DNA from: Deltaproteobacteria bacterium
Lineage (GTDB): Bacteria; UBA10199; SPLOWO2-01-44-7
Assembly: GCA_023265595.1 (NCBI GenBank)
Contig: JAHFSU010000002.1
Coordinates: forward strand, 21,105 to 85,104
Direction: 5' to 3'
Length of the DNA stretch: 64,000 bases
Part shown: positions 1-64,000 of the stretch, in pieces
How the letters are laid out: each line of letters starts with the position of its first letter
Position numbering within the stretch: the stretch's first letter is position 1
Notes under the pieces: generated by a model
What the model was told of the DNA's origin: nothing
The model's input: the letters and a program-made list of their open reading frames with translations, nothing else
Database searches by the model: none
Position numbers and translations under genes: made by a program

Positions 1-10005: not shown

Positions 10006-10077
10006 GGTCAAATTTGCGTCACCCACAATCGTCAAAATTTTGACGATTTAGGGGACGTTCCACCAAAATTTTGACGC
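10006..10077. promoter_or_regulatory. Cluster of three related palindromic sites (core TCAAAATTTTGACG; 10030-10045 is a perfect 16-bp palindrome CGTCAAAATTTTGACG) in the receiver/kinase intergenic region
   Basis: Seen directly. Sites at ~10007 (degenerate), 10030-10045 (perfect) and 10063-10076 (one arm imperfect). They lie 150-200 bp upstream of the kinase start at 9883 and just 3' of the receiver gene. Confidence 0.4.
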
Positions 10078-10079
10078 TT

Positions 10080-10463
10080 TTAAATTAACGATTTGATGAC
10101 TTGGACCAGCTCTGCCGAATCAAACGGTTTGGTTAGCACTTTGGCAATCCCTAATGCCTCGGCCCGCGTTGCGAGACCTTTTATCACCTTGGCGGTAATT
10201 ACAATAATAGGAATATTTTTTGTGGCCTGATTTGCTTTCAATTGCTGACACACTTCCCACCCCCCCATTCTCGGCATCGCGATATCGAGTAAAATAATAT
10301 CAGGCTTGAATGCCCTTGTCTGTTCGAGCCCTTGTTCTCCATCGAGTGCCACATCGACCAAAAACCCGAATTTTTGAAGACGCAAAAGAAGAAGCTGAAC
10401 CAGATCCCCTTCATCGTCGATAATAAGCACCTTTTTTTTATTATGGTATTTTAAATGCATCAT
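10080..10463 (-). CDS. Single-domain response regulator (receiver)
   Basis: REC domain (LIIDDEGD…ILLDIAMP…VITAK…LTKPF). The start was chosen at an internal Met; the track ORF begins 30 nt upstream. Confidence 0.8.
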   Translation of the reverse strand: MMHLKYHNKKKVLIIDDEGDLVQLLLLRLQKFGFLVDVALDGEQGLEQTRAFKPDIILLDIAMPRMGGWEVCQQLKANQATKNIPIIVITAKVIKGLATRAEALGIAKVLTKPFDSAELVQVIKSLI

Positions 10464-10591
10464 TGAGTTAAAAACCATAAGTATTTCTAACATTTAATCC
10501 GCACCTTCGGTACGTCTCAAATGTTGAAATACTTTATCTGTCACCATTTTTTCTTGTATATATTATTCCACAATTGATTATAGGCGTCACC

Positions 10592-11344
10592 ATGAAAATC
10601 CTTCGTTGGTTTCCGGTCCTTATCCTGATTTTTTCTTCTTCTGCCTTTGCGCAACAACGCTATTTTTTTTCGGGAGATGGAAAAATCGTCTTTAAAAGGG
10701 GGAGCAAACCGCTCGATAATGTATCCCCTAGATTGATCGCCCTTCTCGGTTATCTGCAGGATGCCTTGGGAAAAGGAATGGCGAAGATTCAAATTCTTTC
10801 GGCCTATCGCAGTCCGGAATATAATGAGAAACTCCGACAAAAAGGAAAATTAGCCGCAAAAGCAAGTCTGCACCAAGAAGGGATGGCCGTCGACTTTACG
10901 ATGGAGGGTGTGCCGGCAGAAGAAATTTGGAAATTTGTCAAAAATTTGAATTGCTGCGGCGTCGGCTTTTATCACGGCAATGCGGTGCATATCGACACCG
11001 GCCCGCCCCGTTTTTGGGATGAAACCTCATCAAAAGTTTTTACCGATTTTTCTCTCCACAACAAACAGATTTATATCACAACTCAATACGATATTTATCA
11101 GCCGGGCGAAAAAATAAGTTTTGATATTGTGCGCATCACGGAATATCCTTTCGGTATTAAAATGGATAAAAAATGCCTTGTCATTGCGTCTAAAAAGGAG
11201 GCTCAGCATTTCATCTTCGACAAGAAATTTAAAAAGCGGGAAGGAAAACCGCAACAGCTGAAAATGAAGGTCTGTCAAAAACCCTCCCCCGAAATGCCGG
11301 ATGCCGTTATTTCGAACACCTTTATAATTGCCTCCCCCAAGTAG
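10592..11344 (+). CDS. Secreted DUF882 / peptidase M15A family protein (YcbK/MepK-like peptidoglycan LD-endopeptidase family)
   Basis: Signal peptide MKILRWFPVLILIFSSSAFA. Conserved block LSAYRSPEYNEKL…HQEGMAVDF…GVGFYHGNAVHIDTGPPRFW matches the YcbK-family zinc-binding motifs. Confidence 0.75.
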   Translation: MKILRWFPVLILIFSSSAFAQQRYFFSGDGKIVFKRGSKPLDNVSPRLIALLGYLQDALGKGMAKIQILSAYRSPEYNEKLRQKGKLAAKASLHQEGMAVDFTMEGVPAEEIWKFVKNLNCCGVGFYHGNAVHIDTGPPRFWDETSSKVFTDFSLHNKQIYITTQYDIYQPGEKISFDIVRITEYPFGIKMDKKCLVIASKKEAQHFIFDKKFKKREGKPQQLKMKVCQKPSPEMPDAVISNTFIIASPK

Positions 11345-11371
11345 CGGTGTTATGAGCGTCACACAGTTGAG

Positions 11372-11444
11372 GGGCCCTTAGCTCAGCGGTTAGAGCTGCC
11401 GGCTCATAACCGGTCGGTCCCAGGTTCGAATCCTGGAGGGCCCA
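11372..11444 (+). tRNA. tRNA-Met (anticodon CAT; elongator type or Ile-lysidine type, not initiator)
   Basis: Manual cloverleaf. Acceptor stem GGGCCCT/AGGGCCC with discriminator A. Anticodon loop CTCATAA. T-arm GGTTCGAATCC. The G1-C72 pair argues against an initiator. CCA is not encoded. Confidence 0.85.
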
Positions 11445-11446
11445 CA

Positions 11447-12400
11447 TTGAAAGTGCCACCTTCCAAAAGCATTACGCACAGAGCTCTTTTTTGCGCAGCG
11501 CTTGCCAAAGGAGAGAGTAGAATTATCGATCCGTCAAAATGCGACGACACACTGGCGAGTGTTCAGGTCCTTTCTCAACTCGGCATTTCCATTATCATGA
11601 AAGAAGAGGAATGGATCGTCCGCGGCGGCGCTTTCAAAAAACCGTCGATACCGCTTGATTGCAACGAATCGGGAACAACTTTTCGATTTGTGACAGCCCT
11701 TGCCGATGTTTTGAAAATTTCATGCGAAATAACCGGCAAACCTTTCTTGATGCAACGCCCGCAACGGCCGGATCCTAAAATCAGTTCGCAATATCTCTCC
11801 GGTCTGTTGTTGGTTGACCCATCCACTGCCATACCGAAGGAGGCCGTTTCCAAACCTTATATTTTTCTTACGATGGAGATGAAAAAAAAATTTGAGAAGG
11901 GCCCCACGGAAGTGACCATTGAAGGCTGTTGGTCTTCTGCCGCTTTTCTGATCGCCTTCGGCACATTGATCCAACCGATCCGATTGGAAGGTTTAAATCG
12001 GGAAAGTCTTCAGGGAGATAAAAAAATCGTGACGATCTTAAAAGAGATGGGGGCTGACATCGAATGGCAAAACAAGACACTTGTGGTAAAACCGTCGCCG
12101 CTCAAAGCGGTCTCATGGGATTTAACCGACACTCCCGATTTATACCCGATCCTTTCTGTTGTGGCCCGTTTTGCCAAAGGCCAATGTCATTTTAGAGGAA
12201 TCGAAAGATTGCGCTTTAAGGAATCAAACCGTTTTGAAGCAATGCAGGAAATCTCAAATGCGGTTGACTCAAAGGACCACCGGGTTATCATGGCGGCGGC
12301 TGTTTGGGGCAAAGCTACGGGGCAAAAGCTGAAGTTCAAATATCCCGAAGCGGTGGCCAAATCGTGGCCGAAGTTTTGGGATGTCCTTAAAAAGATATGA
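11447..12400 (+). CDS. aroA: Compact 3-phosphoshikimate 1-carboxyvinyltransferase (EPSP synthase) homologue, 317 aa, TTG start
   Basis: The KSITHRA motif (the AroA KS(I/V)SNRA Lys22 loop), SSQYLSGLLL, RFKESNRFEAM, DHRVIMAA and VAKSWP match AroA catalytic regions. It is ~110 aa shorter than typical AroA and begins 3 nt after the tRNA. Confidence 0.6.
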   Translation: MKVPPSKSITHRALFCAALAKGESRIIDPSKCDDTLASVQVLSQLGISIIMKEEEWIVRGGAFKKPSIPLDCNESGTTFRFVTALADVLKISCEITGKPFLMQRPQRPDPKISSQYLSGLLLVDPSTAIPKEAVSKPYIFLTMEMKKKFEKGPTEVTIEGCWSSAAFLIAFGTLIQPIRLEGLNRESLQGDKKIVTILKEMGADIEWQNKTLVVKPSPLKAVSWDLTDTPDLYPILSVVARFAKGQCHFRGIERLRFKESNRFEAMQEISNAVDSKDHRVIMAAAVWGKATGQKLKFKYPEAVAKSWPKFWDVLKKI

Positions 12401-13413
12401 GCAATGCCTTTGGCAAAATTTTTCAGGTAACGAGCTTTGGCGAAAGTCATGGGCCCTGTATCGGTGTCGTCGTCGACGGCTGTCCGGCCGGATTGAAAAT
12501 AGATCCCAAAAAAATTGCAGATGATTTGGCCAGAAGACGTCCGGGGCAAATACTAACCACCCCACGCAACGAAACGGATGATTTTAAAATTCTCTCCGGT
12601 CTTGTCGACGGACACACCACCGGAGCCCCGCTCTGTTTTATCATCCCCAATCACGATGTCGATTCCGCGCAATATGAAGAGCGCCGCTTTACCCCGCGGC
12701 CGGGACACGCTGACTACACGGCGTTTATCAAATATGCCGGTTTTGAGGATTATCGCGGCGGCGGCCGTTTTTCGGCCCGCGTGACAGCCGGTTTCGTCAT
12801 TGCGGGGAACATCGCCAAACAGCTTTTGGAAAAAATAGGTGTGACGATTTCTGCCAAAATTATTGAAATTGGGGGGAGGTCGGAAAAAATGATGGAGAGA
12901 ATTGCCGAAGCGGCCGAATCGGGCGAGAGTGTCGGGGGAATCATTGAGGGGGAGGCGTTGAACATTCCGGCCGGTTTGGGAGAACCGCTCTTCGACAAAC
13001 TCGACGCCGAATTGGCGAAGGCCCTCTTCTCTCTCCCCGCCGTCAAAGGCGTTGAATTTGGCAGCGGTTTTGCCGCCGCCAGAAAGCTGGGAAGTGAGAA
13101 CAATGATCCCTATGAAATACAAAACGGAAAAGTGGTGACGAAAACCAACAACGCCGGCGGTGTTTTAGGCGGCATTTCCAATGGCATGCCGATTGTTGCA
13201 TGCGTGGCCTTCAAACCGATCGCCTCGATTGCCAAACCGCAGGAGACCCTCGACCTCAGAACCAACCGACCGGTCCCATTAAAAATCGAAGGGCGTTTTG
13301 ACCCTTGTCCCATTCCACGCGCTGTCGTCATGGTAGAAGCGATGATGGCGATTGTCCTGACCGACTTTGCATTAATGGGGCAAGTGCTGCCAAAAGTTTT
13401 CAAACGCCAATGA
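12397..13413 (+). CDS. aroC: Chorismate synthase
   Basis: N-terminus MSNAFGKIFQVTSFGESHGPCIGVVVDGCPAGL is the canonical AroC start. 338 aa. Overlaps aroA by 4 nt. Confidence 0.9.
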   Translation: MSNAFGKIFQVTSFGESHGPCIGVVVDGCPAGLKIDPKKIADDLARRRPGQILTTPRNETDDFKILSGLVDGHTTGAPLCFIIPNHDVDSAQYEERRFTPRPGHADYTAFIKYAGFEDYRGGGRFSARVTAGFVIAGNIAKQLLEKIGVTISAKIIEIGGRSEKMMERIAEAAESGESVGGIIEGEALNIPAGLGEPLFDKLDAELAKALFSLPAVKGVEFGSGFAAARKLGSENNDPYEIQNGKVVTKTNNAGGVLGGISNGMPIVACVAFKPIASIAKPQETLDLRTNRPVPLKIEGRFDPCPIPRAVVMVEAMMAIVLTDFALMGQVLPKVFKRQ

Positions 13414-14855
13414 ATCTTTTTCGCCGAAAAACAATTGATGCCTGTCTTCAAGATATTGCCAATCCCGAAACATCATTAAAAAAAGCGCTGGGCCCTTGGC
13501 ACCTCATCGCTTTAGGGATCGGCGCTATCATCGGCGCCGGCATTTTTGCATCGATCGGCACCGCCGCCGCCGGAGATTTATTAAGACCGGGGGCCGGGCC
13601 GGCCATTATTCTCTCGTTTATTCTCACCGCCATCGCGTGCGGATTTGCCGCCCTCTGTTACGCCGAATTTGCGGCGATGGTCCCCATCTCCGGCTCGGCC
13701 TACACCTATTCCTACGCAACACTGGGGGAACTGATCGCATGGATTATCGGCTGGGATCTCATCATCGAATATGCAGTCGGCAATGTTGCCGTCGCCATTT
13801 CATGGTCGGGATATTTCACACAGCTTCTTTCCGGATTGGGAATACGCTTCCCCGTCTGGCTGGCCACCGATCTGCGCAGGGCATTAGCCAGCCCCGAAAT
13901 TCTGGCGGCCGCGCCCCACATCGGCAATGTCCCGATTGTCTGCAATCTTCCCGCGGCTTTGATCGTATTGGCGATCACATGGATTCTCGTGATCGGCATC
14001 AAAGAGAGCGCTCTTTTCAACAGCGTCATGGTGTTGATCAAACTGATAACGCTGGGCCTTTTTGTGGCGGTCGGATTTTTTTATGTAAAACCGGAAAATT
14101 GGCAACCTTTTATGCCAAACGGCTGGGCCGGCGTTCAGGCAGGGGCGGCCGTTGTTTTTTTCGCCTACATCGGCTTCGATGCGGTCTCCACCGTGGCTGA
14201 AGAATGCCGCAACCCCGCCAAAGATATGCCTCGCGGCATTATCGGTTCGCTCATCATTTCGACAATCATTTATATTATTGTTGCCGTTGTGTTGACCGGC
14301 ATTCTCCCTTTTTCCCAGCTGAATGTTTCCGAACCGCTCGCCTTGGCGTTGCAAAAAATAGGGGCGCATCAATCGGCCGGTTTTGTCTCCTTGGGCGCCA
14401 TTATTTCGATGACGGCTGTCTTGCTCGTTTTTCAACTGGGCCAGCCGCGCATTTTTTTCTCGATGGCCCGAGACGGCCTCTTGCCCCCATGGTGCGCCAA
14501 AGTGCATCCAAAATATCGAACACCCTATGTCACAACCCTCATTACCGGTTTTGTCGTCGCTTTTTTTTCGGCTTTCGCCAGCATCGATGAGATGGTCGAC
14601 CTCACGAACATCGGCACTCTTTTCGCTTTTGTTTTGGTCTGTGTCGGCATTTTGATTTTGCGTGTTCGGGAACCAAACCGGCTGCGTCCCTTCAAAGCCC
14701 CGCTTTTCCCATGGGTACCCATTTTGGGAATCCTCTCCTGTTTTTATCTGATGATGGGTCTGCCGCAGATCACATGGATCCGATTCGGCGTCTGGCTCGC
14801 GGTGGGGATGATTTTTTATTTTGCCTATGGAAGCCGCCACTCACGACTTGGGTAA
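13410..14855 (+). CDS. Amino-acid permease (APC superfamily)
   Basis: ATG at 13410 overlaps the aroC stop (ATGA). ~12 predicted TM helices. N-terminal consensus WHLIALGIGAIIGAGIF. Confidence 0.8.
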   Translation: MNLFRRKTIDACLQDIANPETSLKKALGPWHLIALGIGAIIGAGIFASIGTAAAGDLLRPGAGPAIILSFILTAIACGFAALCYAEFAAMVPISGSAYTYSYATLGELIAWIIGWDLIIEYAVGNVAVAISWSGYFTQLLSGLGIRFPVWLATDLRRALASPEILAAAPHIGNVPIVCNLPAALIVLAITWILVIGIKESALFNSVMVLIKLITLGLFVAVGFFYVKPENWQPFMPNGWAGVQAGAAVVFFAYIGFDAVSTVAEECRNPAKDMPRGIIGSLIISTIIYIIVAVVLTGILPFSQLNVSEPLALALQKIGAHQSAGFVSLGAIISMTAVLLVFQLGQPRIFFSMARDGLLPPWCAKVHPKYRTPYVTTLITGFVVAFFSAFASIDEMVDLTNIGTLFAFVLVCVGILILRVREPNRLRPFKAPLFPWVPILGILSCFYLMMGLPQITWIRFGVWLAVGMIFYFAYGSRHSRLG

Positions 14856-16418
14856 TGCCAAACGGTTTTTCCATTGTCTGATTTTTTTTCGGGCGGTGGG
14901 GGTCAAGACATCCCAGAAAAGTTCATCCAAAAAAGCAAAACGATTGGGGTGGCGCTCTCTCGAGTCGTCTGAAAAGCCGCCGTTTGTCGCAAAATAGAGG
15001 TGTGCGGTTTCCGCAAAATCTTCGGCGCGGTTTTTCTGCGCATATTCGCTGGGGCTGCTGGCGTCGCCCTGCATCGCTTTAAGCCACCCGCAATGATTTG
15101 CCAAATGGGAATCCCCAAACCGATACCACGCGATATGATGGCCCAATTCGTGATAGAAGGTGTCTCGTGTCAGGAGACCCATCTCAAAGCGACTCATAGC
15201 TTCTTCAGATCGTTTGAAAAAAGTGATTGTTCCATATCCCGCATTGGCTGCATAATGATTCGGGTCCGTTTTATCCAGAATGCGTATTCGTTTCAGTCCT
15301 GCCAGCAAATCATCCGGAACGGTCTTTAGAATATCGACAATCATTTGTGGCGTGGGTGTGGTGTAATGGAGGCCGTCATCGGGAATCAGTTGCGAGGCCG
15401 AGATTATAAATATCTTTTCACCTTTTGAAAAACATTGATTCATTTCATCCTCTCTTGCCTTTGCCGGTATTGATTCTGTCATAGGCTTTGCCTCAGAGCC
15501 TTTGATAAAAACAGATGAATGAGGCCGCCCCTGTTTCAGCAGTCTTTCCATCGTGCCCGTTTCTTGAGTTAGATATCTGGCGGGTCGTAGGGTTGAACGG
15601 GTTAACGAGGCAGGGACAAACGGGGCAAAATAATAGGGCTCCAGCAAATCGTCAGGGCCTATAATCCGATAATCTTCGGGAAAACCAGATTTTTCCGGTG
15701 CGTTGGCGTTGCAAAGTATCAAAGCGCCGGTCACGCAAAAATCGGCCACTCTCCATTGTTCCCCGCCGTAATACAAAACCAGATTATCATCATGATGGGC
15801 ATTCAAAAAATATCTTGCGTTATGGGCCAATCTTTTAAAATGGGGGTTGTCGCTAAAGTGATAGGGGGCATTGGCCACCGTAAAGACGCGGATTTTTGCG
15901 GGTAAAATATCCGGATCAATGATGCTCCCCAATCTTTTTCCGCGCAGTTTTAGGCCAAGGCCTTTTTCCTGTTTTGAAATTTCCATGATTTCGAGACTTT
16001 CCGGATTGAAAAGAATGTTGCGATCGTAGAAGACCCATCGCTCATCGTCTTTGCGTTTTCTTGTTTTACTTTTGTTCCCACTCTTGATGAGTATTTCCGC
16101 TATTCCCTCCACCGGCTGGAAAAGCTTGATCCGTTTAGCAATGGCCTGACGATCCGGTTTTAAAATCTCCTGCCACTTTTGGGGGTCGATCTTTTTGAAT
16201 GTATCAATAACGGCCGCTCGGTCGGATACCGTTTTTTCATCTGAAAAATCTGCCGGAACGGCCCCGCCTTCTCTCAAAAGAGGGACGGCCTCCAATAAAA
16301 TGGGGGCAATTTGACCATAAGGGGCTTGAGTCCCCTCCAAGGCCCCTGCCGCCTCTATGGGGGTCATAAAGGTCCTTAGGCCAAGCAAGAAAGATGAGTT
16401 GAGTATTTCGTTCATCAA
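14841..16418 (-). CDS. Hypothetical cytoplasmic protein with an HExxH zinc-metallopeptidase-like motif (HELGHHIAWY)
   Basis: 525 aa. No signal peptide. One HExxH with a downstream Glu. No family recognised by eye. Confidence 0.5.
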   Translation of the reverse strand: MMNEILNSSFLLGLRTFMTPIEAAGALEGTQAPYGQIAPILLEAVPLLREGGAVPADFSDEKTVSDRAAVIDTFKKIDPQKWQEILKPDRQAIAKRIKLFQPVEGIAEILIKSGNKSKTRKRKDDERWVFYDRNILFNPESLEIMEISKQEKGLGLKLRGKRLGSIIDPDILPAKIRVFTVANAPYHFSDNPHFKRLAHNARYFLNAHHDDNLVLYYGGEQWRVADFCVTGALILCNANAPEKSGFPEDYRIIGPDDLLEPYYFAPFVPASLTRSTLRPARYLTQETGTMERLLKQGRPHSSVFIKGSEAKPMTESIPAKAREDEMNQCFSKGEKIFIISASQLIPDDGLHYTTPTPQMIVDILKTVPDDLLAGLKRIRILDKTDPNHYAANAGYGTITFFKRSEEAMSRFEMGLLTRDTFYHELGHHIAWYRFGDSHLANHCGWLKAMQGDASSPSEYAQKNRAEDFAETAHLYFATNGGFSDDSRERHPNRFAFLDELFWDVLTPTARKKIRQWKNRLALPKS

Positions 16419-16475
16419 TAGAGTTATCGGCAGATTTCAGAAAAAGTTGCCTATAAATGCTTGCATTCCTTATTT

Positions 16476-16553
16476 CCCTCTCCCCTTGTGCCAGCCCGCC
16501 GGTTGTTTGGCGGGGGAGAGGGTGGCCGCAGGCCGGGTGAGGGGGTAAGGGTT
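16476..16553. repeat. GC-rich nested-hairpin repeat element (CCCTCTCCCC…CCCGCC-N-GGCGGG…GGGGAGAGGG…GGGTAAGGG). Member of a dispersed family; an inverted copy sits at 56446-56508.
   Basis: Seen directly. Shares TCCCTCTCCC-TTG, GCCCGCCGGTTGT(T/G)TGGCGGGGG and GGGTAAGGG blocks with the reverse complement of 56446-56508. Confidence 0.55.
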
Positions 16554-16554
16554 T

Positions 16555-17745
16555 TCAGAAAAGGCGGTATTTTTTCCCGACTTTTTCGAAGCCGGTCAAG
16601 GCTTTGTCGAGATGGGCAGGGGTGTGGGCGGCGGAAATTTGAACGCGGATGCGCGCCTTATCTTTGGGAACAACCGGATAGGAAAAGCCGATGACATAAA
16701 TTCCTTCGTCTAATAAATCGTGGGCGATATTTTGCGCGAGTTTGGCATCGCCCAACATGACGGGGACAATCGGGTGGGTCCCTTCCAAAATTTTAAAACC
16801 GAGCGCTTTCATTTTGGAACGAAAATATTTTGTATTTTCTTCGAGACGGTCTCGCAATGTGGTCGACTTTTCGAGAAGTTCAAAAACTTTGAGCGAGGCG
16901 GCGACAACAACAGGCGCCACGGTATTGGAAAAAAGATAGGGACGCGAACGCTGACGCAAAAATTCGATGATCTCTTTTCTACCAACGGTGAAGCCGCCGG
17001 TGGCGCCTCCAAGGGCCTTGCCCAAAGTCGATGTCAAAACATCAATGCGCCCCATGACGCCGCAATGTTCCGGCGTACCGCGGCCTGTCTTGCCAATAAA
17101 GCCGGTCGCGTGCGAATCATCGACCATCACGAGCGCCTCATATTTTTCAGCGAGGTCGCAAATGGAATCGAGCTTGGCGACAGTTCCATCCATCGAAAAA
17201 ACGCCGTCGGTCGCAATCATTTTGAGCCTCGCCCCTTTGTCATGCGCCTCTTTGAGTTTGGCATCCAGATCGGCCATGTCCGAATTATTGTAGCGATAGC
17301 GCTGGGCCTTGCACAGACGGACGCCATCGATAATCGAGGCATGATTCAATGCATCGCTGATGATTGCGTCTTCTTCGCCGAGTAGAGTTTCAAAAAGCCC
17401 TCCATTCGCATCAAAACAAGAAGAATATAAAATCGCATCGTCCATTTTTAAAAAATGGGCGATTTCTTTCTCCAAATTTTTATGGAGGTCAGTCGTGCCG
17501 CAGATAAAACGAACCGAAGACATGCCGAAGCCCCGTTCGTCCAGCGATTTTTTTGCCGCCGCGATCAATTCGGGATTGTCGGCCAACCCCAGATAATTAT
17601 TGGCGCAAAAATTGATCACATCCCCTTTGGAGACACGGATATCGGCCCGTTGCGGCGATAAAATGATTCGCTCTTCTTTATACAAACCGGCGTCCCGAAT
17701 TTCCTGAAGCTGATCCGTAAGAATTTTTTGGAGTTTGCCGTACAT
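16555..17745 (-). CDS. kbl: 2-amino-3-ketobutyrate CoA ligase (glycine C-acetyltransferase)
   Basis: 396 aa, collinear with E. coli Kbl over its full length (…[20 protein letters not shown]…VRFICGT…[15 protein letters not shown]…[17 protein letters not shown]…). Confidence 0.9.
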
Positions 17746-17842
17746 GACGGTTGCAGAACGTAGCCGCTACTTATTGCAACGTCAAACAAAAAACAAACGC
17801 CAGACGATCCGGCTGTCTGGCGCTTGGAAGCGAGGTTGGTTT

Positions 17843-19543
17843 TTATTTGGTACGAATCAAAATCCCAAATCCATCGGTAGAACCACTGCTGCTGAAATCG
17901 AGTTTGCCGCTGACATTCGATACTTTATAAAATCTCGCGGCAGAAGAGGCGGTGGTGGAGCTTTGAGAACCGCTGAAACTCTTGACCGACACGCCGGAGA
18001 GTTTGGTTCCGCGATTATCTTGCGCACTGCAGCTCAAGCAGACACCGCTCAAATTGCCGGTCGCAGAATCGGCCACTCGGGGTTGATAGGTAAACCGACG
18101 ATCTTGGCTCACTCCTCTGTCGGTCATCGCCAGCGCGGCCGACCATCTCAGAAAAAATTCACCGAACTGGTCAAAATCACCGGCACGCCCGCCGAAGGCT
18201 GCTTCAATGCCTCGGACACCGGTGTTGCTGCTTTGCAACAATTTGGCCAAAAAGGCCTTCGGATTTTCCGCCTGTTCATAAAGATATCTGAGAAAAAGAT
18301 AAGCGCCGCCGCGGGTTGCTAAATTAGGTGATTTAGAGGTTGTCAAAGGATACGCTGACGGGTTCTGCAGATAGAGGGCATAGCGCGAGGGATTTTCCTG
18401 ATTTTGCCCCATCATATCTTCAGCCAAATGAGACAACCCCTCGTTGAGCCATGCCTCTTCGGAACTCCCTTTGTTGACGAAAACATGCTGATTGTAACTA
18501 ATCGCATGTTGCAACTCATGCGGCAAAACGGCGGGGATTAAATTCGACATCGCAAACGATTTAGAAACAGTCGCACCATATTCACCCTTCGGATCCGGAA
18601 CCATAATGTAGAGAATTTCCATATGATTGCTCGCCGCATTCGATGAAGAATTGGAATAGAGATCGGTTGCGTTAAAAAATCCGGTTACGATACCGCCGCC
18701 CAGCGCCCCTAATTTATTGACTTGGGGTGTGAACAACACAATCACCTTGCCGTCATTGTTGACATCGGAGAGAGAACCAAACAAGGCCTCTTCCTTTGAT
18801 ACGGTTTCATCGAACTGCCGGCAAAAGCCGTCCACTTCAGCAGAAGAAAGCATTTCAGTGGTGACCCGTTTGTCGACATAAAAAGCGACATTATTCCGAA
18901 CACATTCGGCCACCGCATCGACACTGACCGAACTGGAGGTGGAACTTAAACTGGCCAGCACTTTAAAGGATTGTTCACTCCCTTCGGAAATGCTGGGACT
19001 GACACCGGTAGAAATCGATTTGGCCATCGACAAGGACTCTGCTTCAGAAGAAATTTCCAATGTCTCCAATTCTTTTTCTTTCAAACGGAGCGATTCATGA
19101 AACTGTTCGGTAATATCGTTAACCTCTTCAGCATGGACAGCCAGAGATTTGGAAAGTGTCGGATCTTCTTCCAGATCAAACTCAGCCTCCGAAAGATCGC
19201 CGTTGATTTGAACGGAAAAATTGCTGCTGTTGGAGGAGGTATTCGCCACAACAAAAATAAATTCTGATTGACTCTCAACCCCTGCAAAATCGAGCGATTT
19301 GGAGCTATTTAAATCGACATATAAAAGATCACCGGTTCCTAATTGTTTCGGTTGGGAATAGATATTGGTAACGGTCACGCCACCGCTATTACCGGCTCCG
19401 GAATCGGAGCCTCCACCGGAGCCACCGAGTAACGATTTGGATTCGGAAACCCCGCCTGCTTGACTTCCACAACCTGTCTCTATCATCACCAAACCGATTC
19501 CGATCATTAAAATAATCTGTTTAATATATCGATTGGCAACCAT
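17843..19543 (-). CDS. Secreted lipoprotein with an HExxH motif (PHELQHAISYNQH); putative zinc metallopeptidase
   Basis: Lipobox …LVMIETGC at the chosen start (Met 10 of the track ORF, preceded by a GAGGA SD). Driven by a σ54 promoter. Confidence 0.5.
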   Translation of the reverse strand: MVANRYIKQIILMIGIGLVMIETGCGSQAGGVSESKSLLGGSGGGSDSGAGNSGGVTVTNIYSQPKQLGTGDLLYVDLNSSKSLDFAGVESQSEFIFVVANTSSNSSNFSVQINGDLSEAEFDLEEDPTLSKSLAVHAEEVNDITEQFHESLRLKEKELETLEISSEAESLSMAKSISTGVSPSISEGSEQSFKVLASLSSTSSSVSVDAVAECVRNNVAFYVDKRVTTEMLSSAEVDGFCRQFDETVSKEEALFGSLSDVNNDGKVIVLFTPQVNKLGALGGGIVTGFFNATDLYSNSSSNAASNHMEILYIMVPDPKGEYGATVSKSFAMSNLIPAVLPHELQHAISYNQHVFVNKGSSEEAWLNEGLSHLAEDMMGQNQENPSRYALYLQNPSAYPLTTSKSPNLATRGGAYLFLRYLYEQAENPKAFLAKLLQSSNTGVRGIEAAFGGRAGDFDQFGEFFLRWSAALAMTDRGVSQDRRFTYQPRVADSATGNLSGVCLSCSAQDNRGTKLSGVSVKSFSGSQSSTTASSAARFYKVSNVSGKLDFSSSGSTDGFGILIRTK

Positions 19544-19577
19544 TTGATTATCCTCGCTTTCTTGCTTCAAGCCTTAG

Positions 19578-19598
19578 AAAAGCAAGTGGCGTGCCAAT
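19578..19598 (-). promoter_or_regulatory. σ54 (RpoN) promoter: TGGCACGCCACTTGCT on the minus strand (−24 GG / −12 GC with canonical spacing)
   Basis: Plus strand reads AGCAAGTGGCGTGCCA. The reverse complement is TGGCAC-GCCAC-TTGCT, ~30-50 nt upstream of the lipoprotein start. It is 16/17 identical to the flp promoter at 54458-54476. Confidence 0.6.
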
Positions 19599-19813
19599 CC
19601 GATCTTTTTGATAAAATTTTTTATTTCATTTTATATTTCAATGAGTTGAACTACATAAAAATTTCTGATTCTAAATATAGATGAGTGTAAAAAAACCCAT
19701 TTATTAAAAATGTGTTGATTCACTGCGTTAAAAATATGAAAAATGGCTTATTTTTCGAGACATTAACTATAAAAGATATGGGTACTAAAACACCCAAATG
19801 AATAACAAGGTGA

Positions 19814-19836
19814 CATATGGTAGCTGCTACCATATG
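19814..19836. promoter_or_regulatory. Perfect 23-bp palindrome CATATGGTAGC-T-GCTACCATATG, 11 nt upstream of the radical SAM gene start
   Basis: Seen directly. 11-bp arms are exact reverse complements. It overlaps the expected RBS/5'UTR and follows a 245-bp AT-rich intergenic region. Confidence 0.4.
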
Positions 19837-19846
19837 CCACTCTGAC

Positions 19847-20809
19847 ATGATGAAGCGCTATCGGGACCTGTCGGGCTGGCTTAAAGAAAAATATGGGTCA
19901 AAAGTTTTCAAGGTCAGTTTAACCGCCGCCACGACTTGTCCCAATTTAGACGGCAGTCTCGCAACGGGTGGGTGTACTTTTTGCAACGATGCGGCCTATT
20001 CCCCTCTCGCCTTGGCGAAAAACAGGAGACAAAAATCGATTCCCGAACAACTGGCCCAAGGGATGGAGTATGTCAAAAGACGTCATGCCACATCCAAATT
20101 CATCGCTTATTTTCAGAGCTTTACAAGCACCTATGGCGACAAAGAAAAATTGATGGCCAAATTCAGAGAAAGTCTCGATCACCCCGACGTCGTCGGCTTT
20201 GCCCTCTCCACCCGCCCCGATTGCATCGACAAAGATTGGGCCAAAGCCCTTTCCCAATTGGCCGACGGAAAATTGTGTTGGATTGAATTAGGACTGCAAA
20301 GCGCCAACGATCTTATTCTCGCCAAAATCAATCGGTGGCACACCCGATGGCAATTTGGGGAGGCCTTGAAAATTCTTAAAGATCAGAACATCGCCGTCTG
20401 CGCCCATGTTGTTTTGGGTTTGCCGCTCGAGACAAGGCCTGATGTTTTGGAAACGGCCCAATATCTGGCAACACAACCGATCGATGGAATCAAAATTCAC
20501 AATCTCCATGTTGTGAAGGGGACAGCGCTCGCACAAGAATACCAACGGGGTAAATATCAACCCCTTTCCCTGACAACTTTTACCGAATGGGCTGTCGATT
20601 TTTTGGAACAGACCCCGCCCCAGCTTTTGATTCATCGGCTTAATGCCCATGCCCCGAGGCAATTAACTTTGGCCCCCGACTGGTCGGTCAACAAATTGGC
20701 TGTCTTTCGGGCGGTTGAAAAGGAATTGATAAAAAGGGAGAGCTGGCAGGGAAAAGGACTAGGCTTTGCTAGAACCTATCTCATAAATCTGACGAAAGCG
20801 AAATTTTGA
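19847..20809 (+). CDS. Radical SAM protein, TIGR01212 family
   Basis: N-terminal CPNLDGSLATGGCTFCN (the CxxxxxxxGGCxFC cluster of the TIGR01212 family). Start chosen at the MMKRYRDLS Met; the track ORF starts 30 nt earlier inside the palindrome. Confidence 0.8.
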   Translation: MMKRYRDLSGWLKEKYGSKVFKVSLTAATTCPNLDGSLATGGCTFCNDAAYSPLALAKNRRQKSIPEQLAQGMEYVKRRHATSKFIAYFQSFTSTYGDKEKLMAKFRESLDHPDVVGFALSTRPDCIDKDWAKALSQLADGKLCWIELGLQSANDLILAKINRWHTRWQFGEALKILKDQNIAVCAHVVLGLPLETRPDVLETAQYLATQPIDGIKIHNLHVVKGTALAQEYQRGKYQPLSLTTFTEWAVDFLEQTPPQLLIHRLNAHAPRQLTLAPDWSVNKLAVFRAVEKELIKRESWQGKGLGFARTYLINLTKAKF

Positions 20810-20851
20810 TTTTTCGAGCGAGACGAGAAGGATGAGCAAAAAGCCCGGAGG

Positions 20852-20880
20852 CGTAGCCATAGCTACGTTGAGGATTTTTT
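20852..20880 (+). terminator. Weak putative intrinsic terminator (6-bp stem CGTAGC-CATA-GCTACG, spacer, T6) after the radical SAM gene
   Basis: Seen directly. Short stem with the T-run 7 nt away, hence low confidence. Confidence 0.3.
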
Positions 20881-20946
20881 GCGAAATCCGACGAAGTCGC
20901 AGCCGAAAAAGCAAAATTGCAGCCGGAACGATTTATGAGATAGGTT

Positions 20947-21660
20947 CTAGGGATTTATTGGCGGTGGAATCGGTTCTCGATCAAACAATCGCCTGAGTTC
21001 TACAACGGTCTCCCTTAGAAAAAATTTTGTTTTCCCTTCAGCCATTTCGGAGAGACCATCGACCATAAATTGATAATGGGGTCTCAAAAAGAGCCTCGGC
21101 CTAAAAAAGGATAGAACGCGCAAAAATTCAGCCGCCTTTTCATCCTTTTTCAGCACCGCTTCTTTAATCAGTTGGGAAATCGCCCCAATCGAACAAATGG
21201 ATATCGTATTCGATGCAATCCGATAGAGATCTCGATCTATTTCGCCACTCAAAAACAAATAGGCGGCGCTAAAATCTGGATTAATCGTATTTATAAAACG
21301 AAAGTCGCTCACATCCCTTTGCCCCACTGTAAAAGCGACGGCTTTTGCAAAAACCGTTTTTTCAATCAAGCACAAATGGGCTGCTAAAGTTCTTGCGTCG
21401 AGACAAAAACCGTCATCGGTGCGATCCTGAAATCTTCTTAAAGAAGCAACGTCTCTTTGAACCGATCTTCCACACCCGGCTACATCAAGATGGGAAGTAA
21501 AATAATCGATCGAACGAGAATCCCAGTTCCGAATCGTGGAGCCACTTTCCAATGCCCGCGAAAGTCCGCTCGGCCCCGCAGAAATGGCGCCCCATAAGGA
21601 GATGCTGCCTATCTGTGCAATCATTGTTTCTCTATAAGTCGGAAGCGACGTTTTATTCAA
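20947..21660 (-). CDS. Hypothetical protein, last gene of the peptide ABC transporter operon
   Basis: 237 aa. 4-nt overlap with the ABC ATPase stop. No recognisable motifs. Confidence 0.45.
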
Positions 21661-23297
21661 GCGGGCTTTTTTGGAGGTTCGAAAGGTTTTAGTCCCCTCT
21701 TGCGCATCGGATCGGGAAGGGGAACCGCCGCAAGAAGCGCTCTGGTGTAAGGATGTTGTGCCTGAGCCAGATTTTGCGGCAAAAAAGTCTCCACAATTTT
21801 TCCGCGGTACATGACCGCAATCCGGTCGCTCATTTGCGAAACCACTTTCAGATCGTGTGAGATAAAAAGTGTGGTCAGCTTCAGTTCTCGCTGCAAATTT
21901 TTAATCAGCGCCATGATTTCGGCCTGAATAGAGACATCGAGCGCCGAAAGAGGTTCGTCCGCCACAATCAGATCGGGATGAAGCGCAATCGCTCGCGCAA
22001 TGCCGATCCGCTGGCGTTGTCCGCCGCTGAATTCGTGCGGATATTTATCGTAATCTTTTGCGGCAAGCCCCACTTGTTCGAGCAATTGCAAAACCCGCGC
22101 ATGGCGTTCTTTTCGATCTCCTCTTTGATGGATGAGCAACGGCTCTTCAATAATTTCACCGGCCATCATGCGCGGGTTTAAAGAGGCATACGGGTCTTGA
22201 AAGATCATCTGGATTTTGGCACGAAGCGGCCTCAAAGAGCGCTGAGATAAATGAGTGATCTCTTTCCCTTCAAAGAAAATCCGGCCGTTATCGGGTTCCA
22301 AAAGGCGCATCAACATCATCCCCAACGTCGTCTTGCCGCAACCCGATTCACCCACAAGCCCCAATGTTTCCCCTTTCGTCACGCAAAAAGAGACATCATT
22401 AACGGCATCGATCTTTTGCCTTCCGACCGGAAACGATTTCACAAGATTTTGAACTTCAAGGATCGCCGCCGGTTTTGCTAAAATAATAGCCGAAGGTTTC
22501 TCGTTCGGAATTTTTTGGAGTGGGGGGATCGCATCGAGCAATTTTTTAGTATAGGCGTGTTGCGGTTTTTTAAAAATCCCCTCGACAGAGGCCTCCTCCA
22601 CCATCTCGCCGGTTTTCATCACCATCACACGATGGGCAATGTCGGCCGCCACGCCAAAATCATGCGTGATCAGCAGCAAGGCCATCCCCAATTCCTGCTG
22701 CAACTTCTTCAGCAGATCCAAAATTTGCGCCTGAATCGTCACATCCAAAGCGGTGGTCGGCTCATCGGCAATCAACAGATCCGGTTTACACGCCAACGCC
22801 ATGGCGATCATGACCCGTTGCCGCATACCGCCCGAAAGTTGATGGGGATATTGATCGAGACGTTCGATCGGAGACGGAATCCCGACTTTTTCGAGCAGCT
22901 CGATCACACGCGCTTTTGCTTGCAACGGAGTTCCCCCTTCGTGCAAAAGAAGGGCCTCCGCAATCTGGTCCCTAATGGTAAAAACGGGATTGAGCGAAGT
23001 CATCGGTTCCTGAAAAATCATCGCGATATTTTTGCCGCGGATGCGCTGCATCGCTTTGCGATCCAAAGCAAGAAGGTTTTGACCCTTGAAAAGAATTTCG
23101 CCGCCGGAAATTTTTCCGGGGGGCGGCACCAGACGCATCAAAGACAAGGAGAGAACGCTTTTGCCGGAGCCCGATTCTCCAACGAGCCCGACCGACTCTC
23201 CCTTTTCAATCGAAAAAGAGACACCTTGAACCGCCTTGACCAAACCGGAAGAGGTCTCAAAAGCGGTCTGCAAATTTTTGACCTCGAGTAATGTCAT
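21657..23297 (-). CDS. Fused double ATP-binding-cassette protein of a peptide/nickel (Opp/Dpp-type) ABC transporter
   Basis: 546 aa with two complete ABC ATPase domains. Walker A GESGSGKS and GESGCGKT. Two LSGGxxQR signatures. Walker [13 protein letters not shown] and [12 protein letters not shown]. Confidence 0.9.
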
Positions 23298-24142
23298 AAA
23301 TTTTTGAGCCGTGGATCGATCGCATCCCGCAAACCTTCACCGACCAGATTGTAAGCCGTGATCGTGATGAAAATGGCCAAACCGGGGGCCAAGGTAAGCC
23401 ACCACGCCGTGTCCATAAAACTTTGCGCCTGAGACAAAATCGCCCCCCAACTCGGAACCTGTGGGGGAACTCCAAACCCGAGAAAAGACAAGGCGCTCTC
23501 CGTCAAAATGGCCGAGGCAACGCCAAAACTGGCCGAAACCAAAACAGGGGCCAGCGCGTTGGGGAGCAGATATTTGAAAAGGATCCGAAAATCGCCGGCC
23601 CCGATCTGTCTGGCCCCCAAAACAAATTCACGATTTCTGAATTTTAAGAATTCACCGCGCACGAGCCGCGCAATGCCGGTCCATTGTGTCACACCGATCA
23701 CAATCATGATGTTGTAAATGCTCGGCCCCACAAAGGCCAACACCGCCAGAATTAGAAAAAATGTCGGGAAGCAGAGCATCACTTCAATCCCGCGGGAAAT
23801 GATCATGTCGATCCAACCGCCGTAGTAACCGGCCAAGGCGCCCAGAATAATGCCAATCACGACATAAATACTGACCGCGACAAAACCGACACTCAAAGAA
23901 ACGCGCGCGCCAAAAAGCATTCGGCTAAAAACATCGCGCCCCAAATCATCGGTGCCGAGCCAATGCATGGCGTTGGGCGCAATCAAAATCTGATCCAAAT
24001 CGTAGGACTCGGGTGAAAAAGGGGCCAAAAAGGGAGCCGCAACGGCGATCAAAATCAGAAACAAAACCAAAAAGAGAGCCGCGACCGCCAGCTTTGAACG
24101 CTGGAATTGATACCAAACCTGTTGCCAATACGATTGATGCAT
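23294..24142 (-). CDS. ABC transporter permease (OppC/DppC-like)
   Basis: 282 aa polytopic membrane protein. Operon position and 4-nt overlaps. Confidence 0.85.
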
Positions 24143-25161
24143 TATCTCCCCTCAAATGTAATACGCGGATCGACGACCCGATACAAAAGATCGCTGATCA
24201 AAAGGCTGATCAATGTTAAAAAAGCGTCGATTGTTGCAATCGCCATAATCAACGGGTAATCGCGATTTAAAACCGCCTCGAACCCCAAACGCCCCATCCC
24301 CGGAATGGCAAAAATTTGTTCGATGATCACCGAGCCCCCTAACAGCGCCGGAAGCAGCGTCCCCAACAGGGTCAGTTGTGGGATCAACGCGTTCCGCAAT
24401 CCATGTTTGAAAATCACTTTCCATTCACTCAAACCCTTTGCCCGTGCCGTACGGATATAATCCTGATGAATCACTTCGAGCATCGTGGCGCGACTGAACC
24501 GCGCCAAAAAAGAAAAACTGCCGTAAGTCAGGCAGAGGATCGGCAGAATAAGATGCCATGCGATATTGCCGACCTTGCGAAAAAAGGAGAGGGAATCAGC
24601 CCCATCAGAAATAAAACCGGCAATCGGAAACAGATTCAAATAGTCGCCGCCGGCCACAAAAATAATCAGGAGCATCGCGACCCAAAAGGTCGGGAGCGAA
24701 TATAAAACAAACAAAATAAGCGCCGAAACACGATCAAACCATCCGGTCGGTTTGATGGCCGAAACAACGCCCCACGGAATCGAGACAAGATAGATAATCA
24801 AAATCGTGATGAGGTTGAGAGTGAGTGTAATCGGAAGCGTTTCGGCAATCTTTTTTAAAACCGGCCGATGATCTTTATAAGAATCGCCAAAATCAAATGT
24901 GGCTACCCGTTTCACCCAAATGGCAAATTGTTCGGGGATCGGTTTATCCAACCCGTAGAGTTTTCGCGTCTCTTCGACAATCGACATCGCCGCACGGTCG
25001 GCCATCATCCCCTGTGCAGAGGCGCGCAGCTTCATCTCGGCCGGATCGCCCGGCGCCAGACGGATGACCAAAAAGGTGATAAAAATAATCCCGATAAGTG
25101 TCGGGATCATGAAAAAAATCCTTTTGAGGGTATAGGATAGCATTATTCTTCCACCACCCAT
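24142..25161 (-). CDS. ABC transporter permease (OppB/DppB-like)
   Basis: 339 aa polytopic membrane protein, adjacent to the OppC-like gene. Confidence 0.85.
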   Translation of the reverse strand: MGGGRIMLSYTLKRIFFMIPTLIGIIFITFLVIRLAPGDPAEMKLRASAQGMMADRAAMSIVEETRKLYGLDKPIPEQFAIWVKRVATFDFGDSYKDHRPVLKKIAETLPITLTLNLITILIIYLVSIPWGVVSAIKPTGWFDRVSALILFVLYSLPTFWVAMLLIIFVAGGDYLNLFPIAGFISDGADSLSFFRKVGNIAWHLILPILCLTYGSFSFLARFSRATMLEVIHQDYIRTARAKGLSEWKVIFKHGLRNALIPQLTLLGTLLPALLGGSVIIEQIFAIPGMGRLGFEAVLNRDYPLIMAIATIDAFLTLISLLISDLLYRVVDPRITFEGR

Positions 25162-26759
25162 TCTTTCATATCGAGCCCCACAGGATATTCCTTCACATTT
25201 TTGAAACGTTTGTCGCGCGCCAAAAGATCGGGCCGTGCAAACATAAAACAGTAGGGTTGATCTTCATACAAAAGTCGGTGGATCTTTTTGTAAATTTCCG
25301 ATCTTTTCTTCTCATCAAACTCTTTTCCCCCTTCTTCAATGAGGCGATCCACTTCCGCGTTGGCATAACTGACAAAATTGGATCCCCCCTTCGACTGGGA
25401 AGAGTGAAATGTTTGATACATGTCCTCAATGCCAACACCACGGCCCCATGCCGCCATGTAAGCATCAAAATCGTGCTCATTCAGAAGTCGAAAAAGGGTG
25501 ATTGCCTCCAGACGGCGTAATTCAATGGCAATGCCGACTTTTGCAAAATTTTGCTGCAAAATGGGGGTGAGCTGTTCATAAAATTGCTGGCCGGCGGAAA
25601 AAAGGAGGGTGAACCGGAGAGGGACTCCGTTTTTATCACGCAGCCCGTCTCCATCGTGATCGATCCATTCGGCTTCATTGAGCAACTGTTGCGCCCTCTC
25701 CAAATCATACTCGATAGGTTTCAGGTTCTTATCATAATTGTTTCCCAACGGATTATAAGGTCCCGTGACCGGGAAATAGAGACGGAAAAGGATTTTTTCA
25801 TTGATGATATTCCGATTGACCAGATGCGCCAAGGCCAAACGGACCCTTTTATCTTGGAAATAAGGTCTCTTAAGATTCCATCCGATATAGTTATAAGTCG
25901 CAAATGGGGTGAAAAACCAGTGTTTGATAAAATGTTCTTCAAATTTTTTGCTTTCGGTCTGTCTGGCCCATTGAAGCGGTGTCAAATCGATCAGATCCAA
26001 GTCTCCCTTTTTGAAAAGCTGGAAGGCCGTTTCCCCATCCGGCACCATTTTAAAAATAATTTTTTTAATGGGATAGGCGGGACGCCAATAATTCGGATTT
26101 TTTTTCAGAACAATCCTTTGTCCGGTTTTCCATTCCTGAAAAAGAAAGGGGCCGGTCCCTATCGGTTGTCTTCCGGCCGGATGGGTATTGAAATCGCCCC
26201 CTGTATCAAAAACATGTTTTGGGAGAACGGTCAGCAAACCCAAGGTATACAATGCCCCGGCGTAAGGACGGCGATAAGTAAAGCGAACGGTATGGGCATC
26301 CAATTTTTCAGCCTTTACAACATCCCGATAATAATTTCTCAAAGGGGCGGCATCGACCTTAGGATCCTGAATTTTTTCGTAAGTATAGAGGACATCATCA
26401 GCGGTAAACGGTTTGCCGTCCTGCCAGCGAATATCCTCCCTCAAAAAAAAGGTGTATTGCAATTTATCCGGCGAAACGGTCCAGCGTGTTGCCAAAAGCG
26501 GCTTTGGTTTCAAGGTTTCATTATCGAGTTCAAAAAGATTTTCATAAATATATCCGGCAACTATGGAAGCATAAGCACTGCCTGCCGTCACCGGATTAAG
26601 CGTATCAGGATCGGTAGGTAAATTTTGGACAACGGCATAGGGGTCCTTGGGGACTTTGAAGGAACAGCCCGCTAAAAAAAAGGAGAGAAGGTAAATGAAT
26701 GCGATCCCCGCTTTCGCGGAGAGGACACTATTCCCATTGTTTGATTTTCCCTTCCACAC
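25143..26759 (-). CDS. ABC transporter substrate-binding lipoprotein (family 5, peptide/nickel-type)
   Basis: 538 aa. Lipoprotein signal …FLAGC. Size and position are typical of OppA/DppA. Confidence 0.8.
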   Translation of the reverse strand: MWKGKSNNGNSVLSAKAGIAFIYLLSFFLAGCSFKVPKDPYAVVQNLPTDPDTLNPVTAGSAYASIVAGYIYENLFELDNETLKPKPLLATRWTVSPDKLQYTFFLREDIRWQDGKPFTADDVLYTYEKIQDPKVDAAPLRNYYRDVVKAEKLDAHTVRFTYRRPYAGALYTLGLLTVLPKHVFDTGGDFNTHPAGRQPIGTGPFLFQEWKTGQRIVLKKNPNYWRPAYPIKKIIFKMVPDGETAFQLFKKGDLDLIDLTPLQWARQTESKKFEEHFIKHWFFTPFATYNYIGWNLKRPYFQDKRVRLALAHLVNRNIINEKILFRLYFPVTGPYNPLGNNYDKNLKPIEYDLERAQQLLNEAEWIDHDGDGLRDKNGVPLRFTLLFSAGQQFYEQLTPILQQNFAKVGIAIELRRLEAITLFRLLNEHDFDAYMAAWGRGVGIEDMYQTFHSSQSKGGSNFVSYANAEVDRLIEEGGKEFDEKKRSEIYKKIHRLLYEDQPYCFMFARPDLLARDKRFKNVKEYPVGLDMKEWVVEE

Positions 26760-28329
26760 GCTCCAAATCCTCTCTGTTGGGCTCTGCTTGGGTTTTGTTC
26801 AAATCACGGGCCTTCTGAAAAAATCGGAGGGCCTGCGCCTTTTGACCCAATTTCAAATAGGCGTCTCCCAAATGTTCGTTGATGATCGGCTCTTTAGGAA
26901 GTATCTGATACGCTTTTTGCAAAGTCCGGAGGGCCATCTTGTAATCCCCTTTTCGATAATAAACCCAGCCGAGACTATCGATGATGTAGCCATCATTCGG
27001 TTTTAATTTCAAAGCCTCTTCTACCCATTGTTGGGCCTGATTCAGATTTTTCCCCTCTTCCGCATAGATGTATCCGATATAATTCAAGGCGGAGGCGTTT
27101 TGCGGATTAATCTCCAAAACCTTTTGCATCAGCTTAACCGCCTCGTCTTTCTTTTTTGTTTTATCGTAGAGAAGGGACAAATTAAAATAGAGCTGTTCTT
27201 CCCCTTCCATTTGACGAATCCCGTTTTTCAAAACATCGATGGCCTGCCCGATTTTACTTTGTTCTTCATAGAGCAGGGATAAAAGCAGATAGAGTTGCGG
27301 CGCTTTTGTCTCTTTGCGAAGAGCCTTCTCCAAAAGGGCAACGGCTTTTTCATTTTGCTTTAAATCACGATAGAGAAGCGCCTCATGCAATGTTGCATCT
27401 TTATAAAAAGAAGAGGCCGACGGCACCTTTTCAAAATGATCGAGTGCCTCCTGATTGCGCTTCATCTTTTCAAAAACCAGCCCCAAATAATAATGAATCC
27501 GGTCGGCGTTGGGATTGGCCTGCAAAATCTTTTCCAACCGAGAGATGGTCTCTTTCATATCGCCCAATTCCTGATAAATAGAGGCGATCTGAAGTTGAAG
27601 GCCGAGATCCTCCGACATCTGTTTTTCAATCAACAACAGTTGTTTTAATGCCGACTGCATCTTGTTTTGCTCGACATAAATTTGCGCAATCTGATGCCGG
27701 ACCTTCAGATTATCCGGATCCTCCTTGAGAATTTGTTCATAATATTGTAGCGCCTTGCCCGGCTGTTCTAGATAGGTTTCATAAATAGTCGCCATATAAT
27801 AATCGGCCGATAAAGATTCCGGATGACGTTTTTTCAGATTTTCGAGAACGCGAATGGCTCCATGAAATTTTTTTTCATAAACCAGACTTTGGGCCAGCTT
27901 GAGGTAACCCTCTTCCCATTCCGGTTTTGCTTTAACCACCTGCTCAAAAACATGTGTCGATTGCGGCGTCTCTCCTTTAGCCTCCAAAACTTGTGCGTAC
28001 AAAACGCGGGCATCCGTCATATTCGGATCGCTTTTGAGCGCCGCTTCCGATTCTTTCAACGCCTCATCGAGCTGTTTGTTTTGGGCATAACGCTGGGCCA
28101 ACAGGGTGTGGAGATAAGCGCTGTCGGGATAGGCCGCGACTGTTTTTTTGAGATCGGCAATTGAAGATCCCAAATTTTCTTCATAGGCCTCCAGATTGGA
28201 GAGGACAAAATGGGTGTAGGGATTCTCCTCTTTTTTGGAAACAGCGCCCTTTTTTGAAGGCTGTTTCGTACACCCCCCGACTAGGAGAAAAAAAAGAATT
28301 CCAAAAACCAGAACGTTTTTCTTTTTCAT
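26728..28329 (-). CDS. TPR-repeat lipoprotein
   Basis: Start placed at MKKKNVLVFGILFFLLVGGC (lipobox); the track ORF extends 71 codons further upstream. The body is ~12 TPR-like repeats. Confidence 0.6.
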   Translation of the reverse strand: MKKKNVLVFGILFFLLVGGCTKQPSKKGAVSKKEENPYTHFVLSNLEAYEENLGSSIADLKKTVAAYPDSAYLHTLLAQRYAQNKQLDEALKESEAALKSDPNMTDARVLYAQVLEAKGETPQSTHVFEQVVKAKPEWEEGYLKLAQSLVYEKKFHGAIRVLENLKKRHPESLSADYYMATIYETYLEQPGKALQYYEQILKEDPDNLKVRHQIAQIYVEQNKMQSALKQLLLIEKQMSEDLGLQLQIASIYQELGDMKETISRLEKILQANPNADRIHYYLGLVFEKMKRNQEALDHFEKVPSASSFYKDATLHEALLYRDLKQNEKAVALLEKALRKETKAPQLYLLLSLLYEEQSKIGQAIDVLKNGIRQMEGEEQLYFNLSLLYDKTKKKDEAVKLMQKVLEINPQNASALNYIGYIYAEEGKNLNQAQQWVEEALKLKPNDGYIIDSLGWVYYRKGDYKMALRTLQKAYQILPKEPIINEHLGDAYLKLGQKAQALRFFQKARDLNKTQAEPNREDLERVEGKIKQWE

Positions 28330-28354
28330 AGGTAACGAATTTTGAATATACCAT

Positions 28355-28972
28355 TTAAGGGGTTTGAAACAAAATGAGAAATTCCCTATTTCCATCGGCG
28401 CCGGAAATAGGGGACGAAGTGACGCCGAGACATTCCCACCCCTCTTGAAGTCCGGCCTCTTGAATCTGCGTGACAGCCCATTCATGAAGTTTGGGGTCAT
28501 GGACAATCCCCCCTTTTTCGACTTGGGTTTTGGCCACTTCAAACTGCGGCTTGATCAAGGCGATGATTTTTGCGTCGGGGGCCAAAAAAGGCCTCAAAAC
28601 CGGAAAAACTTTTTTGAGCGAGATGAAAGAGAGGTCGAGGGTTGCCAGTTCAATCGGCTCTTGAATTTTCTCTTTTTTTAAGGCGCGGATATTTTGCCTC
28701 TCGATGACGACAACTTTAGGGTTTTGGCGAAGAGGCCACGCCAGTTGCCCGTAGCCGACATCAACCGCATAGACTTTTTGAGCGCCGTGCTGCAACAGGC
28801 AATCGGTAAAACCACCGGTCGAGGCGCCGATATCGATGCAAATTTTATTTGATGGATCGACCTTGAATTCTTTTAAAGCCTGCTCCAGCTTCAAACCGCC
28901 GCGGCTCACATATTTTTTTTGAGCCTTCTTAGCACGAAGCTCTTCCGCAATTTGCGCAAGCGTTTTTTTCAC
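28355..28972 (-). CDS. TlyA-family FtsJ-like rRNA 2'-O-methyltransferase lacking the N-terminal S4 domain
   Basis: …YVSRGGLKLEQAL…IDIGASTGGFTDCLLQHGAQKVYAVDVGYGQLAW… matches TlyA. It is only 205 aa, and the YVSRGG block sits at residue 22 instead of ~65. Confidence 0.7.
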   Translation of the reverse strand: MKKTLAQIAEELRAKKAQKKYVSRGGLKLEQALKEFKVDPSNKICIDIGASTGGFTDCLLQHGAQKVYAVDVGYGQLAWPLRQNPKVVVIERQNIRALKKEKIQEPIELATLDLSFISLKKVFPVLRPFLAPDAKIIALIKPQFEVAKTQVEKGGIVHDPKLHEWAVTQIQEAGLQEGWECLGVTSSPISGADGNREFLILFQTP

Positions 28973-29421
28973 TTCTTCTTTTTAAGCTGTTTTTGAACTT
29001 CTTCGAGATATTTGAGGTCCTCCAAATCGACATTCCTGCCTGCGGCCTTTTTCATTTTAATCAAATCTTCCAGGGAAGAAAAATAAACAGTTTCATCACA
29101 TAACTTTAAAGGCACTTTGTTTTGCCATAAAGTCTCAAACCGGACTCCCGCCGCAAAGGGATGGATATCCAATTCCAAGATATACTTTCTGAAAAGAATT
29201 TTTTTTTGGAGAGCCTCTTCAACGGTAGTATCCTGTAAATCATACCCAACGTTTTGTAACGCTTTAAAAAGACGTTCGACATTTTCACGTGTGGGTTCTA
29301 CGAAAATGTCTAAGTCTTTAGTGGTGCGAACAAGACCATGCGCAATCACTGCAGCACCTCCAATGATGACAAAATTAACATTATTTTCTTTTAACGATTT
29401 GAGGAGTTGTTTGGTGTCCAT
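28969..29421 (-). CDS. Small nucleotidyltransferase-fold protein (minimal NTase-like; h-G-G…D-x-D motif)
   Basis: 150 aa. VIIGGAAVIAHGLVRTTKDLDIFV resembles the GS/GG…DxD core of pol-β-superfamily minimal NTases. It is wedged between lon and tlyA with a 4-nt overlap. Confidence 0.4.
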   Translation of the reverse strand: MDTKQLLKSLKENNVNFVIIGGAAVIAHGLVRTTKDLDIFVEPTRENVERLFKALQNVGYDLQDTTVEEALQKKILFRKYILELDIHPFAAGVRFETLWQNKVPLKLCDETVYFSSLEDLIKMKKAAGRNVDLEDLKYLEEVQKQLKKKK

Positions 29422-29573
29422 GCAATTTGTAAAACCAAGTTAACATATCTATATTCCACGCCAACCATCTTCTAAGACGCTCTTCCGGATTCTCCGTCAA
29501 CGCACACTTCACCTCGAACTCCAGCTCTTTTTGGGGATCGTCTTTTGCGAGTTTCAAGAGGGCCATATCTATT

Positions 29574-32018
29574 TTAATGTTTCATCACAATCGGGGCTTC
29601 GGCGGAAGCCCCCTTTTTGACAGGGGGCGGCGTCGACGGCTTTGAGGCAATCCCCTTGAAAAGCCGATCGGGATCATCCAACACCAAGGCCGTTCTCAAA
29701 ACGGCATCCATATGCTCCACCGGTACAATCTGCAAATCTTTCAGGATTTTTTTCGGAATCTCTTTCAAATCTTTTTCATTTTCGATCGGGATAATCACGG
29801 TCTGAATCTGCCCCCGATGTGCCGCAAAAAGTTTTTCCTTCAAACCGCCGATCGGTAAGACCCTTCCGCGCAGTGTGATTTCACCAGTCATCGCCACATC
29901 GCGACGGACCGGAATTTTGGTCAGCGCCGAAACAATCGCGGTCGCCATCGTGATGCCGGCCGACGGCCCATCTTTAGGGATGGCCCCTTCGGGCAAGTGG
30001 ATATGGATATCGACTTTTTGATAAAATTCGCGGCCCAAGCCCAAGGCCTCCGCACGTGTCCGGACATAACTCATTGCGGCCTGCGCCGATTCCTGCATCA
30101 CATCGCCCAATTTTCCGGTCACGGTCAATTTTCCTTTTCCGGGCATGACAGTTACTTCGGTCGTCAGTAATTCGCCGCCGACTTCGGTCCAAGCCAAACC
30201 GGTGGTGATCCCCATCTGGTCGGTCTCTTCCGCCAGACCATAACGAAATTTGGGCACCCCGAGATATTCGGTCACTTTGGCCGGAGTCACCTTAATCGCT
30301 TTTCCATTTATCTTCGTCTGTTTCATCACCACATCTTTCGCCAGCTTGCGCAAAATAGAAGCGATCTCTCTTTCCAAATTACGCACCCCCGCTTCGCGGG
30401 TGTAGCGGCGAATGATTAACCTAACGGCCGAGTCGGTAAACTGGATATCTTTTTCCAAAAGCCCGTTGGCCTCGCACTGTTTGCGAATCAGATATTTTCT
30501 CGCAATGTGGAGTTTTTCTTCTTCGGTGTAGCCGGGGAGACGGATGATCTCCATTCTGTCTTGCAACGGCAGAGGGATGGCCGGCAATGTGTTGGCGGTT
30601 GTGATGAACATCACATGGCTCAAATCGTAATCGAGATCGAGATAATGATCGTTGAACGCGCAGTTTTGTTCCGGATCGAGCACTTCGAGAAGCGCCGCGG
30701 AAGGATCGCCCCTAAAATCCATACTCATCTTGTCGACCTCGTCGAGCAAAAAGAGAGGATTGTTGGAATTGGCCTTGCGCAACGATTGAATCACCTTGCC
30801 CGGAAGGGCACCGATGTAGGTTCTCCGGTGGCCGCGGATCTCGGCCTCATCGCGCACACCGCCCAGAGAGAGCCGGACAAATTTGCGCCCCATGGCCCTT
30901 GCAATCGATTTTCCGAGAGAAGTTTTCCCAACCCCCGGAGGGCCCACAAAACAGAGGATCGGCCCTTTGACTTTTCCCATAAGCTGACAGACAGCCAGAT
31001 ATTCCAAGATTCTTTCTTTGGGCTGTTTCAAACCGTAGTGGTCTTCATCGAGAATTTTTTCGGCCTCTTTCAAGTCAAGTTTGTCCTGCGTATTTTCTCC
31101 CCACGGCAGAGACAAAATCCAGTCGAGATAATTTCGGACCACCGTCGCCTCGGCCGACATCGGCGACATCATCTTCAGTTTTTTGAGTTCCTGCTTGCAA
31201 CGGTTCAAAGCTTCCGCGGAGAGTTTCTTCTTTTTCATCTTCTCTTCGAGTTCTTGAATCTCCGTTTTAAATTCGTCCCGCTCGCCCAATTCTTTCTGGA
31301 TCGCCTGCATCTGTTCATTGAGATAGTATTCGCGTTGGGTCTTCTCCATCTGTTTTTTCACGCGGGTCCGGATTCGTTTTTCAACCTGTAAAATCTCGAT
31401 TTCGGACTGCATCATCCCGAGCAATTTTTCGAGACGCTCCGATGGGGAGATGATTTCCAAAATTTGCTGTTTGTCGGAAAGTTTTAAAGAGAGGTGCGCC
31501 ACAATTGTATCGGCCAACCTTGCCGGATCATCGATTGAAGAGACGGAGGCAAGCATTTCGGGCGGGATTCTCTTGTTCAGTTTGACATATTGTTCAAACG
31601 TGGTTTTGACCCCGCGCATCAGCGCTTCGAGTTCGATCGTCTTGTCCAACGTTTCATCAATCGCTTCGGCCTCCACCAAAAAATAGGTTGGGTTTGGCAA
31701 AAATTGTTGGATGCGGGCCCGTCTTTTCCCTTCGATCAAGACTTTGACGGTCCCGTCGGGGAGGCGAAGGAGCTGGATGATCGACGCCAATGTCCCGATT
31801 TTATAAACATCATCGGGCTTGGGATCGTTGGTTTTCGCATTCACCTGAGCGGCCAGTAGAATATCCTTCTCTTTATTCATCGCCTCTTCCAAAGCGGCGA
31901 TCGATTTTTCACGCCCGACAAAGAGGGGGACCACCATGTACGGAAAAACCACAATATCTCTGAGCGGCAACAGCGGAATAACCAACCCTTCTTTTTTGGG
32001 AACCAGATCTCCGGGCAT
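29574..32018 (-). CDS. lon: ATP-dependent Lon protease
   Basis: Full Lon architecture: N-domain, AAA+ (GPPGVGKTS) and S16 protease domain (…[17 protein letters not shown]…). Start chosen at [11 protein letters not shown]. Confidence 0.95.
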
Positions 32019-32074
32019 ATTTTCTCCTTTTTTTTTACAGATCGTGTTTCGTCTTTCGAAACACGATTCACAAT

Positions 32075-33331
32075 TCACGCACTCTGGGCCTTTTTCTCGT
32101 AAACAACAACCGGTCTTGTCTGCTTGATAATCACATCCTCATTGACAACGACTTCGCGAACTCCTTCCTGAGAGGGAATGTCATACATCACGTCCAACAT
32201 GACATTTTCAAGGATCGCCCGCAAACCGCGGGCTCCGGACTTTTTCCGGATTGCCTCCCTTGCCAGCGCCTCAATGCTGCCCGCCGTGAATTGCAGTTTG
32301 ACCTTCTCGAATTCAAAGAGCCTTTGATATTGTTTAATGAGGGCGTTCCTCGGAAGAGTCAAAATCTTGACGAGCGCTTGCTCATCCAACTCACCCAGCG
32401 TTGCAATAACGGGGAGCCTTCCGATAAATTCCGGGATGAGTCCAAATTTGATCAGGTCTTCGGTTTCCACCTCTCTTAAAACTTCGGAGAGCCTTTTTTC
32501 CCCTCTCGCTTTAAGTTCCGCGCCAAAGCCCAATCGTTTTTGGCCGATCCGTTTTTCAATCACCTCTTCCAAACCGACAAATGTTCCGCCGCAGATAAAA
32601 AGAATGTTGGCGGTATCGATCGGAATATATTCCTGCTGCGGGTGTTTTCTCCCCCCTTTGGGCGGGACATTCGCAACGGTCCCTTCCAAAATTTTAAGCA
32701 ATGCCTGTTGCACCCCTTCGCCCGAGACATCACGCGTGATCGAAGGGTTTTCCGATTTTCTCGAAATTTTGTCGATCTCGTCGATGTAGACAATCCCTCG
32801 TTCACATTTCGCCTTGTCGTAATCGGAGGCTTGCAGCAGATTCAAAATGATATTTTCGACATCTTCGCCGACATAGCCGGCTTCCGTCAGACAGGTTGCG
32901 TCGGCAATCGTGAAAGGGACATTGAGCATGCGCGCCAAAGTCTGGGCCAGCAAGGTTTTGCCGACCCCCGTTGGGCCGATCAGCATGATATTGCTCTTTT
33001 GAAGTTCGACATCGTCTCGACCGTGGGCCCGCGACTCGATTCTTTTATAATGATTGTGGACGGCGACCGATAAAACCCGCTTGGCGTGCTCCTGTCCAAT
33101 GACATATTCATCCAAAAAGGCCTTGATCTCGGAGGGCTTGGGGACACCCAAATGGGAACCGACCTGCCGCGAACGGGAATTTTCCTCGGCGATGATATCA
33201 TTGCAAAGTTCGATACATTCGTCGCAAATATAAACGGTGGGGCCGGCGATGAGTTTTCGGACCTCCCGCTGATTCTTGCCGCAAAAGGAACAGTTCAGAT
33301 TGACCGGATCTTCAATGCCATCCTTAACCAT
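32075..33331 (-). CDS. clpX: ClpX ATP-dependent protease ATP-binding subunit
   Basis: C4 zinc finger (CSFCGK…CDEC). Walker A GPTGVGKT. 418 aa. Confidence 0.95.
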
Positions 33332-33959
33332 GGGAACCTCCGATCGATTGAATCGTCTTTTTCAACTTTTCCTGATCGCGCCGATAGGTCAAGACATCAT
33401 CAATAAGTCCGTAGGCTTTTGCCTCCAACGCACTCATAAAAAAATCACGATCCGTATCGCCCTGAATTTTGGTTAACGGCTGATTCGTATGGTGGACTAA
33501 AATTTCATTGAGTTTTTCGCGCATCCTCAAAATTTCTTTGGCTTGAATATCGATATCGGAGGCCTGCCCCTGAAACCCACCGAGCGGTTGATGGATCATG
33601 ATCCGGGCATGAGGGAGGGAAAAACGCTTTCCCGGAGTGCCGGCCGACAGCAAAAGCGCCCCCATTGAAGCGGCTTGTCCCACGCAAAAGGTCGCAATAG
33701 GAGGTTTTATATATTGCATCGTATCGTAAATGGCCAAGCCGGCGGTAACCACCCCACCCGGGCAGTTAATATAGATGAAAATATCCTTGTCGGGGTCTTC
33801 CGATTCCAAAAAGAGGAGTTGGGCGATAACAAGACTCGAAATTTCGTCTGTAATGGGGCAACCAATGAAAATGATTCGTTCTTTTAAGAGTCTGGAGTAG
33901 ATATCATAGGCCCGCTCCCCTCTTCCACTCTGCTCGATAACCATCGGAATTAGGTTCAT
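33324..33959 (-). CDS. clpP: ClpP protease proteolytic subunit
   Basis: Catalytic-triad context (…[11 protein letters not shown]…HARIMIHQP…). 211 aa. Confidence 0.95.
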
Positions 33960-33986
33960 ATTTACCCCTTTTTGACTGAATTTTTA

Positions 33987-35303
33987 CTATTTTTTCTCTT
34001 TTTTTGGCTTCACTATCTTGATTTTAGCTTCATTGAGCAAAAACTCAAGGGCTTTTTCATGAATAATGCGAGTTTTTAAACTGGGTAGGAGCCGATTTTT
34101 TTCGTAGTGGGTCCGCACTTCCTCAAAAGGACGGTTTATATTGGTCGCAATGGCCTTTAGGCGATTTTCCACTTCGGCATCGGTTGCCTCCATTTTTTCT
34201 TCATGGGCCACCTTGTCCAAAACTAAAAAGCCCCGCACTCTGAACTCGGCTTCCGGTTTGTAATGTTTGATCACCTCTTCGGGATTTAAATCTTCCAACT
34301 TTTGCCCCCGTTTTTTTAGTTCGGCGGTCAATTCTTCGAGCATGTGGGCCAATTCAGAGTTGGCCAACGATTCCGGAATTTCAAATTTTACCTTTTCGAC
34401 CAACTGTTTCAAAATTGCATTATAGAGAACTCCTTTTTGCTGCGATTCTTTCGCCTGCACAATTCTTTTGGAAAGGTCCTCTTTGACCTCTTTCAAACTT
34501 TTGTAGTCTCCCACATCTTTGGCAAAATCGTCGTCGAGTTTTGGGACATTTTTTTTCCGAATATCTTTGACTTTTACTTTGAACTCGGCCTTTTTTCCGG
34601 CCAAATCTTTATTGAAATAATCGGTGGGATAACTAAAATGAATCTCTTTTTCCTCTCCGGTTTTGGCGCCTGTCAAAGCCTTTTCAAATTCGGGGAGAAG
34701 ACCGCCTGCCCCAAGCTCCACCAAAAAATCTTTTGCCTCTCCTTCTTTATATTCCTTTCCTTCTATCAAACCTTTGAAATCGATGGTAGCCACGTGCCCT
34801 GCCGCCAGCGCCGTTTCAGTCGGCAAAGGCTCCAGTTGTGTCATCGCCTGTTGCAAACGGAGCAATTCTTGATCGACTTCCGTCGTCTCTGCCGTCACCT
34901 CTGTTTTTTCCAATTTCAATCCTTTGTAATCTTTTTCTTTCACCGTGATTTCCGGCAAAATTTCAAATAGGGCGGAATAGGAGATGCCGCCCATTGCGGT
35001 AGAAAGCCCCGGCTCAATTTCCGGACGCGAGATAGGAGTCAGTTGTGATTGTTGCAATGCAGTCAAAAGAGTCAGATCGACAACTTTTTCCATCATCTGA
35101 TGTTTAATTTCATGCGCAAAACGCTGTTCGATAATTTGCGGCGGAACGTGTCCCGGCCTAAAACCTTCCACCTTTGCCGCTTTCTGCAATTCTTTCATAG
35201 CAAGCATCCGCGCTTCAGCCACAACATCGGCATCGACTTCTACTTTAAGACGTTTTTTTACAGAACTGACATCTTCGATGAGTGTTTTCATTTTTGTCTG
35301 CAC
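33987..35303 (-). CDS. tig: Trigger factor
   Basis: 438 aa. Canonical position upstream of clpP-clpX-lon. N-terminal ribosome-binding-domain pattern. Confidence 0.9.
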   Translation of the reverse strand: MQTKMKTLIEDVSSVKKRLKVEVDADVVAEARMLAMKELQKAAKVEGFRPGHVPPQIIEQRFAHEIKHQMMEKVVDLTLLTALQQSQLTPISRPEIEPGLSTAMGGISYSALFEILPEITVKEKDYKGLKLEKTEVTAETTEVDQELLRLQQAMTQLEPLPTETALAAGHVATIDFKGLIEGKEYKEGEAKDFLVELGAGGLLPEFEKALTGAKTGEEKEIHFSYPTDYFNKDLAGKKAEFKVKVKDIRKKNVPKLDDDFAKDVGDYKSLKEVKEDLSKRIVQAKESQQKGVLYNAILKQLVEKVKFEIPESLANSELAHMLEELTAELKKRGQKLEDLNPEEVIKHYKPEAEFRVRGFLVLDKVAHEEKMEATDAEVENRLKAIATNINRPFEEVRTHYEKNRLLPSLKTRIIHEKALEFLLNEAKIKIVKPKKEKK

Positions 35304-35806
35304 AACAGAGGTCTTAAAATCACAATGAGGAGACCGAAGGAGAGCCCGAAGACAAGATGAAGCAAAATGGAAACCGGTTTTGGGAGCAAATAAGTCATCG
35401 CCTCATTGAACGAAGGCATAAACATGGACGACCAAAAGAGCCAAACAGCCAACCCGCCCAAAGCCCCCATCAAAAGGAGTACCCGTTTGCGTGTCCACTC
35501 GGCGACGAATTGCGCAAAGACAAAACCGAAAAGGGCCGAAAGGGCGATGTGTGTCATAAGCCCCGCCAGACCGCCCGAGTTGAAAGCACCGGCATCCAAC
35601 GCATGCTGTCCCACCCACGAAAAGCCGATCAACTTAAACGGATAACCGGCTTCCCGATAGATATAATGAATCGAAAAAAAAGAACCCAACCCGATGGCGA
35701 TGAATCCGGCGCCGATACCCGATAGGATGCCGGTCAATATCCAGCGGGGTTCAAACCGGGTCCAGATATGAGAAACGTCATTTTTAGTTTGTGCAATTTC
35801 TGGCAT
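35288..35806 (-). CDS. Hypothetical integral membrane protein (5-6 TM)
   Basis: 172 aa, strongly hydrophobic. Overlaps the tig start by 16 nt. Confidence 0.5.
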   Translation of the reverse strand: MPEIAQTKNDVSHIWTRFEPRWILTGILSGIGAGFIAIGLGSFFSIHYIYREAGYPFKLIGFSWVGQHALDAGAFNSGGLAGLMTHIALSALFGFVFAQFVAEWTRKRVLLLMGALGGLAVWLFWSSMFMPSFNEAMTYLLPKPVSILLHLVFGLSFGLLIVILRPLLCRQK

Positions 35807-35817
35807 AAAAGCACTCC

Positions 35818-38052
35818 TTAATGATCATAATTAATTATCGGGTTCAAGGGGAATTTTTCCTCTGCCAGCTCTGCTTCTATTTCCTCGGCAATACGTTGCT
35901 TTTCCAATGCAAGGAAGAAATCATCTGCACGGTGAACTTTTTGACTTTGCCTCGTTACGAAGGACCTAAGTTCATCAACGATAATCTTTAAGTATATTTC
36001 TATTTCTTTTCTTTTATCCTTTATCCCCATCCAACTCACAATAAACTTTAATTGATGTATTCTCTCCCCCGGGTGAATATTCACAATATGTGGAAACTGG
36101 CGGGCGGCAGTCGCCGCCTTCATCTGAATATCCAATGGGAGTTCAATACGCCGATCTTCCGAATCAAATCCGGGAAGGAGTTCCGAAATATGAAAATTGG
36201 CTGTCTTTGCCGCAAGGTGATCATCAGCCATGGCCTTTAAAATAGCCTCTTTTTCTTCTTCTAAAAAAGGGCTCTCAGTATGCGACAATCGCATCTTGAA
36301 ATATTCCTTCAAAATATAAGCGCTAAAGAGATAAGCACCCCGCTCCGCAAGAATAGACGAGCGATTCCCGGCTGGAAAAAACCCGCTCAAATTTTTGTAT
36401 CCATCCATGTTGTGAAAGATCTCATGAGCCAAAATCTGCAATCTTTCGTAAAAAGGTTTCAAAAAACCATTTTGAGGATTGGCGTACTCGACTTCTATAT
36501 TTTTAAAAAGCGCTCTCGCAAAGCCGGCCGCACCTTCTATTTTCAGCGTCGAATCCAGCGCCACCGTATCCACCGATTGAACCGCCAAATCATAAACAGG
36601 AACACCTCGGTAAGCAATTTCTTTTAAAACATCCAATTCACTTTCCAAAGGATTGTCGGAGCGGGGGTAGGCTTCGAACGGCACAACCAGACGTCCCTTT
36701 TTGAAGACATCGGCCCAATGAGCCGGCTCCGGCTTGGTCCAGAGAATATCATCGGGCAAAACTTTTTCGTGATAAAGATTTGCTGATTGGGCCAATAGAT
36801 CAGAGACGCCAAAAGGAATTTTGGCAGATTTAGCATCAAAAATATAATGGCCCATAAACATATTAAAGAAAAAATCATTCTGACATTGGTTCAGGGCGGA
36901 GCCGCCGCGTTCCAACTCCAACCGGATCGATTCAGAAATAGCGCTCAAAAAATCATTGCGGACTTTGTAGTTGTCGAGACGGCTCTCGGTTTCAAAGGCT
37001 CGTCGCGCAGCAACAAAAGGCTTTTTAATCTTATCCAACAGATCGGGGGTCCATTTATCTTTGTAGGCTTGTTGGAACATCGAAATAAGGGAATCGATCA
37101 TTGCAATTTCACCTTGAGTTTGTGTGAATCCCCTCACCCCCAACTCCACAAAAAAAGCGTACGATTTCAAAAAGTGCTGAACCCTCTCTTCAGAATTTTG
37201 CGCATTCCTCCCTTCTAAAAAAAGATTTTTGGAAAATTCGATAAGTTCTGGATCGTTCAATTTGGGCAAAACCTCCAAATATTCCGGAGAAAGGCCGCGC
37301 GCCATCAGGGCCGTTTTGTATTCTTCCCGATATTTTTGATGATATTCCCTTGCAACCTTTACGATCTCTTCTTCAGAAAATCGCGACCGGAAATATTGGT
37401 TCACTACGAGACCGTTTTTCCAATCTCCATCGTCAAAAAGCAAAACTTCTCCATCAAAACTTTTCAAAAACTGCAGGGTATTAGAATGACCCATTTCAAA
37501 CATTTCTTGCAGAGAAGGATTCTCTTTTTCTATGCGGTAGATCAAACCACGGGATTGGGAATTGAGATCGGGGGCCGCCAAAATAGAGAGCCGCCTGATT
37601 TCGGGCCGATCGGCTTGGGCCAGATATTCGGGATTTTCAAATGCGATTCGCTCAATAGCTTTGAGCCAATTTTTGAGAGATAAAAAGGCCGTCAAATCAG
37701 CGACAGGGGCCTCGTGCGATTTTTCATCATAACGAAAGACCCTTGCCTCCAGCTCTTTCAGATGGATCAACAATTCCGGAATACTTAAATTGCGGACTTG
37801 CGCCTCAAAGGCCTCGGCAGTGGCATAAAGCTGCGGGTATTTTACGGCAGGAGAATCCGGATGGATGAGATCGACAACGGAGCGGAAGGTATCGATATCT
37901 TTTTTGGCGTCATTGACTTTAGGTTGATGGGCAGTCGGATCCGGATCGGTCTTTTCTAAGGCTAAAGCGATTTGTTTTTCACAAAACGCTCTCGCTTTTT
38001 TACCGGATATTTCAAAAGGCATAAACAATGGCCCCCAAATAGTTATCGGCAC
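35818..38052 (-). CDS. Large hypothetical protein with a single HExxH motif (ILAHEIFHNMDGY…AERGAY); putative gluzincin-type metallopeptidase
   Basis: 744 aa with a GTG start. No signal peptide. An HExxH with a Glu ~20 aa downstream is the only recognisable feature. Confidence 0.5.
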   Translation of the reverse strand: MPITIWGPLFMPFEISGKKARAFCEKQIALALEKTDPDPTAHQPKVNDAKKDIDTFRSVVDLIHPDSPAVKYPQLYATAEAFEAQVRNLSIPELLIHLKELEARVFRYDEKSHEAPVADLTAFLSLKNWLKAIERIAFENPEYLAQADRPEIRRLSILAAPDLNSQSRGLIYRIEKENPSLQEMFEMGHSNTLQFLKSFDGEVLLFDDGDWKNGLVVNQYFRSRFSEEEIVKVAREYHQKYREEYKTALMARGLSPEYLEVLPKLNDPELIEFSKNLFLEGRNAQNSEERVQHFLKSYAFFVELGVRGFTQTQGEIAMIDSLISMFQQAYKDKWTPDLLDKIKKPFVAARRAFETESRLDNYKVRNDFLSAISESIRLELERGGSALNQCQNDFFFNMFMGHYIFDAKSAKIPFGVSDLLAQSANLYHEKVLPDDILWTKPEPAHWADVFKKGRLVVPFEAYPRSDNPLESELDVLKEIAYRGVPVYDLAVQSVDTVALDSTLKIEGAAGFARALFKNIEVEYANPQNGFLKPFYERLQILAHEIFHNMDGYKNLSGFFPAGNRSSILAERGAYLFSAYILKEYFKMRLSHTESPFLEEEKEAILKAMADDHLAAKTANFHISELLPGFDSEDRRIELPLDIQMKAATAARQFPHIVNIHPGERIHQLKFIVSWMGIKDKRKEIEIYLKIIVDELRSFVTRQSQKVHRADDFFLALEKQRIAEEIEAELAEEKFPLNPIINYDH

Positions 38053-38116
38053 TAAGGGGGCCGAAGTTGCGTGCCACCATTTCCAGAATCCGTCACTTAA
38101 ATTTTTCTTACTTTTT

Positions 38117-38146
38117 CCCCTCCCTTGATGGGAGGGGGAATTTTTG
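38117..38146. repeat. GC-rich hairpin (CCCCTCCC-TTGAT-GGGAGGGG) followed by T5; variant of the dispersed hairpin family
   Basis: Seen directly. Shares the CCCTTGATGG core with the 56484-56506 copy. Confidence 0.45.
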
Positions 38147-38165
38147 CTGACGAATTCTGGAAAAT

Positions 38166-38369
38166 CTACATTTCCAACCCGGCTTGTTTTAAAATGGATT
38201 TCAAAAGGCAGGGTCCGATAATTTTTTCACTATGGACAGGAACAGTAACCTTTCGTCCTGTTGCGGGATTTACAAAATGTTGATGGGAACCCATGGAATC
38301 ATAAAGATTAGCGGTAGATTTCTTTTCGATGCCCCACTTTTTCAATCGTGACGGTTTGAGAGGCATCAT
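38166..38369 (-). CDS. hicA: HicA-family toxin homologue (orphan; no hicB found)
   Basis: …SMGSHQHFVNPATGRKVTVPVHSEKIIGPCLLKSILKQAGL matches the HicA consensus (GSHh.F.hP…VtVP.H…gTLksIlKQAGL). Its N-terminus overlaps the 3' end of the RelE-like gene by ~60 nt in another frame. There is no room for hicB downstream. Confidence 0.5.
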   Translation of the reverse strand: MMPLKPSRLKKWGIEKKSTANLYDSMGSHQHFVNPATGRKVTVPVHSEKIIGPCLLKSILKQAGLEM

Positions 38370-38565
38370 CGATAAGATAAACAACACGATAATCACCCTG
38401 TCTGACACGCCAATATGCGTCCCCTTTCAATTTTTCTGCACCTGGCGGTCTTGGATCAAGGGTTAACTGACGGATTTTCATCACCAGTCGTTTTCGATCT
38501 TCTTTGGGGATTGGTTTGAAATCCTTTTCAGCACTTCTCTTGATGATAAGATTATAAGAGGCCAT
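38308..38565 (-). CDS. RelE/ParE-family type II toxin
   Basis: 85 aa with the C-terminal RelE-like block …YRVVYLIDDASQTVTIEKVGHRKEIY. Overlaps the upstream antitoxin by 14 nt. Confidence 0.7.
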   Translation of the reverse strand: MASYNLIIKRSAEKDFKPIPKEDRKRLVMKIRQLTLDPRPPGAEKLKGDAYWRVRQGDYRVVYLIDDASQTVTIEKVGHRKEIYR

Positions 38566-38782
38566 CTTTTTTCATCTGCCCGACAAAGGCCTCGAAGTCG
38601 CGTGTTTTTTCCTCTTTGCGAAGACGGATCGCTTCCAAATCAATGGCATCCTCACGAAGTGCCGCACGAACCGCCTCGTTGACAACTTCAGAAATGGAGC
38701 TGTCATTTTGCACCGCTTTCAACTTTAAAGCTTTATGAAGCTCCGGCTCCAAATAAACCGTAGCTCGCTTGGGATCGCCCAT
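38552..38782 (-). CDS. Ribbon-helix-helix (CopG/ParD-like) antitoxin
   Basis: 76 aa. N-terminal TVYLEPELHKALKLKAVQNDSSISEVVNEAVRAAL is an RHH β-α-α pattern. A palindromic ATAACGTTAT lies in its promoter (38808-38817). Confidence 0.6.
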   Translation of the reverse strand: MGDPKRATVYLEPELHKALKLKAVQNDSSISEVVNEAVRAALREDAIDLEAIRLRKEEKTRDFEAFVGQMKKDGLL

Positions 38783-38843
38783 AAAACCTCCTCATCGTTA
38801 AAGCATCATAACGTTATGACGTTAAAATGTCAAACGTGAAATG

Positions 38844-38925
38844 TGCTCCCGGCAGGATTTGAACCTGCAACCCTTTCGGGACGGCGTTCTAAGCGCCGCG
38901 CGTATGCCAATTCCGCCACAGGAGC
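38844..38925 (-). tRNA. tRNA-Leu (anticodon TAG), type II with a long variable arm
   Basis: Manual fold of the reverse complement. Acceptor GCTCCTG/CGGGAGC + A. Anticodon stem CGGCG/CGCCG with loop CTTAGAA. Variable arm CCCGAAAGGG. T-arm GCAGG-TTCAAAT-CCTGC. 82 nt. Confidence 0.85.
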
Positions 38926-38932
38926 AATCTCG

Positions 38933-40300
38933 CTATTCACCCAACGCCTCGAACGCCAGCGCGGCGCCCTTGATGCCGCCGTAAAAATTGCTTAAACGGA
39001 TTTTTTCGTTGGGGGAATGGTAATTGTCATCGGGAAGACCCAATCCCACCAAAATCATCGGCACTTTAAGGGCCTCCTGAAAAGAGGCGACGACCGGAAT
39101 GGAGGCCCCTTCCCGTTTGAAGACGATTTTTTTGCCAAAACCTTTTTCATAAGCGGCGGCCACCCGTTTCAAAAAGGGATGGTCCCGGTCGACATAAGCG
39201 GGAGGTGTTGCGGAATGAAGATGCACTGCAACCGACACCCCTTGCGGCAGAATCGCTTTTACGTAATTTTCAAACTTCTCCGCGATTTTTTTCGGATTTT
39301 GATTGGCCACCAAACGCATGCTGATTTTCGCGCGGACCTCGGCCGGAATGATCGTTTTGGCGCCGATGCCGGTATAGCCCCCCCAGATGCCGCAAATATC
39401 AAGGGTCGGGCGCGTCCAGTTATGTTCCAAAGGGGTAAACCCCTTCTCGCTCATTAACGTTGCCGCACCGATTTCTGCAGCGGTCTTTTTTGCATCGAAC
39501 GGGGCTTTTGCTATTTCATTTTTTTCCGCCGCCGTGAGAGGCAAAACATCATCATAAAAGCCGGGAATCAGCACTTTTTCATTCTCATCTTTGAGTCTTC
39601 CCAAAACCCAGCTCAATGCCTGTGCCGGATTGCGCACCATCCCTCCATACAAACCGGAGTGGAGATCCTGCGTAAATCCCTTGACCATAATTTCAAAATA
39701 GACAAGCCCTTTAAGCGAATACGAAACGGCCGGCGTTTCGGAATTGAGCCATGGCATGTCGGAGAGCATTACCGCATCGCATTTCAAAAAATCGGCGTGT
39801 TCTTCAACATATTTTGAAATGCCGTCGGAGCCGACCTCTTCTTCCCCTTCCAAAATCACCTTTATATTGATCGGCAATTTTCCGACCGTTTTCAAAAAGG
39901 CTTCAGTCGCAAAAAGAAAAGAGGAATATTGGGCTTTGTCGTCGGTGGCGCCGCGCGCGTAAAGATTACCGTCGCGCACGGTCGGTTCAAACGGAGGAGA
40001 GGCCCATTGATCAAGCGGGTCGGGGGGCTGCACGTCATAATGCCCGTAGATAAGAATCGTCGGCGCACCGGCGGCATGGAGCCAGTCGCCATAGACCAGA
40101 GGGTTTCCATCGATTTGCAACAGTCTGCAATTTTCCAAACCGATTGTTTTGAAATGATGCAACTCATAATCGGCCGCCTTCAACACCTCTCCCTTTTTGT
40201 CGGGTTGAGTGGAAATCGAAGGGATGCGAATCACCTTTTTAACTTCCTCCAAAAAATATTCCCGGTTTTTTTCAATGTATTCTAATATTCGGGATTCCAT
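38933..40300 (-). CDS. M20-family metallo-dipeptidase (ArgE/DapE/PepV superfamily)
   Basis: …YGHYDVQPPDPLDQW…ARGATDDKAQ… are the M20 metal-binding motifs. ~455 aa from the MESRIL start. Confidence 0.8.
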   Translation of the reverse strand: MESRILEYIEKNREYFLEEVKKVIRIPSISTQPDKKGEVLKAADYELHHFKTIGLENCRLLQIDGNPLVYGDWLHAAGAPTILIYGHYDVQPPDPLDQWASPPFEPTVRDGNLYARGATDDKAQYSSFLFATEAFLKTVGKLPINIKVILEGEEEVGSDGISKYVEEHADFLKCDAVMLSDMPWLNSETPAVSYSLKGLVYFEIMVKGFTQDLHSGLYGGMVRNPAQALSWVLGRLKDENEKVLIPGFYDDVLPLTAAEKNEIAKAPFDAKKTAAEIGAATLMSEKGFTPLEHNWTRPTLDICGIWGGYTGIGAKTIIPAEVRAKISMRLVANQNPKKIAEKFENYVKAILPQGVSVAVHLHSATPPAYVDRDHPFLKRVAAAYEKGFGKKIVFKREGASIPVVASFQEALKVPMILVGLGLPDDNYHSPNEKIRLSNFYGGIKGAALAFEALGE

Positions 40301-40311
40301 GAAGCCTCCAT

Positions 40312-40716
40312 TCAAACTAAAACAGTTTGGGCCCAAGAAGTAAATCGTTCCACTTTTTTTGCAAAATCATGGGCGGCGTCTTGCGTAAAACGACGGGGCT
40401 CATATTCAACAAGATTTTTCAAGTTGATAATTTCGATCAGCCGGTCTGCATTTCTTTTTGCTTCCGTCGAGGAAAGGGCTTGCAATAAAAGGTGGGCACA
40501 GTCCTGATGGGCTTTTCCGGAACTCCGTTTTCCCAGATACAATGTGGTAATGGCATCATTAAAACTAATACAAGCATGAATGCCATTAAGAAGAACAGCA
40601 TCCCATTCCCCGTCTTGCAGGCATATCAGCATCACATCAAAGAATTGTTTTCCTTTGTCCTGATAGTTTTTATATTCGTTTTTTTGGATGCTCTTCGTCG
40701 AAATTTGTTTTACCAT
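40312..40716 (-). CDS. HEPN-domain protein (putative toxin of a HEPN/MNT pair)
   Basis: 134 aa. R-x5-H motif (GKRSSGKAH). Overlaps the upstream MNT gene by 47 nt. Confidence 0.6.
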   Translation of the reverse strand: MVKQISTKSIQKNEYKNYQDKGKQFFDVMLICLQDGEWDAVLLNGIHACISFNDAITTLYLGKRSSGKAHQDCAHLLLQALSSTEAKRNADRLIEIINLKNLVEYEPRRFTQDAAHDFAKKVERFTSWAQTVLV

Positions 40717-41329
40717 CCGTGATAATCTCCGTCAGCATCTTTCCGTAAATGACTTTGCCCTCTTTCGCGATGTTGATAATTAAAGGATCTTTGGATTGCA
40801 ATCTCTTTAAAAAATCACCCGCATGCAGTGATTTGATATTCACAAAATTGCCGTAATAGCGGACAAAATCTTGAGCCATAGAATCGAATAGAGATTCATC
40901 TGTAGGCAAAGGATATTGATCCGCATACAGAAGAAGACAATCGAGATCGCTGGAAGCTGTTTCTTCCCCCCTTGCCGTACTGCCGAATAAAATAACGGAA
41001 ACAGGCTGTGGTTTTAGTTGTACAGCCAATTTGTCTCCTAAATCCGACAAAAGACCTCTTTCAAATGCAAGAAGAGGAAAAACCGCTTTTTGTACAAAAA
41101 TATGGTCTCGATTCAACTCGTAAAGGTGCGCTTTTCCCACTACTTTTTCAAAAAGAATGCCCTGCGTAACCAACTCTCTTAAAACATGACTCATTTTAAA
41201 GGTTGATGTTTTAGCCATAATGGCCAGTTGACGTCCTGTTACGCCCATGTTTTTCCCTGATAGAATTTTAAAAACGCGAATAAATATAGGGTCTCCCAAA
41301 AGTCGTTCAAGATGATTTGTTATATACAT
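40670..41329 (-). CDS. Minimal nucleotidyltransferase (MNT) with an N-terminal winged-HTH; putative antitoxin/regulator of the HEPN/MNT pair
   Basis: GSTARGEETASSDLDCLLL is the GSxARG…SDxD pol-β NTase signature. The N-terminal ~70 aa are HTH-like (ILSGKNMGVTGRQLAIMAKTS…). Confidence 0.75.
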   Translation of the reverse strand: MYITNHLERLLGDPIFIRVFKILSGKNMGVTGRQLAIMAKTSTFKMSHVLRELVTQGILFEKVVGKAHLYELNRDHIFVQKAVFPLLAFERGLLSDLGDKLAVQLKPQPVSVILFGSTARGEETASSDLDCLLLYADQYPLPTDESLFDSMAQDFVRYYGNFVNIKSLHAGDFLKRLQSKDPLIINIAKEGKVIYGKMLTEIITDGKTNFDEEHPKKRI

Positions 41330-41334
41330 ATCGC

Positions 41335-41358
41335 ATATGTTATATTAATATAACATAT
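41335..41358. promoter_or_regulatory. Perfect 24-bp palindrome ATATGTTATATTAATATAACATAT in the divergent promoter region between the MNT/HEPN operon and the giant AAA+ gene
   Basis: Seen directly. The reverse complement is identical. It sits 6 nt from the MNT start codon and ~130 nt from the AAA+ gene start. Confidence 0.5.
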
Positions 41359-41489
41359 ATTATTTTGCAATCTTATAATTACCCCCTCCTCACTTTAATT
41401 TTTGAGCAAGCAACTTTGGGGGGCCCTTCCGCCGATAACTTTATTGGATAGGGGTGGTGTACTATACGGGGAGAGAAGGGATAAAAATT

Positions 41490-44400
41490 ATGGGTGATGC
41501 AAAAATAAAAAACGATTCCCTTTTTAATGAGGGAATTCTTCCTCCTTCTAAAGACGTAGACCGCACCTGTATCGATTACGAAACCATCGAAGAGGTACCG
41601 GTGATTGAAGTAGAAGGTGGCCTTGAAATAGATAAAGATAATTTTGAAGATGTTCGTCGTGTCTGGCTGGGTTATGAAGATGGGAAACCTTCCGTAAAAT
41701 ATTATGAGCCGGGTGAAGGGGAGAGGGCAATACAAGAATCGTTGGACAAACTAAAGCAAGAGGGGAAAGATCCGGAAAATTCTCCCGGCCCCCACCATAT
41801 GTCCGGTTTTCCGGCAGATCAAAAGGGGAACCTTCTTATCCAAATGCTCCAACAAAAAACGTGTCGATATACGGCAAGAGAAAAGGATGAGGAGGCTTCT
41901 TTATATAGGGAGAAAGATGTTCGTAAAAAGCAACACCATAAACTGGGCCGTGCGGAAAAGCCTGATAAAAACGGAAAATTTAAAATCTATTTCTATAAAG
42001 AGAGCCCCAAGCTGGATGTCCCTTGCCAAACCATGGGATTCGTCCCCTTAACGGAAGTTAGAGGGCGGGCCGATATCATTCGCCTCATTAAAGCCGGTGA
42101 GTTGGTACCGGGTACCGATTACTGTATCGGCGGAATCGAAAAAAATCCGAGACTCCTGTTTAATCCAACTCGTGTAGAAGGCTATGTCGATCCTATCGTT
42201 ATCCCTAATATTCTTAAATCGGGTCTCTTTTCAAACGAGATGGAAAAAAGGGTCAAAGCCGACATTGAACGAGCAACAAATACAGAGAGAGAATCTATTT
42301 TGCGGCAGAAAGAATCAGCCGATTTACAAAAACATCAGGTTGAATCACAGCCGTGGTTAATGAGTATTAACACATTCGTAGCCTCTCTGATTGGTGTTGG
42401 CCCCATGTTATGGATCTCCAGAAGACAGATGCAAATGATGAGGGAACAGTTGGGACTTCAAAAAGAACAGATGGGAATTATCCGGGAACAGATGGAAGGG
42501 GGAAAGAAGGAGCCTATTCTCCCTAAACTCAGAGATATAACGCAAGAAGCAAGAGAAGGAAAAATCAAACCGGTCTCGCCAAGACTGTGGCCTGCCATCA
42601 AACAACTTGCCATTAATTTGAGCAAAGGAAAATTGGCAAACCCGACCTTGCTCGCGGAAAATGGAGTTGGCAAATCGGCCGCTGTTGAAGGTTTAGCCTT
42701 GGCTATTGTCAACGGCATTCTTCCTGATGGAACACCCTTACCGGATCATTTGAAAGGAAAAAGAATTTTAGAGGTAAGCGCCGGAGAACAGTTTTCAGCC
42801 ACCAAGGGAGGAGAATATCGCGGAGTCATGGAGGCCAAATTCAGGCAGTTCTTGGAAGAGGTCAAAGCCGCCAAAGATGTCATCCCCTTTATTGATGAAG
42901 TTCATGAATTGGCCAAAGCGGGACAAACAGAGGGTTCAGCAGGTATTGCACAGATGTTCAAAGCAGGGACAGCCCGAACCAATGAGTTTCAATTTATCGG
43001 AGCAACAACCAACGAAGAATTTGCTAGACATTTTGCGGGGGACAAGGCGCTTCAAAGCCGTATGCCACCCGTTGAGGTAGCAACTCCGGATGCCAAAGGG
43101 GCCATAGCTGATCTACGGTTCACGCGCGAGGCCAATGAAGCCCACTACGGAAGAAAAATTCCGGACGCAACAATTGATGAAATAGTGAGACTTTCAGAAC
43201 CGGCCACTTATACCAACTTTCCTAGAAAGGCATTTGATCTGCTGGAAACCGTTGCCAAGCAGATGGATATTGAAGGAGACACAAGTGGCACCATTATACC
43301 GGAAAGAGTTCGGGCTTATGTTGAATGGAAAAGTCTGGATGCCGTAGCCAATGCCACTTCCGAAGCATGGCGTGAGGCGAATCGTCCCAAACTGTCTCTA
43401 CAAGAGATTCGTGTGATACAGGAAAGAAGTATCGGAGAGACTTTGCAAGTATTGGTTCGGGATGCAGAAAAATTGTCCGACCTTGTATTAGAAAAAATTG
43501 TTACTACCCTCACGAATTCATGGGAGGCTCTCAAACCCGAGGCAAGAGCCGGGCTCACTCCCCCCGGAACAGCCGATTTTGCCATTCCACAACGTTTTGT
43601 CGAAGTTTCGTTAAGCGGCATCAAAGATCATTTAGGCATCCAATTAATTCCTCAACCTGTCGTTCCAGCTCCGCCAATTATTTCAGGTGGTGGAGGGACG
43701 GGAGGCCCTGCCCCAACAGGAGGAACATCCGGCACCGGCGGCACACCGCCAACCGGAGGTGGAGCACCTACCGGAACCCCTTCGCCGGCAAACCCAACAT
43801 CTTCTCCGGCACCGGCTTCCGGAGCAACCGCTTCGGCAACGGCTAGAGTGATGGAGACAACAACGACCTCCCCTGAAGCTCAAGCTCTGAGAGCATTAGA
43901 AAAAAGTACCACCGCATTAGAGGTGATATTGGGTTCAAAAGTAATGCCCCATATTGATGTCCGCGTTCCGGTCGGATTGGCAGCAACGACAGGAACAGCT
44001 GCGGCCTTTCATATTGCAGATTATTTTGGTGTTCCTTCCTATCTGACAGGCAGTGCCGCCTTGGGAGCGCTTGCGTGGACTGTTCGCAGTAATCCGGTGG
44101 CAGGCGTTTGCACTGCCGTAGTTCATGCCGGATATTTTATGGCCGGTGCCTATCCTGCCACAGCGGGACTTGCCGACTTGCGAGGCGAGGAGAAACCGTC
44201 TCTCACAACACATCTGGTTGGTGATTTAGCAGGGGGTGTCTCGTGGACTATTATTAATAAAGCCAATGGTGGCGGCGGTCCCGAAAAAATGCTTATTGCC
44301 CAAGCTGAACAGGCCGTCATCGGTTTAAGAATGTATGGTAAAGAAATTGCGGCCGGAGCTTCTGCAACCGCCACAACAATGGCGGCCTATGCCAGAAATG

Positions 44401-44831
44401 CAGGGTCTGTGATGGCGGCAGGGGCACGTGCTTTGGCCAGTGAAGCTGTGGCAACCGAAGGGCTGATGACTGCCGGAGCCACGGTCGGAGGGATCATCGC
44501 TTTTGCGCCGTTTCTTATGGGAATGGCCGGAGAGGAAGATGTGGCTTTGATGCTTGCCGGTGATATCAAACATCGCGACTCCGAACTGAAAAAATTAATC
44601 CGTTGGGCTCTGAACAGCGATCAATTGGATATCGATTGGTATGGAGCCGAATTAGATCGCAATGGATTAAAGGGAACGAAGCACGACGACAGCCAAATCA
44701 TGAAAAACAATCGTCTGTTCATGAAGCACTTCACCGCGCTGGCGAGAGCAAAGGAAAATGGTGATGAAGAGGCCACCAACAAGGCCCGCGAAAATTTCGT
44801 AAAAACTTTTCCGGAATTGGCCAGAAAGTAG
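41490..44831 (+). CDS. Large (1113 aa) multidomain protein: unknown N-terminal domain (~290 aa) with a hydrophobic segment, coiled coil, a single ClpA/ClpB-D1-type AAA+ module, a Gly/Pro/Thr-rich disordered linker and a Gly/Ala-rich hydrophobic C-terminal domain (~330 aa)
   Basis: Start at the ATG 9 nt after GAGAAGGG. The AAA+ core aligns with ClpB D1: Walker A NGVGKSAAVEGLALAIVNG, Walker B VIPFIDEVHEL, sensor-1 FIGATT, Arg finger ALQSRM. The pre-AAA helix (LRDITQEAREGKIKPVSPR) also matches. There is no D2 or ClpB middle domain. The C-terminus (…GASATATTMAAYARNAGSVMAAGARALASEAVATEGLMTAGATVGGIIAFAPFLMGMAG…) looks like glycine-zipper membrane helices. Confidence 0.8.
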   Translation: MGDAKIKNDSLFNEGILPPSKDVDRTCIDYETIEEVPVIEVEGGLEIDKDNFEDVRRVWLGYEDGKPSVKYYEPGEGERAIQESLDKLKQEGKDPENSPGPHHMSGFPADQKGNLLIQMLQQKTCRYTAREKDEEASLYREKDVRKKQHHKLGRAEKPDKNGKFKIYFYKESPKLDVPCQTMGFVPLTEVRGRADIIRLIKAGELVPGTDYCIGGIEKNPRLLFNPTRVEGYVDPIVIPNILKSGLFSNEMEKRVKADIERATNTERESILRQKESADLQKHQVESQPWLMSINTFVASLIGVGPMLWISRRQMQMMREQLGLQKEQMGIIREQMEGGKKEPILPKLRDITQEAREGKIKPVSPRLWPAIKQLAINLSKGKLANPTLLAENGVGKSAAVEGLALAIVNGILPDGTPLPDHLKGKRILEVSAGEQFSATKGGEYRGVMEAKFRQFLEEVKAAKDVIPFIDEVHELAKAGQTEGSAGIAQMFKAGTARTNEFQFIGATTNEEFARHFAGDKALQSRMPPVEVATPDAKGAIADLRFTREANEAHYGRKIPDATIDEIVRLSEPATYTNFPRKAFDLLETVAKQMDIEGDTSGTIIPERVRAYVEWKSLDAVANATSEAWREANRPKLSLQEIRVIQERSIGETLQVLVRDAEKLSDLVLEKIVTTLTNSWEALKPEARAGLTPPGTADFAIPQRFVEVSLSGIKDHLGIQLIPQPVVPAPPIISGGGGTGGPAPTGGTSGTGGTPPTGGGAPTGTPSPANPTSSPAPASGATASATARVMETTTTSPEAQALRALEKSTTALEVILGSKVMPHIDVRVPVGLAATTGTAAAFHIADYFGVPSYLTGSAALGALAWTVRSNPVAGVCTAVVHAGYFMAGAYPATAGLADLRGEEKPSLTTHLVGDLAGGVSWTIINKANGGGGPEKMLIAQAEQAVIGLRMYGKEIAAGASATATTMAAYARNAGSVMAAGARALASEAVATEGLMTAGATVGGIIAFAPFLMGMAGEEDVALMLAGDIKHRDSELKKLIRWALNSDQLDIDWYGAELDRNGLKGTKHDDSQIMKNNRLFMKHFTALARAKENGDEEATNKARENFVKTFPELARK

Positions 44832-44837
44832 CGGCTG

Positions 44838-45161
44838 TCAAGCTACTGCTTTGAAAAGAAGTTTGATTTTTAGGACCTTGAGAATTTCTAAAAAACTGGA
44901 AAATTCGGGATTACCGTTCTTCGACAAGGCGCGATAAAGAGTCATCCGACTTAAATGAGTCCGTTTGGCAACCTCGCCCATGCCACCGGCCGCTTCGGCG
45001 ACATTGCGAAGGGCTTTGAGAATCATTTTTTCATCCCCTTCTTCTAACACAACATTAAGATATCCTGCTGCAAGTTCCGGATCCTGTAAATCTTTGATTA
45101 AATATTCATGACGGCTAACACTTCTTTTATCTTCTTTCATAACTTTTTCTCCGATTGCCAA
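44838..45161 (-). CDS. HigA-family 'addiction module antidote' HTH protein (TIGR02684-like), orphan
   Basis: 107 aa; …AAGYLNVVLEEGDEKMILKALRNVAEAAGGMGEVAKRTHLSRMTLYRALSKNGNPEFSSFLEILKVLKIKL matches this family along its length. No RelE/HigB-like killer gene is adjacent. Confidence 0.65.
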   Translation of the reverse strand: MAIGEKVMKEDKRSVSRHEYLIKDLQDPELAAGYLNVVLEEGDEKMILKALRNVAEAAGGMGEVAKRTHLSRMTLYRALSKNGNPEFSSFLEILKVLKIKLLFKAVA

Positions 45162-45184
45162 CTTTTCATAGTGTACCGTATAAG

Positions 45185-46345
45185 TTACAACACTTCAACC
45201 GATTTTTTACAGGCCTCCAGATTTTTATGGGCTGTCTGCCAAGCAGCGACCTCCGGAAAAACGGAAACATTTTTGACATTTGCAAAGAGTTCCACAGCGG
45301 CTTGGCAGCCTTCCAATTGTAAAACTGTATCGGCTTGCATCAAAAGAGGGCGCGCTTTTTCGTCGAGACGGGTATAAACTTTTTGTAAAAGGTCATTCGC
45401 TTTTGGATTGGGAGAATAGTCGCGGAGAATATTTCGCAAATCATGGCCGATCGCAATGAGATCGGGATTCTTTTTATTTGACCCTTCGACAGGCTCAGGG
45501 TGAGCGGAACTCGGGGTCAAAATGACATCATATTGAGCCAGCTTCGGCTCCAGTTCTTTGTTTAATTTGGCCTCGGCCGCCTGCAAGGCATCCTCAATTT
45601 GTTTATAAAAGGGAGGCTTTAGTTCTTCCGAATTAAAAAGGGCTATGGCTTGTTTCAATTGTTGATAATTGTTGGTTTCTAAAAGTTTTTTGGCTTTGAC
45701 AAATTTTTCTTCAAGCTCCTTTGATGGCCCGTAGTTTTCCTCTTTTTTAAGGGCCTCTTGCAGTGTTGCGGTCATCTTGCCGGCCCGTTCATTGTCAGGC
45801 GATTTTCGTAAAATTGTTTTCAAGGCCAGCAGGGCTTGGGGTGCATCATCTGCTTCCAGAAAAGAGCGGATTTCATCTCCCCCGCTCTCTCCTTTTTTCC
45901 CATCCCCTTTTCCCTCTTCCACAAGGTGAGAGTGAGGCTCCGTAATATACATGAGAGATCGTTCTATTTTCTGCTGCAAAGGGTCCTGACGATTCAGAAT
46001 ATGATTTTGGGCGAGGTCCCAATATTGTTTTGCCTCTGCAAGACGATGCCATTGATAATAGCGAAGCCCATCGCGATAATATCGCGCCGCACGATGCCGC
46101 AATTCTTCCACCAATTCTTTTTTTTCCGCTTCTACCTCGGCAAACAAGGGATCAAAAAAATGGGAGAGGGAATAACTGTAAACGGCGCACCGCCATTCCA
46201 GCCTTTCCTTGTGTTTTCCGGCCAGAGAATAAAATTCGAGCCCCAAAGTTTTGGAGGCAGAGAGGCCCTCTCCCGCGACGAAACGTGGGCTCACAATAAC
46301 GAATAGGAGACTAAGACAAAGTGACCAGAAAACGTTTTTCGCCAT
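45185..46345 (-). CDS. Hypothetical secreted protein at the distal end of the Tad locus; contains an in-ORF copy of the GC-rich hairpin repeat (encoding LVEEGKGDGKK)
   Basis: Start chosen at MAKNVFWSLCLSLLFVIVSPRFVAGEG (signal peptide); the track ORF runs to 46504. Confidence 0.45.
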   Translation of the reverse strand: MAKNVFWSLCLSLLFVIVSPRFVAGEGLSASKTLGLEFYSLAGKHKERLEWRCAVYSYSLSHFFDPLFAEVEAEKKELVEELRHRAARYYRDGLRYYQWHRLAEAKQYWDLAQNHILNRQDPLQQKIERSLMYITEPHSHLVEEGKGDGKKGESGGDEIRSFLEADDAPQALLALKTILRKSPDNERAGKMTATLQEALKKEENYGPSKELEEKFVKAKKLLETNNYQQLKQAIALFNSEELKPPFYKQIEDALQAAEAKLNKELEPKLAQYDVILTPSSAHPEPVEGSNKKNPDLIAIGHDLRNILRDYSPNPKANDLLQKVYTRLDEKARPLLMQADTVLQLEGCQAAVELFANVKNVSVFPEVAAWQTAHKNLEACKKSVEVL

Positions 46346-47039
46346 AATGATTTTCCCAACAGCCGGTCGGATGAGGACTGTCATGGGACAAAACCGCCCT
46401 TGCCTCTTCGGCATCGGGGAAAATGTCCAAAACATGCCCATTTGCCGCCCCTTCTGAACTGGCCAAAATTTTGCCGCTTTCATCAAAACAATAAATTGCC
46501 CCAAGCCCTAGTTTTTTGAGGGATCCGATCCATTCAAAATGCTCCTCTTTTTTTGTTTCACCTTTTTTTTGCAGACGTATTTTTTCGTGCAGAAAAAACC
46601 AGCCCCCTAAACCTAAAAGGGGCGGAAGCAAAAGGGCAAGGCGCAAAAAGAGAAATGGGGGTGAGTCCGGCCGAAATTCCAAAACGACTTTTCCCAGCAT
46701 CTCTTTTTGATCGCTTAAAATAGGTTCTTCAAAAAAGTATTTCCCCTCACCCTTTCCCTCTTCCACAAGGGGAGAGGGAAAACCATAACGGGAAAAGGGG
46801 ACCAAAATTTTTTCCTGCGCATCCAAAATGACGGCATTTTCATTTTCCAAACGGAGCCGTGTCTCCATCTGGTTTTGAAGCGGGTATTGATTCAATGCGG
46901 CGATGTTTTTGACCAACAACCTCCCCTTTTCAAACTCTCTTTGTGAAAAATCGCCCTTCAAAAAATAGAGGGAGAGCCAAATGAAAAAGGCCCAGACCAA
47001 GCAAAATAGAATTACGGAAGTTTTGATATTTTTTTTCAC
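46311..47039 (-). CDS. Hypothetical membrane-anchored protein in the Tad locus; contains the hairpin-repeat-encoded LVEEGKGEGK peptide
   Basis: 242 aa with an N-terminal TM helix. No recognisable family. Confidence 0.4.
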   Translation of the reverse strand: MKKNIKTSVILFCLVWAFFIWLSLYFLKGDFSQREFEKGRLLVKNIAALNQYPLQNQMETRLRLENENAVILDAQEKILVPFSRYGFPSPLVEEGKGEGKYFFEEPILSDQKEMLGKVVLEFRPDSPPFLFLRLALLLPPLLGLGGWFFLHEKIRLQKKGETKKEEHFEWIGSLKKLGLGAIYCFDESGKILASSEGAANGHVLDIFPDAEEARAVLSHDSPHPTGCWENHYGEKRFLVTLS

Positions 47040-47713
47040 AGTTCCCCTTTAAAAAACCGGATCGTCAACGGCGCAAAGAGGGTCAAAAATACCGAAGGGA
47101 AAATGCAAAAGATCATCGGAAAAAGGATTTTTTGCGCCGCTTTGATCCCCATTTTTTCGGCATCCAAAAAACGGCCGGTTCGCATCTGATCAGCGCTGGC
47201 AACTAATACGGGCCCCAAAGAGGTCCCCAACCGAATCGCCTGAACCAAAAAAGAGACGAGGGTTTTGATCTCCGGCAAAGGGGCCCGTGTTTTCAAAGAC
47301 AAAAGGGCCTCTTTGCGCGTTTTTCCCAAACGTAATTCGTGCAACATCCGGTTGAATTCTTCGACAATCCCCTCTTTTGGAAAAACAGCCGCTATTTTTT
47401 GAATGGCCTGCATCATTTCCATCCCCGCCGCAACAGAAATCGCTAACAGGTCCATCACGAGGGGCAAATCACGCCGCATTTTCAAAAATCTTTCTTTCTT
47501 TTCAAAATAGTTATGAACCCACAGGACCAAACAACCGGGAAAGAGCCATAAAAAAACAAAATTTCTTTTTTCAGAAGCAGAAAAATGGGAGAGCCACTTT
47601 AAACGACTTTTCTCCTGTTCCCTTTTTTGAAGAAGAAAGTGGACAAAAATTCCGGAAGCGGCGGCCATAATCATGGAAAAAATGGCGATCATGGCTCCCT
47701 TCCGGAGGCCCAT
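47036..47713 (-). CDS. tadC: Tad pilus inner-membrane platform protein (TadC-like, T2SS-F domain)
   Basis: 225 aa. 3 TM helices plus a cytoplasmic helical domain typical of GspF/TadB/TadC. Operon context. Confidence 0.65.
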   Translation of the reverse strand: MGLRKGAMIAIFSMIMAAASGIFVHFLLQKREQEKSRLKWLSHFSASEKRNFVFLWLFPGCLVLWVHNYFEKKERFLKMRRDLPLVMDLLAISVAAGMEMMQAIQKIAAVFPKEGIVEEFNRMLHELRLGKTRKEALLSLKTRAPLPEIKTLVSFLVQAIRLGTSLGPVLVASADQMRTGRFLDAEKMGIKAAQKILFPMIFCIFPSVFLTLFAPLTIRFFKGEL

Positions 47714-48285
47714 TCTATCTGAATCGACTCTTTGATCCCATTTTTAACAAGAAACCCTGAGAGAAGAATTTTTTCGGCAACGGTTCCATTTTTGTCCGGG
47801 AGAAAAAGGGATTGCCCCCCTCCTTCCAGAAAAATTTCTTGGATGCCAAAAGGACGAAGGAGCCCGTTGATGCGGATCTCTTCTTCATTCAACGGGAGCG
47901 GCTCCATTTTTACCTTGAGGAGCCATTGGGTTTCAAAAGTTTGAAGTTTATCTCCTAAAAAATCTTCTTCCTTTTTCAAAACGGTTTCCGGCTTTGTTTC
48001 AATCGGGGGTATGCCGAGACATTCCAAATTCAACGGCGCCTTTTCAAGACAACAAGCCGACAAATCTCCCCTGCGCCGATCAATCACCCATTCCGAACCG
48101 ATTTTTCTCCCCCATAATTCTTTTCTGACCCCGTTTCGTATTTCAAGATAACCGACATGATCGACCGACTTTTTGGAAACGGCCAAAGCCGGAAAAGAAG
48201 AAAAAAGAGCAAAAAAAATAAAAACCGCCTTAGTTTTGGAACAAATTTTTTTCATATCCTTATCCTCGCCAGTTTTCGCATCCAC
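47689..48285 (-). CDS. Hypothetical secreted protein between tadB and tadC
   Basis: 198 aa with a signal peptide (…FFALFSSFPALA). Confidence 0.4.
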   Translation of the reverse strand: MDAKTGEDKDMKKICSKTKAVFIFFALFSSFPALAVSKKSVDHVGYLEIRNGVRKELWGRKIGSEWVIDRRRGDLSACCLEKAPLNLECLGIPPIETKPETVLKKEEDFLGDKLQTFETQWLLKVKMEPLPLNEEEIRINGLLRPFGIQEIFLEGGGQSLFLPDKNGTVAEKILLSGFLVKNGIKESIQIEWASGREP

Positions 48286-48830
48286 AAATAGCCGCCCAAA
48301 TCGAGGCCAAGGATCAGAAAAACGGAAAGCCAGCCGAGAGGATGCGTGAAAAGGGGTGAAATAAACTCGGGAGAAATAAAAGCGATACAGGCCGCCAAGC
48401 CAAACGGCATGACCGCTAAAATGGCTCCCTGAGCCATTCCTTGGGCGGTCAACAGATGAATCTTCGCTGAAACACGTTGTCTCTCCCTCAAAATGCGCGA
48501 GAGATTTTCAAGATGTCCGACCAAATTACCGCCGATGCCGCGGAGCAGAACAATCGAATGGGCCATCAAGGAAAAATCGGGGCTGTTGAGGCGATGGGCC
48601 GAATCCAAAAGGGCTTCGTCCAAAGAATGACCCAGTTTTGTTTTTTCCAAAATGGCGGCTACCGTCTCTTTGAATGGTGACGGCCCCTCCTCAGCTGCCA
48701 TCTGAAACGCCTGATGCATTCCGAGACCGGCCTTTAAGGCATTGGCCATGAGCAAAAATCCGTCAGGAAGAACCGCTTCGAGTTTTTTCGGATGTTTTTC
48801 AAACATCGATCTCCTCCAAAGTAAAAACAT
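48252..48830 (-). CDS. tadB: Tad pilus inner-membrane platform protein (TadB-like, T2SS-F domain)
   Basis: 192 aa. A GspF-domain helical segment followed by TM helices. Confidence 0.65.
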   Translation of the reverse strand: MFLLWRRSMFEKHPKKLEAVLPDGFLLMANALKAGLGMHQAFQMAAEEGPSPFKETVAAILEKTKLGHSLDEALLDSAHRLNSPDFSLMAHSIVLLRGIGGNLVGHLENLSRILRERQRVSAKIHLLTAQGMAQGAILAVMPFGLAACIAFISPEFISPLFTHPLGWLSVFLILGLDLGGYLWMRKLARIRI

Positions 48831-50652
48831 CCCCTTCCATCCCCGATAATTTTACAATCGATACAATTTTCCGATTGCCATCCGCCCCCCTCGCAATCTG
48901 AACAACAATATCGATTGCCGAGGCGATCTGTTCCCGAATGGCTTTTGAGGGGAGTTCCATCTCCGCAAACATCACGAGCGTTTCAAGCCGCGAGAGGGCA
49001 TCGCGCGGCGAATTGGCATGAAGCGTTGTGAGCGAGCCTTCATGCCCCGTGTTCATCGCCTGCAGCATATCGAGCGCCTCCGCCCCGCGACATTCGCCGA
49101 CAACGATCCGGTCCGGGCGCATCCGCAGCGCGTTCCGAACCAGATCACGAATCGCAATGGCCCCTTTCCCTTCTATATTTGCGGGCCGCGACTCGAGGCG
49201 AACCACATGCGGCTGGTTGAGTCTCAATTCCGCCGCATCTTCAATCGTGATAATCCGTTCCTGTTCCGAAATAAAAGAGGAGAGGAGATTCAACAGGGTT
49301 GTTTTTCCCGAACCGGTGCCGCCCGAAACCAGAATATTCATTTTGTTTAAAACGGCCTCTTTCAAAAAAGAGAGTGTCTGCGCCGAGGCCGTTTGCGAAC
49401 GGATCAGATCGTCGGGCCCCAGCATCTCTTTCGAAAAACGCCGGATACTGATGATGGGGCCATTGAGCGCCAATGGCGGAATGATGATATTGACACGCGA
49501 ACCGCACGGCAGTCTGGCATCGACCATTGGAGAAAAAACATCGACCCGCCTGCCGCAAGGGGCCAGAATGCGCTCGATCGCCTTATCCAAAAAATCGCGA
49601 TTTGAAAAATGAAGCGCTGTTTTTTTGAGTCGTCCTTTTTCCTCCACATAAATCGGATCACATCCGTTCACCAAAATTTCGTTGTTGTCGGGAGACTGAA
49701 GCAGTTTTTCGAGAGGGCCCAATCCCAAAAGTTCATCGAGCAATTCTTCGGTCAGATTTGTTCGGTCGGCTTCTTGCGGAATGGTTTGTGTCTGCCGGCT
49801 TAACACCTCATGAACGATCATCCTTATTTTGTCACGAATCCCCTCTTCATTTTGATCGGCCTTTAATCCTTTCGCCTCCATCTGCTGTTTGATATTTTTA
49901 AGCAGCATCCCTTTGAAAGCGGTCTCCTGCGGCATCCTTTTTTCTTCCACGGAAAAGGTCGGCGCCGTTTTTTTTTCACCCAGCAGCCTTTCCGGAAGAA
50001 AGGGGGCCAAATCACCATTCGGGGAGACCAGCCCCTTCAATTTAAGGTGGGCCTCTTCAACATTTTTTCCAAAACAGGTGATCGCGGCAAAATGCTCGAC
50101 ATCGCCTGCCTTCAAAAAAGTTTTTGCATCCCAACGGTTTGCCAAAAACCCGAGCCGCTGTAATGGAAAAAAGCTCGCGGCCAATGCTTCCGTCTTGCGC
50201 TTTAGCGCCTGCAACTGCGTCATGACGGGATTTAAAATAAAAAGGAGGAGGGATGATTTTTTGAAAAATTCGATCGCAACCGGATGCCAGCGGGAACCGA
50301 AATCACCAAGAATCCAATCGAAACAGGAAAAAATGGGATCAGAGGATTTCGCAAACGAGCCGTCGGTCGGCAAAAGTTGCAGCACACTCAAGTCCAAAGA
50401 CCCGCGCAAAAAAGAGGCAACCATGCCGCCGGTGGCAATCCGAGGCAGCTTTTGCAAATCGGCCACGGTCCGCCACGGATGGGAATCCTCGCTGATGATT
50501 TTGAGATCGCCCGGATGATCGACATCCCCGTCGATCAGCAAAACACGCCCGCCGTTTTTGGAAAGGGTGGCCGCCAGCTCTAAACAAAAATGGGAAGCCC
50601 CCACTCCGTCTTTCACCCCCATCACCGATATAAAATGTTGTCCCTTCATCAT
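48799..50652 (-). CDS. cpaF: CpaF/TadA secretion ATPase fused to an N-terminal degenerate CpaE/TadZ (ParA/MinD-like) domain
   Basis: The C-terminal ~330 aa are canonical CpaF (Walker A GGTGSGKTT, Asp box, Walker B RIVVGECRG, His box LTTLHAN). The N-terminal ~300 aa have a ParA-like fold pattern, but the P-loop is degraded to GVKDGVGAS. Confidence 0.8.
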   Translation of the reverse strand: MMKGQHFISVMGVKDGVGASHFCLELAATLSKNGGRVLLIDGDVDHPGDLKIISEDSHPWRTVADLQKLPRIATGGMVASFLRGSLDLSVLQLLPTDGSFAKSSDPIFSCFDWILGDFGSRWHPVAIEFFKKSSLLLFILNPVMTQLQALKRKTEALAASFFPLQRLGFLANRWDAKTFLKAGDVEHFAAITCFGKNVEEAHLKLKGLVSPNGDLAPFLPERLLGEKKTAPTFSVEEKRMPQETAFKGMLLKNIKQQMEAKGLKADQNEEGIRDKIRMIVHEVLSRQTQTIPQEADRTNLTEELLDELLGLGPLEKLLQSPDNNEILVNGCDPIYVEEKGRLKKTALHFSNRDFLDKAIERILAPCGRRVDVFSPMVDARLPCGSRVNIIIPPLALNGPIISIRRFSKEMLGPDDLIRSQTASAQTLSFLKEAVLNKMNILVSGGTGSGKTTLLNLLSSFISEQERIITIEDAAELRLNQPHVVRLESRPANIEGKGAIAIRDLVRNALRMRPDRIVVGECRGAEALDMLQAMNTGHEGSLTTLHANSPRDALSRLETLVMFAEMELPSKAIREQIASAIDIVVQIARGADGNRKIVSIVKLSGMEGDVFTLEEIDV

Positions 50653-52106
50653 TTTTTCTCTTTTAAATATTGATGATATTCCTTCGCGGAGCGCTCTCGA
50701 ATCATCTCTTCCTCTCTCTTTTTCCAATTTTCATTAAAAGAGGAAACCGCCGGCGGCGACGGCGCCGTTGCAAGGCGGGGAAGCGCGAAAATCACAAATT
50801 CCGACTTGTCACTTTGAAAATCTTTCGACAAAAAAAGCGTGAAAAGGGCGGAAGAGGTCGCCATATTTTTCGGGACGCGATGGTAGGTCTTTACATCGCG
50901 ATTACTCAAAATCCCCCCCAAGATTACCGCCTGACCGGAAGGGACATAGGCGGTCGTATTGATCGAATGGGTGTTGATGCCGCCGTCGATATGAGCCGAC
51001 GGCGTGGAGATTTGCGCGGAGAGTTTCAAATCGATATCCGATCCCGCAGCAACCGGTTGCGTCTCCATTTTAACGCCGACCTCTTTGAACTGGACATTTT
51101 GCTGCGCAAAATAAGGGACCTGAACGCCGCTGAAAAACTGAGCCGCATCGCCGCTTTTCACAAAGAGTGTCGGGTTTTCCAAAACACGGCCGAGCCCATG
51201 CTCCCGCACAAAACGGATTTTGGGGAGAAGGTTGAAAATAAAACCGACCAGCGATTGTCCCAAACCGCCAATCCCTCCGCCGGCGCCGCTGATGCCACCG
51301 ACCGCTTCTTCCCCGCTCGACGGAAAGGAACCCGGGGCCCATTGAATTCCAAACGTTCTTAAGGCCGATTTTTGAATCTCCATAAAATAGAGATCGATTT
51401 GAATCATCGCCTGCTTGCCGACATTCCGATCGGTCGGTTTGATCTCAATCAGATTCAGCGCATTCGGATCGTAGAGTTTTGCAATTTCATACGCCTTGTT
51501 TGCGGCGGCCGGGCTAAAGGCGATCCCTTCCAGAATCACACGGTCCCTCACGGAGCGGACTTTGATGCCGGGGGTGGCGATTGCATTTTCAATCCGGTTG
51601 GTCAGTGTTTCCAAAACCGGTTTGGCCAAGACGACCTCATTCATTATTTGCGGATATTTTGCGGCAAAGGCCTGTAATCTTTTGTAATCAGATGGCGAAG
51701 GGGCTTCGCCGATCATCCGAATGAAATCATCTTGAACTAAAAATTCCACACTCCGGATGGAGGCAAACGATTGTTTGGCCTCGCTCAGAACGGCATTCAA
51801 ATTGGCGCTATGAACGGTGACCGGAACGACCTCCTTCAAATCCCCTTTTTTGTCCCAGAGGGTGAGCAGCGTAAACCCTTCATTTTTTCCGTTGAGATAG
51901 AGCGATTTTCTCTCATCTTGAATTACAAAATCGGCCACTTTGGGGTCGGCAATCGCCACATCGCCGATTTCATAATCGGTTTGAACAACCGACGATTCCC
52001 CCTTTGCAATGGTTTGCGGAGAAATGGCGGCACTTTGCGCGGAAGCACCCAGCCCCAAGCCCCCAATTCCAAATAAAATCCATATTCCAAATATTTGAAG
52101 CTTCAT
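50649..52106 (-). CDS. cpaC: Tad pilus secretin (CpaC/RcpA)
   Basis: Signal peptide. The C-terminal secretin domain (…VLENPTLFVKSGDAAQFFSGVQVPY…GGILSNRD…) ends with a low-complexity tail. Confidence 0.8.
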   Translation of the reverse strand: MKLQIFGIWILFGIGGLGLGASAQSAAISPQTIAKGESSVVQTDYEIGDVAIADPKVADFVIQDERKSLYLNGKNEGFTLLTLWDKKGDLKEVVPVTVHSANLNAVLSEAKQSFASIRSVEFLVQDDFIRMIGEAPSPSDYKRLQAFAAKYPQIMNEVVLAKPVLETLTNRIENAIATPGIKVRSVRDRVILEGIAFSPAAANKAYEIAKLYDPNALNLIEIKPTDRNVGKQAMIQIDLYFMEIQKSALRTFGIQWAPGSFPSSGEEAVGGISGAGGGIGGLGQSLVGFIFNLLPKIRFVREHGLGRVLENPTLFVKSGDAAQFFSGVQVPYFAQQNVQFKEVGVKMETQPVAAGSDIDLKLSAQISTPSAHIDGGINTHSINTTAYVPSGQAVILGGILSNRDVKTYHRVPKNMATSSALFTLFLSKDFQSDKSEFVIFALPRLATAPSPPAVSSFNENWKKREEEMIRERSAKEYHQYLKEKK

Positions 52107-52107
52107 T

Positions 52108-52929
52108 TTATTTTCCTCGGTACTCCCTGTATTGAGATTTTGCAGACCGTCCTTTAAAACCGACAACATCGATTGCGGAGGTCGGTTGTAAATCGAGCGG
52201 CTCCTCTTCCCACTGCGGTCTTAATGAAAACGAAATCGTTCCCTGCTGTTTTGCAAATTCAACTTCCTGAACCTGTTTAGGGGTCAAGGCCAGGGTCAAT
52301 GTTTTTTTGCGCTGATGACTTAAGCTATTTGCAAAAAGGGCTGTCCCTAAAACATTTTTTTCAGAAGCTGTTTTAGAAGCCCCCGCATCGGTATCGACCG
52401 CCAACACCAAAACCCGTTGCACCAGCGTGTGGGTTGTTGTCTGCAAATTGGCGGTCGTATCTTCCATTTCGAAAGTGACCAAAATATCGACAAAATTATT
52501 GGGACGAATCAGACCCGAAACACCGGACACCTCATCCGTTTCGACACTAAAAGCCCGCATCCCTTTCGCAATTTTTTGACTGATCCCTCCTTTTTCACCG
52601 ACCGGAAGAAGTTTTGTCTGCAAAATCTGCTCCCCTTTTAACAACGGAGAGACGGCGACAAGCCCTTCCACCTCTTCAAAAGAAGAGGCGGCCGCGGGTT
52701 GGACAAAACGGCGTGGGAATTGATTTAGAGCCAATTGGGATCGGCTGAGTCTCTCCCCTTCCGAAATATCTTTTTTGGCAACAACCGCAACAACCGGTTC
52801 TTCCAGTGCATTCAGCCGCATCTCCTTTGTTTTGAAAAATCCAAAGAGCAAAATGAACGCGGCCAGCCCGGAAGCAACGGCAATCAGCAACGGTTTTTTC
52901 GGATTCATTTTGTTCTCCTTGTCTTGCAA
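52108..52929 (-). CDS. cpaB: Flp pilus assembly protein CpaB/RcpC (SAF domain)
   Basis: 273 aa. N-terminal TM anchor. SAF-like N-domain and β-rich C-domain. Confidence 0.7.
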   Translation of the reverse strand: MQDKENKMNPKKPLLIAVASGLAAFILLFGFFKTKEMRLNALEEPVVAVVAKKDISEGERLSRSQLALNQFPRRFVQPAAASSFEEVEGLVAVSPLLKGEQILQTKLLPVGEKGGISQKIAKGMRAFSVETDEVSGVSGLIRPNNFVDILVTFEMEDTTANLQTTTHTLVQRVLVLAVDTDAGASKTASEKNVLGTALFANSLSHQRKKTLTLALTPKQVQEVEFAKQQGTISFSLRPQWEEEPLDLQPTSAIDVVGFKGRSAKSQYREYRGK

Positions 52930-53162
52930 AAATTTTCAATCACCGCGTGCACAAGACAGGGCCGCTCCAAAACGGGAAGCACCTCCTGTCGTTCACGAAG
53001 CGTTGCCGTATCCCTATATTGACGGGCCATCAGCGCTTTCTGTCTAAAATGGGTCCGTTGAAAGAGATAAAAAAGTCCCGACAAAATGGCCGAGGCAAAT
53101 AAAAGAACAACGGCCATTTCGATGACGGCCGAACCCTTAGTGTTGGACTTGAGACGGATCAA
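52905..53162 (-). CDS. TadE-like pseudopilin/minor pilin
   Basis: 85 aa. N-terminal KGSAVIEMAVVLLFASAIL resembles the TadE/TadF ERG-AVE(F)A motif. Confidence 0.5.
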   Translation of the reverse strand: MIRLKSNTKGSAVIEMAVVLLFASAILSGLFYLFQRTHFRQKALMARQYRDTATLRERQEVLPVLERPCLVHAVIENFCKTRRTK

Positions 53163-53961
53163 AATTCCTCCAATTTTCGTTTCCTTTCAAAAAACCGCCG
53201 TGCGGCAAGGACGACAAAGGGACAAAAGCAGTCTGGTAGCAAAAAACCTCTCCAGACTCTCTTTGAAAAGCGCCGTTCCAAACGGAACCGCCAAAAGGTT
53301 GCGCGGCAGAGACCGCACGCATCGTCGATTTCCAATGCGGAAAATCCCATTCAGCACCGGCCGCAAAAGCAACCACGGCGCTGGCATCCTTCACAAAGGC
53401 CATCCTTCCCTCCAACTCGGTTTTCCCGATTTTTTGATGACCGGTCGGATCAAAAAGGATGCCTCCGTTAATTTTATCGAACGCAAAATCTTTTTTGGGC
53501 CCATCCAAAATAGTGGGGGCCACGGCATAAAGCGGCACCAAACGAGCGTTCGGAATCTCTTTTTGTAATTCGTTCTCCGCAATCTCAAAGCTGAGCGACA
53601 GCATCCTCTCTGTTTTTTCAGACATCGCATCGTAGAGCCGATTTTGATCGGCCCAAAGCCGGCGGACACGGTCTTTTGGTTTTTCAAGATTCGGCTGGCT
53701 GACATTTTTAAAATCTTTTTCAAGTTCTAAAAAAAGTTCATAGGCCTTCCGATTTTCCAGCACCCATTCGTTCATCATTTCCGTCATCAAACTGGCGGCC
53801 GCAAAAACGCCGCGGTCCAAAGCCCCCTGAAGTTTCATTTTTGAAAAAACAATTTTAGAAAATTGGGCCAAGGCCGCCGCAGCAAACGCAAAGGCGATCA
53901 TAAAAAAGAGAAACAAAATAAAAATTTGGCCTTTCTGATTTATTTTTTGCATCATGGGCAC
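53137..53961 (-). CDS. TadG-like pilus-assembly protein
   Basis: 274 aa. N-terminal hydrophobic TadE/G-like segment (KGQIFILFLFFMIAFAFAAAAL). Confidence 0.45.
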   Translation of the reverse strand: MPMMQKINQKGQIFILFLFFMIAFAFAAAALAQFSKIVFSKMKLQGALDRGVFAAASLMTEMMNEWVLENRKAYELFLELEKDFKNVSQPNLEKPKDRVRRLWADQNRLYDAMSEKTERMLSLSFEIAENELQKEIPNARLVPLYAVAPTILDGPKKDFAFDKINGGILFDPTGHQKIGKTELEGRMAFVKDASAVVAFAAGAEWDFPHWKSTMRAVSAAQPFGGSVWNGAFQRESGEVFCYQTAFVPLSSLPHGGFLKGNENWRNFDPSQVQH

Positions 53962-54263
53962 TCTCCCTCATCGCCGCAAAAGACGATTGGGTTATCCATT
54001 TTCTCTTTTTCATCCCAAGCGACGCGCAGTCCTTTTAATGTCGGGTAAAAAGGGGCCGAGGCATTGCCAAAACGACCGTCATCGGCCTTGTAAACCACGG
54101 CTTTTCTGGCTTTGCCGAATGCTTTGAGTTGAGTGAGGTGGGCTTTGAATAAGGACAAAGTCATACCGATGAGGCCCGCCAAAATTAATATAAACCACGG
54201 CATCACCAAAACAAACTCCACGGCAAAGGCGCCCCGAACCGATCTATTTTTCAGGACGCGCAT
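53952..54263 (-). CDS. TadE-like pseudopilin
   Basis: The internal start MRVLKNRSVRGAFAVEFVLVMPWFILIL matches the TadE N-terminal motif. The track ORF extends upstream through flp in another frame. Confidence 0.5.
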   Translation of the reverse strand: MRVLKNRSVRGAFAVEFVLVMPWFILILAGLIGMTLSLFKAHLTQLKAFGKARKAVVYKADDGRFGNASAPFYPTLKGLRVAWDEKEKMDNPIVFCGDEGECP

Positions 54264-54432
54264 TGTCATAAGTGGTCTCCAAAGTTTTGATGACATTATC
54301 GCCCAACGCATCGACCCCCTGTTTGAATTTGGGCAACAGAGTCGATGCCGCCGCAACAAGCCCCAGCACGACAATCGCAATGATCAGCATGTATTCCGTT
54401 GCCGATTGTCCTTTTTGATTTTTTAAAATCAT
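54244..54432 (-). CDS. flp: Flp-family type IVb pilin
   Basis: 62 aa. KGQSATEYMLIIAIVVLGLVAA matches the Flp G-x4-EY processing motif plus hydrophobic helix. A perfect AAAGGAGG SD lies 7 nt upstream. Confidence 0.8.
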   Translation of the reverse strand: MILKNQKGQSATEYMLIIAIVVLGLVAAASTLLPKFKQGVDALGDNVIKTLETTYDNARPEK

Positions 54433-54457
54433 GACCGCCTCCTTTAACCTTTAAGCA

Positions 54458-54476
54458 AAAGCAAATGGCGTGCCAG
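54458..54476 (-). promoter_or_regulatory. σ54 (RpoN) promoter TGGCACGCCATTTGCT driving flp
   Basis: Plus strand reads AGCAAATGGCGTGCCA. The reverse complement has GG and GC with the canonical 10-nt spacing, ~18-45 nt upstream of the flp ATG. It is near-identical to the promoter at 19578-19598. Confidence 0.65.
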
Positions 54477-54612
54477 CCGAACGGGACAAATAATTGGGTT
54501 TGAAGCGGGAGGGGTGACGGTTTTGGGACAGGGGATGAAGTGATTACGTCAGCATATAGTGCCAGGCACTAGGTGACACTTTTGTTTTTCTTTGAGGGCG
54601 CTAATGAGTTTT

Positions 54613-56418
54613 CTATTGCAAATTTGCCTTTTGAACGGCGGAGGCGGTCGAGGCGGTCGAGGCGGTGTCGGGAAGGTCCGATTCCATCACACCGGCATCT
54701 TGTACACCGCTACCTTGTAGCACAGGTTCGAGTGCCGCAGAAGGGGCCAACTCCTCTGACTCCTCTTGCAGCTCCTCCCTTTTTGGCTCCGTAATGGTGT
54801 GTTGCACCGGCTGGATAATCAACTGTTGTCCTATTTTTAGACTCTTCACATTTTTGATTTTGTTTAAACTTTTAAGTTGGGCAATGGTCATGCCGTGCCT
54901 CTTGGCAATTTTTGCTAAATTATCTCCCTTTTTAACCTTGTAGGTCACCGAGGATATTTTTTGTATTGTATCGACTTTAACTTCCGATTCTTGCGGAGAA
55001 TCAGCGACGGAGACCGACTCGGCTGCAACTTCATTAGAGACGTCGCTAATTTCATTTTCTTCTTCCCCATTCGCCTTCTGCTCCCGACGGATCAGCCACT
55101 CCACGCCATTTTGATGTACACCCTTCGATTTTTTATTATAGGCGAGTAAATCTTCTCCTTGTAAAGAGGAGCCTGTCTTGATTTTCAGTGTTTGCCCTAC
55201 ACGAAGCCCATTTTGCCGCAAATGATTTTGAGTCTTGATCCGGCTTTGTGTCACCCCAAAACGCTTAGCCACTTTTGCCAAAGTATCGCCGCGACGAACC
55301 CGATAGCTGTGTGTTTCAGAGACCTCTTCATTGACAACAGAGGCCACCGACAAAGCCGCACCGGCTTTGGGCACCATGATGTAGCTCCCTCTTTTCAAAC
55401 GGCCTTTTTTTCCATTCAAGCCGTTGATCGAAACAAGAGTGTCGCTATCGACTCCATAACGCCTCGCAATTTTGGCAACCGTATCTCCTTTGTGAACCCG
55501 AACCGTTATCATCGATATCCGCTTTTCTGCCGGCAAGTCTGCATAAGCCAGCTCAAATTTTTCTTTGGTGCCGGGAGGCAACTTCAAAGCATATTGACGC
55601 GGTGGCGTGATGAAACGATTCAGCTCCGGATTTAACATTTTCATCTGCTCAAAATCGACTTCAGCCAGTTCTGCGGCAACACTCAGATCCAAATGACCAT
55701 CAACAACCGTTTCTTCATAAGCAAACGGTTCATGATAGTCGACATCACTGAAACCATATCGGGCAGGATTTTTGGCGATGATGGCCGCAGCAATAAATTT
55801 GGGGACATAATCTTTTGTCTCCGGCTTGAGATAGCGAGTACCCGGAGCGGTCATCTCCCAAAAATCACGGCATCCGCAGCGGCGAATGGCTTGGGAGACA
55901 CGTCCTTCACCGGCATTATATGCCGCCATAGCAAGATACCAGTCTCCAAAATCGCCGTAGAGTTTTTTCAAATATTGCGCGGCGGCCCTTGTCGCTTTTT
56001 CGGGATTGCGCCGTTCATCCAACCATTGATTGTTGTCGAGTCCGTAATGACGGCCGGTCGAGCGGATGAACTGCCACGTTCCAACCGCTTTTGCACGAGA
56101 ATAGGCGCTGTTGGAAAAGCCACTCTCAATTAATGCCAAATAGACCAGATCTTGAGGAACCCCTTCTTCTTTCAAAATCTGGCGCATCCATTCGACATAA
56201 CGGCCGGAGCGTTGCAAATAGCGGCCAAAACGGTCTCTGTTTGTCCCTTGAAAATAGTCGATCCAAGAAGAGACCCTATCATTCCTAACAATAGGGATAT
56301 CAAACTTAGATTTTTTTCCAGAACCATTAACTTTATAGGTCCGTTTGCTGAATTGACTCGAATGGGAACAGCCGATTCCGGCAATGGCCAATCCCATTAT
56401 TAATAGAATTATCCGCTT
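54613..56418 (-). CDS. mltD: Membrane-bound lytic murein transglycosylase D-like lipoprotein (SLT domain + multiple LysM repeats)
   Basis: Lipobox …IAGIGC. The SLT-domain motif is …ALIESGFSNSAYSRAKAVGTWQF…. Three or more LysM repeats (YRVRRGDTLAKVAKRFGV…; YKVKKGDNLAKIAKRHGM…). Confidence 0.8.
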   Translation of the reverse strand, partial: KRIILLIMGLAIAGIGCSHSSQFSKRTYKVNGSGKKSKFDIPIVRNDRVSSWIDYFQGTNRDRFGRYLQRSGRYVEWMRQILKEEGVPQDLVYLALIESGFSNSAYSRAKAVGTWQFIRSTGRHYGLDNNQWLDERRNPEKATRAAAQYLKKLYGDFGDWYLAMAAYNAGEGRVSQAIRRCGCRDFWEMTAPGTRYLKPETKDYVPKFIAAAIIAKNPARYGFSDVDYHEPFAYEETVVDGHLDLSVAAELAEVDFEQMKMLNPELNRFITPPRQYALKLPPGTKEKFELAYADLPAEKRISMITVRVHKGDTVAKIARRYGVDSDTLVSINGLNGKKGRLKRGSYIMVPKAGAALSVASVVNEEVSETHSYRVRRGDTLAKVAKRFGVTQSRIKTQNHLRQNGLRVGQTLKIKTGSSLQGEDLLAYNKKSKGVHQNGVEWLIRREQKANGEEENEISDVSNEVAAESVSVADSPQESEVKVDTIQKISSVTYKVKKGDNLAKIAKRHGMTIAQLKSLNKIKNVKSLKIGQQLIIQPVQHTITEPKREELQEESEELAPSAALEPVLQGSGVQDAGVMESDLPDTASTASTASAVQKANLQ

Positions 56419-56445
56419 CACAGTCACTCTACCTCCATTTTTTTT

Positions 56446-56508
56446 CGCCCTTACCCCCCGCCACACAACCGGCGGGCAGGCAACCCTCTTCCATCAAGGG
56501 AGAGGGAG
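56446..56508. repeat. Inverted copy of the GC-rich nested-hairpin repeat (cf. 16476-16553), between ftsZ and mltD; contains the hairpin CCCTCTTCC-ATCAA-GGGAGAGGG
   Basis: Seen directly. The reverse complement aligns with the 16476-16553 element. Confidence 0.55.
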
Positions 56509-57777
56509 TTAATCTGCCTGCTTTCTCAAAAATGTAGGGACATCATACTCGTCTTCCTGAAAGCCTTGCAAGCCAATTTCTTGAATCAGATCCTTAAGCC
56601 GGATCGGTTGTTCTTCCAGCTGTCTTTTGGTGACAACATAGTCCGAAACCTCAACGGTTCCCCCGTCTTCTTTCAAAGCGATTCTCGGTTGGACAGTGAT
56701 TGTCTCCTGAACGGCCGCCTGTTGTTGATTATACGTCGCTGTTTGGCCAAGACCCACCGTCTGGGTGATCTGCTTTGTTGGTTGCGCTTTTCTCCACGGT
56801 ATCTGATTCATCTTCGTCATCGGTTTATCAAAGCCGGTCGCAATAACGGTTACACGAATATCCTCGTTCATTGTATCATCGATCACGGCGCCGAACAAAA
56901 TATTCGCCTCTTCATGGGCCTCTTCTTGAATCAATTTGGAAGCCTCACTGATTTCCTTGAGGGTCATATTCTGGCCGCCGGTTATATTGATGAGAACACC
57001 GGTTGCCCCTTTGATCGACATGTCTTCCAATAAAGGCGAAGAGATGGCACGGGTGGCGGCATCAATTGCCCTGTGCTCCCCGCGGGAGACACCGGTCCCC
57101 ATCAAGGCCAAGCCGGTTTCGCTCATCACGGTTCGGACATCGGCAAAATCGAGATTGATCAGGCCATGAACCGTGATCAAGTCGGATATCCCTTTAACCG
57201 CCTGATAGAGAATCTGGTCGGCTTGTTTGAAGGCATCCAACATCGTAAGATTATCCGACGCCAAGGCGAGCAACTTCTCATTGGGGATGGTGATCAATGT
57301 ATCGACCACCTCTTTCAATTCGGCAACCCCCTGTTCGGCATGTTTTGCCCTCTGTTTTCCTTCAAAAGAAAAAGGCTTTGTGACGACACCGACCGTTAAG
57401 GCCCCCATCTCTTTGGCCAAACGGGCAATCACCGGCGCTCCGCCGGTGCCGGTTCCACCCCCCATGCCGGCGGTGATGAAAACCATATCGGCCCCTTCCA
57501 AAATTTCGGCGATGACCCGTTGGTCTTCCAACGCCGCATTTTTCCCGACATCGGGATTGGCCCCGGCTCCCAACCCTTTAGTCAATTCACGCCCAAGCTG
57601 GACTTTTGTCCCCGCCTTGTTGGCGCGAAGGGCCTGCATGTCGGTATTGGCCACAATAAAATCGACTCCTTCCAAACCGAATGTAATCATTGTATTGATC
57701 GCATTCCCCCCCCCTCCACCGACACCAAAAACTTTAATTCTGGCATTTTGTGCATCATTATCGACAAATTCAAACAT
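56509..57777 (-). CDS. ftsZ: Cell division GTPase FtsZ
   Basis: Tubulin signature GGGTGTG. 422 aa. C-terminal conserved peptide DVPTFLRK. Confidence 0.95.
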   Translation of the reverse strand: MFEFVDNDAQNARIKVFGVGGGGGNAINTMITFGLEGVDFIVANTDMQALRANKAGTKVQLGRELTKGLGAGANPDVGKNAALEDQRVIAEILEGADMVFITAGMGGGTGTGGAPVIARLAKEMGALTVGVVTKPFSFEGKQRAKHAEQGVAELKEVVDTLITIPNEKLLALASDNLTMLDAFKQADQILYQAVKGISDLITVHGLINLDFADVRTVMSETGLALMGTGVSRGEHRAIDAATRAISSPLLEDMSIKGATGVLINITGGQNMTLKEISEASKLIQEEAHEEANILFGAVIDDTMNEDIRVTVIATGFDKPMTKMNQIPWRKAQPTKQITQTVGLGQTATYNQQQAAVQETITVQPRIALKEDGGTVEVSDYVVTKRQLEEQPIRLKDLIQEIGLQGFQEDEYDVPTFLRKQAD

Positions 57778-57817
57778 AATATCCTCCCCTGCCTCGCCAT
57801 GGGCGGGCTTATAAAGA

Positions 57818-59044
57818 TTAGAAAATATCGGCCAGCCATTCCTTCATCCGGCCTTTCACTTTGTGATAAACATTGTACTCACGGGTCCGAAATCGTTCTC
57901 CCTGCTGTTTTTGTTTGAGACCGATTTGAATTAACCCAACACCGGTGGCAAACATCGGACTTTTGACCACATCGACGAGGCCTCCGATATTGTGCGGCAA
58001 TCCCCGTCTGACTGGAAGATGAAAAACCTGCTCGGCCAATTCGGGCCCCCCATCAATAATGGTTGTCCCCCCGCTCAGTACAATCCCTGCGGCAACAAGA
58101 TCTTCACAGCCGGCCCGGACAATTTCCTGCCGAACCAGACTGAAAATCTCTTCTAATCTCGGCTCCACAATCTCCGCCAAAATCTGACGGGATACGATGC
58201 GTGGATTCCTCCCCCCCACACTCGGCACTTCGATCGTTTCATCCTTCGAAACAAGCGACGTCAATGCACAACCATATTTCTGCTTGATCCTCTCCGCCTC
58301 ATGCGCCGGCGTACGAAGTCCTACGGCCACATCGTTGGTAATGTGGTTGCCCCCCAAAGCCAAGACACTCGTATGAATCAAGGCCCCTCTTGAAAAAATC
58401 GCGATATCGGTGGTCCCCCCGCCGATATCGACCAGCGCCACGCCGAGCTCTTTTTCATCCTGACTCAACACCGCTTCGGATGAAGCGAGCTGCTCCAGAA
58501 TGATGTCGCAAACATTGAGACCGGCCCGATTGCAACACTTGATGATATTTTGCGCCGACGTCACGGCGCCGGTTACGATGTGGACCTTGGCTTCAAGCCT
58601 TACCCCCGACATCCCGACCGGATCCTTCACCCCGTCTTGTTCATCAACGATGAATTCCTGCGGGATGACATGGATCAGTTCGCGATCGAGAGGGATGGCT
58701 ATTGCCTGAGCCGCATCGATCACCCGATCGACATCGGTAGCCTTAACCTCTTTGTCCTTAATCGCTACAATCCCGTGGCTATTAACACCCTTGATGTGAT
58801 TACCGGCGATGCCGGTGTACACTTGGGTGATTTCGCCGCCTGCCATCAATTCGGCCTCCTCGACAGCGCGACGGATAGAATTCACCGTGGCCTCGATATT
58901 GACCACCACACCCTTCCTTAGACCTCTGGAAGGGTGGGTACCGATGCCAACGATGTCTAAACCATGCTCTGTCGGTTCGCCGACGATGGTACAGACTTTG
59001 GTCGTGCCTATATCTAGGCCAACGATCCAGTTATTTTTACCCAT
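57818..59044 (-). CDS. ftsA: Cell division protein FtsA
   Basis: Actin-like ATPase motifs (GLDIGTTKV…; DIGGGTTD). Position upstream of ftsZ. Confidence 0.9.
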   Translation of the reverse strand: MGKNNWIVGLDIGTTKVCTIVGEPTEHGLDIVGIGTHPSRGLRKGVVVNIEATVNSIRRAVEEAELMAGGEITQVYTGIAGNHIKGVNSHGIVAIKDKEVKATDVDRVIDAAQAIAIPLDRELIHVIPQEFIVDEQDGVKDPVGMSGVRLEAKVHIVTGAVTSAQNIIKCCNRAGLNVCDIILEQLASSEAVLSQDEKELGVALVDIGGGTTDIAIFSRGALIHTSVLALGGNHITNDVAVGLRTPAHEAERIKQKYGCALTSLVSKDETIEVPSVGGRNPRIVSRQILAEIVEPRLEEIFSLVRQEIVRAGCEDLVAAGIVLSGGTTIIDGGPELAEQVFHLPVRRGLPHNIGGLVDVVKSPMFATGVGLIQIGLKQKQQGERFRTREYNVYHKVKGRMKEWLADIF

Positions 59045-59070
59045 ATGCCTCCTCCTTGAAAATTTTTTAA

Positions 59071-59835
59071 TCATAGTTTAACAAATGCCTTGCCTGAATA
59101 ATCGAGATCAATCCCCTGCACCTTCCCAAACCGCTCACGCACATCCGGCCAAATATTTTTGAGACGTTCCACTTTTGCCTCAAAATCCTCCTTTCCCAGT
59201 TTCACTTCGATGGGTCCCATCAGAGTGACCACTGAAAAACCGGTTGCTTCATTATAATGAACTTCTGAGATTCCGAACAACTCAAAATCACTCGAATTTT
59301 CTAAAAAATGAATCAGTTGCATCGCTGACGTGAGCGAATCCTCTCCACGAAAACCGGTCAGCACCGGAAGATCACGCGTCACCTCATTTTCAACCACCTT
59401 GAAAACAACCCCCTCATCGGAAACAAAATAGAGTTTATCGGTTAAGAGCAATGCGAACGGCTTTTGCTCCTTCACATGAATCCAGAGTATCGATGGAGCC
59501 TGTCTGCGAACGGAAACATTGGCCACCCAAGGGAGTTTCAACACATTCCGCTCTATCTCTTGGAGAGAAACCGAAAAGATATTCGTCCCTGACGGAATAT
59601 TGGCCGCGGCCACCACATCGGAAACCGTCAGTTGTTTGAGCGACCCAACCACTTCTATCTTGGCCAACGTAAAATGGGGATTGTGGGTCACCCCAAACCA
59701 GACCAACCAGCCGATAAAGAGGGCCGCCATTGCCACAAGACCAAAACGGACCGACCGCCTCATCTTTTTAAAAAACCGGCTCAGGTGATGCTTCGGCTTT
59801 TTGGCAATCTCCTGATTTTCCAGTATCGGACTCAT
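59071..59835 (-). CDS. ftsQ: Cell division protein FtsQ/DivIB (POTRA)
   Basis: 254 aa, single N-terminal TM then a POTRA-like domain. Position between ddl and ftsA. Confidence 0.7.
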   Translation of the reverse strand: MSPILENQEIAKKPKHHLSRFFKKMRRSVRFGLVAMAALFIGWLVWFGVTHNPHFTLAKIEVVGSLKQLTVSDVVAAANIPSGTNIFSVSLQEIERNVLKLPWVANVSVRRQAPSILWIHVKEQKPFALLLTDKLYFVSDEGVVFKVVENEVTRDLPVLTGFRGEDSLTSAMQLIHFLENSSDFELFGISEVHYNEATGFSVVTLMGPIEVKLGKEDFEAKVERLKNIWPDVRERFGKVQGIDLDYSGKAFVKL

Positions 59836-60785
59836 AGGGATACCCCTCCCAATTTCAATCCGGCGGTCTCCAAAATCTGTTCACACAAATCCTCAAACGA
59901 AATGCCGGCATGAGCGGCCGCTTTGGGGACAAGACTCGTCTCCGTCATTCCCGGAATGGTATTGATTTCCAAAAAATAGGCTCTCTCGTCGGCCGTCACG
60001 ATAAAATCGGCTCGGGCCACACCGTTGCAATCGATCGCGGCAAAAACTTTTTCCGAAACGACGGCCAGATGTTTCTGACATTTTTCCGAAACCCGCGCCG
60101 GCAAAATATAATCGGTCATCCCTTTCGTATATTTATGCTGGTAATCATAAAAACCGTCTTTCGGGGCGATTTCGATTGTGGGCAACGCCTTGCCATTCAA
60201 CACAGAAACGGTTACCTCTTTACCTTTGATATATTCTTCGATCAAAACTTTGCTGTCCGATTGCAACGCAAGCGAAAGGGCCTTTTTGAGTTGAGAAACC
60301 TCCGAAACAATGGAGACATTGATCGTCGAGCCTTCACGCGACGGTTTGACAACGGCAGGGATCCCGCATCGTGCATCGTGAATCGTGGAAAGAAAATCGT
60401 CGATTGTTTGGTGGTGGGCATCAAAAACAATTTCTTTCGGAACCAAAATGCCCAGATCACGGCTTAAGCTATTCAAAACCGCCTTGTCAAAGGCCAATGC
60501 CGAGGCCAAAACACCGGAGCCGGTATAGGGAAGGCGAAGCCATTCCAAAAGTCCCTGAATGCAACCATCTTCACCGTAGGTTCCGTGCAGTGCGATAAAA
60601 GCGCAATCCATCGGATTGTTCTTGAGTTGATCGACCAAGTTTTGGCCGACATCGATCGAGGCGACATCATAGCCCTTCTTTTTAAGGGCCTCAAAAATAG
60701 CTCTCCCCGTCCGCAAAGAGATCTCACGTTCTTTGGAAATACCCCCCATTAAAACACCGATCTTTTTCGACTTCCATTTTGGCAT
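59832..60785 (-). CDS. ddl: D-alanine--D-alanine ligase
   Basis: 317 aa; …KIGVLMGGISKEREISLRTG…EDGCIQGLLE… match Ddl. Confidence 0.9.
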   Translation of the reverse strand: MPKWKSKKIGVLMGGISKEREISLRTGRAIFEALKKKGYDVASIDVGQNLVDQLKNNPMDCAFIALHGTYGEDGCIQGLLEWLRLPYTGSGVLASALAFDKAVLNSLSRDLGILVPKEIVFDAHHQTIDDFLSTIHDARCGIPAVVKPSREGSTINVSIVSEVSQLKKALSLALQSDSKVLIEEYIKGKEVTVSVLNGKALPTIEIAPKDGFYDYQHKYTKGMTDYILPARVSEKCQKHLAVVSEKVFAAIDCNGVARADFIVTADERAYFLEINTIPGMTETSLVPKAAAHAGISFEDLCEQILETAGLKLGGVSL

Positions 60786-60787
60786 TT

Positions 60788-61723
60788 CTATTCCCCCACT
60801 ACTTTGATTTCTGTCTCCAGCAAAATGCCTGTTGTCTGTTTCACCTTGTCTTTAATCAGGCCAATCAAAATCAAAACATCTTTTGCCGTCGCATTCCCCT
60901 CATTCACAATAAAATTGGCATGTTTTTCCGAAACCCTTGCACCCCCCACTCGAACCCCTTTGCAACTCGCCTCTTCCACCAATTCCCAAGCCTTTTTCTT
61001 TGATTGGGCTGTCGTCGACGGATTTTTGAAAATCGATCCCAGATTGGGGAGCTCCACCGGCTGCGACAAACCTCTTTTTTCAAAAATCTCCCGCAAAATT
61101 TTCTCCAACTTCCCTCTTTCCCCCTTCTCCAATTTCATCACCGCATTCACAACCACTGTCGACGGGGGTATTGAACTTTTCCGATATTCAAATTCAAGTT
61201 TTGCTTTAGGAAGCGTCATGAGTTTTCCCTTTGCATCGCAAATTTGGACCTCTTCCAAAAGATCGGCGATCTCCCCCAAATGGGTTCCCGCATTCATGAA
61301 GACATTGCCGCCGATCGTCCCCGGAACACCGGCCAGCCGCTCGGCGCCGCCCAAACCCTGGTCGACACACCAACGGACAAATTGCTGGGTCGGCACCCCG
61401 CCTTGCGCCTGAACCCAGACATGATGGCCATTTTCTTTGGCGATGCCAAAATGGCGAAACCCTTTTGTGAGAGAAATCACAAGGCCCCGGAAACCCCCAT
61501 CTTTCACTAATGTGTTGCTCCCTTTTCCCAAAATCAGGCAGGGAATTTTTTTCTCTTTGGCCCAAACGAGAGCCTGAACCAACTCCTCTTCATTTTTGGG
61601 CCAAATCATGGCATCGGCCGGTCCGCCGACATGAATGCTCGTAAACGGACTCAACGAAAGATCGAAGCCGATCTCTTCTGAAAACAGTTTTTTAAGTTCC
61701 TCTTTTTGTGTTGTGCTGAACAT
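60788..61723 (-). CDS. murB: UDP-N-acetylenolpyruvoylglucosamine reductase
   Basis: 311 aa; FAD-binding N-domain (…GGPADAMIWP…) and MurB C-domain; dcw context. Confidence 0.9.
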   Translation of the reverse strand: MFSTTQKEELKKLFSEEIGFDLSLSPFTSIHVGGPADAMIWPKNEEELVQALVWAKEKKIPCLILGKGSNTLVKDGGFRGLVISLTKGFRHFGIAKENGHHVWVQAQGGVPTQQFVRWCVDQGLGGAERLAGVPGTIGGNVFMNAGTHLGEIADLLEEVQICDAKGKLMTLPKAKLEFEYRKSSIPPSTVVVNAVMKLEKGERGKLEKILREIFEKRGLSQPVELPNLGSIFKNPSTTAQSKKKAWELVEEASCKGVRVGGARVSEKHANFIVNEGNATAKDVLILIGLIKDKVKQTTGILLETEIKVVGE

Positions 61724-63074
61724 AAAGTCTCGCCATTTTTGTTATATTTCCCGCTCCCAAAAACAGGATCATCGTTTTAGGGCCGACCCACGGTTGTAAT
61801 ACCGCCTTTATTTCATCGAGCGATTCTACAATGGCAACGGGCAATTTAGGGTGTGCCTCTCTTACCTTCATAAAAAGATTTTTGCCGCTCACCCCGATAA
61901 TTTCTTTTTCTCCGGCCGCATAGACCGGCAAAATCAGGGCCAAATCGGCCTTCCCCAAAACTTTCACAAAATCGTCCCACAAAAATCGAAGCCGCGTGTA
62001 ACGATGCGGCTGCAACACAACGGCAATTTTATAATCGGGCCACCCTTTTCGGGCCGCCGCAATCGTCGCCTCGATTTCAACCGGGTGGTGGGCGTAATCA
62101 TCGACCACAATCGGGTCTCTTTTCCCCAAAATTTCAAAGCGCCGTGAAATCCCTTTAAACTTTTTCAAACCGGACGCAATTTTTACAAAAGGGATGTCGA
62201 GTTCTCTAGCCACCGCCACCGCGGCCAAAGCATTCCCCACATGATGAATCCCCGGCTGCTCTAATTTTATTTTTCCCAAAAATTCGCCGTGATAAAAAAC
62301 GTCAAACGACATGATTTTTTCTTTTTGCCCGATATTTTTGGCTGTGTATTCGGCATCGGTTGTAAGACCATAAGTCACAATCCTTCTTTTGAGTTCCGGA
62401 AAAATTTTCCGAACCTGCGGGTGATCGGCACAGGCAACAACAGCGCCATAAAAAGGAACCTTATTCGCAAAATCGGCAAAACATTTTTTGACCTGACTAA
62501 AATCTTTGTAATTTTCCATATGCTCCGGATCGATATTGGTAATGACCGCCAACGCGGGCCCCAGTTTTAAAAACGAACGATCCGATTCATCCGCCTCGGC
62601 CACTAAAAACTCCCCCTTGCCCAACCGGGCATTCGTTTTGAGGCTGTTGACTTTTCCGCCGATAATGAGCGTCGGATCGAGGCCGGCCTCCTGCAAGACG
62701 GTTCCGATCATCGACGTCGTGGTTGTTTTGCCGTGGGTGCCGGCAACCGCAATGCCATATTTCATCCGCATCAGCTCGGCCAACATTTCGGCGCGCGGCA
62801 CAACCGGTATGTTCAAATTTTTGGCCTGCTTTACTTCCGGATTATTTTTCTGCACGGCGGAAGAGGTGACAACCACTTGCGCATTACGGATATGATCGCG
62901 ATGATGGCCGATAAAAATTTTCGCCCCCCGTTTTTTGAGACGGCGGGTCACAGGCGAGCGTTTCAAATCAGAACCGCTCACCTGATAGCCTAAGTTCAAC
63001 AAAACCTCTGCGATGCCGCTCATCCCAATCCCTCCAATCCCTACAAAATGAATATGTTGATACTTCTTAAACAT
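61692..63074 (-). CDS. murC: UDP-N-acetylmuramate--L-alanine ligase
   Basis: 460 aa; Mur ligase motifs (HFVGIGGIGMSGIAEVL; GTHGKTTTTSM). Confidence 0.9.
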   Translation of the reverse strand: MFKKYQHIHFVGIGGIGMSGIAEVLLNLGYQVSGSDLKRSPVTRRLKKRGAKIFIGHHRDHIRNAQVVVTSSAVQKNNPEVKQAKNLNIPVVPRAEMLAELMRMKYGIAVAGTHGKTTTTSMIGTVLQEAGLDPTLIIGGKVNSLKTNARLGKGEFLVAEADESDRSFLKLGPALAVITNIDPEHMENYKDFSQVKKCFADFANKVPFYGAVVACADHPQVRKIFPELKRRIVTYGLTTDAEYTAKNIGQKEKIMSFDVFYHGEFLGKIKLEQPGIHHVGNALAAVAVARELDIPFVKIASGLKKFKGISRRFEILGKRDPIVVDDYAHHPVEIEATIAAARKGWPDYKIAVVLQPHRYTRLRFLWDDFVKVLGKADLALILPVYAAGEKEIIGVSGKNLFMKVREAHPKLPVAIVESLDEIKAVLQPWVGPKTMILFLGAGNITKMARLYVQHNTKRGT

Positions 63075-64000
63075 CTCTTACTAATCCCAGACACAAATCG
63101 ACGATGTCGTCGGCGGCTTTGGAAGAGCCAAGCTTGTCCAAATTCGCCCGCATCGTGTTCAACGTATCGGGTGATTCCATCATTTTACGAATCACACCGG
63201 CTAAACGTTCTCCCGTCAGATGGGCCTCTTGTAAAACATGGGCTCCACCAGCCCGCTCCAAAACCATCGCATTGGTCTGCTGATGACCCGCGGCCGCATG
63301 CGGATACGGGACTAAAATTCCGGGGATCTTTAAAGCAACCAGCTCCGCCAAGGTGTTGGCACCCGCCCTTGCAATAACAAAAGAAGATTTTGAATAAAAC
63401 AGACCCATATTTTCAATGAAGGGGTGGACTTCGGCTGAAAATCCGGCTTCACGATATTTTTGTGCAAAAATTTCCGTCGGATTTTTTCTTCCGATCTGAT
63501 GGACAAAATGGATTTTGTCTTTGAGATCTTTCAAAAACGGGAGCGCCGTAACGATTCCTTCGTTAATGGCTTGGGCGCCTTGTGAACCGCCGAAGATAAA
63601 GATTGTGCTGATTGCTGATCGCTGATTGCTGATCGCTGATTGCAAAACACTTTTGCGGACCGGAACACCAAGCACCACCGTCTTTTTCCCATAGAGCTGT
63701 TTGAGTGCCGGGTTGGCCACAACCACCTTGTCGACAAAAGGTTTGAGCAGCCGGTTCGTAAGCCCCGACACAAAATTCGGCTCGATCGTCACCGTCGGCG
63801 TCCGCATCATCGAGGCCATCATCAAAACAGGGCCGGCCGAATAACCACCGGTCCCGACAACCAGATCGGGTTTCTCTTTTTTGAGCAATCGTTGCGCCTG
63901 ACGCAAAGAGCCCAGAATCCCAAAGAGGGCCCCTATTTTTTTCAAACCCTTTTTGTCAGCCAACGAGGGCACCGTGATCATTTCCAATCTCCAGTTTGTC
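63067..64000 (-). CDS. murG: MurG, UDP-N-acetylglucosamine--N-acetylmuramyl-(pentapeptide) pyrophosphoryl-undecaprenol N-acetylglucosamine transferase (3' part; the N-terminus lies beyond the window end)
   Basis: GGSQGA motif and a C-terminal GT28 domain. The track ORF starts at an internal Met; a true MurG N-terminus (GGTGGH) is not in the window. Confidence 0.85.
   Translation of the reverse strand, partial: TNWRLEMITVPSLADKKGLKKIGALFGILGSLRQAQRLLKKEKPDLVVGTGGYSAGPVLMMASMMRTPTVTIEPNFVSGLTNRLLKPFVDKVVVANPALKQLYGKKTVVLGVPVRKSVLQSAISNQRSAISTIFIFGGSQGAQAINEGIVTALPFLKDLKDKIHFVHQIGRKNPTEIFAQKYREAGFSAEVHPFIENMGLFYSKSSFVIARAGANTLAELVALKIPGILVPYPHAAAGHQQTNAMVLERAGGAHVLQEAHLTGERLAGVIRKMMESPDTLNTMRANLDKLGSSKAADDIVDLCLGLVRDV
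63604..63638. repeat. Heptanucleotide tandem repeat (CTGAT[T/C]G)x5 inside murG
   Basis: Seen directly: ctgattg ctgatcg ctgattg ctgatcg ctgattg. It encodes QSAISNQRSAIS immediately N-terminal to the conserved GGSQGA motif. Confidence 0.7.

What the first reader, a model, noticed from the sequence alone, without database searches (positions are those of the whole stretch)
11372..12400. Compact 317-aa EPSP synthase starting with TTG three bases after tRNA-Met
The AroA homologue retains the catalytic Lys loop (KSITHRA), the S-S-Q shikimate-phosphate site, and the R-x-K-E-x-x-R, D-H-R and A-K blocks. It is ~110 residues shorter than class I/II enzymes. It has no residues upstream of the first β-strand, because the tRNA occupies that DNA. 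It is translationally coupled to aroC (4-nt overlap), which argues that it is functional. It could be either a naturally minimised EPSP synthase or a gene truncated when the tRNA region was rearranged. If functional, it would also be of interest with respect to glyphosate sensitivity.
Basis: partly seen in the sequence, partly recalled or inferred. Interest (0 to 1): 0.5.

Follow-up and report, generated by a model that had tools for sequence, protein, structure and literature searches.

The report
Naturally minimised EPSP synthase beside tRNA
This 317-residue gene is an intact member of a small, undescribed group of naturally shrunken EPSP synthases (the glyphosate-target enzyme) that kept every catalytic residue and lost about a quarter of the fold; the tRNA next to it did not cut it short.

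Summary
A 317-aa TTG-start ORF (11447-12400) follows a tRNA(CAT) (11372-11444/5) by 2 nt and overlaps aroC by 4 nt. No canonical upstream start exists.

It was not truncated by the tRNA. It belongs to a rare clade of short AroA homologues (314-397 aa) from uncultured 'Deltaproteobacteria' MAGs. Relatives with a protein gene upstream have the same short N-terminus. All S3P/PEP-binding and catalytic residues are invariant. aroC follows in every context where the downstream gene could be identified.

AlphaFold gives pLDDT 95, and the model fits closed E. coli EPSPS (TM 0.90). Against a 421-aa sister model it lacks 12 β-strands and one helix, namely the outer β-hairpins of four of the six βαβαββ units. 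A tree suggests stepwise loss, with different hairpins lost in different branches.

The tRNA adjacency is secondary. In most relatives a DPP III-like gene precedes aroA, and that gene is absent from this window.

Caveats:
- A near-universal Asp is replaced by Cys (D161C).
- The TIGR01356 score is below its cutoff.
- Translation at the tRNA junction is unexplained, because the only SD-like motif lies inside the tRNA.
- Activity is untested, and a second aroA elsewhere in the genome could not be excluded.

The parts
11372..11445 (+). tRNA with anticodon CAT, probably tRNA-Ile2 (lysidine type) rather than tRNA-Met. No encoded CCA (3' end ...GGGCCC-A-CA).
   Evidence: ARAGORN; Rfam RF00005 at 70.3 bits. 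It is 96% identical to the tRNA that follows the M15 peptidase gene in L001. Best E. coli matches are annotated tRNA-Ile with a CAT anticodon.
11435..11439 (+). GGAGG, the only Shine-Dalgarno-like motif before aroA, 7 nt upstream of TTG. It lies inside the tRNA T-stem/acceptor stem.
   Evidence: Read from the sequence. It is base-paired in the predicted fold. The same bases occur in the L001 and L089 tRNAs, which are not adjacent to aroA, so the motif belongs to the tRNA.
11447..12400 (+). Short aroA, a 317-aa minimised EPSP synthase homologue with a TTG start. Catalytic Lys7 is at 11465-67. The unique D161C codon TGT is at 11927-29.
12397..13413 (+). aroC (chorismate synthase, 338 aa). Its start overlaps the aroA stop (ATGA).
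   Evidence: Pfam PF01264 at 1e-124, covering 1-327 of 327; NCBIfam TIGR00033 at 387.8 bits against a cutoff of 212.
13410..14855 (+). Amino-acid permease (481 aa from ATG 13410). Its start overlaps the aroC stop (ATGA). Third gene of the apparent tRNA-aroA-aroC-permease transcription unit.
   Evidence: Pfam AA_permease_2 at 3.5e-62. The same 481-aa gene follows aroC in L004, and a 488-aa one lies nearby in L089.
10574..11344 (+). Peptidase M15-family gene upstream of the tRNA (context). The M15-then-tRNA(CAT) linkage is conserved in L001 and L089. A perfect TATAAT at 11323-28 lies in its 3' end, about 44 nt before the tRNA; this is a weak promoter lead only.
   Evidence: Pfam; contexts. The TATAAT is read and was not reported by the promoter scan because the -35 is poor.

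Best explanation
Proposal: ORF 11447-12400 encodes a functional, naturally minimised EPSP synthase (3-phosphoshikimate 1-carboxyvinyltransferase).

SHOWN
- It belongs to a small clade of short AroA homologues (314-397 aa) in uncultured bacteria labelled 'Deltaproteobacteria bacterium'.
- The clade keeps every residue that in E. coli EPSPS binds shikimate-3-phosphate and PEP or acts in catalysis. In E. coli numbering (window residue in brackets): K22 (K7), S23, R27, R100, R124, S169/S170/Q171, S197, Y200, D313 (D231), K340, E341 (E259), R344, H385, R386, K411 (K305).
- It keeps both domains, all but one of the core helices, and the parallel strands.
- It lacks the N-terminal β-hairpin, the C-terminal strand, and the outer β-hairpins of three further βαβαββ units. 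One helix is also lost.
- On an NJ tree the loss looks stepwise. A 397-aa form sits at the base and a 378-aa form is the next to branch. Branches then lose different hairpins.
- The short N-terminus predates the tRNA juxtaposition.

INFERRED
- The enzyme catalyses the normal reaction: enolpyruvyl transfer from PEP to the 5-OH of S3P after domain closure. It then feeds chorismate synthase, whose gene is translationally coupled to it.
- The tRNA(CAT) came to lie 2 nt from the start codon because this lineage lost the DPP III-like gene, and the cold-shock gene, that separate them in relatives.
- aroA-aroC-permease must be transcribed together with the tRNA, because there is no room for a promoter or terminator between them.

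NOT RESOLVED
- How the TTG is used for initiation, given that the only SD-like motif lies inside the tRNA.
For: - Clade: 18 homologues of 314-397 aa at 40-62% identity and 97-100% query coverage. In the 19-sequence alignment 60 columns are invariant, including all ligand and catalytic positions.
- Rarity: only about 5 clusters at 50% identity among 13,454 EPSPS-family hits in 1.84 billion representatives.
- Same N-terminus (M-[RK]-[VI]-P-[PS]-S-K-S) in loci without an adjacent tRNA, with in-frame stops just upstream.
- Structure: AF2 pLDDT 95.0, pTM 0.93. Foldseek gives query-normalised TM 0.89-0.90 to closed, S3P-liganded E. coli EPSPS. Element-by-element mapping onto an AF2 model of the 421-aa sister P0019 (pLDDT 96.7) shows 12 strands and 1 helix missing and everything else superposable in sequence register.
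- Stepwise, branch-specific loss.
- Selection: pN (0.25-0.37) is far below pS (0.68-0.78) for every pair that includes the window. The only unsaturated pair gives dN/dS 0.26. The window copy deviates at 9 of 105 highly conserved columns, within the range of 1-12 seen in its relatives.
- Operon: aroC follows aroA in all nine contexts where the downstream gene could be identified. There is a 4-nt overlap in the window, L001, L087-L090 and L092.
- Not an assembly artefact: the same gene order is on an independent 56.6-kb ENA contig.
Against: - No activity data exist.
- The NCBIfam aroA equivalog TIGR01356 scores 257.9 bits, below its 287.25 cutoff.
- The window copy alone has Cys at an Asp (the E. 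coli D242 equivalent) that is D in 119 of 120 homologues. It also has the deepest deletion in unit 3, shared only with P0003.
- The translation context is poor: a TTG start, and an SD-like motif buried in tRNA helices.
- I could not search whole genomes of the clade for a second, full-length aroA. The one GTDB scan returned only distant full-length AroAs from other phyla.
- AF2 confidence partly reflects the deep alignment of full-length homologues.
Confidence: 0.7

Rival explanations
1. The gene is a 5'-truncated remnant or pseudogene, created when the tRNA region was rearranged.
For: The tRNA abuts the start codon. About 2.6 kb present between the tRNA and aroA in L001 is missing here. The start is TTG. 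An ENA gene caller chose a later ATG, giving a 267-aa product (P0001).
Against: Relatives with a protein gene upstream have the same N-terminus within 0-4 residues, bounded by in-frame stops. The ORF has no frameshift or stop. The residues before Met51, including the catalytic Lys loop, are conserved. pN is far below pS. The AF2 model is compact.
Confidence: 0.03
2. The short clade is under selection but is no longer an EPSP synthase. It might act on another acceptor or serve as a binding or regulatory protein, while the real EPSPS (a canonical aroA, or MurA moonlighting) is encoded elsewhere.
For: A quarter of the fold is gone. TIGR01356 is below cutoff. Whole genomes could not be checked. 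MurA-catalysed EPSP synthesis has been reported in bryophytes (PMC11588093; abstract only, seen).
Against: Every S3P- and PEP-contacting residue is invariant across the clade. The gene is always directly upstream of aroC and usually overlaps it. All 50 best structural matches listed are EPSPS chains or EPSPS-derived proteins, and no MurA appears among them.
Confidence: 0.15
3. The clade is functional, but this particular copy is impaired or decaying because of D161C, an extra deletion in unit 3, and loss of its own 5' UTR.
For: D161C is unique among 120 homologues. The copy has 4 private changes at otherwise invariant columns, against 0-3 in relatives. It has a longer NJ branch than its closest relatives in that tree. 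The SD-like motif is sequestered in the tRNA.
Against: The reading frame is intact and coupled to an intact aroC and permease. The number of deviations at conserved columns is within the clade's range. pLDDT is 97-98 around residues 141-170. P0003 has a similarly short unit 3.
Confidence: 0.1

Closest known systems
E. coli AroA / class I EPSP synthase (427 aa; PDB 1G6S, 3FJX)
   Same: Same two-domain fold in the closed form (query-normalised TM 0.89-0.90). Identical catalytic and ligand-binding residues. The G96-equivalent is Gly and the T97-equivalent is Thr.
   Different: 110 residues shorter. It lacks E. coli 1-15, 129-164, 184-189, 212-229 and 352-376. N94 is Glu, P101 is Phe, N336 is Arg and D242 is Cys. 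Identity is only about 23-30%.
The ~420-aa AroA subfamily of Dehalococcoidia/Chloroflexota and other uncultured lineages (P0019-P0120; motif C-x-ES-[AG]-x-T-x-RF)
   Same: Nearest full-length relatives by sequence (32-36% BLASTP identity, 43-45% over aligned columns). They share the ES-[AG]-TT-RF and R-x-R-x-KES-[DN]-R motif variants. In the NJ tree they form the sister group.
   Different: They have all six complete βαβαββ units (AF2 model of P0019). The window protein lacks 12 strands and 1 helix of that architecture.
Unstudied database entries of the same short clade (for example P0013, 'hypothetical protein A3F82_10110', 318 aa; P0004 and P0005, named 3-phosphoshikimate 1-carboxyvinyltransferase)
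   Same: Same reductions, the same aroC coupling and the same invariant residues.
   Different: Most are preceded by a DPP III-like gene rather than a tRNA. They keep Asp at the D161 position. P0009 and P0013 have instead lost 15 residues of unit 4.
tRNA-mRNA co-transcription units (E. coli thrU-tyrU-glyT-thrT-tufB operon) and mitochondrial 'tRNA punctuation'. Both are cited from my own knowledge and were not tested here.
   Same: A tRNA and a downstream ORF with no intervening promoter or terminator, so tRNA 3' processing must define the mRNA 5' end.
   Different: Here the spacer is 2 nt, the start is UUG, and the SD-like motif is part of the tRNA. Nothing is known about processing in this organism.

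Membership tests
EPSP synthase (AroA, EC 2.5.1.19) | Significant match to Pfam PF00275 above the gathering score | tested here: met
   186.8 bits against a cutoff of 22.8, E=7e-55. The match is split into 3 stretches because of the deletions.
EPSP synthase (AroA, EC 2.5.1.19) | Score above the trusted cutoff of the NCBIfam equivalog model TIGR01356 | tested here: not met
   257.9 bits against a cutoff of 287.25. This may be why one clade member is named 'hypothetical protein'.
EPSP synthase (AroA, EC 2.5.1.19) | Catalytic and S3P/PEP-binding residues: K22, S23, R27, R100, R124, S169-Q171, S197, Y200, D313, K340, E341, R344, H385, R386, K411 (E. coli numbering; residue roles are from established structural work and my own knowledge) | tested here: met
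   All are present in the window protein. All but S169 are invariant in the 19-sequence short-clade alignment; the S169-equivalent is Thr or Asn in several members.
EPSP synthase (AroA, EC 2.5.1.19) | Two-domain inside-out α/β-barrel fold | tested here: met
   AF2 pLDDT 95, pTM 0.93. TMq is 0.89-0.90 and TMt 0.67 to liganded E. coli EPSPS. All 50 listed PDB matches are EPSPS chains or EPSPS-derived proteins.
EPSP synthase (AroA, EC 2.5.1.19) | Complete architecture of six βαβαββ units (about 410-450 aa) | tested here: not met
   Only units 1 and 4 keep their β-hairpins. 12 strands and 1 helix are absent relative to the 421-aa sister model.
EPSP synthase (AroA, EC 2.5.1.19) | Genomic association with the shikimate pathway | tested here: met
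   aroC lies immediately downstream in all nine contexts where the downstream gene could be identified, mostly with a 4-nt overlap. No other aro genes lie in the 64-kb window.
EPSP synthase (AroA, EC 2.5.1.19) | Enzymatic activity or aroA complementation | not testable with these tools
   Needs an experiment.
Glyphosate-sensitivity classes I-IV (Leino et al., bioRxiv 10.1101/2020.05.27.118265) | Full set of class marker residues or motifs relative to the reference enzymes | not tested
   The marker tables were not retrieved. Only single positions were checked: G96-equivalent Gly, T97 Thr, P101-equivalent Phe. That study excluded sequences shorter than 350 aa as 'severely truncated' when building its phylogenetic tree.
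MurA (UDP-GlcNAc enolpyruvyl transferase) | Closer sequence or structure match to MurA than to AroA | tested here: not met
   No MurA appears among the 41 PDB sequence hits or the 50 best structural matches listed.
tRNA-Ile2 (CAU anticodon, lysidine-modified) versus tRNA-Met | CAU anticodon, plus greater similarity to annotated tRNA-Ile(CAU) than to tRNA-Met or tRNA-fMet. C4-G69 and C5-G68 acceptor pairs (TilS determinants, from my own knowledge). | tested here: inconclusive
   The best E. coli-collection hits, at 81-85% identity, are annotated tRNA-Ile and carry CAT. The acceptor stem GGGCCCU/AGGGCCC has C4-G69 and C5-G68. No isotype-specific model was available.

The most novel reading that the evidence does not exclude
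The short clade would be the smallest active enolpyruvyl transferases known. It would show that four of the six surface β-hairpins, one helix and one of the two inter-domain crossover strands of the EPSPS fold are dispensable, which defines a minimal catalytic core of about 315 residues. In this organism the enzyme would in addition be expressed from a tRNA-mRNA precursor in which the tRNA's own 3' helices carry the ribosome-binding site. tRNA maturation and aroA translation would then compete for the same transcript.
Probability: 0.3. Interest if true: 0.65.

Novelty: new variant of a known kind. Interest (0 to 1): 0.5.

Why it matters
EPSP synthase is the glyphosate target and a classic antimicrobial target. 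All characterised enzymes have about 410-450 residues and a strictly six-fold βαβαββ architecture.

A conserved lineage appears to have pared this down in steps to about 315 residues without touching the active site. If it is active, several things follow:
- It gives a natural experiment on which parts of the fold are needed for catalysis and domain closure.
- It gives a compact scaffold for engineering.
- It warns about surveys and annotation rules. Length filters below 350 aa and the TIGR01356 cutoff discard such genes as fragments.
- Pathway-completeness calls for these uncultured bacteria could be affected.

The tRNA-aroA junction is a small, separate puzzle about how an ORF is translated when its only SD-like motif lies inside a tRNA.

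Tried and rejected
- GTDB genome scan with the short-clade alignment. Only distant full-length AroAs at 34% identity or less came back, so neither the clade's taxonomy nor a second aroA per genome could be assessed.
- Foldseek against afdb50 was unavailable.
- JGI metagenome pattern scan for a tRNA 3' end within 30 nt of the PPSKS codons: 0 hits.
- Literature searches for short or minimal EPSPS, for Asp242/D242, and for the lineage found nothing relevant. The NCBI taxonomy lookup of the MAG name failed.
- An upstream extension through the tRNA was rejected. The frame has no ATG, GTG or TTG. The only CTG (11396) would add tRNA-encoded residues with no similarity to AroA N-termini (read).
- The GTG at codon 3 was rejected as the start. 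Relatives conserve M-[KR]-[VI]-P in register with TTG.
- A promoter inside the tRNA gene was not found.
- The idea that the 642-689-aa upstream protein is a partner supplying the missing parts was rejected. It is a distant DPP III / M49 peptidase homologue. It is absent from the window and missing from its usual place upstream of aroA in L089 and L090.
- The idea that the deletion destroyed an encoded CCA was dropped. The window's tRNA-Leu also lacks an encoded CCA.
- dN/dS on the window's own branch could not be estimated, because all pairs that include the window are saturated at synonymous sites.

Full report
WHAT IS THERE

The window carries a tRNA with anticodon CAT at 11372-11444/5 (ARAGORN; Rfam 70.3 bits). 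A 317-codon ORF follows from TTG 11447 to TGA 12400.

The reading frame is open upstream to TAG 11342-44 but contains no ATG, GTG or TTG (sequence). The ORF therefore cannot be extended over the tRNA with a canonical start.

The next gene is a full-length chorismate synthase (12397-13413; Pfam 1e-124, TIGR00033 387.8 bits). It overlaps the ORF by ATGA. A 481-aa amino-acid permease (ATG 13410) overlaps aroC in the same way.

The ORF is an EPSP synthase homologue. Pfam PF00275 gives 7e-55 and PDB AroA chains reach 1e-28.

NOT A TRUNCATION BY THE tRNA

A search of 5.8 billion proteins found 18 homologues that are also short (314-397 aa). They are 40-62% identical and cover 97-100% of the query. 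The next-best hits are ordinary AroAs, mostly 390-450 aa, at about 35% identity.

Several short homologues begin M-[RK]-[VI]-P-[PS]-S-K-S exactly like the window protein.

I could examine ten other genomic contexts. In eight of them a 642-689-aa gene lies immediately upstream of the short aroA. In L092 that gene overlaps aroA by 4 nt. No tRNA lies next to aroA in any of the eight.

In L004 and L085 an in-frame stop lies 5 codons and 1 codon before the ATG. Those proteins cannot have the canonical N-terminal hairpin either. The short N-terminus is therefore a property of the clade.

In L001 the gene order is M15 peptidase, tRNA(CAT), a small ORF, a cold-shock gene, a 689-aa gene, aroA, aroC. 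The L001 tRNA is 96% identical to the window's.

The window has M15 peptidase, tRNA, aroA, aroC. It lacks the 650-aa gene anywhere in its 64 kb.

The juxtaposition is therefore a lineage-specific loss of about 2.6 kb. A second sub-branch (L089) has lost the same genes independently but keeps about 150 nt between the tRNA and aroA.

An independent 56.6-kb ENA contig has the same gene order as the window. An assembly artefact is therefore unlikely.

WHAT IS MISSING FROM THE FOLD

Relative to E. coli AroA, the window protein lacks residues 1-15, 129-164, 184-189, 212-229 and 352-376, plus a few single residues.

AlphaFold2 with a 120-sequence alignment gives pLDDT 95.0 and pTM 0.93, with no segment below 70. 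Foldseek places the model on closed, S3P-liganded E. coli EPSPS with a query-normalised TM-score of 0.89-0.90 and a target-normalised score of 0.67.

I also modelled the 421-aa sister P0019 (pLDDT 96.7) and mapped its secondary-structure elements through the alignment. In P0019 numbering the window protein lacks:
- the N-terminal hairpin (β2-6, most of β10-15) and the C-terminal strand β415-419;
- helix 120-128 with strands 132-136, 139-146 and 152-156;
- strand 179-183;
- the hairpin 208-218;
- the hairpin 348-359.

All other helices are retained, as are the hairpins of units 1 and 4.

In terms of the classical description of the fold (six βαβαββ units, helices inside, sheets outside; my own knowledge), four of the six outer hairpins and one helix are gone. 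The helix bundle whose N-termini line the active-site cleft is kept.

Because the N-terminal hairpin belongs to the C-terminal domain, only a 5-residue stub of the first inter-domain crossover remains. This last point is an inference.

EVIDENCE THAT THE CLADE IS UNDER SELECTION AS AN EPSPS

In the 19-sequence short-clade alignment 60 columns are invariant. They include the equivalents of K22, S23, R27, R100, R124, S170, Q171, S197, Y200, D313, K340, E341, R344, H385, R386 and K411.

An NJ tree with a table of region lengths suggests stepwise reduction:
- P0016 (397 aa, N-terminal hairpin still present) is basal.
- P0014 (378 aa) is the next to branch.
- One branch then loses the unit-1 hairpin.
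- Another branch loses unit 2's distal half and unit 5's hairpin.
- The window and P0003 shorten unit 3 further.
- P0009 and P0013 lose part of unit 4.

Repeated, different deletions with an untouched active site are not what decaying pseudogenes look like.

Non-synonymous differences are far rarer than synonymous ones in every pair (pN 0.25-0.37 against pS 0.68-0.78 for the window). The only pair that is not saturated gives dN/dS 0.26.

aroC follows in every context where the downstream gene could be identified, usually with a 4-nt overlap.

The clade is rare. About five clusters at 50% identity appear among 13,454 EPSPS-family hits in 1.84 billion representatives.

CAVEATS

- Activity is untested.
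- The NCBIfam equivalog model for aroA scores 257.9 bits, below its 287.25 cutoff.
- The window copy has four private substitutions at otherwise invariant clade positions (L30S, A123V, D161C, L239V). D161 corresponds to E. coli D242, in the E-G-D-x-S-S motif just after the crossover. It is Asp in 119 of 120 homologues and Cys only here. I found no accessible literature on this residue.
- I could not check whole genomes for a second aroA. Within the 64-kb window there is no other PF00275 gene and no other shikimate gene.

EXPRESSION AT THE JUNCTION

There are 2 nt between the tRNA's discriminator base and TTG. Transcripts of the tRNA must therefore run into aroA, and aroA has no promoter of its own unless one lies inside the tRNA. 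The scan found none.

The only SD-like motif is GGAGG at 11435-39, with a 7-nt spacer. It is part of the tRNA's T-stem and acceptor stem. It is also present in the L001 and L089 tRNAs, which are not adjacent to aroA. It is base-paired in the predicted fold.

Neither tRNA in the window encodes CCA. 3' maturation therefore presumably involves an endonucleolytic cut after the discriminator (inference). That cut would leave a UUG-start mRNA with a 2-nt leader.

Leaderless initiation at UUG is rare. UUG accounts for 3% of leaderless starts in P. acnes, and E. coli depends on a 5'-terminal AUG (PMC3848588, read).

SD-like motifs precede only about 8 of 46 mechanically defined starts in this window. 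This organism may therefore depend little on SD pairing.

Which route is used is unresolved.

COMPARISON WITH WHAT IS KNOWN

The protein works like an EPSP synthase and is most simply filed as one: fold, residues and operon all fit. It fails two formal criteria, the complete six-unit architecture and the TIGR01356 cutoff.

I found no description of such short enzymes. The large EPSPS classification study removed sequences below 350 aa as 'severely truncated' when building its phylogenetic tree (bioRxiv 10.1101/2020.05.27.118265).

Members of the clade sit in databases as '3-phosphoshikimate 1-carboxyvinyltransferase' or 'hypothetical protein'. One gene caller started the window's orthologue at Met51, which drops the catalytic Lys (P0001).

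On glyphosate: the G96-equivalent is Gly (G76). This position is Gly in 50 and Ala in 70 of 120 homologues. P101 is Phe and N94 is Glu. Sensitivity cannot be predicted from this.

VERDICT

This is a real, intact gene. It is a new, strongly reduced variant of a well-known enzyme family. It was not produced by the tRNA, and it is probably (about 0.7) an active EPSP synthase. Interest is moderate.

Noticed in passing
window 11372-11445: The tRNA that ARAGORN calls tRNA-Met (CAT) looks like tRNA-Ile2, the lysidine type. Its best matches in E. coli records (81-85% identity, CAT anticodon) are annotated tRNA-Ile. Its acceptor stem has C4-G69 and C5-G68. It resembles ileX more than metT or metV as I recalled those sequences.
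   Followed up: partly
window 11440-11449 and 38838-38846 (- strand): Neither tRNA in the window encodes CCA. Both 3' ends read discriminator-A then CATT. The tRNA-like 3' end before aroA in L089 also reads CCCACATT. The TT of the aroA TTG start may therefore derive from the tRNA trailer, making the start codon a fusion product of the deletion. This is speculation.
   Followed up: no
L089 7680-8000: Complex spacer between the M15 peptidase gene and aroA. The acceptor stem of the tRNA(CAT) is prolonged by a perfect 21-nt inverted repeat. The unit is flanked by a 51-nt direct repeat (94% identical) that contains a 12-bp hairpin. There is also a 24-nt partial tRNA copy. The two halves of a second tRNA-like gene appear split around the unit. 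It looks like an insertion or att-type duplication. ARAGORN and Rfam do not detect the second tRNA.
   Followed up: partly
L001 3919-5988; L004 4039-5985; L085 400-2328; L087 62-2077; L088 371-2329; L092 278-2230: A 642-689-aa protein with an HExxH motif and almost no Pfam signal lies directly upstream of the short aroA in 8 of 11 contexts, with a 4-nt overlap in L092. It is a distant dipeptidyl-peptidase III (M49) homologue (PDB 5zum, 1e-25). It is absent from the window.
   Followed up: partly
window 11597-12400 (P0001): A public gene call for the identical protein starts at Met51 (267 aa) and so omits the catalytic Lys loop. Another clade member is named 'hypothetical protein'. Short AroAs appear to be mis-annotated repeatedly.
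   Followed up: yes
window 17843-19570 (-) and 14841-16418 (-): Two large proteins with no or marginal family matches. One is 574 aa with a weak MXAN_6640 HExxH metalloprotease hit, and it is conserved next to a MnmL/YtqA-type radical SAM gene in L001, L004 and L090. The other is 524 aa with no hit.
   Followed up: no
window 35818-38052 (-), 45185-46504 (-), 41454-44831 (+): Further large ORFs without a Pfam assignment (743 aa, 438 aa) or with only an AAA domain (1125 aa). They lie between housekeeping clusters: tig-clpP-clpX-lon at 29.5-35.3 kb, a Tad/Flp pilus cluster at 46-53 kb, and the dcw cluster murG-murC-murB-ddl-ftsQ-ftsA-ftsZ at 56.5-64 kb.
   Followed up: no

Follow-up and report, generated by a model that had tools for sequence, protein, structure and literature searches.

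The stretch at positions 16476 to 16553 carries a GC-rich, self-complementary sequence that recurs elsewhere in the window (the whole 64,000-nt stretch of DNA analyzed here), and two of the recurrences fall inside predicted open reading frames. The question raised by this locus is what kind of element can lie both directly past stop codons and within coding sequence. The window proved to be unremarkable chromosomal DNA from an uncultured bacterium, including aroA/aroC, an Opp transporter, Lon, ClpX, trigger factor, a Tad pilus locus and a dcw cluster ending in ftsZ, with a measured GC content of ∼47%, compared to the ∼50% first attributed to the genome. Features apart from the repeats were also recorded. 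The EPSP synthase (aroA) ORF in the region 11372 to 12400 encodes 317 amino acids compared to the 417 positions of the Pfam model, which it matches in two stretches, and begins 3 nt after a tRNA gene (11372 to 11444); the short aroA could have arisen by internal deletion, have been called from a wrong start or be a pseudogene. Between a convergent radical-SAM gene (19817 to 20809, +) and a 237-aa gene (20947 to 21660, −), a perfect 21-nt inverted repeat (CTAGAACCTATCTCATAAATC / GATTTATGAGATAGGTTCTAG) surrounds 140 nt of imperfectly palindromic sequence (20769 to 20950), its arms overlapping the ends of both genes; it resembles either a small inverted-repeat element or a hairpin of great length.

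The first-pass annotation had described a dispersed repeat family, with two related elements at 16476 to 16553 and, inverted, at 56446 to 56508. The family was borne out, many further copies being found elsewhere, and the sequences were confirmed at all five sites in the window. The elements and their parts are as follows.

16476 to 16553, + strand: element A, a composite triplex-motif repeat with all three arms perfect (0/0 mismatches).
16476 to 16484: C-rich arm of A.
16514 to 16522: first G-rich arm of A.
16535 to 16543: second G-rich arm of A, GGGTGAGGG.
16495 to 16514: H2 hairpin inserted in loop 1 of A (16490 to 16516 with flank).
16524 to 16534: mini-hairpin GGCCGCAGGCC inserted in loop 2 of A.
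16543 to 16551: extra arm of A, GGGTAAGGG.
56446 to 56508, − strand: element B.
56498 to 56506, − strand: C-rich arm of B.
56484 to 56492, − strand: G-rich arm of B, GGAAGAGGG.
56457 to 56476, − strand: H2 hairpin in loop 2 of B.
56448 to 56456, − strand: degenerate third arm of B, GGGTAAGGG.
45900 to 45934, − strand: element C1, a decayed copy in a 386-aa gene, CACTCTCAC-CTTGT-GGAAGAGGG-AAAA-GGGGATGGG.
46744 to 46778, − strand: element C2, a compact three-arm copy in a 242-aa gene, CCCTCTCCC-CTTGT-GGAAGAGGG-AAA-GGGTGAGGG.
38114 to 38140, + strand: hairpin S, CCCCTCCC-TTGAT-GGGAGGGG, with T-runs on the + strand.

Judged by its sequence, the core of these repeats is the known G/C-rich intrastrand triplex motif BoxC/PIT/TMECO and not a plain hairpin. 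The layout is CCCTCTCCC-loop-GGGAGAGGG-loop-GGGTGAGGG, in which a C-rich arm is followed by its G-rich complement and then by a second G-rich arm mirroring the first, and it was the presence of this third arm that allowed the element to be identified. To our knowledge, the motif has been known for ∼30 years without an accepted function or means of spread; earlier work on it is said to include that of Bachellier et al. in the 1990s and that of Hoyne and Maher in 2000. The match to the literature was reached via a full-text search on both arm sequences (Holder et al. 2015, PMC4666352). As published, TMECO follows the pattern CCCTCNCCC-N3-6-GGGNGAGGG-N3-GGGNGAGGG, with one mismatched triplet tolerated, and 23 copies were counted in E. 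coli K-12 and 3610 across 262 proteobacterial genomes (Holder et al. 2015, PMC4666352). The K-12 copies are always intergenic and show no strand bias (PMC4666352).

In the window, the C-rich arm fits CCCTCNCCC in A (16476 to 16484), B (56498 to 56506, −) and C2 (46770 to 46778, −), reading CCCTCTCCC in all three. The first G-rich arm fits GGGNGAGGG exactly in A (GGGAGAGGG) and with one mismatch in B, C1 and C2 (GGAAGAGGG). For the second G-rich arm, scored against GGGNGAGGG by G·G, A·A or T·A triads, GGGTGAGGG gave 0 mismatches in A and 1 in C2, whereas the arm of B (GGGTAAGGG) missed the triad rule by 2 mismatches and that of C1 (GGGGATGGG) also fell outside it. The window therefore holds two full three-arm copies, A (16476 to 16543) and C2 (46744 to 46778), the rest of the set being B with its degenerate third arm, the decayed C1, and S, which is terminator-like and unrelated looking. 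A three-arm scan of the 64-kb window (loops of ≤45 nt, ≤1 mismatch per arm) returned A and C2 only, with 0 matches in 20 shuffles, and the core pattern CCCTCTYCC-N3-12-GGRAGAGGG gave 2 matches (46756 to 46778 and 56484 to 56506) against 0 expected. Read on the strand with the C-rich arm first, the alignment of the copies (A4) yielded the consensus TTCCCTCTCCCCTTGTGGGAGAGGGAnnGGGTGAGGGG.

The published loop rule (3 to 6 nt, then 3 nt) holds for C2 only (5 and 3 nt). The loops of A (29 and 12 nt) and B (5 and ∼27 nt) lie outside it, and the long ones hold self-folding hairpins, so that the repeat appears in the window in a compact form (C2), a decayed form (C1) and a form expanded by loop hairpins (A and B). 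Elsewhere, the published pattern fitted exactly at 8415 to 8449 of the syntenic Tad locus L083 and at 5395 to 5430 of locus L080, compared to one mismatch in C2, and expanded-loop copies with small hairpins were found at L083 14657 to 14709 and in a Longimicrobiaceae MAG (L029, 6799 to 6880).

The window elements thus resemble BoxC/PIT/TMECO in having three arms, in the same order and of near-identical sequence (CCCTCTCCC / GGGAGAGGG / GGGTGAGGG), frequently with one mismatched triplet; they are likewise multicopy and dispersed, without strand bias or terminator features, and their presence or absence varies between relatives. The differences lie in the host, which here is an uncultured groundwater lineage outside the described proteobacterial range, the motif being present in Elusimicrobiota and Gemmatimonadota MAGs as well; in the long loops of A and B (29, 12 and 27 nt), with nested hairpins inside; and in location. 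While A and B are intergenic, like the K-12 copies, C1, C2 and the copy at L083 8415 to 8449 lie in frame within conserved ORFs. The family is real and nonrandom and belongs to a known kind, although it had not been described from this lineage; its variant features are hairpin-expanded loops, a nested second repeat (H2) and in-frame intragenic copies.

The placing of A and B between genes, at gene 3′ ends, was correct. Thus, A lies 3 nt from the stop codon (16555 to 16557) of an aminotransferase gene (16555 to 17745, −), and B lies 2 nt past the ftsZ stop (56509 to 56511) and ends ∼10 nt short of a GGAGG ribosome-binding site, the gene after it being SLT/LysM with a GTG start at 56427. A (on the + strand) and B (read on the − strand) have the same orientation and 28 nt in common at 93%; relative to their upstream genes, they are oppositely oriented. 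A 27-mer, GCCWGCCCGCCGGTTGTKTGGCGGGGG, is identical in both, with 0 matches in 100 shuffles even at 3 mismatches. The longer common flanks reported for the two elements are real as shared sequence but are not mere flank: they belong to a separate repeat, H2, nested in the loops.

H2 is a 27-nt hairpin (GCCWG-CCCGCC-GGTTGTKT-GGCGGG-G) carried by A and B, and in alignment A4 it forms a 24-nt block that stands in loop 1 in A (CCAG-CCCGCCGGTTGTTTGGCGGG) and in loop 2 in B. When 185,579 species genomes were scanned with the pattern CCCGCCGGTTGTNTGGCGGG, 82 stretches were found, including ∼27 in the MAG CAXXGI01, ∼24 in the Elusimicrobia MAG JAHJSU01 and 9 in Elusimicrobia GWA2_51_34; the remainder comprised smaller numbers in other Elusimicrobiota MAGs and singletons across many phyla. 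By our own estimate, ∼4 to 30 matches would be expected by chance for 19 fixed bases in 596 Gb, and since the single matches are near this number, they were not counted as family members. The outer context differs in each multicopy genome: in CAXXGI01, H2 is part of a ∼100-nt element with GTCATTCCCGCGAAAGC ends, and in the Elusimicrobia MAGs it stands behind a TCCGCC...GGCGGA hairpin. In L080, the motif is followed by H2 and then by a G-rich tail, much as in B. H2 can accordingly be considered, from its recurrence in these contexts, a 27-nt repeat in its own right. It appears to be previously undescribed; a literature search with its sequence returned only unrelated primer matches, Rfam at gathering thresholds recognized only tRNAs in the window and 14 H2 loci, and H2 was not found in viral contigs.

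Enterobacterial REP/BIME sequences, which are associated with RAYT transposases, likewise lie at the 3′ ends of genes as short imperfect palindromes rich in GC and are arranged as mosaics of modules, and H2, like their modules, is joined to different outer modules in different genomes. In contrast, the sequence of H2 is unrelated to REP, and it is flanked by GCCWG rather than headed by a GTAG-type tetranucleotide (GCCAG or GCCTG in the window, CAGCCTG or GGCGGA in other genomes). No RAYT (Y1) transposase was found among the 30 window ORFs scanned against Pfam.

Some single H2 loci showed regularities of their own. Six of them (L017, L050, L055, L059, L062 and L065), from Ignavibacteriales, Verrucomicrobiota, Planctomycetota, Chitinophagaceae and others, have CTTG directly upstream of the hairpin, which exceeds chance for true singletons; around these six loci, no larger common element and no Rfam family was found. 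A Desulfatiglandales MAG (L026, ∼3688) carries H2 as a head-to-tail array of 32-nt units (CTTAGACTTTTA + CCCGCCGGTTGTGTGGCGGG) without spacers, and several other single-copy loci show the same short word on both sides, such as TTGGGTATTT in L053 and CGGAG in L030.

The in-frame copies raise a further question, namely, whether the genes that contain them are real. The two host genes are as follows.

46311 to 47039, − strand: gene for a 242-aa membrane protein, downstream of tadC, hosting C2 in a variable loop (residues 88 to 100).
45185 to 46345, − strand: gene for a 386-aa secreted protein, hosting C1 in a variable linker.

C2 encodes PSPLVEEGKGEG, the predicted translation through it including the stretch SPLVEEGKGEGK, and C1 encodes HSHLVEEGKGDG. 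Both are read in the frame of the gene and give the peptide S(H/P)LVEEGKG(D/E)GK in two proteins that are otherwise unrelated. The C2 hairpin remains strong (z of about −3 on both strands), and that of C1 has been lost (z of −0.3/+0.7). The description of 45912 to 45934 and 46756 to 46778 as core-only, in-frame copies with the same peptide held with respect to frame and peptide but not, for 46756 to 46778, with respect to "core-only," as this copy runs on (− strand) into the third arm GGGTGAGGG at 46744 to 46752; 45912 to 45934 has decayed and has lost its fold (z of ∼0). Together with the copy at L083 8415, the three intragenic copies have the same orientation and frame and yield PSP..GEG..GEG-type peptides.

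It had been proposed that both ORFs were over-called and that the element really lies in intergenic DNA, and some observations would fit that proposal: neither ORF has a Pfam domain, the two calls overlap by 35 nt, and a word-indexed protein search with the 242-aa ORF returned only itself. However, an exhaustive HMMER search, which was needed to detect its homologues, found 12 of them, with invariant motifs on either side of the element (alignment A1). For its part, the 386-aa protein has a 46%-identical full-length orthologue in L083 (GCA_030688705.1) and two more distant ones (L084 and L085), all in syntenic Tad loci, and the alignment of its four members (A3) shows conserved sequence flanking the element, with the motif in the linker of two of the four; a related-locus search with a 5-sequence alignment returned 2 loci only. 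The AlphaFold model of the 242-aa protein (mean pLDDT of 78.7) is confident outside the loop, and its sole long stretch with pLDDT below 50, residues 84 to 97, is predicted to form a loop joining two strands, in the same place as residues 88 to 100, which the element encodes. Since both families align in one frame across the element, over-calling is refuted, and we regard it as hardly credible; the other half of the same proposal, a small repeat able to sit in coding sequence, was right. In both families the element fills a variable linker without lengthening the protein. The 35-nt overlap of the gene calls (46311 to 46345) is present likewise in the L083 orthologues (7992 to 8026) and seems to be conserved.

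A second objection is that the likeness within the ORFs reflects a common peptide motif or chance and has nothing to do with the intergenic repeats. Gly/Glu/Lys-rich linkers are indeed common, and 9-mers within one mismatch of GGGAGAGGG are enriched in the window (45 versus 14 expected), which suggests a background of codon usage. C2, however, matches the intergenic copies as DNA, loop and third arm included, and matches the published noncoding motif; the peptide is absent from 11 of the 12 homologues of the 242-aa protein and from two of the four members of the 386-aa family, and a different DNA repeat occupies the same spot in the L083 orthologue. We consider this explanation very improbable. 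Two GGGAGAGGG-like 9-mers, at 41719 and 37131, were rejected as copies and assigned to the coding background, the one at 41719 aligning to PGDVEK in an orthologue.

A comparison of orthologues of both ORFs had been suggested in the first-pass annotation, and it was informative: the presence of the element differs between relatives, in variable linkers, as it does at the ftsZ 3′ site. The states observed are the following.

ftsZ 3′ site, window: motif plus H2 (B).
ftsZ 3′ site, L086: GTCATTCCGGCGAAAGCCGGAATC hairpin plus a lone GGGGTGAGGG.
ftsZ 3′ site, L087: GTCATTGCGAGCG...CTCGCAATGAC element.
ftsZ 3′ site, L089: empty 29-nt spacer.
386-aa linker: decayed C1 in the window; a perfect motif at the same place in the L083 orthologue (TPSPPVGEGWGEG, 8415 to 8449); neither in L084 and L085.
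242-aa linker: C2 in the window; the palindromic repeat GTCATTCCCGCGAAAGCGGGGATGAC (FVIPAKAGMT) in the L083 orthologue; neither in the 11 other homologues.

The closest FtsZ relatives (85 to 88%) are groundwater MAGs with the NCBI label "Deltaproteobacteria bacterium," e.g., RIFCSPLOWO2_12_FULL_44_12. The history of the ftsZ site may be one of three insertions or of an ancestral element that was replaced and once deleted, and with the four FtsZ proteins at roughly equal distances (85 to 88%), either direction is compatible with the data. No target-site duplication was seen by eye when B was compared with the empty L089 site, and a MITE was rejected on that account and on account of the motif having three arms rather than a core with a terminal repeat on either side. 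The window copies B, C1 and C2 have GGAAGAGGG and a TTG(A)TG loop in common, and the two L083 copies have GGGAGAGGG and ATGGGGTGAGGGG instead, so that copies are closer to others of their own genome than to those at corresponding positions in the other. The pattern is in keeping with copying or gene conversion that took place recently within each genome and points to window copies and L083 copies each being related within their own genome.

Other repeats of the sister genomes were noted in the same comparison. They comprise two palindromic GC-rich families, GTCATTCC(C/G)GCGAAAGC(C/G)GGAATC and GTCATTGCGAGCG(A/T)AGCGAAGCAATC...CTCGCAATGAC, with copies at L086 3680 to 3703, L083 7559 to 7582 and 11474 to 11497, and L087 11276 to 11350 and 16684 to 16709; the window has one weak match (26703 to 26726). 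Several are in frame within ORFs, such as ILDSGFRRNDV in a 1041-aa protein of L083, and others at the N terminus of the L087 secretin and where P0014 begins (MKNMSVIPAKAGIH).

Insertion in frame inside unrelated functional genes, with the addition of a fold-compatible peptide, is known from the Rickettsia palindromic elements (Ogata et al. 2000; PMC10969869). Those elements, unlike the ones in the window, measure ∼100 to 150 bp, are confined to Rickettsia (PMC10969869) and lengthen the protein, whereas the inserts described here are of unrelated sequence, are 35 to 40 nt long and replace a linker.

REP hairpins protect mRNA 3′ ends. A REP-like or terminator-like RNA hairpin at gene 3′ ends, stabilizing or ending mRNAs and bearing G·U pairs as the signature of selection on RNA, was accordingly considered. 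The position of A and B, 2 to 3 nt past stop codons, would suit such a role, as would the stability of the hairpins: strong folds, with z values of −3 to −4.5, were obtained with ViennaRNA, which covers Watson-Crick and G·U pairs only, for B (−4.5 on the + strand), 46756 to 46778 (C2, about −3) and 38117 to 38141. The G·U pair, however, is confined to the + strand, whereas the genes lie on the − strand, and in the sense sequence the corresponding pair is a C·A mismatch, which leaves the argument for RNA-level selection unsupported. The reading of the elements as terminator-like fared no better. A, B, C1 and C2 lack a U-tract and were not called on either strand, A and B are oriented oppositely to their upstream genes, and the in-ORF copies cannot act at 3′ ends. 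PIT elements of E. coli have neither promoter nor terminator activity, and purine-motif triplexes have been reported not to form in RNA (PMC4666352). An RNA-level role is thus improbable, and we conclude that the element is neither a terminator nor an RNA element.

Hairpin S alone has the GC-rich stem followed by a T-run of intrinsic (Rho-independent) terminators, and it was the top terminator-like match of the region. In contrast to such terminators, it fits on the + strand only, antisense to both neighboring genes, which are on the − strand. The short variant reported at 38117 to 38141 is indeed a good hairpin (z of −3.8), but with no third arm, no H2 and none of the common flanks, its relatedness is unproven and its membership in the repeat family doubtful. 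Just upstream of S, a ParE toxin/ribbon-helix-helix antitoxin pair (∼38308 to 38925) adjoins a tRNA gene (38844 to 38925, −); the pair is absent from the syntenic locus L083.

Selection could act instead on DNA structure, the triplex arms or G-quadruplex G-runs pausing replication or promoting local variability, and loops accepting only self-folding inserts since the arms have to remain side by side. In A, all three 9-nt arms are still perfect although two hairpins are nested between them, the expanded-loop design recurs in distant lineages (L083 14657 and L029 6799), and the orthologous sites compared above are highly variable; moreover, TMECO in single-stranded form adopts a stable triplex in vitro, and local sequence at TMECO loci is more variable among E. 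coli strains (PMC4666352). On the other hand, the triplex was not seen by in vivo footprinting in E. coli (PMC4666352), C1 has lost its C-rich arm and B its mirror arm, and the arms show no covariation, the G-to-A change in the first G-rich arm common to B, C1 and C2 being a mismatch without a compensatory change, so that nothing here shows selection on triplex or hairpin. A canonical four-tract G-quadruplex motif with short loops occurs in L083 8415 and is absent from C2 and B, and the G-quadruplex reading was dropped. We hold a selected non-B structure to be rather unlikely overall, keeping selection on the triplex open on account of the perfect arms of A, which have survived two nested hairpins.

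A repeat acting at the level of DNA is, in our judgment, the probable explanation of the triplex-motif copies, the nesting of H2, the in-frame linker copies and the local turnover. The element would be a noncoding, nonautonomous repeat; as single-stranded DNA, it is predicted from sequence to form a hairpin against which a third strand lies, and this fold-back structure would drive local gain, loss and replacement. Template switching, gene conversion or an unknown factor in trans may provide the route; no transposase candidate was found among the 30 window ORFs scanned. Copies would persist where harm is small, that is, directly past stop codons and in disordered protein linkers, where translation in the frame used gives a loop rich in Pro, Gly and Glu (PSP..GEG..GEG), and their persistence may well be neutral. 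A bolder proposal is that triplex-motif loops and sites directly after stop codons are preferred landing sites for structure-directed insertion on single-stranded DNA, which we put forward as a speculation with the odds against it. If it were true, H2 in loop 1 or loop 2 would be an indirect in vivo sign of the motif being extruded in folded, single-stranded form, and the three unrelated palindromic families at one site would reflect a common hairpin-targeting mechanism and not independent accidents.

The basic picture of the BoxC/PIT/TMECO family is left unchanged by these findings, whose value lies mostly in correct annotation and in a comparative lead. The motif occurs far outside the Proteobacteria, where it was catalogued, and its loops accept other hairpin repeats while the three arms remain intact. 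It can sit in frame in working genes as a disordered loop, which matters for gene calling and for the interpretation of "PSP..GEG" peptides in metagenome-derived protein sets, and sister genomes with different repeats at the same sites offer a natural system in which repeat gain and replacement can be studied.

Follow-up and report, generated by a model that had tools for sequence, protein, structure and literature searches.

Near-identical σ54-type promoters upstream of a predicted M30-like lipoprotein gene and of a flp-tad locus most likely respond to different activators

Two near-identical −24/−12 elements occur on the minus strand of the 64-kb window (the whole stretch of DNA that was analyzed), one upstream of a lipoprotein gene and the other upstream of the Flp pilin gene that heads a tad locus, and both are very probably σ54 promoters. 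The reading that we favor, with a probability of roughly 0.6, is that the two sites are functional σ54-dependent promoters and that each is served by an enhancer of its own. The lipoprotein gene and flp would then most likely be switched on by different enhancer-binding proteins (bEBPs), despite the close resemblance of the promoter cores.

The two promoters and the genes behind them

The lipoprotein promoter (TGGCACGCCACTTGCT, 19596..19581, minus strand) and the flp promoter (TGGCACGCCATTTGCT, 54475..54460, minus strand) are exact matches to the consensus TGGCAC-N5-TTGCW, reading TGGCAC-GCCAC-TTGCT at 19581..19596 and TGGCAC-GCCAT-TTGCT at 54460..54475, respectively. The first-pass annotation had put their agreement at 16 of 17 positions; the near-identity stands, and the figure is corrected to 15 of 16, or to 19 of 20 when the TTTT that follows is included. 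With up to two mismatches allowed, the 16-mer occurs exactly twice in the window, compared with an expectation of 0.03, and the two promoters are the only sites on either strand (128 kb) with 0 or 1 mismatch to the consensus. Sites with two mismatches, of which there are 31, are at the chance level (33 sites in all against 29 expected in the window scan). The gap between the GG and GC dinucleotides is exactly 10 nt in both promoters, which agrees with the canonical spacing that had been claimed for them. The GG lies at 19595-19594 and the GC at 19583-19582 in the lipoprotein promoter, and the corresponding positions in the flp promoter are 54474-54473 and 54462-54461. With the GC set as −13/−12, transcription is predicted to start near 19570 and near 54449, giving predicted 5' UTRs of 27 nt for the lipoprotein gene and 17 nt for flp.

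Both promoters are intergenic, on the same strand as the gene behind each, and separated by 34.9 kb. The lipoprotein promoter ends 37 nt before the ATG at 19543, with the Shine-Dalgarno sequence GAGGA at 19555..19551, and the flp promoter ends 27 nt before the ATG at 54432, with the Shine-Dalgarno sequence AAGGAGG (AAAGGAGG, 54445..54438). Both Shine-Dalgarno sequences fall inside the predicted 5' UTRs, and the earlier description of promoters placed before Shine-Dalgarno-bearing genes about 35 kb apart was thus accurate. A promoter scan of the flp upstream region returned no σ70-like promoter; at the lipoprotein gene, the sole such candidate was a weak σ70-like promoter inside the coding start.

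The lipoprotein gene (17843..19543, minus strand) encodes a protein of 566 amino acids, and NCBI calls the same 566-aa start. Look-ups of the exact protein with the 566-aa and 575-aa starts returned nothing, and an alternative gene call gives 554 aa. In an alignment of homologs, the signal peptide carries an invariant Cys25, and the four residues of the zinc motif, H342-E343-xx-H346 and E368 (HELQH...WLNEG), are all invariant. No significant Pfam family was found for the protein, even at E values up to 10, and NCBIfam gave a weak match to MXAN_6640_HExxH alone. A profile of 43 homologs, compared with lugdulysin, an M30 zinc metallopeptidase of Staphylococcus lugdunensis (PDB 7bb8), gave an E value of 9e-26 over approximately 310 residues. 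An AlphaFold2 model of the lipoprotein (pLDDT 82.5) had 7bb8_A as its best Foldseek fold match, with an E value of 2.4e-17 and a TM-score of 0.69 (target-normalised). On the basis of the profile and fold matches, the protein, which had been described as an HExxH lipoprotein of metalloprotease-like character, can be identified more closely as an M30-like metalloprotease, and it is predicted to be a surface-anchored zinc metallopeptidase of the lugdulysin/hyicolysin-like M30 type.

The likeness to the staphylococcal enzymes lugdulysin and hyicolysin (MEROPS M30) lies in the HExxH motif and the downstream WLNE glutamate. The window protein differs from lugdulysin in being approximately 20% identical to it, in having a lipoprotein-type signal with an invariant Cys, and in having extra N- and C-terminal β-domains. 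It differs also at the catalytic tyrosine of lugdulysin, Tyr315, which is the residue mutated in PDB 7bb9; in the HMM alignment this position is occupied by an invariant arginine, Arg411, and a conserved Tyr is found four residues after it in the lipoprotein family. To our knowledge, the staphylococcal M30 enzymes are not known to be expressed from σ54 promoters. The homologs of the window protein were MAG proteins throughout (404/404), mostly labeled 'Deltaproteobacteria bacterium' and derived from groundwater and sediment. Just past the stop codon of the lipoprotein gene, a terminator-like hairpin followed by a T-run (17799..17813, minus strand; from a consensus scan only) suggests that the gene forms a monocistronic unit.

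The second promoter precedes flp (54244..54432, minus strand), whose translation is a 62-aa Flp-type prepilin beginning MILKNQKG/QSATEYMLIIAIVVLGLV. Its sequence KG-QSATEY-MLIIAIVVLGLV comprises a G-x4-EY processing motif and then a hydrophobic helix, and the Pfam Flp_Fap model scored 21.8 bits, under its 32.2-bit cut-off. The tad assembly genes downstream (47036..54380, minus strand) were assigned with Pfam, NCBIfam, and the gene calls on the identical ENA contig, and they encode TadE-like and TadG-like proteins, CpaB/RcpC, the secretin CpaC, a TadZ-CpaF fusion ATPase, TadB, an unknown ORF, and TadC. No prepilin peptidase (TadV/CpaA) was recognized among the genes of the operon. The prepilin motif and the tad gene set agree with the original assignment of a Flp pilin and tad operon to this promoter. 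The tad locus lies directly after murG-murC-murB-ddl-ftsQAZ (the dcw cluster) and a LysM/SLT gene. A terminator scan detected no terminator between the LysM/SLT gene and flp, and read-through may therefore add to flp transcription.

Conservation of the promoters among relatives

Loci with relatives of the lipoprotein were fetched from species-representative genomes, 67 in all, and 34 orthologous loci (33 to 69% protein identity) were tested for the promoter. A −24/−12 site with 0 or 1 mismatch, at most about 40 nt from the estimated start, was present in 33 of the 34. The TGGCAC/TTGCT core was invariant across the orthologous lipoprotein promoters, while the N5 spacer varied freely, with GGACC, ATCAC, GTTCC, and GCCCC among the variants. 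In a site-anchored alignment, the information content approached its maximum at TGGCAC and TTGCT and fell to about zero in the flanks, and the clade consensus was TGGCACGccCCTTGCT. A core that is kept while spacer and flanks diverge is the pattern expected of purifying selection on σ54 recognition elements. Perfect consensus sites were also concentrated at the gene in question: the 454 kb of loci L001-L036 contained 27 of them, with 23 directly before the ortholog and 2 before a tandem paralog of the lipoprotein gene (L019, L020). The lipoprotein promoter is very likely real, and the retention of −24/−12 cores at orthologous loci lends support to the σ54 identity that had been proposed for both sites. 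Selection on the core across more than 30 species also argues, indirectly, that the lineage has σ54.

The tad loci of relatives were reached through CpaB homologs. In seven related tad lineages, the first flp gene was preceded by a σ54 site with 0 to 2 mismatches, and no σ54 site was found within 600 nt in eight more distant tad loci. The flp site was TGGCACGCCAAATGCA in locus L079, in which promoter and flp are separated by an inserted 23S_rRNA_IVP-like ORF with inverted repeats on either side; it was TGGCATCCTTTTTGCT, 18 nt before the ATG, in L129, and TGGCATCCTTCCTGCA in L074, and the sites in L080 and L108 had 1 mismatch each. In contigs resembling RIFCSPLOWO2_12_FULL_44_12 (L071-73 and L077), a perfect TGGCACGGGACTTGCT stands before an inserted DUF4160/DUF2442 pair, and a proximal flp site, TGGCATGTTCCCTGCA, is present in addition. 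Sites with 0 or 1 mismatch were thus found in L079, L129, L072, L080, and L108 despite diverged flanks. Two relatives have a proximal flp site with 2 mismatches that is only about 15 nt from the ATG and leaves almost no leader, which weakens the case for the flp promoter. The putative flp promoter is conserved within the lineage, less widely than the lipoprotein promoter, and the difference in breadth between the two is large.

Upstream elements and the number of activators

The region upstream of the lipoprotein promoter contains two candidate enhancers (UASs), both on the minus strand. They are copies of a 16-bp inverted repeat, GGGT-N8-ACCC, scored with at most 1 mismatch and positioned from the first T of TGGCAC. 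The proximal copy, GGGTTTTTTTACACTC (19683..19698), has 1 mismatch and lies 102 nt upstream of the −24 element; the distal copy, GGGTGTTTTAGTACCC (19780..19795), is perfect, precedes the −24 element by 199 nt, and comes within about 20 nt of the start of the divergently oriented mnmL gene. Among 28 orthologous upstream regions, 17 had the repeat at −94..−106, where shuffled sequences averaged 0.03 and never exceeded 2, and 10 had a second repeat at −197..−215 (shuffle mean, 0.06). The conserved positions of the two copies are thus about −100 and −207. An IHF-like site, CAACTCATTGAAA (19636..19648, minus strand), is located between the candidate enhancer and the promoter, at −52. It is the reverse orientation, with 1 mismatch, of WATCAANNNNTTR, which we take to be the IHF consensus and on which the designation IHF-like is based, and a reverse-oriented site of this kind was found at −48..−53 in 15 of the 28 orthologous regions.

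The positionally fixed pair of dyads, together with the IHF-like site, would be the signature of an enhancer-bound activator, and the spacing of the dyads by about 10 helical turns, with a bend site and a −24/−12 core, would correspond to a classical enhancer-dependent arrangement. The σ54 promoters of Klebsiella nifH, activated by NifA, and glnAp2, activated by NtrC, have tandem activator sites and an IHF bend. The lipoprotein promoter resembles these in having the same core with 10-nt spacing, two dyads about 100 to 200 bp upstream, and an IHF-like site between; it differs from them in its target, an M30-type metalloprotease lipoprotein of uncultivated 'Deltaproteobacteria bacterium' MAGs. 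We know of no characterized bEBP to which GGGT-N8-ACCC could be assigned.

Other signals in these regions were considered and set aside. Rfam returned nothing at the flp promoter region, and its only match in a search of both promoter regions, a sub-threshold wcaG match on the opposite strand (24.6 bits; gathering score, 42), was judged to be due to chance. The palindrome GTCA-N6-TGAC was found upstream of some deeper lipoprotein orthologs, at about −188, and was rejected as a shared enhancer, being absent from both the lipoprotein promoter and the flp promoter of the window.

A third σ54-like site in the window stands before a histidine-kinase operon and is accompanied by another upstream palindrome. 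A perfect GTCA-N6-TGAC palindrome lies upstream of that operon. Synteny around its promoter was not kept in the fetched loci.

The region upstream of flp has a different composition. GGGT-N8-ACCC (at most 1 mismatch) was absent within 260 to 400 nt upstream of flp in the window scan, and it was also absent upstream of flp in L079, L074, L080, L108, and L129; an IHF-like site was likewise absent from the flp upstream region. What is present is a pair of elements, GTCACCTA and TGACGTAA, at about −75 to −105, which differ from the candidate enhancer of the lipoprotein promoter. They belong to a tentative activator region (54544..54577, minus strand) that was drawn from few loci and short motifs without statistical support and that contains GTCACCTAG (54577..54569, at −102 of the flp promoter), the palindrome AGTGCC-T-GGCACT (54570..54558), and CTGACGTAA (54552..54544, at −77), all on the minus strand. 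In relatives, GTCACCTAT occurs at −100 upstream of flp in L129, and C[TC]GAC[GT] occurs at −89..−91 in the small sample of L079, L072b, L074, and L080.

No gene for an activator was found close to either promoter. A Pfam search of gene-like ORFs of at least 90 aa detected neither a Sigma54_activat domain nor rpoN in the 64-kb window, and a six-frame scan of the window for Walker A plus GAFTGA returned nothing. The signaling proteins of the window are four single-domain receivers, one histidine kinase, and one PAS-HK-GGDEF protein, and its AAA+ proteins are Lon, ClpX, and a 1125-aa protein with a generic AAA domain. The empty domain and motif searches are in line with the first-pass annotation, which had described the window as free of bEBPs and its six signaling proteins as free of σ54-activator domains. 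Across all fetched loci there was no RpoN box, and bEBP signatures were seen only beside distant homologs (L039, L042, L059). Both activators would be encoded outside the window.

It had been argued that two promoter copies this similar imply a common bEBP, and hence that the lipoprotein and the Tad pilus would be co-regulated. It is σ54 itself that recognizes the −24/−12 core, and the specificity of a bEBP sits in the upstream activator sequences. The near-identity of the two cores can be attributed to the closeness of both to the clade σ54 consensus rather than to a shared regulator; the lipoprotein promoter of another species, TGGCACGCCAATTGCT in L005, is as close to the flp core as is the lipoprotein promoter of the window. 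The inference from similarity to a common bEBP is not supported, the upstream activator sites of the two promoters being different, and co-regulation by a single activator is disfavored, given that flp lacks the conserved enhancer motif and the IHF-like site. It is plausible that both genes belong to the σ54 regulon, most likely with a different bEBP for each.

We nonetheless weighed the reading that one DNA-binding bEBP activates both genes, with the Tad pilus and the metalloprotease lipoprotein forming a surface-colonisation regulon, and consider it unlikely. It draws on the consensus cores, whose spacers differ little (GCCAC and GCCAT), but core similarity is uninformative about the activator, and promoters of the lipoprotein in other species come just as close to the flp core. 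A 12-mer, TGTCACCT[T/A]GT, is found upstream of both window promoters and might be taken for a common enhancer, but approximately 0.3 matches are expected by chance, the copy overlaps the mnmL start codon, and the 12-mer is unconserved in lipoprotein orthologs; it was rejected as probably a chance match. In L072, the distal tad σ54 promoter is preceded by a CTGGGTTTCTT repeat array and by GGGT-N10-ACCC at about −106, which hints that a GGGT-binding activator could act at the distal tad promoter in that relative. Against this stand the missing GGGT-N8-ACCC and IHF-like site at flp, in the window and in the five related loci named above, and the far wider conservation of the lipoprotein promoter than of the flp promoter. 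Both products belong to the cell surface, in agreement with the 'exterior' theme of σ54 regulons (PMC3162934).

A bEBP that lacks a DNA-binding domain could instead act from solution with no enhancer, in which case all σ54 promoters in the genome would be co-regulated by default. The absence of a clear, statistically supported enhancer or IHF-like site at flp would fit such an activator, as would the absence of a bEBP gene adjoining either gene, and Helicobacter FlgR and Chlamydia CtcC are bEBPs that act in this way. We regard this as rather improbable here, since an IHF-like site and a pair of inverted repeats, conserved and fixed in position, accompany the lipoprotein promoter, and since the third σ54-like site, with yet another palindrome, suggests several specific activators. 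Least probable of all is that only the lipoprotein site works and that the flp site is a chance match or relic, with flp-tad transcribed by read-through from the LysM/SLT-dcw genes or from an unrecognised σ70 promoter: the lack of a terminator before flp, the missing site in eight distant tad loci, and the degenerate sites too near the ATG in some relatives are in its favor, but chance alone would give far fewer than one perfect consensus match per window, sites with at most 1 mismatch recur in five relatives despite diverged flanks, no σ70-like promoter was found upstream of flp, and σ54 control of Flp-type pilins has precedent (PMC3333781).

For the reading with a separate enhancer at each promoter, the following mechanism can be proposed from the sequence matches, their positions, and their conservation. 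An oligomerising bEBP would bind the two GGGT-N8-ACCC dyads about 100 and 200 bp upstream of the lipoprotein promoter, and bending of the DNA at the IHF-like site at −52 would bring this activator, by looping, to the closed Eσ54 complex on TGGCAC-N5-TTGCT. The bEBP would hydrolyze ATP and in this way open the promoter, and the transcript would begin near 19570. The flp-tad genes, with an equally good σ54 core and other upstream elements, would respond to a different bEBP.

Precedents and biological meaning

Control of type IVa pilin by PilR and σ54 is well known in Pseudomonas, Geobacter, and Myxococcus. For pili of the type found here, the closer precedent is Desulfovibrio vulgaris, in which DVU2114, a σ54-dependent response regulator, controls Flp/Tad (Cpa)-type pilin genes (Rajeev et al. 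2011, PMC3333781). More generally, a comparative study described σ54 regulons as centered on, and enriched in, functions of the cell exterior, with pili and lipoproteins among them (PMC3162934). The window shares with the DVU2114 system a pilin gene that heads a pilus assembly locus behind a σ54 promoter, and a pilus of the Cpa/Tad type. It differs in that its pilin genes have no adjoining bEBP gene, in that it comes from another lineage, and in that its operon contains a TadZ-CpaF fusion and lies beside the dcw cluster. The σ54 control of Flp/Tad pilins was known already, and the new elements are the M30-like lipoprotein as a target, the enhancer motif, and the lineage.

A wider proposal, to which we would give slightly less than even odds, is that in more than 25 species-level genomes of this uncultivated 'Deltaproteobacteria bacterium' MAG lineage an undescribed σ54 enhancer module, composed of tandem GGGT-N8-ACCC dyads about 107 bp apart and an IHF-like site and read by a bEBP of its own, has the surface M30-type lipoprotein as its fixed target. 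This module would exist beside flp-tad and histidine-kinase/GGDEF/GH114 σ54 units with enhancers of their own, and the whole would constitute a multi-activator network for attachment and matrix remodelling.

The current view of σ54 biology is unchanged by these findings. They do correct a common error of reasoning, in that similarity between σ54 cores is no indicator of a shared activator, and they provide in GGGT-N8-ACCC a testable motif with which the matching bEBP and the genes under its control could be sought in these MAGs. For an uncultivated lineage of groundwater and sediment, they amount to a well-supported regulatory prediction, namely that the Tad pilus and a conserved M30 metalloprotease, secreted or at the surface, would both be under σ54 control.

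Elements upstream of the lipoprotein gene

In the deeper relatives, the distal GGGT site of the lipoprotein promoter is closely followed on its downstream side by palindromes of the form GTCA-N6-TGAC (e.g., GTCAAATCGATGAC), and dyads resembling TATCA-N4-TGATA lie between both GGGT-N8-ACCC sites, the candidate enhancer dyads of that promoter. These two kinds of palindrome, located between about -188 and -108 relative to the lipoprotein promoter in the relatives' loci L006 to L016 and L029, are further conserved elements of the upstream region. Within the window itself, a palindrome with a 14-bp stem, GTGGCATATGGTAGC-AGC-TACCATATGTCAC (19810-19840), overlaps the start codon of mnmL/ytqA, the divergent tRNA-modification radical SAM gene at 19817-20809.

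Other σ54-like sites and palindromes in the window

A third σ54-like site in the window, AGGCATATTATTTGCA (9911-9926, minus strand), lies 28 nt before the ATG at 9883 that opens a histidine-kinase operon, which encodes a histidine kinase, a PAS-HK-GGDEF protein, two receivers, a GH114 glycosidase, and a TPR protein. About 100 to 140 nt upstream of this site, the region 10030-10076 holds a perfect palindrome, CGTCAAAATTTTGACG (10030-10045), as well as two degenerate copies of it, and the repeated motif could constitute a separate enhancer. The flp promoter is preceded, at a distance of some 85 nt, by an extra TGGCAC that occurs inside the palindrome AGTGCC-T-GGCACT (54558-54570, minus strand) and is followed by TATATGCT. 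This TGGCAC was ruled out as a usable σ54 core because its GG-to-GC spacing is 8 rather than 10; it could be a relic or serve as a site for a regulator.

The flp and tad region in relatives

In relatives, small inserted cassettes separate the flp genes from the σ54 promoter or from the LysM/SLT gene (L079:180-680, L129:3012-3458, L072:358-835, and L074:3517-4126). They are of three types: a four-helix open reading frame resembling 23S_rRNA_IVP with flanking inverted repeats, a DUF4160/DUF2442 pair, and a PIN toxin pair. The junction between the promoter and flp looks like a hot spot for insertion. In L072, the tad region's distal σ54 promoter has upstream of it an array of about five tandem copies of (CCGT)CTGGGTTTCTT(CTG) (L072:100-240), which ends with GGGT-N10-ACCC at about -106 and is the same in L071, L073, and L077; the array may be a multi-site enhancer. 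In L071, a σ54-like site, TGGCATGCCTTTTGCT (953-968, minus strand), is oriented away from the tad region and sits where the annotation places the start of an otherwise unannotated 246-amino-acid gene; the site suggests divergent σ54 promoters in this relative.

Features of the encoded proteins and their homologs

Two genomes carry a tandem M30-like lipoprotein paralog directly 3' of the first copy (L019:5522 and L020:9757), and in both a perfect σ54 promoter precedes each copy separately. Among distant metalloprotease homologs (28 to 38% identity), from Nitrospirae-type and other metagenome-assembled genomes, bEBP genes encoding a Walker A motif and GAFSGA or GAFTGA were seen about 3 kb away (L042:~4841, L059:~4594, and L039:~4866). 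The M30-like family has additional β-domains at its N- and C-terminal ends, and residue 411 of the window's lipoprotein (17843-19543) is an invariant Arg in the family that aligns with lugdulysin Tyr315, the residue mutated in PDB 7bb9. In the tad operon, a single protein of 617 to 642 amino acids, encoded in the window at 48799-50727 (minus strand), fuses TadZ/CpaE-like (ParA/CbiA) and CpaF (T2SSE) ATPase domains, and this fusion is kept in the relatives.

Follow-up and report, generated by a model that had tools for sequence, protein, structure and literature searches.

The three TA-type reading frames that lie beside a tRNA-Leu gene in the window (the whole 64,000-nucleotide stretch of DNA that was analysed) very probably do not form a three-gene system, but represent an ordinary and intact module of the relBE type and, directly beside it, a hicA pseudogene that is truncated at its 5' end and came from a Class 2 hicBA cassette. 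A preliminary description of this DNA had reported an RHH antitoxin gene, a RelE/ParE toxin gene and a hicA-like ORF whose first 20 or so codons overlap relE in a different frame, and all of this geometry was reproduced, with the three ORFs on the minus strand at the positions given there (Table 1). That description had left two readings side by side: hicA as a remnant, or a single RHH antitoxin controlling two unrelated toxins. The remnant reading was supported, as homology to hicA begins only at codon 24 of 70, no hicB was found in the window, the ORF has no ribosome-binding site, and it was skipped by public gene calls. The two-toxin reading was not supported, as the RHH protein is paired with RelE alone in four other contexts and has no HicB-like domain, and the hicA ORF is without helix 1 and strand 1.

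Table 1. Positions of features in and around the TA locus, in window coordinates
Feature	Position	Strand	Basis or remark
tRNA-Leu, anticodon TAG	38843..38925	-	ARAGORN; Rfam tRNA, 57 bits
Module promoter, TTGACA, 17-nt spacer, TATGAT	38805..38833	-	11/12 consensus positions
RHH antitoxin gene, 76 aa	38552..38782	-	RHH Pfam matches at residues 8-45 (below gathering scores); GAGGAGG Shine-Dalgarno
RelE/ParE-family toxin gene, 85 aa, full length	38308..38565	-	PF05016
HicA-like ORF, 80 aa from GTG	38166..38408	-	Internal ATGs at 38369, 38366 and 38294
Apparent N-terminal extension of the hicA ORF	38307..38408	-	+1-frame translation of the relE 3' end
Junction of relE cassette and hicA remnant	38304..38310	-	Alignment and blastn limits
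hicA remnant, residues 24-70 of a 70-aa HicA, with stop codon	38166..38306	-	Partial PF07927 match; identity to relatives
Nested 84-nt hairpin	38080..38163		Inverted repeats; 16-bp outer stem, 8-bp G/C-rich inner stem
734/744-aa ORF	35818-38052	-	744 aa from GTG 38052; 734 aa from ATG 38022 (public calls)

Layout and neighbourhood of the locus

The RHH and RelE/ParE reading frames share 14 nt. The hicA-like ORF overlaps relE in the +1 frame, by 101 nt if it is read from its GTG and by 62 or 59 nt (about 20 codons) if it is read from the first two internal ATGs. The 113 bp of DNA that had been described after the hicA ORF (38053..38165) were found when the next ORF was started at its GTG; with the ATG, which is the start chosen by the public gene calls, the spacer is 143 bp. 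The protein encoded by this next ORF matched no Pfam or NCBIfam family, and an exact-protein look-up found no record of it. A single homologue was found among 5.8 billion proteins, 33% identical, in a RIFCSPLOWO2 'Deltaproteobacteria' MAG, and its locus had no synteny in common with the window.

The TA cassette starts 10 nt from the 3' end of the tRNA-Leu gene. The module sits between an M20 peptidase gene and the 734-aa gene, beyond which tig, clpP, clpX and lon are encoded. No integrase or transposase was found among the neighbours examined (about 9 kb annotated on each side), and no convincing direct repeat of the tRNA 3' end, as a mark of an integrated island, was found in positions 37900-39100. 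The best match to the M20 peptidase among 185,579 species genomes was 51% identical, and the host lineage appears to be poorly sampled. Because no close relative of the host was found, as judged by the M20 peptidase (51%) and the 734-aa protein (33%), the ancestral state of the tRNA-Leu site is not observable.

Several TA-type genes were encoded within 7 kb: the RHH-relE pair, an MNT-like nucleotidyltransferase pair (40312-41329) and a HigA-like antidote (44838-45161). Clustered TA loci with solitary members have been reported (PMC10865869), and in this respect the region resembles a TA or defence island. Unlike such islands, the window genes lie between housekeeping genes (M20 peptidase; tig-clpP-clpX-lon) at the 3' end of a tRNA-Leu gene. 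In the MNT-like pair, on the minus strand, a 134-aa ORF without a Pfam or NCBIfam family match is overlapped by one of 219 aa, which combines an HTH-like region at the N-terminus with a nucleotidyltransferase domain of the Polbeta/MNT type (a weak MntA-like match). By its sequence, this looks like an MNT/HEPN-type (type VII-like) TA pair in which the second partner is not recognised by Pfam or NCBIfam. The HigA-like protein, also encoded on the minus strand, matched the 'dnstrm_HI1420' addiction-module antidote family (E=1e-18). Upstream of it there was no recognisable HI1419/HigB-type toxin gene; the ORF in that place (45185-46504, minus strand, 439 aa) had no Pfam or NCBIfam match.

The hicA stop codon is followed by a nested hairpin. 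Its minus-strand RNA was predicted to fold with -40.6 kcal/mol (z=-5.4). There was no U-tract on the minus strand, and the structure is terminator-like on the plus strand only; the relBE transcript may end at this hairpin. No further copies were found in the window or in the fetched loci. The only Rfam match was to RsaOG, at 27 against 50 bits, and was treated as a chance match below threshold. An integron attC site was also considered and rejected, as inspection of 38053-38170 found no flanking RYYYAAC or GTTRRRY core sites. No integron integrase was found among the neighbouring ORFs (about 9 kb annotated per side), which were housekeeping or TA genes.

The RHH-relE module

The RelE/ParE protein matched the ParE_toxin family (PF05016) over profile positions 2-89 of 89, with 46 bits against a cut-off of 23 (E=8e-12). 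There were 181 homologues, mostly of 85-87 aa, and several of these are called RelE or StbE by their source databases. A catalytic Arg/Tyr at the C-terminus is what sets a RelE-type mRNA interferase apart from a ParE that poisons gyrase. The C-terminal sequence GHRKEIYR was kept in the relatives, but the score for TIGR02385 was 20.9, under its cut-off of 27.9. The RHH protein was matched by five RHH Pfam families, all under their gathering scores, with Antitox_RHH the best (23 bits against 27.2), and it was also below the NCBIfam thresholds. Its gene is preceded by a GAGGAGG Shine-Dalgarno sequence.

A perfect 12-nt palindrome, CATAACGTTATG, was found at 38807-38818, where it overlaps the spacer and the -10 box of the module promoter, and this is likely to be the RHH operator. 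The block TTGACATTTTAACGTCATAACGTTAT was conserved in three related cassettes (L084, L085 and L086), where it continues as TTGACATTTTAACGTCATAACGTTAT(A/G)AT, and the conserved block TAACGTCATAACGTTAT contains a perfect 12-nt palindrome. Coding identity among the RHH-relE cassettes that share this promoter and operator block was only 65-79%. Conservation of the putative palindromic operator supports DNA binding by the RHH protein. In addition, the -35 hexamer is the exact point at which homology among five RHH-relE cassettes sets in, suggesting a mobile or conserved unit that would have the -35 box and the stop codon as its limits.

Four related cassettes (L084-L087) encoded RelE proteins 75-84% identical to that of the window. 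Their RHH proteins were 68-88% identical to the window's and, wherever complete, all were 76 aa long, which indicates that the RHH protein of the window has gained no extra domain able to handle HicA. A HicB-like RNase-H-fold domain was absent from it, and its match to the HicB Pfam family, which lay in the RHH portion of that family, was very weak (E=0.046). The four cassettes occupy four different contexts and are followed by unrelated, mostly convergent genes; none of the four had a hicA (tblastn). Judged from these alignments, the RHH-relE pair is a self-contained unit with the -35 box at one end and the relE stop codon at the other (38833..38308).

This unit is like known RelBE and ParDE type II modules in several ways: the antitoxin gene precedes the toxin gene and overlaps it, the antitoxin has a putative N-terminal RHH motif, and a putative palindromic operator lies across the promoter. 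Also alike are the 85-aa toxin, which matches the whole PF05016 profile and has the RelE-like C-terminal HRKEIYR, and the recurrence of a compact two-gene module in many contexts. Nothing essential differs, with the qualification that the RHH protein of the window falls below the Pfam and NCBIfam thresholds. By analogy with RelBE and ParDE, an RHH dimer would repress the promoter and its C-terminal tail would neutralise RelE, the activity of which would be ribosome-dependent mRNA cleavage.

The hicA remnant and its junction with relE

In the preliminary description, the hicA-like ORF agreed with its family throughout the conserved core, and its N-terminal codons overlapped relE. The match to HicA_toxin (PF07927) was indeed far above chance (E=6e-13), but it covered only profile positions 19-58 of 58, corresponding to ORF residues 39-78, so that this description holds for family membership and not for the extent of the match. 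The nearest database relatives were P0001 (70 aa, 71% identity) and P0002 (77 aa, 56% identity), and in both cases the BLASTP alignment started at ORF residue 27-29. The retained part was 83% identical in amino acid sequence to the HicA of locus L091. At the nucleotide level, the window was 76% identical to the locus that encodes P0001 (L002) over 129 nt (38300..38172), corresponding to hicA codons 26-68 (blastn).

The limits of the two homologous regions meet at the end of relE. Homology to the related relE cassettes L084-L087 ends at 38307-38310 (38302 for L087), and the relE stop codon TAA occupies 38310-38308. For the intact hicA genes of L002, L091 and L092, the alignment places the start of homology at about 38306, and blastn places it at 38300. 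In a joint alignment the window tracks the relE cassettes up to ...CGCTAA (...ATCTACCGCTAA), and from TCTTTATGATTCC on it tracks the hicA genes of L091, L002 and L092, with LYDS(M/K)GSHQHF aligned. In other words, no more than about 3 nt separate the relE stop codon from the start of hicA homology, which falls at codon 24 of 70. What is left of hicA encodes the end of strand 1, the GSH catalytic motif, strands 2-3 and helix 2.

Read in the +1 frame, the region that encodes the conserved C-terminus of RelE (...TIEKVGHRKEIYR and stop) gives residues 1-34 of the hicA ORF, and no similarity between these residues and HicA N-termini was found by Pfam or BLASTP. The same frame in the related relE genes encoded similar peptides and contained stop codons in three of the four. 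The sequence LKKWGIE in this N-terminal part was considered as a counterpart of the HicA sequence LKQNGFE and rejected as a coincidence, being offset by 6 residues and unaligned by Pfam and BLASTP. Its position is a further reason for the rejection, as it lies where the conserved 3' end of relE is read in the +1 frame, for which the related relE genes give similar peptides and stops. The long ORF is best taken as accidental, the +1 frame of the relE 3' end happening to be open here.

The retained part of the ORF was compared with HicA proteins of known structure by way of the intact relative P0001, residues 9-67 of which align with the solved structures 6G26, 4C26 and 1WHZ. The histidine of the GSH motif was kept in the window (GSHQHF, H42) and aligns with GS[A/H]HHF of 4C26 and 6G26. 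In B. pseudomallei HicA, the catalytic histidine of the G-S-H motif is His24. Helix 1 and nearly all of strand 1 were missing from the remnant. Alignment to the family, as the preliminary description had proposed, thus gave a divided answer: the catalytic histidine is retained and the N-terminus is not intact. AlphaFold2 models were made for P0001 and for the 67-aa ORF of the window with equally shallow, three-sequence alignments. P0001 was predicted with a pLDDT of 86 and a pTM of 0.70 in an alpha-beta-beta-beta-alpha topology, and the window ORF with a pLDDT of 63 and a pTM of 0.42, its first 25 residues at about 55 and strand 1 absent.

Signals for translation were searched for at the candidate starts 38408, 38369, 38366, 38345 and 38294, and no properly spaced, purine-rich Shine-Dalgarno sequence was found at any of them; GGAGG-type sequences were present at the RHH, clpX, clpP, M20 and 172-aa genes. 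Public gene calls passed over the hicA ORF on two contigs with an identical RelE; one of these (L001) matched the window at 100% identity over 1,010 bp, and the other matched at the level of the RelE protein. Loss of the catalytic histidine and lack of translational signals had both been named beforehand as marks of a pseudogene. The GSH motif is kept, and the second mark is present. Overall, the hicA ORF looks untranslated and unfoldable.

The 46 retained codons contained no stop codon and no frameshift, and the truncation of hicA may be recent. Nonsynonymous divergence of the remnant from its relatives (pN 0.13-0.19) was similar to that among intact genes; dN/dS is uninformative for this fragment, with synonymous sites saturated against every relative. 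At four positions where the five or six nearest relatives show no variation, the window has a different residue: M in place of K before GSH, G61E, G67C, and M in place of the terminal W. In a leave-one-out comparison over a wider set only G61E stood out, and the remnant was within the range of the intact genes. Since changes at conserved positions were in no clear excess, decay of the fragment is not demonstrated.

These open codons speak for a different reading, in which termination and reinitiation at ATG 38294, which lies 13 nt past the relE stop codon on the same mRNA, would yield a 42-aa C-terminal HicA peptide with a non-toxic role, such as a decoy for HicB-like proteins or RNA. This is highly improbable. 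In its favour, the fragment is free of stops and frameshifts and its nonsynonymous divergence is like that of intact genes, but recent truncation would also explain the 46 intact codons. The start has no Shine-Dalgarno sequence, the peptide would comprise only strands 2-3 and helix 2, so that half of the dsRBD-like fold would be missing, no second example was found, and there is no hicB in the window.

Origin of the remnant and the fate of hicB

The preliminary description had placed the missing hicB downstream, where it 'normally sits', and had argued that there was no room for it. The relatives give a different picture, beginning with the nearest, P0001 and P0002, both of which have hicB upstream. 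L002 and L003 each encode a HicB of 75-77 aa (PF15919) upstream of hicA, with a 4-nt overlap. In all, 79 HicA loci were collected, L002 and L003 together with 77 from a metagenome scan, and searched with HMMs built from these HicA and HicB sequences. An adjacent hicB was found in all 74 loci with enough flank, upstream in 44 and downstream in 30, and the remaining five loci, in which no hicB was found, were all cut by a contig end. In the 12 loci nearest to the window fragment a small hicB was always upstream. It follows that relE now occupies the very place in which the missing hicB would be expected, and the short spacer downstream is irrelevant. The best HicB-like match in the 64-kb window had an E value of 0.13, and no HicB-like sequence was recognised there.

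Small HicB proteins without a DNA-binding domain, encoded in reversed gene order, characterise Class 2 hicBA (Gerdes 2024, mBio, PMC10865869). The nearest relatives of the remnant (L002, L003 and L091-L095) fit this description, with their 75-77-aa HicB (PF15919) and the 4-nt overlap with hicA. The retained part of the window ORF is 71-83% identical to theirs in amino acid sequence and has kept the GSH catalytic motif. What distinguishes the window from Class 2 hicBA (PMC10865869) is that hicB and hicA codons 1-23 are gone and that the ORF runs into relE in another frame, which makes it a pseudogene fragment. On these similarities, the remnant is assigned to a Class 2 hicBA cassette.

Loss of hicB and of the first 23 hicA codons would have left the 3' two-thirds of hicA directly abutting the relE stop codon. 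There are two routes by which this could have come about: a deletion may have fused two neighbouring cassettes, or a relBE cassette may have replaced hicB together with the 5' part of hicA. Loss of hicB would be tolerable only if hicA was inactivated in the same event. This would explain why the fragment is without its start, helix 1 and most of strand 1, and either route, deletion or replacement, would fit the expectation that loss of an antitoxin survives only with its toxin disabled. The remnant is now probably carried as a 3' untranslated part of the relBE transcript.

A tripartite module, in which a chimeric HicA of 67-80 aa would be an active second toxin, neutralised and regulated by the single RHH antitoxin, is extremely unlikely. 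Such a module would be in keeping with the 80 open codons, with the intact catalytic histidine and C-terminal two-thirds of HicA, and with the location of relE and hicA in one transcription unit, with no terminator between them; the very weak match of the RHH protein to the RHH portion of HicB (E=0.046) could also be cited for it. However, the N-terminal 34 residues of the putative toxin are out-of-frame relE without similarity to HicA, in a frame that is closed in three of the four related cassettes, and the protein would be without helix 1 and strand 1 and its gene without a Shine-Dalgarno sequence. In all four related cassettes an RHH protein of the same length is paired with RelE alone, the RHH protein of the window lacks any RNase-H-fold domain like that of HicB, and a neighbouring HicB accompanies 74 of the 74 HicA relatives for which enough flank was present. 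These comparative data make the tripartite reading very unlikely. There is a very small chance that the locus encodes either a domesticated 42-aa peptide, which might for instance modulate HicB/HicA systems elsewhere in the genome or serve them as a decoy, or a chimeric second toxin of 67-80 aa under RHH control. It is scarcely credible that hicA is an active orphan restrained in trans by a hicB elsewhere in the genome, for although the hicB search covered 64 kb and solitary TA genes have been reported in TA-rich islands (PMC10865869), this orphan would face the same structural and translational problems as the tripartite module, lacking its first 23 codons and its start signal, and hicB is always adjacent in the relatives.

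Read as an intact relBE-type unit fused directly to a hicA fragment, the locus is an example of TA cassette turnover that is resolved to the base pair. The fusion fits the view that a toxin must be inactivated in the same step if its antitoxin gene is to be lost. The locus also illustrates a trap in annotation, as a long ORF with a significant Pfam toxin match can be a chimera of a pseudogene and an out-of-frame neighbour, and it shows that the position in which hicB is to be expected depends on the class of HicA. Beyond annotation hygiene the significance of the locus is small. Proof of expression and activity would make the remnant a rare instance of a reused toxin fragment, but nothing found here points in that direction.

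Inactivation of hicA was also seen in a different form among the metagenome contigs. In L156-L158 and L163-L165, hicA was split into two overlapping ORFs beside an intact upstream hicB. These splits are apparently frameshifts, and would represent independent inactivation of hicA inside otherwise complete hicBA cassettes.

Follow-up and report, generated by a model that had tools for sequence, protein, structure and literature searches.

A perfect 24-bp palindrome at the start of a winged-helix MNT/HEPN operon as the probable core of an autorepression operator

Which genes does an exact 24-bp palindrome serve when it lies between two divergently transcribed units, one encoding a putative HEPN/MNT toxin-antitoxin pair and the other a large AAA+ protein? 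The palindrome was found in a 64-kb stretch of DNA (hereafter the window) that is chromosomal, judged by its genes for FtsZ, MurC, Lon and Tad secretion, and in which further toxin-antitoxin genes adjoin a tRNA-Leu. Relatives of its FtsZ at 85–88% identity belong to uncultured groundwater MAGs with the label 'Deltaproteobacteria bacterium'. That toxin-antitoxin operons are autorepressed at palindromic operators is textbook knowledge, and we propose that the palindrome is most likely the site where an MNT antitoxin fused to a winged helix-turn-helix (wHTH) would shut off its own promoter. We further consider it probable that the palindrome is the operator core of a three-gene unit composed of this antitoxin, a HEPN toxin and, by way of an insertion, an M20 peptidase. 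Which protein binds there, where the promoter elements lie and that the effect is repression are inferred. The locus comprises the following features.

41335–41358, no strand: the 24-bp palindrome, ATAT-GTTATA-TTAA-TATAAC-ATAT, core dyad of the proposed operator
41349–41354 and 41339–41344: half-sites h'1 and h1 of the core dyad
40670–41329, minus strand: wHTH-MNT gene, 219 aa (wHTH at residues 1–76, long helix at 77–104, MNT domain at about 105–213)
40312–40716, minus strand: divergent HEPN gene, 134 aa, proposed toxin, assigned through the Pfam matches of its homologues
38933–40300, minus strand: M20 peptidase gene, its ATG 11 nt after the HEPN stop codon (40312–40314)
41490–44831, plus strand: the neighbouring AAA+ gene, 1113 aa, with a single ClpB-like AAA+ module at about residues 343–605

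The sequence ATATGTTATATTAATATAACATAT at 41335–41358 equals its own reverse complement over all 24 bp, and five bases (41330–41334) separate it from the ATG of the MNT gene (41329), which confirms both the exact palindrome and its closeness to this start codon as described in an earlier note on this DNA. The intergenic region measures 160 bp (41330–41489), given an AAA+ start at the ATG at 41490; this start is preceded by a purine-rich ribosome-binding site and aligns with the start of an orthologue in locus L163. No longer perfect palindrome occurs in the window, in which the runners-up to this arm of 12 have arms of 11 and 8. Dinucleotide shuffling never produced an arm of 12 in 60 permutations of the whole window or in 5000 of the 160-bp intergenic region, and did so 10 times in 20000 permutations of the surrounding 71 nt (20% G+C), a rarity that A+T richness alone does not explain. 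Outside the locus the window holds no further copy of the operator, apart from one match with two mismatches at 38797 that is probably due to chance.

An RNA element was also considered and rejected, as an Rfam search of 41250–41560 matched no family; the whole window yielded two tRNAs and nothing else at the gathering score. Folded as RNA, the palindrome forms a weak hairpin (−7 to −8 kcal/mol, z of −0.9 to −2) with a single G-C pair and without terminator features. Taken together with the lack of an Rfam match, the weakness of this hairpin favours a role at the DNA level.

The gene next to the palindrome encodes a protein with two recognizable halves. In its C-terminal half, Pfam matches to Polbeta (34.5 bits) and NTP_transf_2 (30.1 bits), both above the cut-off, delimit a domain at about residues 105–197, and the catalytic motif G-S-x(9-10)-D-x-D is present, with G116, S117, S127, D128 and D130 invariant in 37 family members. 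An AlphaFold2 model computed from the alignment of these 37 members (pLDDT 93.3, pTM 0.82) has, within residues 1–76, helices at 6–10, 14–24, 32–38 and 43–55 followed by strands at 59–64 and 67–72, and this order of four helices and two strands identifies the segment, at the level of the model, as a winged HTH. When the two halves of the model were compared with the PDB by Foldseek, the N-terminal half matched MarR, ArsR/SmtB/CzrA, TrmBL2 and RbkR proteins (7kfs, 3e6m, 1smt and 6cdb among the matches), and the C-terminal half matched the MntA/MNT antitoxins 7bxo, 6m6u, 7ae9 and 8xeo, plus HalB. An ArsR/SmtB profile also recognized the N-terminus, if weakly (E = 6e-4, 19.6 bits vs. a cut-off of 55). 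The N-terminal winged HTH claimed earlier for the MNT product is thus borne out by the model, by Foldseek and by this weak profile match. Against the NCBIfam MntA model NF047752 the protein scored 29.8 bits, below the cut-off of 60, which places it in a divergent subfamily marked by the wHTH fusion and not among the MntA equivalogs.

A word-based search returned one MNT relative only, and the family became visible by exhaustive HMMER search, which collected 1662 representatives at E ≤ 1e-3, 394 of them at E ≤ 1e-10; nearly all of the best 150 of the 1662 measure about 205 aa, with alignments that begin at residue 1–7. Met1 is nearly invariant in the alignment of 37 sequences, which places the start of the MNT gene at 41329, whereas the public gene call (P0001) begins at Met28.

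The second gene of the operon overlaps the MNT gene by 47 nt (41 nt in the closest relative, L001), and the order MNT then HEPN recurs in nearly all of 27 related loci. The window HEPN protein itself had no match in Pfam, a profile search of the PDB with it gave no match, and its single-sequence structure model was poor (pLDDT 49). It aligns over its full length with the partner proteins that adjoin MNT relatives; 10 of 19 aligned partners match the Pfam HEPN family PF05168 (E down to 1.7e-10), and among these is the L003 partner, which shares 46% identity with the window protein and reaches 29.2 bits where the family cut-off is 22. The HEPN assignment is therefore made through the Pfam matches of the homologues. 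The R-x(4-6)-H motif is present as R64-x5-H70, with H70 nearly invariant, whereas some members have Lys or His in place of the Arg; K100 and Y105 are conserved as well and Y105, within K-N-x-V-E-Y, is by analogy a candidate acceptor for AMPylation. The earlier description of a HEPN/MNT operon with a wHTH on its MNT protein was therefore correct, with the qualification that the operon belongs to a divergent subfamily.

Comparison with other loci carries the argument that the palindrome belongs to this operon. The word search had found P0002, on the 1.66-kb contig L001, as the sole close MNT relative (78% identical). Scans of genomes and metagenomes with a nine-sequence alignment as the query added four relatives at 40–42% identity and many at about 30%, and detected no MNT relative closer than 42%. 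In the four closest relatives, L001–L004 (40–78% identity), a 24-mer occupies the same place with 9–11 of its 12 base pairs symmetric, as listed here.

Window: 12 of 12 symmetric pairs
L002: 11 of 12
L004: 11 of 12
L001: 9 of 12
L003: 9 of 12

On the coding strand, the five members of this close clade can be written as ATAT-GWTATW-TTAA-WATAWC-ATAT. In L002, GATAT/ATATC replaces GTTAT/ATAAC, so that both arms are changed and the symmetry is kept. In L001, the 24-mer is down to 9 of 12 pairs, yet a dyad one half-site upstream, ATAACATATGTTAT, built from the same half-sites as the 24-mer dyad, is perfect. In most distant relatives there is one palindrome, centred on CATATG and of this ATAACATATGTTAT type (GTAAACATATGTTTAC, CGATACATATGTATCG and TGAGAACATATGTTCTCA are examples), with additional half-sites beside it in some loci. 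Considered together, the degradation of the 24-mer in L001 and the CATATG type of the distant loci suggest that the half-site pair used by one dimer may be either dyad. The site is thus conserved in orthologous loci and varies with the protein, as L001–L004 retain the palindrome upstream of their MNT genes and more distant members have other palindromes at the same position.

For the family at large, we took 58 non-redundant bacterial and archaeal loci, numbered their positions from the aligned start codon, and compared the best inverted repeat between −80 and +6 in each with those of 200 dinucleotide shuffles, taking p ≤ 0.05 as significant. The results for this region and three control regions were as follows.

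Upstream, −80 to +6: 58 loci, significant repeat in 24, CATATG in 26
Control, −260 to −175: 54 loci, significant repeat in 5, CATATG in 1
Control, inside the MNT gene: 58 loci, significant repeat in 1, CATATG in 2
Control, beyond the HEPN gene: 50 loci, significant repeat in 2, CATATG in 1

The first run of the upstream test had given 21 of 58 loci (binomial p = 2.6e-13), and in its shuffles CATATG occurred in 2.4 loci on average and in 7 at most. Dyad symmetry immediately before the MNT gene therefore exceeds chance in the window and in the family alike. The repeats lie mostly 0–30 nt from the start codon and their sequence differs by lineage, a pattern to be expected were every wHTH-MNT protein to recognize a site of its own. 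These comparisons support the autorepression arrangement that the earlier note had proposed at the MNT start, and a dyad directly upstream of the gene is a conserved trait of the family. Loss of the palindrome from orthologous loci, which the earlier note had named as a ground for rejection, is not what these loci show.

The half-sites of the core dyad point to an operator that is larger than the palindrome. From sequence, it probably consists of four GTTATA/TATAAC half-sites with a 10-bp period that extend over 41319–41358, across the start codon, and of which the reported palindrome is probably the best-kept pair. The remaining pair is the following.

41319–41334, no strand: second, degenerate dyad, composed of h'2 (GCGATA, 41329–41334) and h2 (TATAAC, 41319–41324)

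Written in blocks, the window reads AATAAT-ATAT-GTTATA-TTAA-TATAAC-ATAT-GCGATA-TGTA-TATAAC, in which h'2 takes in the A of the MNT start codon and h2 forms MNT codons 2–4. The second dyad shares the 10-bp register of the core dyad, and the same register is found in L001, L003 and L004; in L004 all four half-sites are intact. In agreement with such a phased array, GTTATANNNNTATAAC has a second match at 41319–41334 with two mismatches, the direct repeat D3 has a spacing of 20 nt, and the inverted repeat I2 is a 44-bp imperfect palindrome centred at 41336/41337.

The position of the array relative to the predicted promoter of the operon suggests how binding could act on transcription. Two readings of the promoter were obtained.

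41365–41370, minus strand: TTGCAA, predicted −35-like hexamer for MNT/HEPN transcription, with a −10-like TAATAT (41342–41347) at a distance of 17 nt
41347–41355, minus strand: alternative extended −10, TGTTATATT, from a consensus reading

Both −10 candidates lie inside the palindrome. TTGCAA-17-TAATAT matches the consensus at 8 of 12 positions, which is under the threshold of the promoter scan, and the scan lists neither of the minus-strand −10 candidates; at the equivalent place, −35-like hexamers are present in L002 (TTGACA), L004 (TTGACT) and L001 (TTGTAT). No Shine-Dalgarno sequence precedes the MNT gene and the predicted transcription start falls 5–11 nt before the ATG, from which we take the MNT mRNA to be nearly leaderless.

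We propose that a dimer of wHTH-MNT, alone or with HEPN, would set its two winged helices on the GTTATA/TATAAC half-sites, the centres of which would then be about 10–11 bp apart. Further copies of the protein could occupy the weaker dyad at 41319–41334, in phase and on the same face of the DNA, and the filling of this second dyad might be cooperative, perhaps aided by HEPN-mediated oligomers. As the site would span the −10 region, the likely transcription start and the start codon of the nearly leaderless mRNA, its occupancy would exclude RNA polymerase and repress the operon. The operon would then be under negative autoregulation of the kind known from type II toxin-antitoxin systems. A precedent exists in Shewanella oneidensis, where the promoter of the MNT antitoxin SO_3165 has palindromes at −10 and −35 and is bound and repressed by that protein itself (PMC4621449).

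The earlier note had gone one step further in suggesting that the same site co-regulates the divergent AAA+ gene and thereby couples the two units functionally. As a shared bidirectional operator, the palindrome would also repress a promoter directed towards the AAA+ gene, and two candidate promoters face in that direction.

41410–41438, plus strand: sigma-28-like motif GCAACTTT-N13-GCCGATAA, outside the operator, directed towards the AAA+ gene
41350–41379, plus strand: sigma-70-like ATAACA-18-TATAAT, a 10/12 match whose −35 falls within the right palindrome arm, directed towards the AAA+ gene

The sigma-70-like match is the sole feature able to give co-regulation and might permit some cross-talk, and the plus strand of the palindrome also carries TGTTATATT. 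Against this, sigma-70-like matches are no commoner in the region than in shuffles, and ATAACA-18-TATAAT is not conserved in position in L001. The sigma-28-like motif, about 55 bp beyond the palindrome, is bipartite (upstream box GCAACTTY, spacer of 12–14 nt) and does not vary among the six sites that were aligned; beyond the window AAA+ gene, it stands unchanged upstream of the AAA+ genes in L163 and L082, of a gene for a Gly-rich protein in L001 and of two other large orphan genes of the window, near 16424 and 38043. Its −10 element, GCCGATAA, is an exact match at 41431–41438 to the sigma-28 −10 consensus, which is located at −15 to −8 (PMC12784957). This octamer occurs 8 times in the window vs. 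2.5 expected, and no fliA gene is visible within the 64 kb. The position of GCCGATAA predicts an AAA+ transcription start near 41446, which would leave the palindrome at about −88 to −111, outside the polymerase footprint. Blocks AGTTATCGGC and CAAAGTTGC, seen in the alignment of the window with L001, were considered as parts of the toxin-antitoxin cassette and rejected, as they belong to the sigma-28-like motif and are present in cassette-free loci and elsewhere in the window.

Gene order also speaks against a shared operator. Recognizable AAA+ orthologues are two in number, P0153 in L082 (34% identical) and a gene fragment in L163 (49% identical over the first 150 residues), and a tblastn search of all 163 loci with the AAA+ protein returned L082 and L163 only. 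At each of them a counterpart of the M20 peptidase gene stands divergent to the AAA+ gene (87% identical to the window peptidase in L163, with a spacer of 154 bp; 61% in L082, with 331 bp) and the MNT/HEPN cassette is absent between them. Conversely, L001 retains MNT, HEPN and peptidase, but its divergent gene begins with the unrelated Gly-rich sequence, and none of the approximately 160 MNT-family loci encodes an AAA+ relative. From the cassette-free AAA+ loci and the neighbour in L001 we conclude that the adjacency of AAA+ and toxin-antitoxin genes is particular to this genome, and that the cassette, which extends from about 40312 to 41385, is an insertion. Co-regulation and functional coupling of the two units are thus unsupported, and we regard a shared operator as unlikely.

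The gene captured by the insertion is, more likely, the one downstream. In L163 and L082 the peptidase has an upstream region of its own, of 154 bp or 331 bp, facing the AAA+ gene, from which the insertion of the cassette has cut off the window peptidase. The 11-nt gap between HEPN and peptidase (22 nt in L001) contains the GGAGG of the peptidase, and a consensus scan of this gap listed no promoter-like or terminator-like site. Judging from this layout, the peptidase has probably been co-transcribed with the toxin-antitoxin operon since the insertion and would hence be under the operator.

A different explanation, that the palindrome is a symmetric promoter core without a dedicated repressor, starts from the −10-like TGnTATATT found on each strand of the palindrome: two back-to-back extended −10 elements, both reading TGTTATATT, in a region of 20% G+C could produce divergent transcription as a by-product, and part of the symmetry could indeed stem from promoter sequence. 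Perfect symmetry over 24 bp, however, exceeds what two hexamers need, and the change of both arms in L002 preserved it. Moreover, palindromes at the same position in relatives contain G+C and do not resemble a −10 element (TTCCTTACACGTGTAAGGAA, TGTTCGGTAAACCGAACA, CGATACATATGTATCG), including some in archaeal loci, which use TATA-box promoters, and a gene for a DNA-binding domain adjoins the site and is conserved with it. We therefore find the promoter-core explanation quite improbable. Finally, that the palindrome is a recombination or insertion site of a mobile cassette (of the attC or inverted-repeat type), or a site where an unrelated host regulator acts on the peptidase, is highly improbable: the palindrome does lie about 25–50 bp from the inferred right end of the cassette, and we take ATAAC/GTTAT to bear a loose likeness to integron core sites, but the other end has no counterpart (the HEPN stop codon is followed by 11 nt and the peptidase ATG), no recombinase gene is nearby, and across unrelated genomic neighbourhoods of bacteria and archaea the dyad keeps to the MNT start codon.

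Autorepression by the wHTH-MNT antitoxin thus remains the preferred reading, and the site itself is of an ordinary kind of control, the wHTH-fused MNT variant being of modest interest. In the literature that we searched, though not exhaustively, we found no description of wHTH-MNT fusions, nor of the variant that combines them with a phased operator. The fusions form a large bacterial and archaeal family in which a fused winged helix would provide for promoter control and goes together with a probable lineage-specific operator, often CATATG-centred, at a nearly leaderless start, and they could offer a simple, testable system for the coupling of the enzyme activity of a type VII antitoxin to transcription. 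The locus may also serve as a concrete example of a mobile toxin-antitoxin module that rewires a host gene, the peptidase. A bolder proposal, and a decidedly long shot, is that wHTH-MNT proteins are widespread enzyme-repressors of bacteria and archaea whose occupancy of phased CATATG-type operators would report the state of HEPN (free, bound or AMPylated); in this genome the inserted cassette would have brought the peptidase, a housekeeping enzyme, and possibly the AAA+ gene under such control.

Several known systems resemble parts of this locus. The sigma-28-like motif shares its exact −10, GCCGATAA, with sigma-28 (FliA) promoters and recurs before several genes, but its upstream box, GCAACTTT, is not of the TAAAG type, its spacer measures 12–14 nt, and its target genes encode large orphan proteins and not flagellar ones. 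MarR and ArsR/SmtB repressors match residues 1–76 and the long helix in fold; they are dimeric and bind inverted repeats that overlap promoters. The window protein differs from them in that its sequence similarity is below every family cut-off and its C-terminal half is an MNT domain, and we saw no evidence of a ligand or metal site in it. With type II operators, such as the mqsRA palindromes bound by MqsA and those of RHH or HTH antitoxins, the locus shares a dyad upstream of the antitoxin gene and the presence of more than one dyad; overlap with the core promoter and negative autoregulation, typical of these operators, are predicted here by analogy. In type II antitoxins the DNA-binding domain is joined to a short peptide that binds the toxin, whereas in the window its fusion partner is an enzyme, a nucleotidyltransferase; the half-sites here also recur every 10 bp and extend across the start codon of a gene that would be nearly leaderless.

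The closest parallel is the type VII system HepT/MntA of S. oneidensis (SO_3166/SO_3165; PMC4621449, PMC7641770), with which the locus shares the MNT-then-HEPN order, overlapping reading frames, the GS...DxD motif, an MntA-like fold (7bxo, 6m6u) and the HEPN R-x5-H. The window pair, known here from sequence, is more divergent, since its MNT protein scores below the NCBIfam MntA cut-off and its HEPN protein is too divergent for a Pfam match of its own. The characterised MNT antitoxins of the abundant HEPN/MNT systems are without a DNA-binding domain (PMC7641770), and SO_3165 is likewise a minimal MNT protein with no recognisable domain of this kind, whereas the window MNT protein carries a fused winged HTH and a long helix.

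The MNT-HEPN toxin-antitoxin cassette, present in the window and in the related contig L001, was missing from the same peptidase/AAA+ intergenic site of two other related contigs, L163 and L082, when window 40300-41385 was compared with L163:453-606 and L082:1411-1741. The peptidases of these two contigs are 87% (L163) and 61% (L082) identical to that of the window. Because the peptidase ATG of the window follows the HEPN stop codon by 11 nt, the toxin-antitoxin operon has probably captured the peptidase gene. Within the peptidase/AAA+ spacer of L082 (1470-1610), short CCAAGTTCCAAAT-like units and inverted copies such as TTGGAGCTTGGAAC were seen, and these repeats are absent from the window.

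A bipartite motif, GCAACTTY-N12-14-GMCGATAACT, in which the -10 part is the exact sigma-28 -10 consensus (GCCGATAA), recurs in the window and in the related contigs:

Window 41410-41438, + strand, bipartite sigma-28-like motif
Window 16424-16449, - strand, bipartite sigma-28-like motif
Window ~38043-38075, - strand, bipartite sigma-28-like motif
L163 ~495-530, - strand, bipartite sigma-28-like motif
L082 1676-1710, + strand, bipartite sigma-28-like motif
L001 ~251-290, - strand, bipartite sigma-28-like motif

It lies upstream of each of three large orphan genes of the window (encoding 525 aa, 734 aa and the 1113-aa AAA+ protein) and, in the related contigs, likewise upstream of their orthologues or neighbours; it may point to a small regulon controlled by an alternative sigma factor.

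Met28 is the first residue in the public call for the wHTH-MNT protein (P0001, 192 aa), but three lines of evidence, the family alignment, the 78% identical relative and the wHTH model, all indicate that the gene (40670-41329, - strand) starts with Met1, at 41329. This start lacks a Shine-Dalgarno sequence and would be nearly leaderless.

Other toxin-antitoxin genes of the window lie next to a tRNA gene:

38308-38565, ParE gene of an RHH/ParE pair
38552-38782, RHH antitoxin gene of the same pair
38843-38925, tRNA-Leu

A perfect 14-bp palindrome, TCATAACGTTATGA (38806-38819), precedes the RHH antitoxin gene by ~25 nt and is probably the operator of this module. The second-longest palindrome of the window, AATCGTCAAAATTTTGACGATT, is also perfect (22 bp, 10027-10048). 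Overlapping the ParE gene is an ORF (38166-38408, - strand) that matches HicA-family toxins over its C-terminal 40 residues (Pfam E 5.8e-13); it is probably left over from a third toxin-antitoxin module. Directly past the AAA+ stop codon, an HI1420-type "addiction module antidote" HTH protein gene (44838-45161, - strand) was noted with no obvious toxin partner.

Besides R-x5-H, a second motif, K-N-x-V-E-Y (K100, Y105), is almost invariant across the HEPN partner family:

Residues 100-105 of the HEPN gene product (window 40312-40716, - strand), K-N-x-V-E-Y motif

Purely by analogy with HepT, its tyrosine, Y105, is a candidate AMPylation acceptor.
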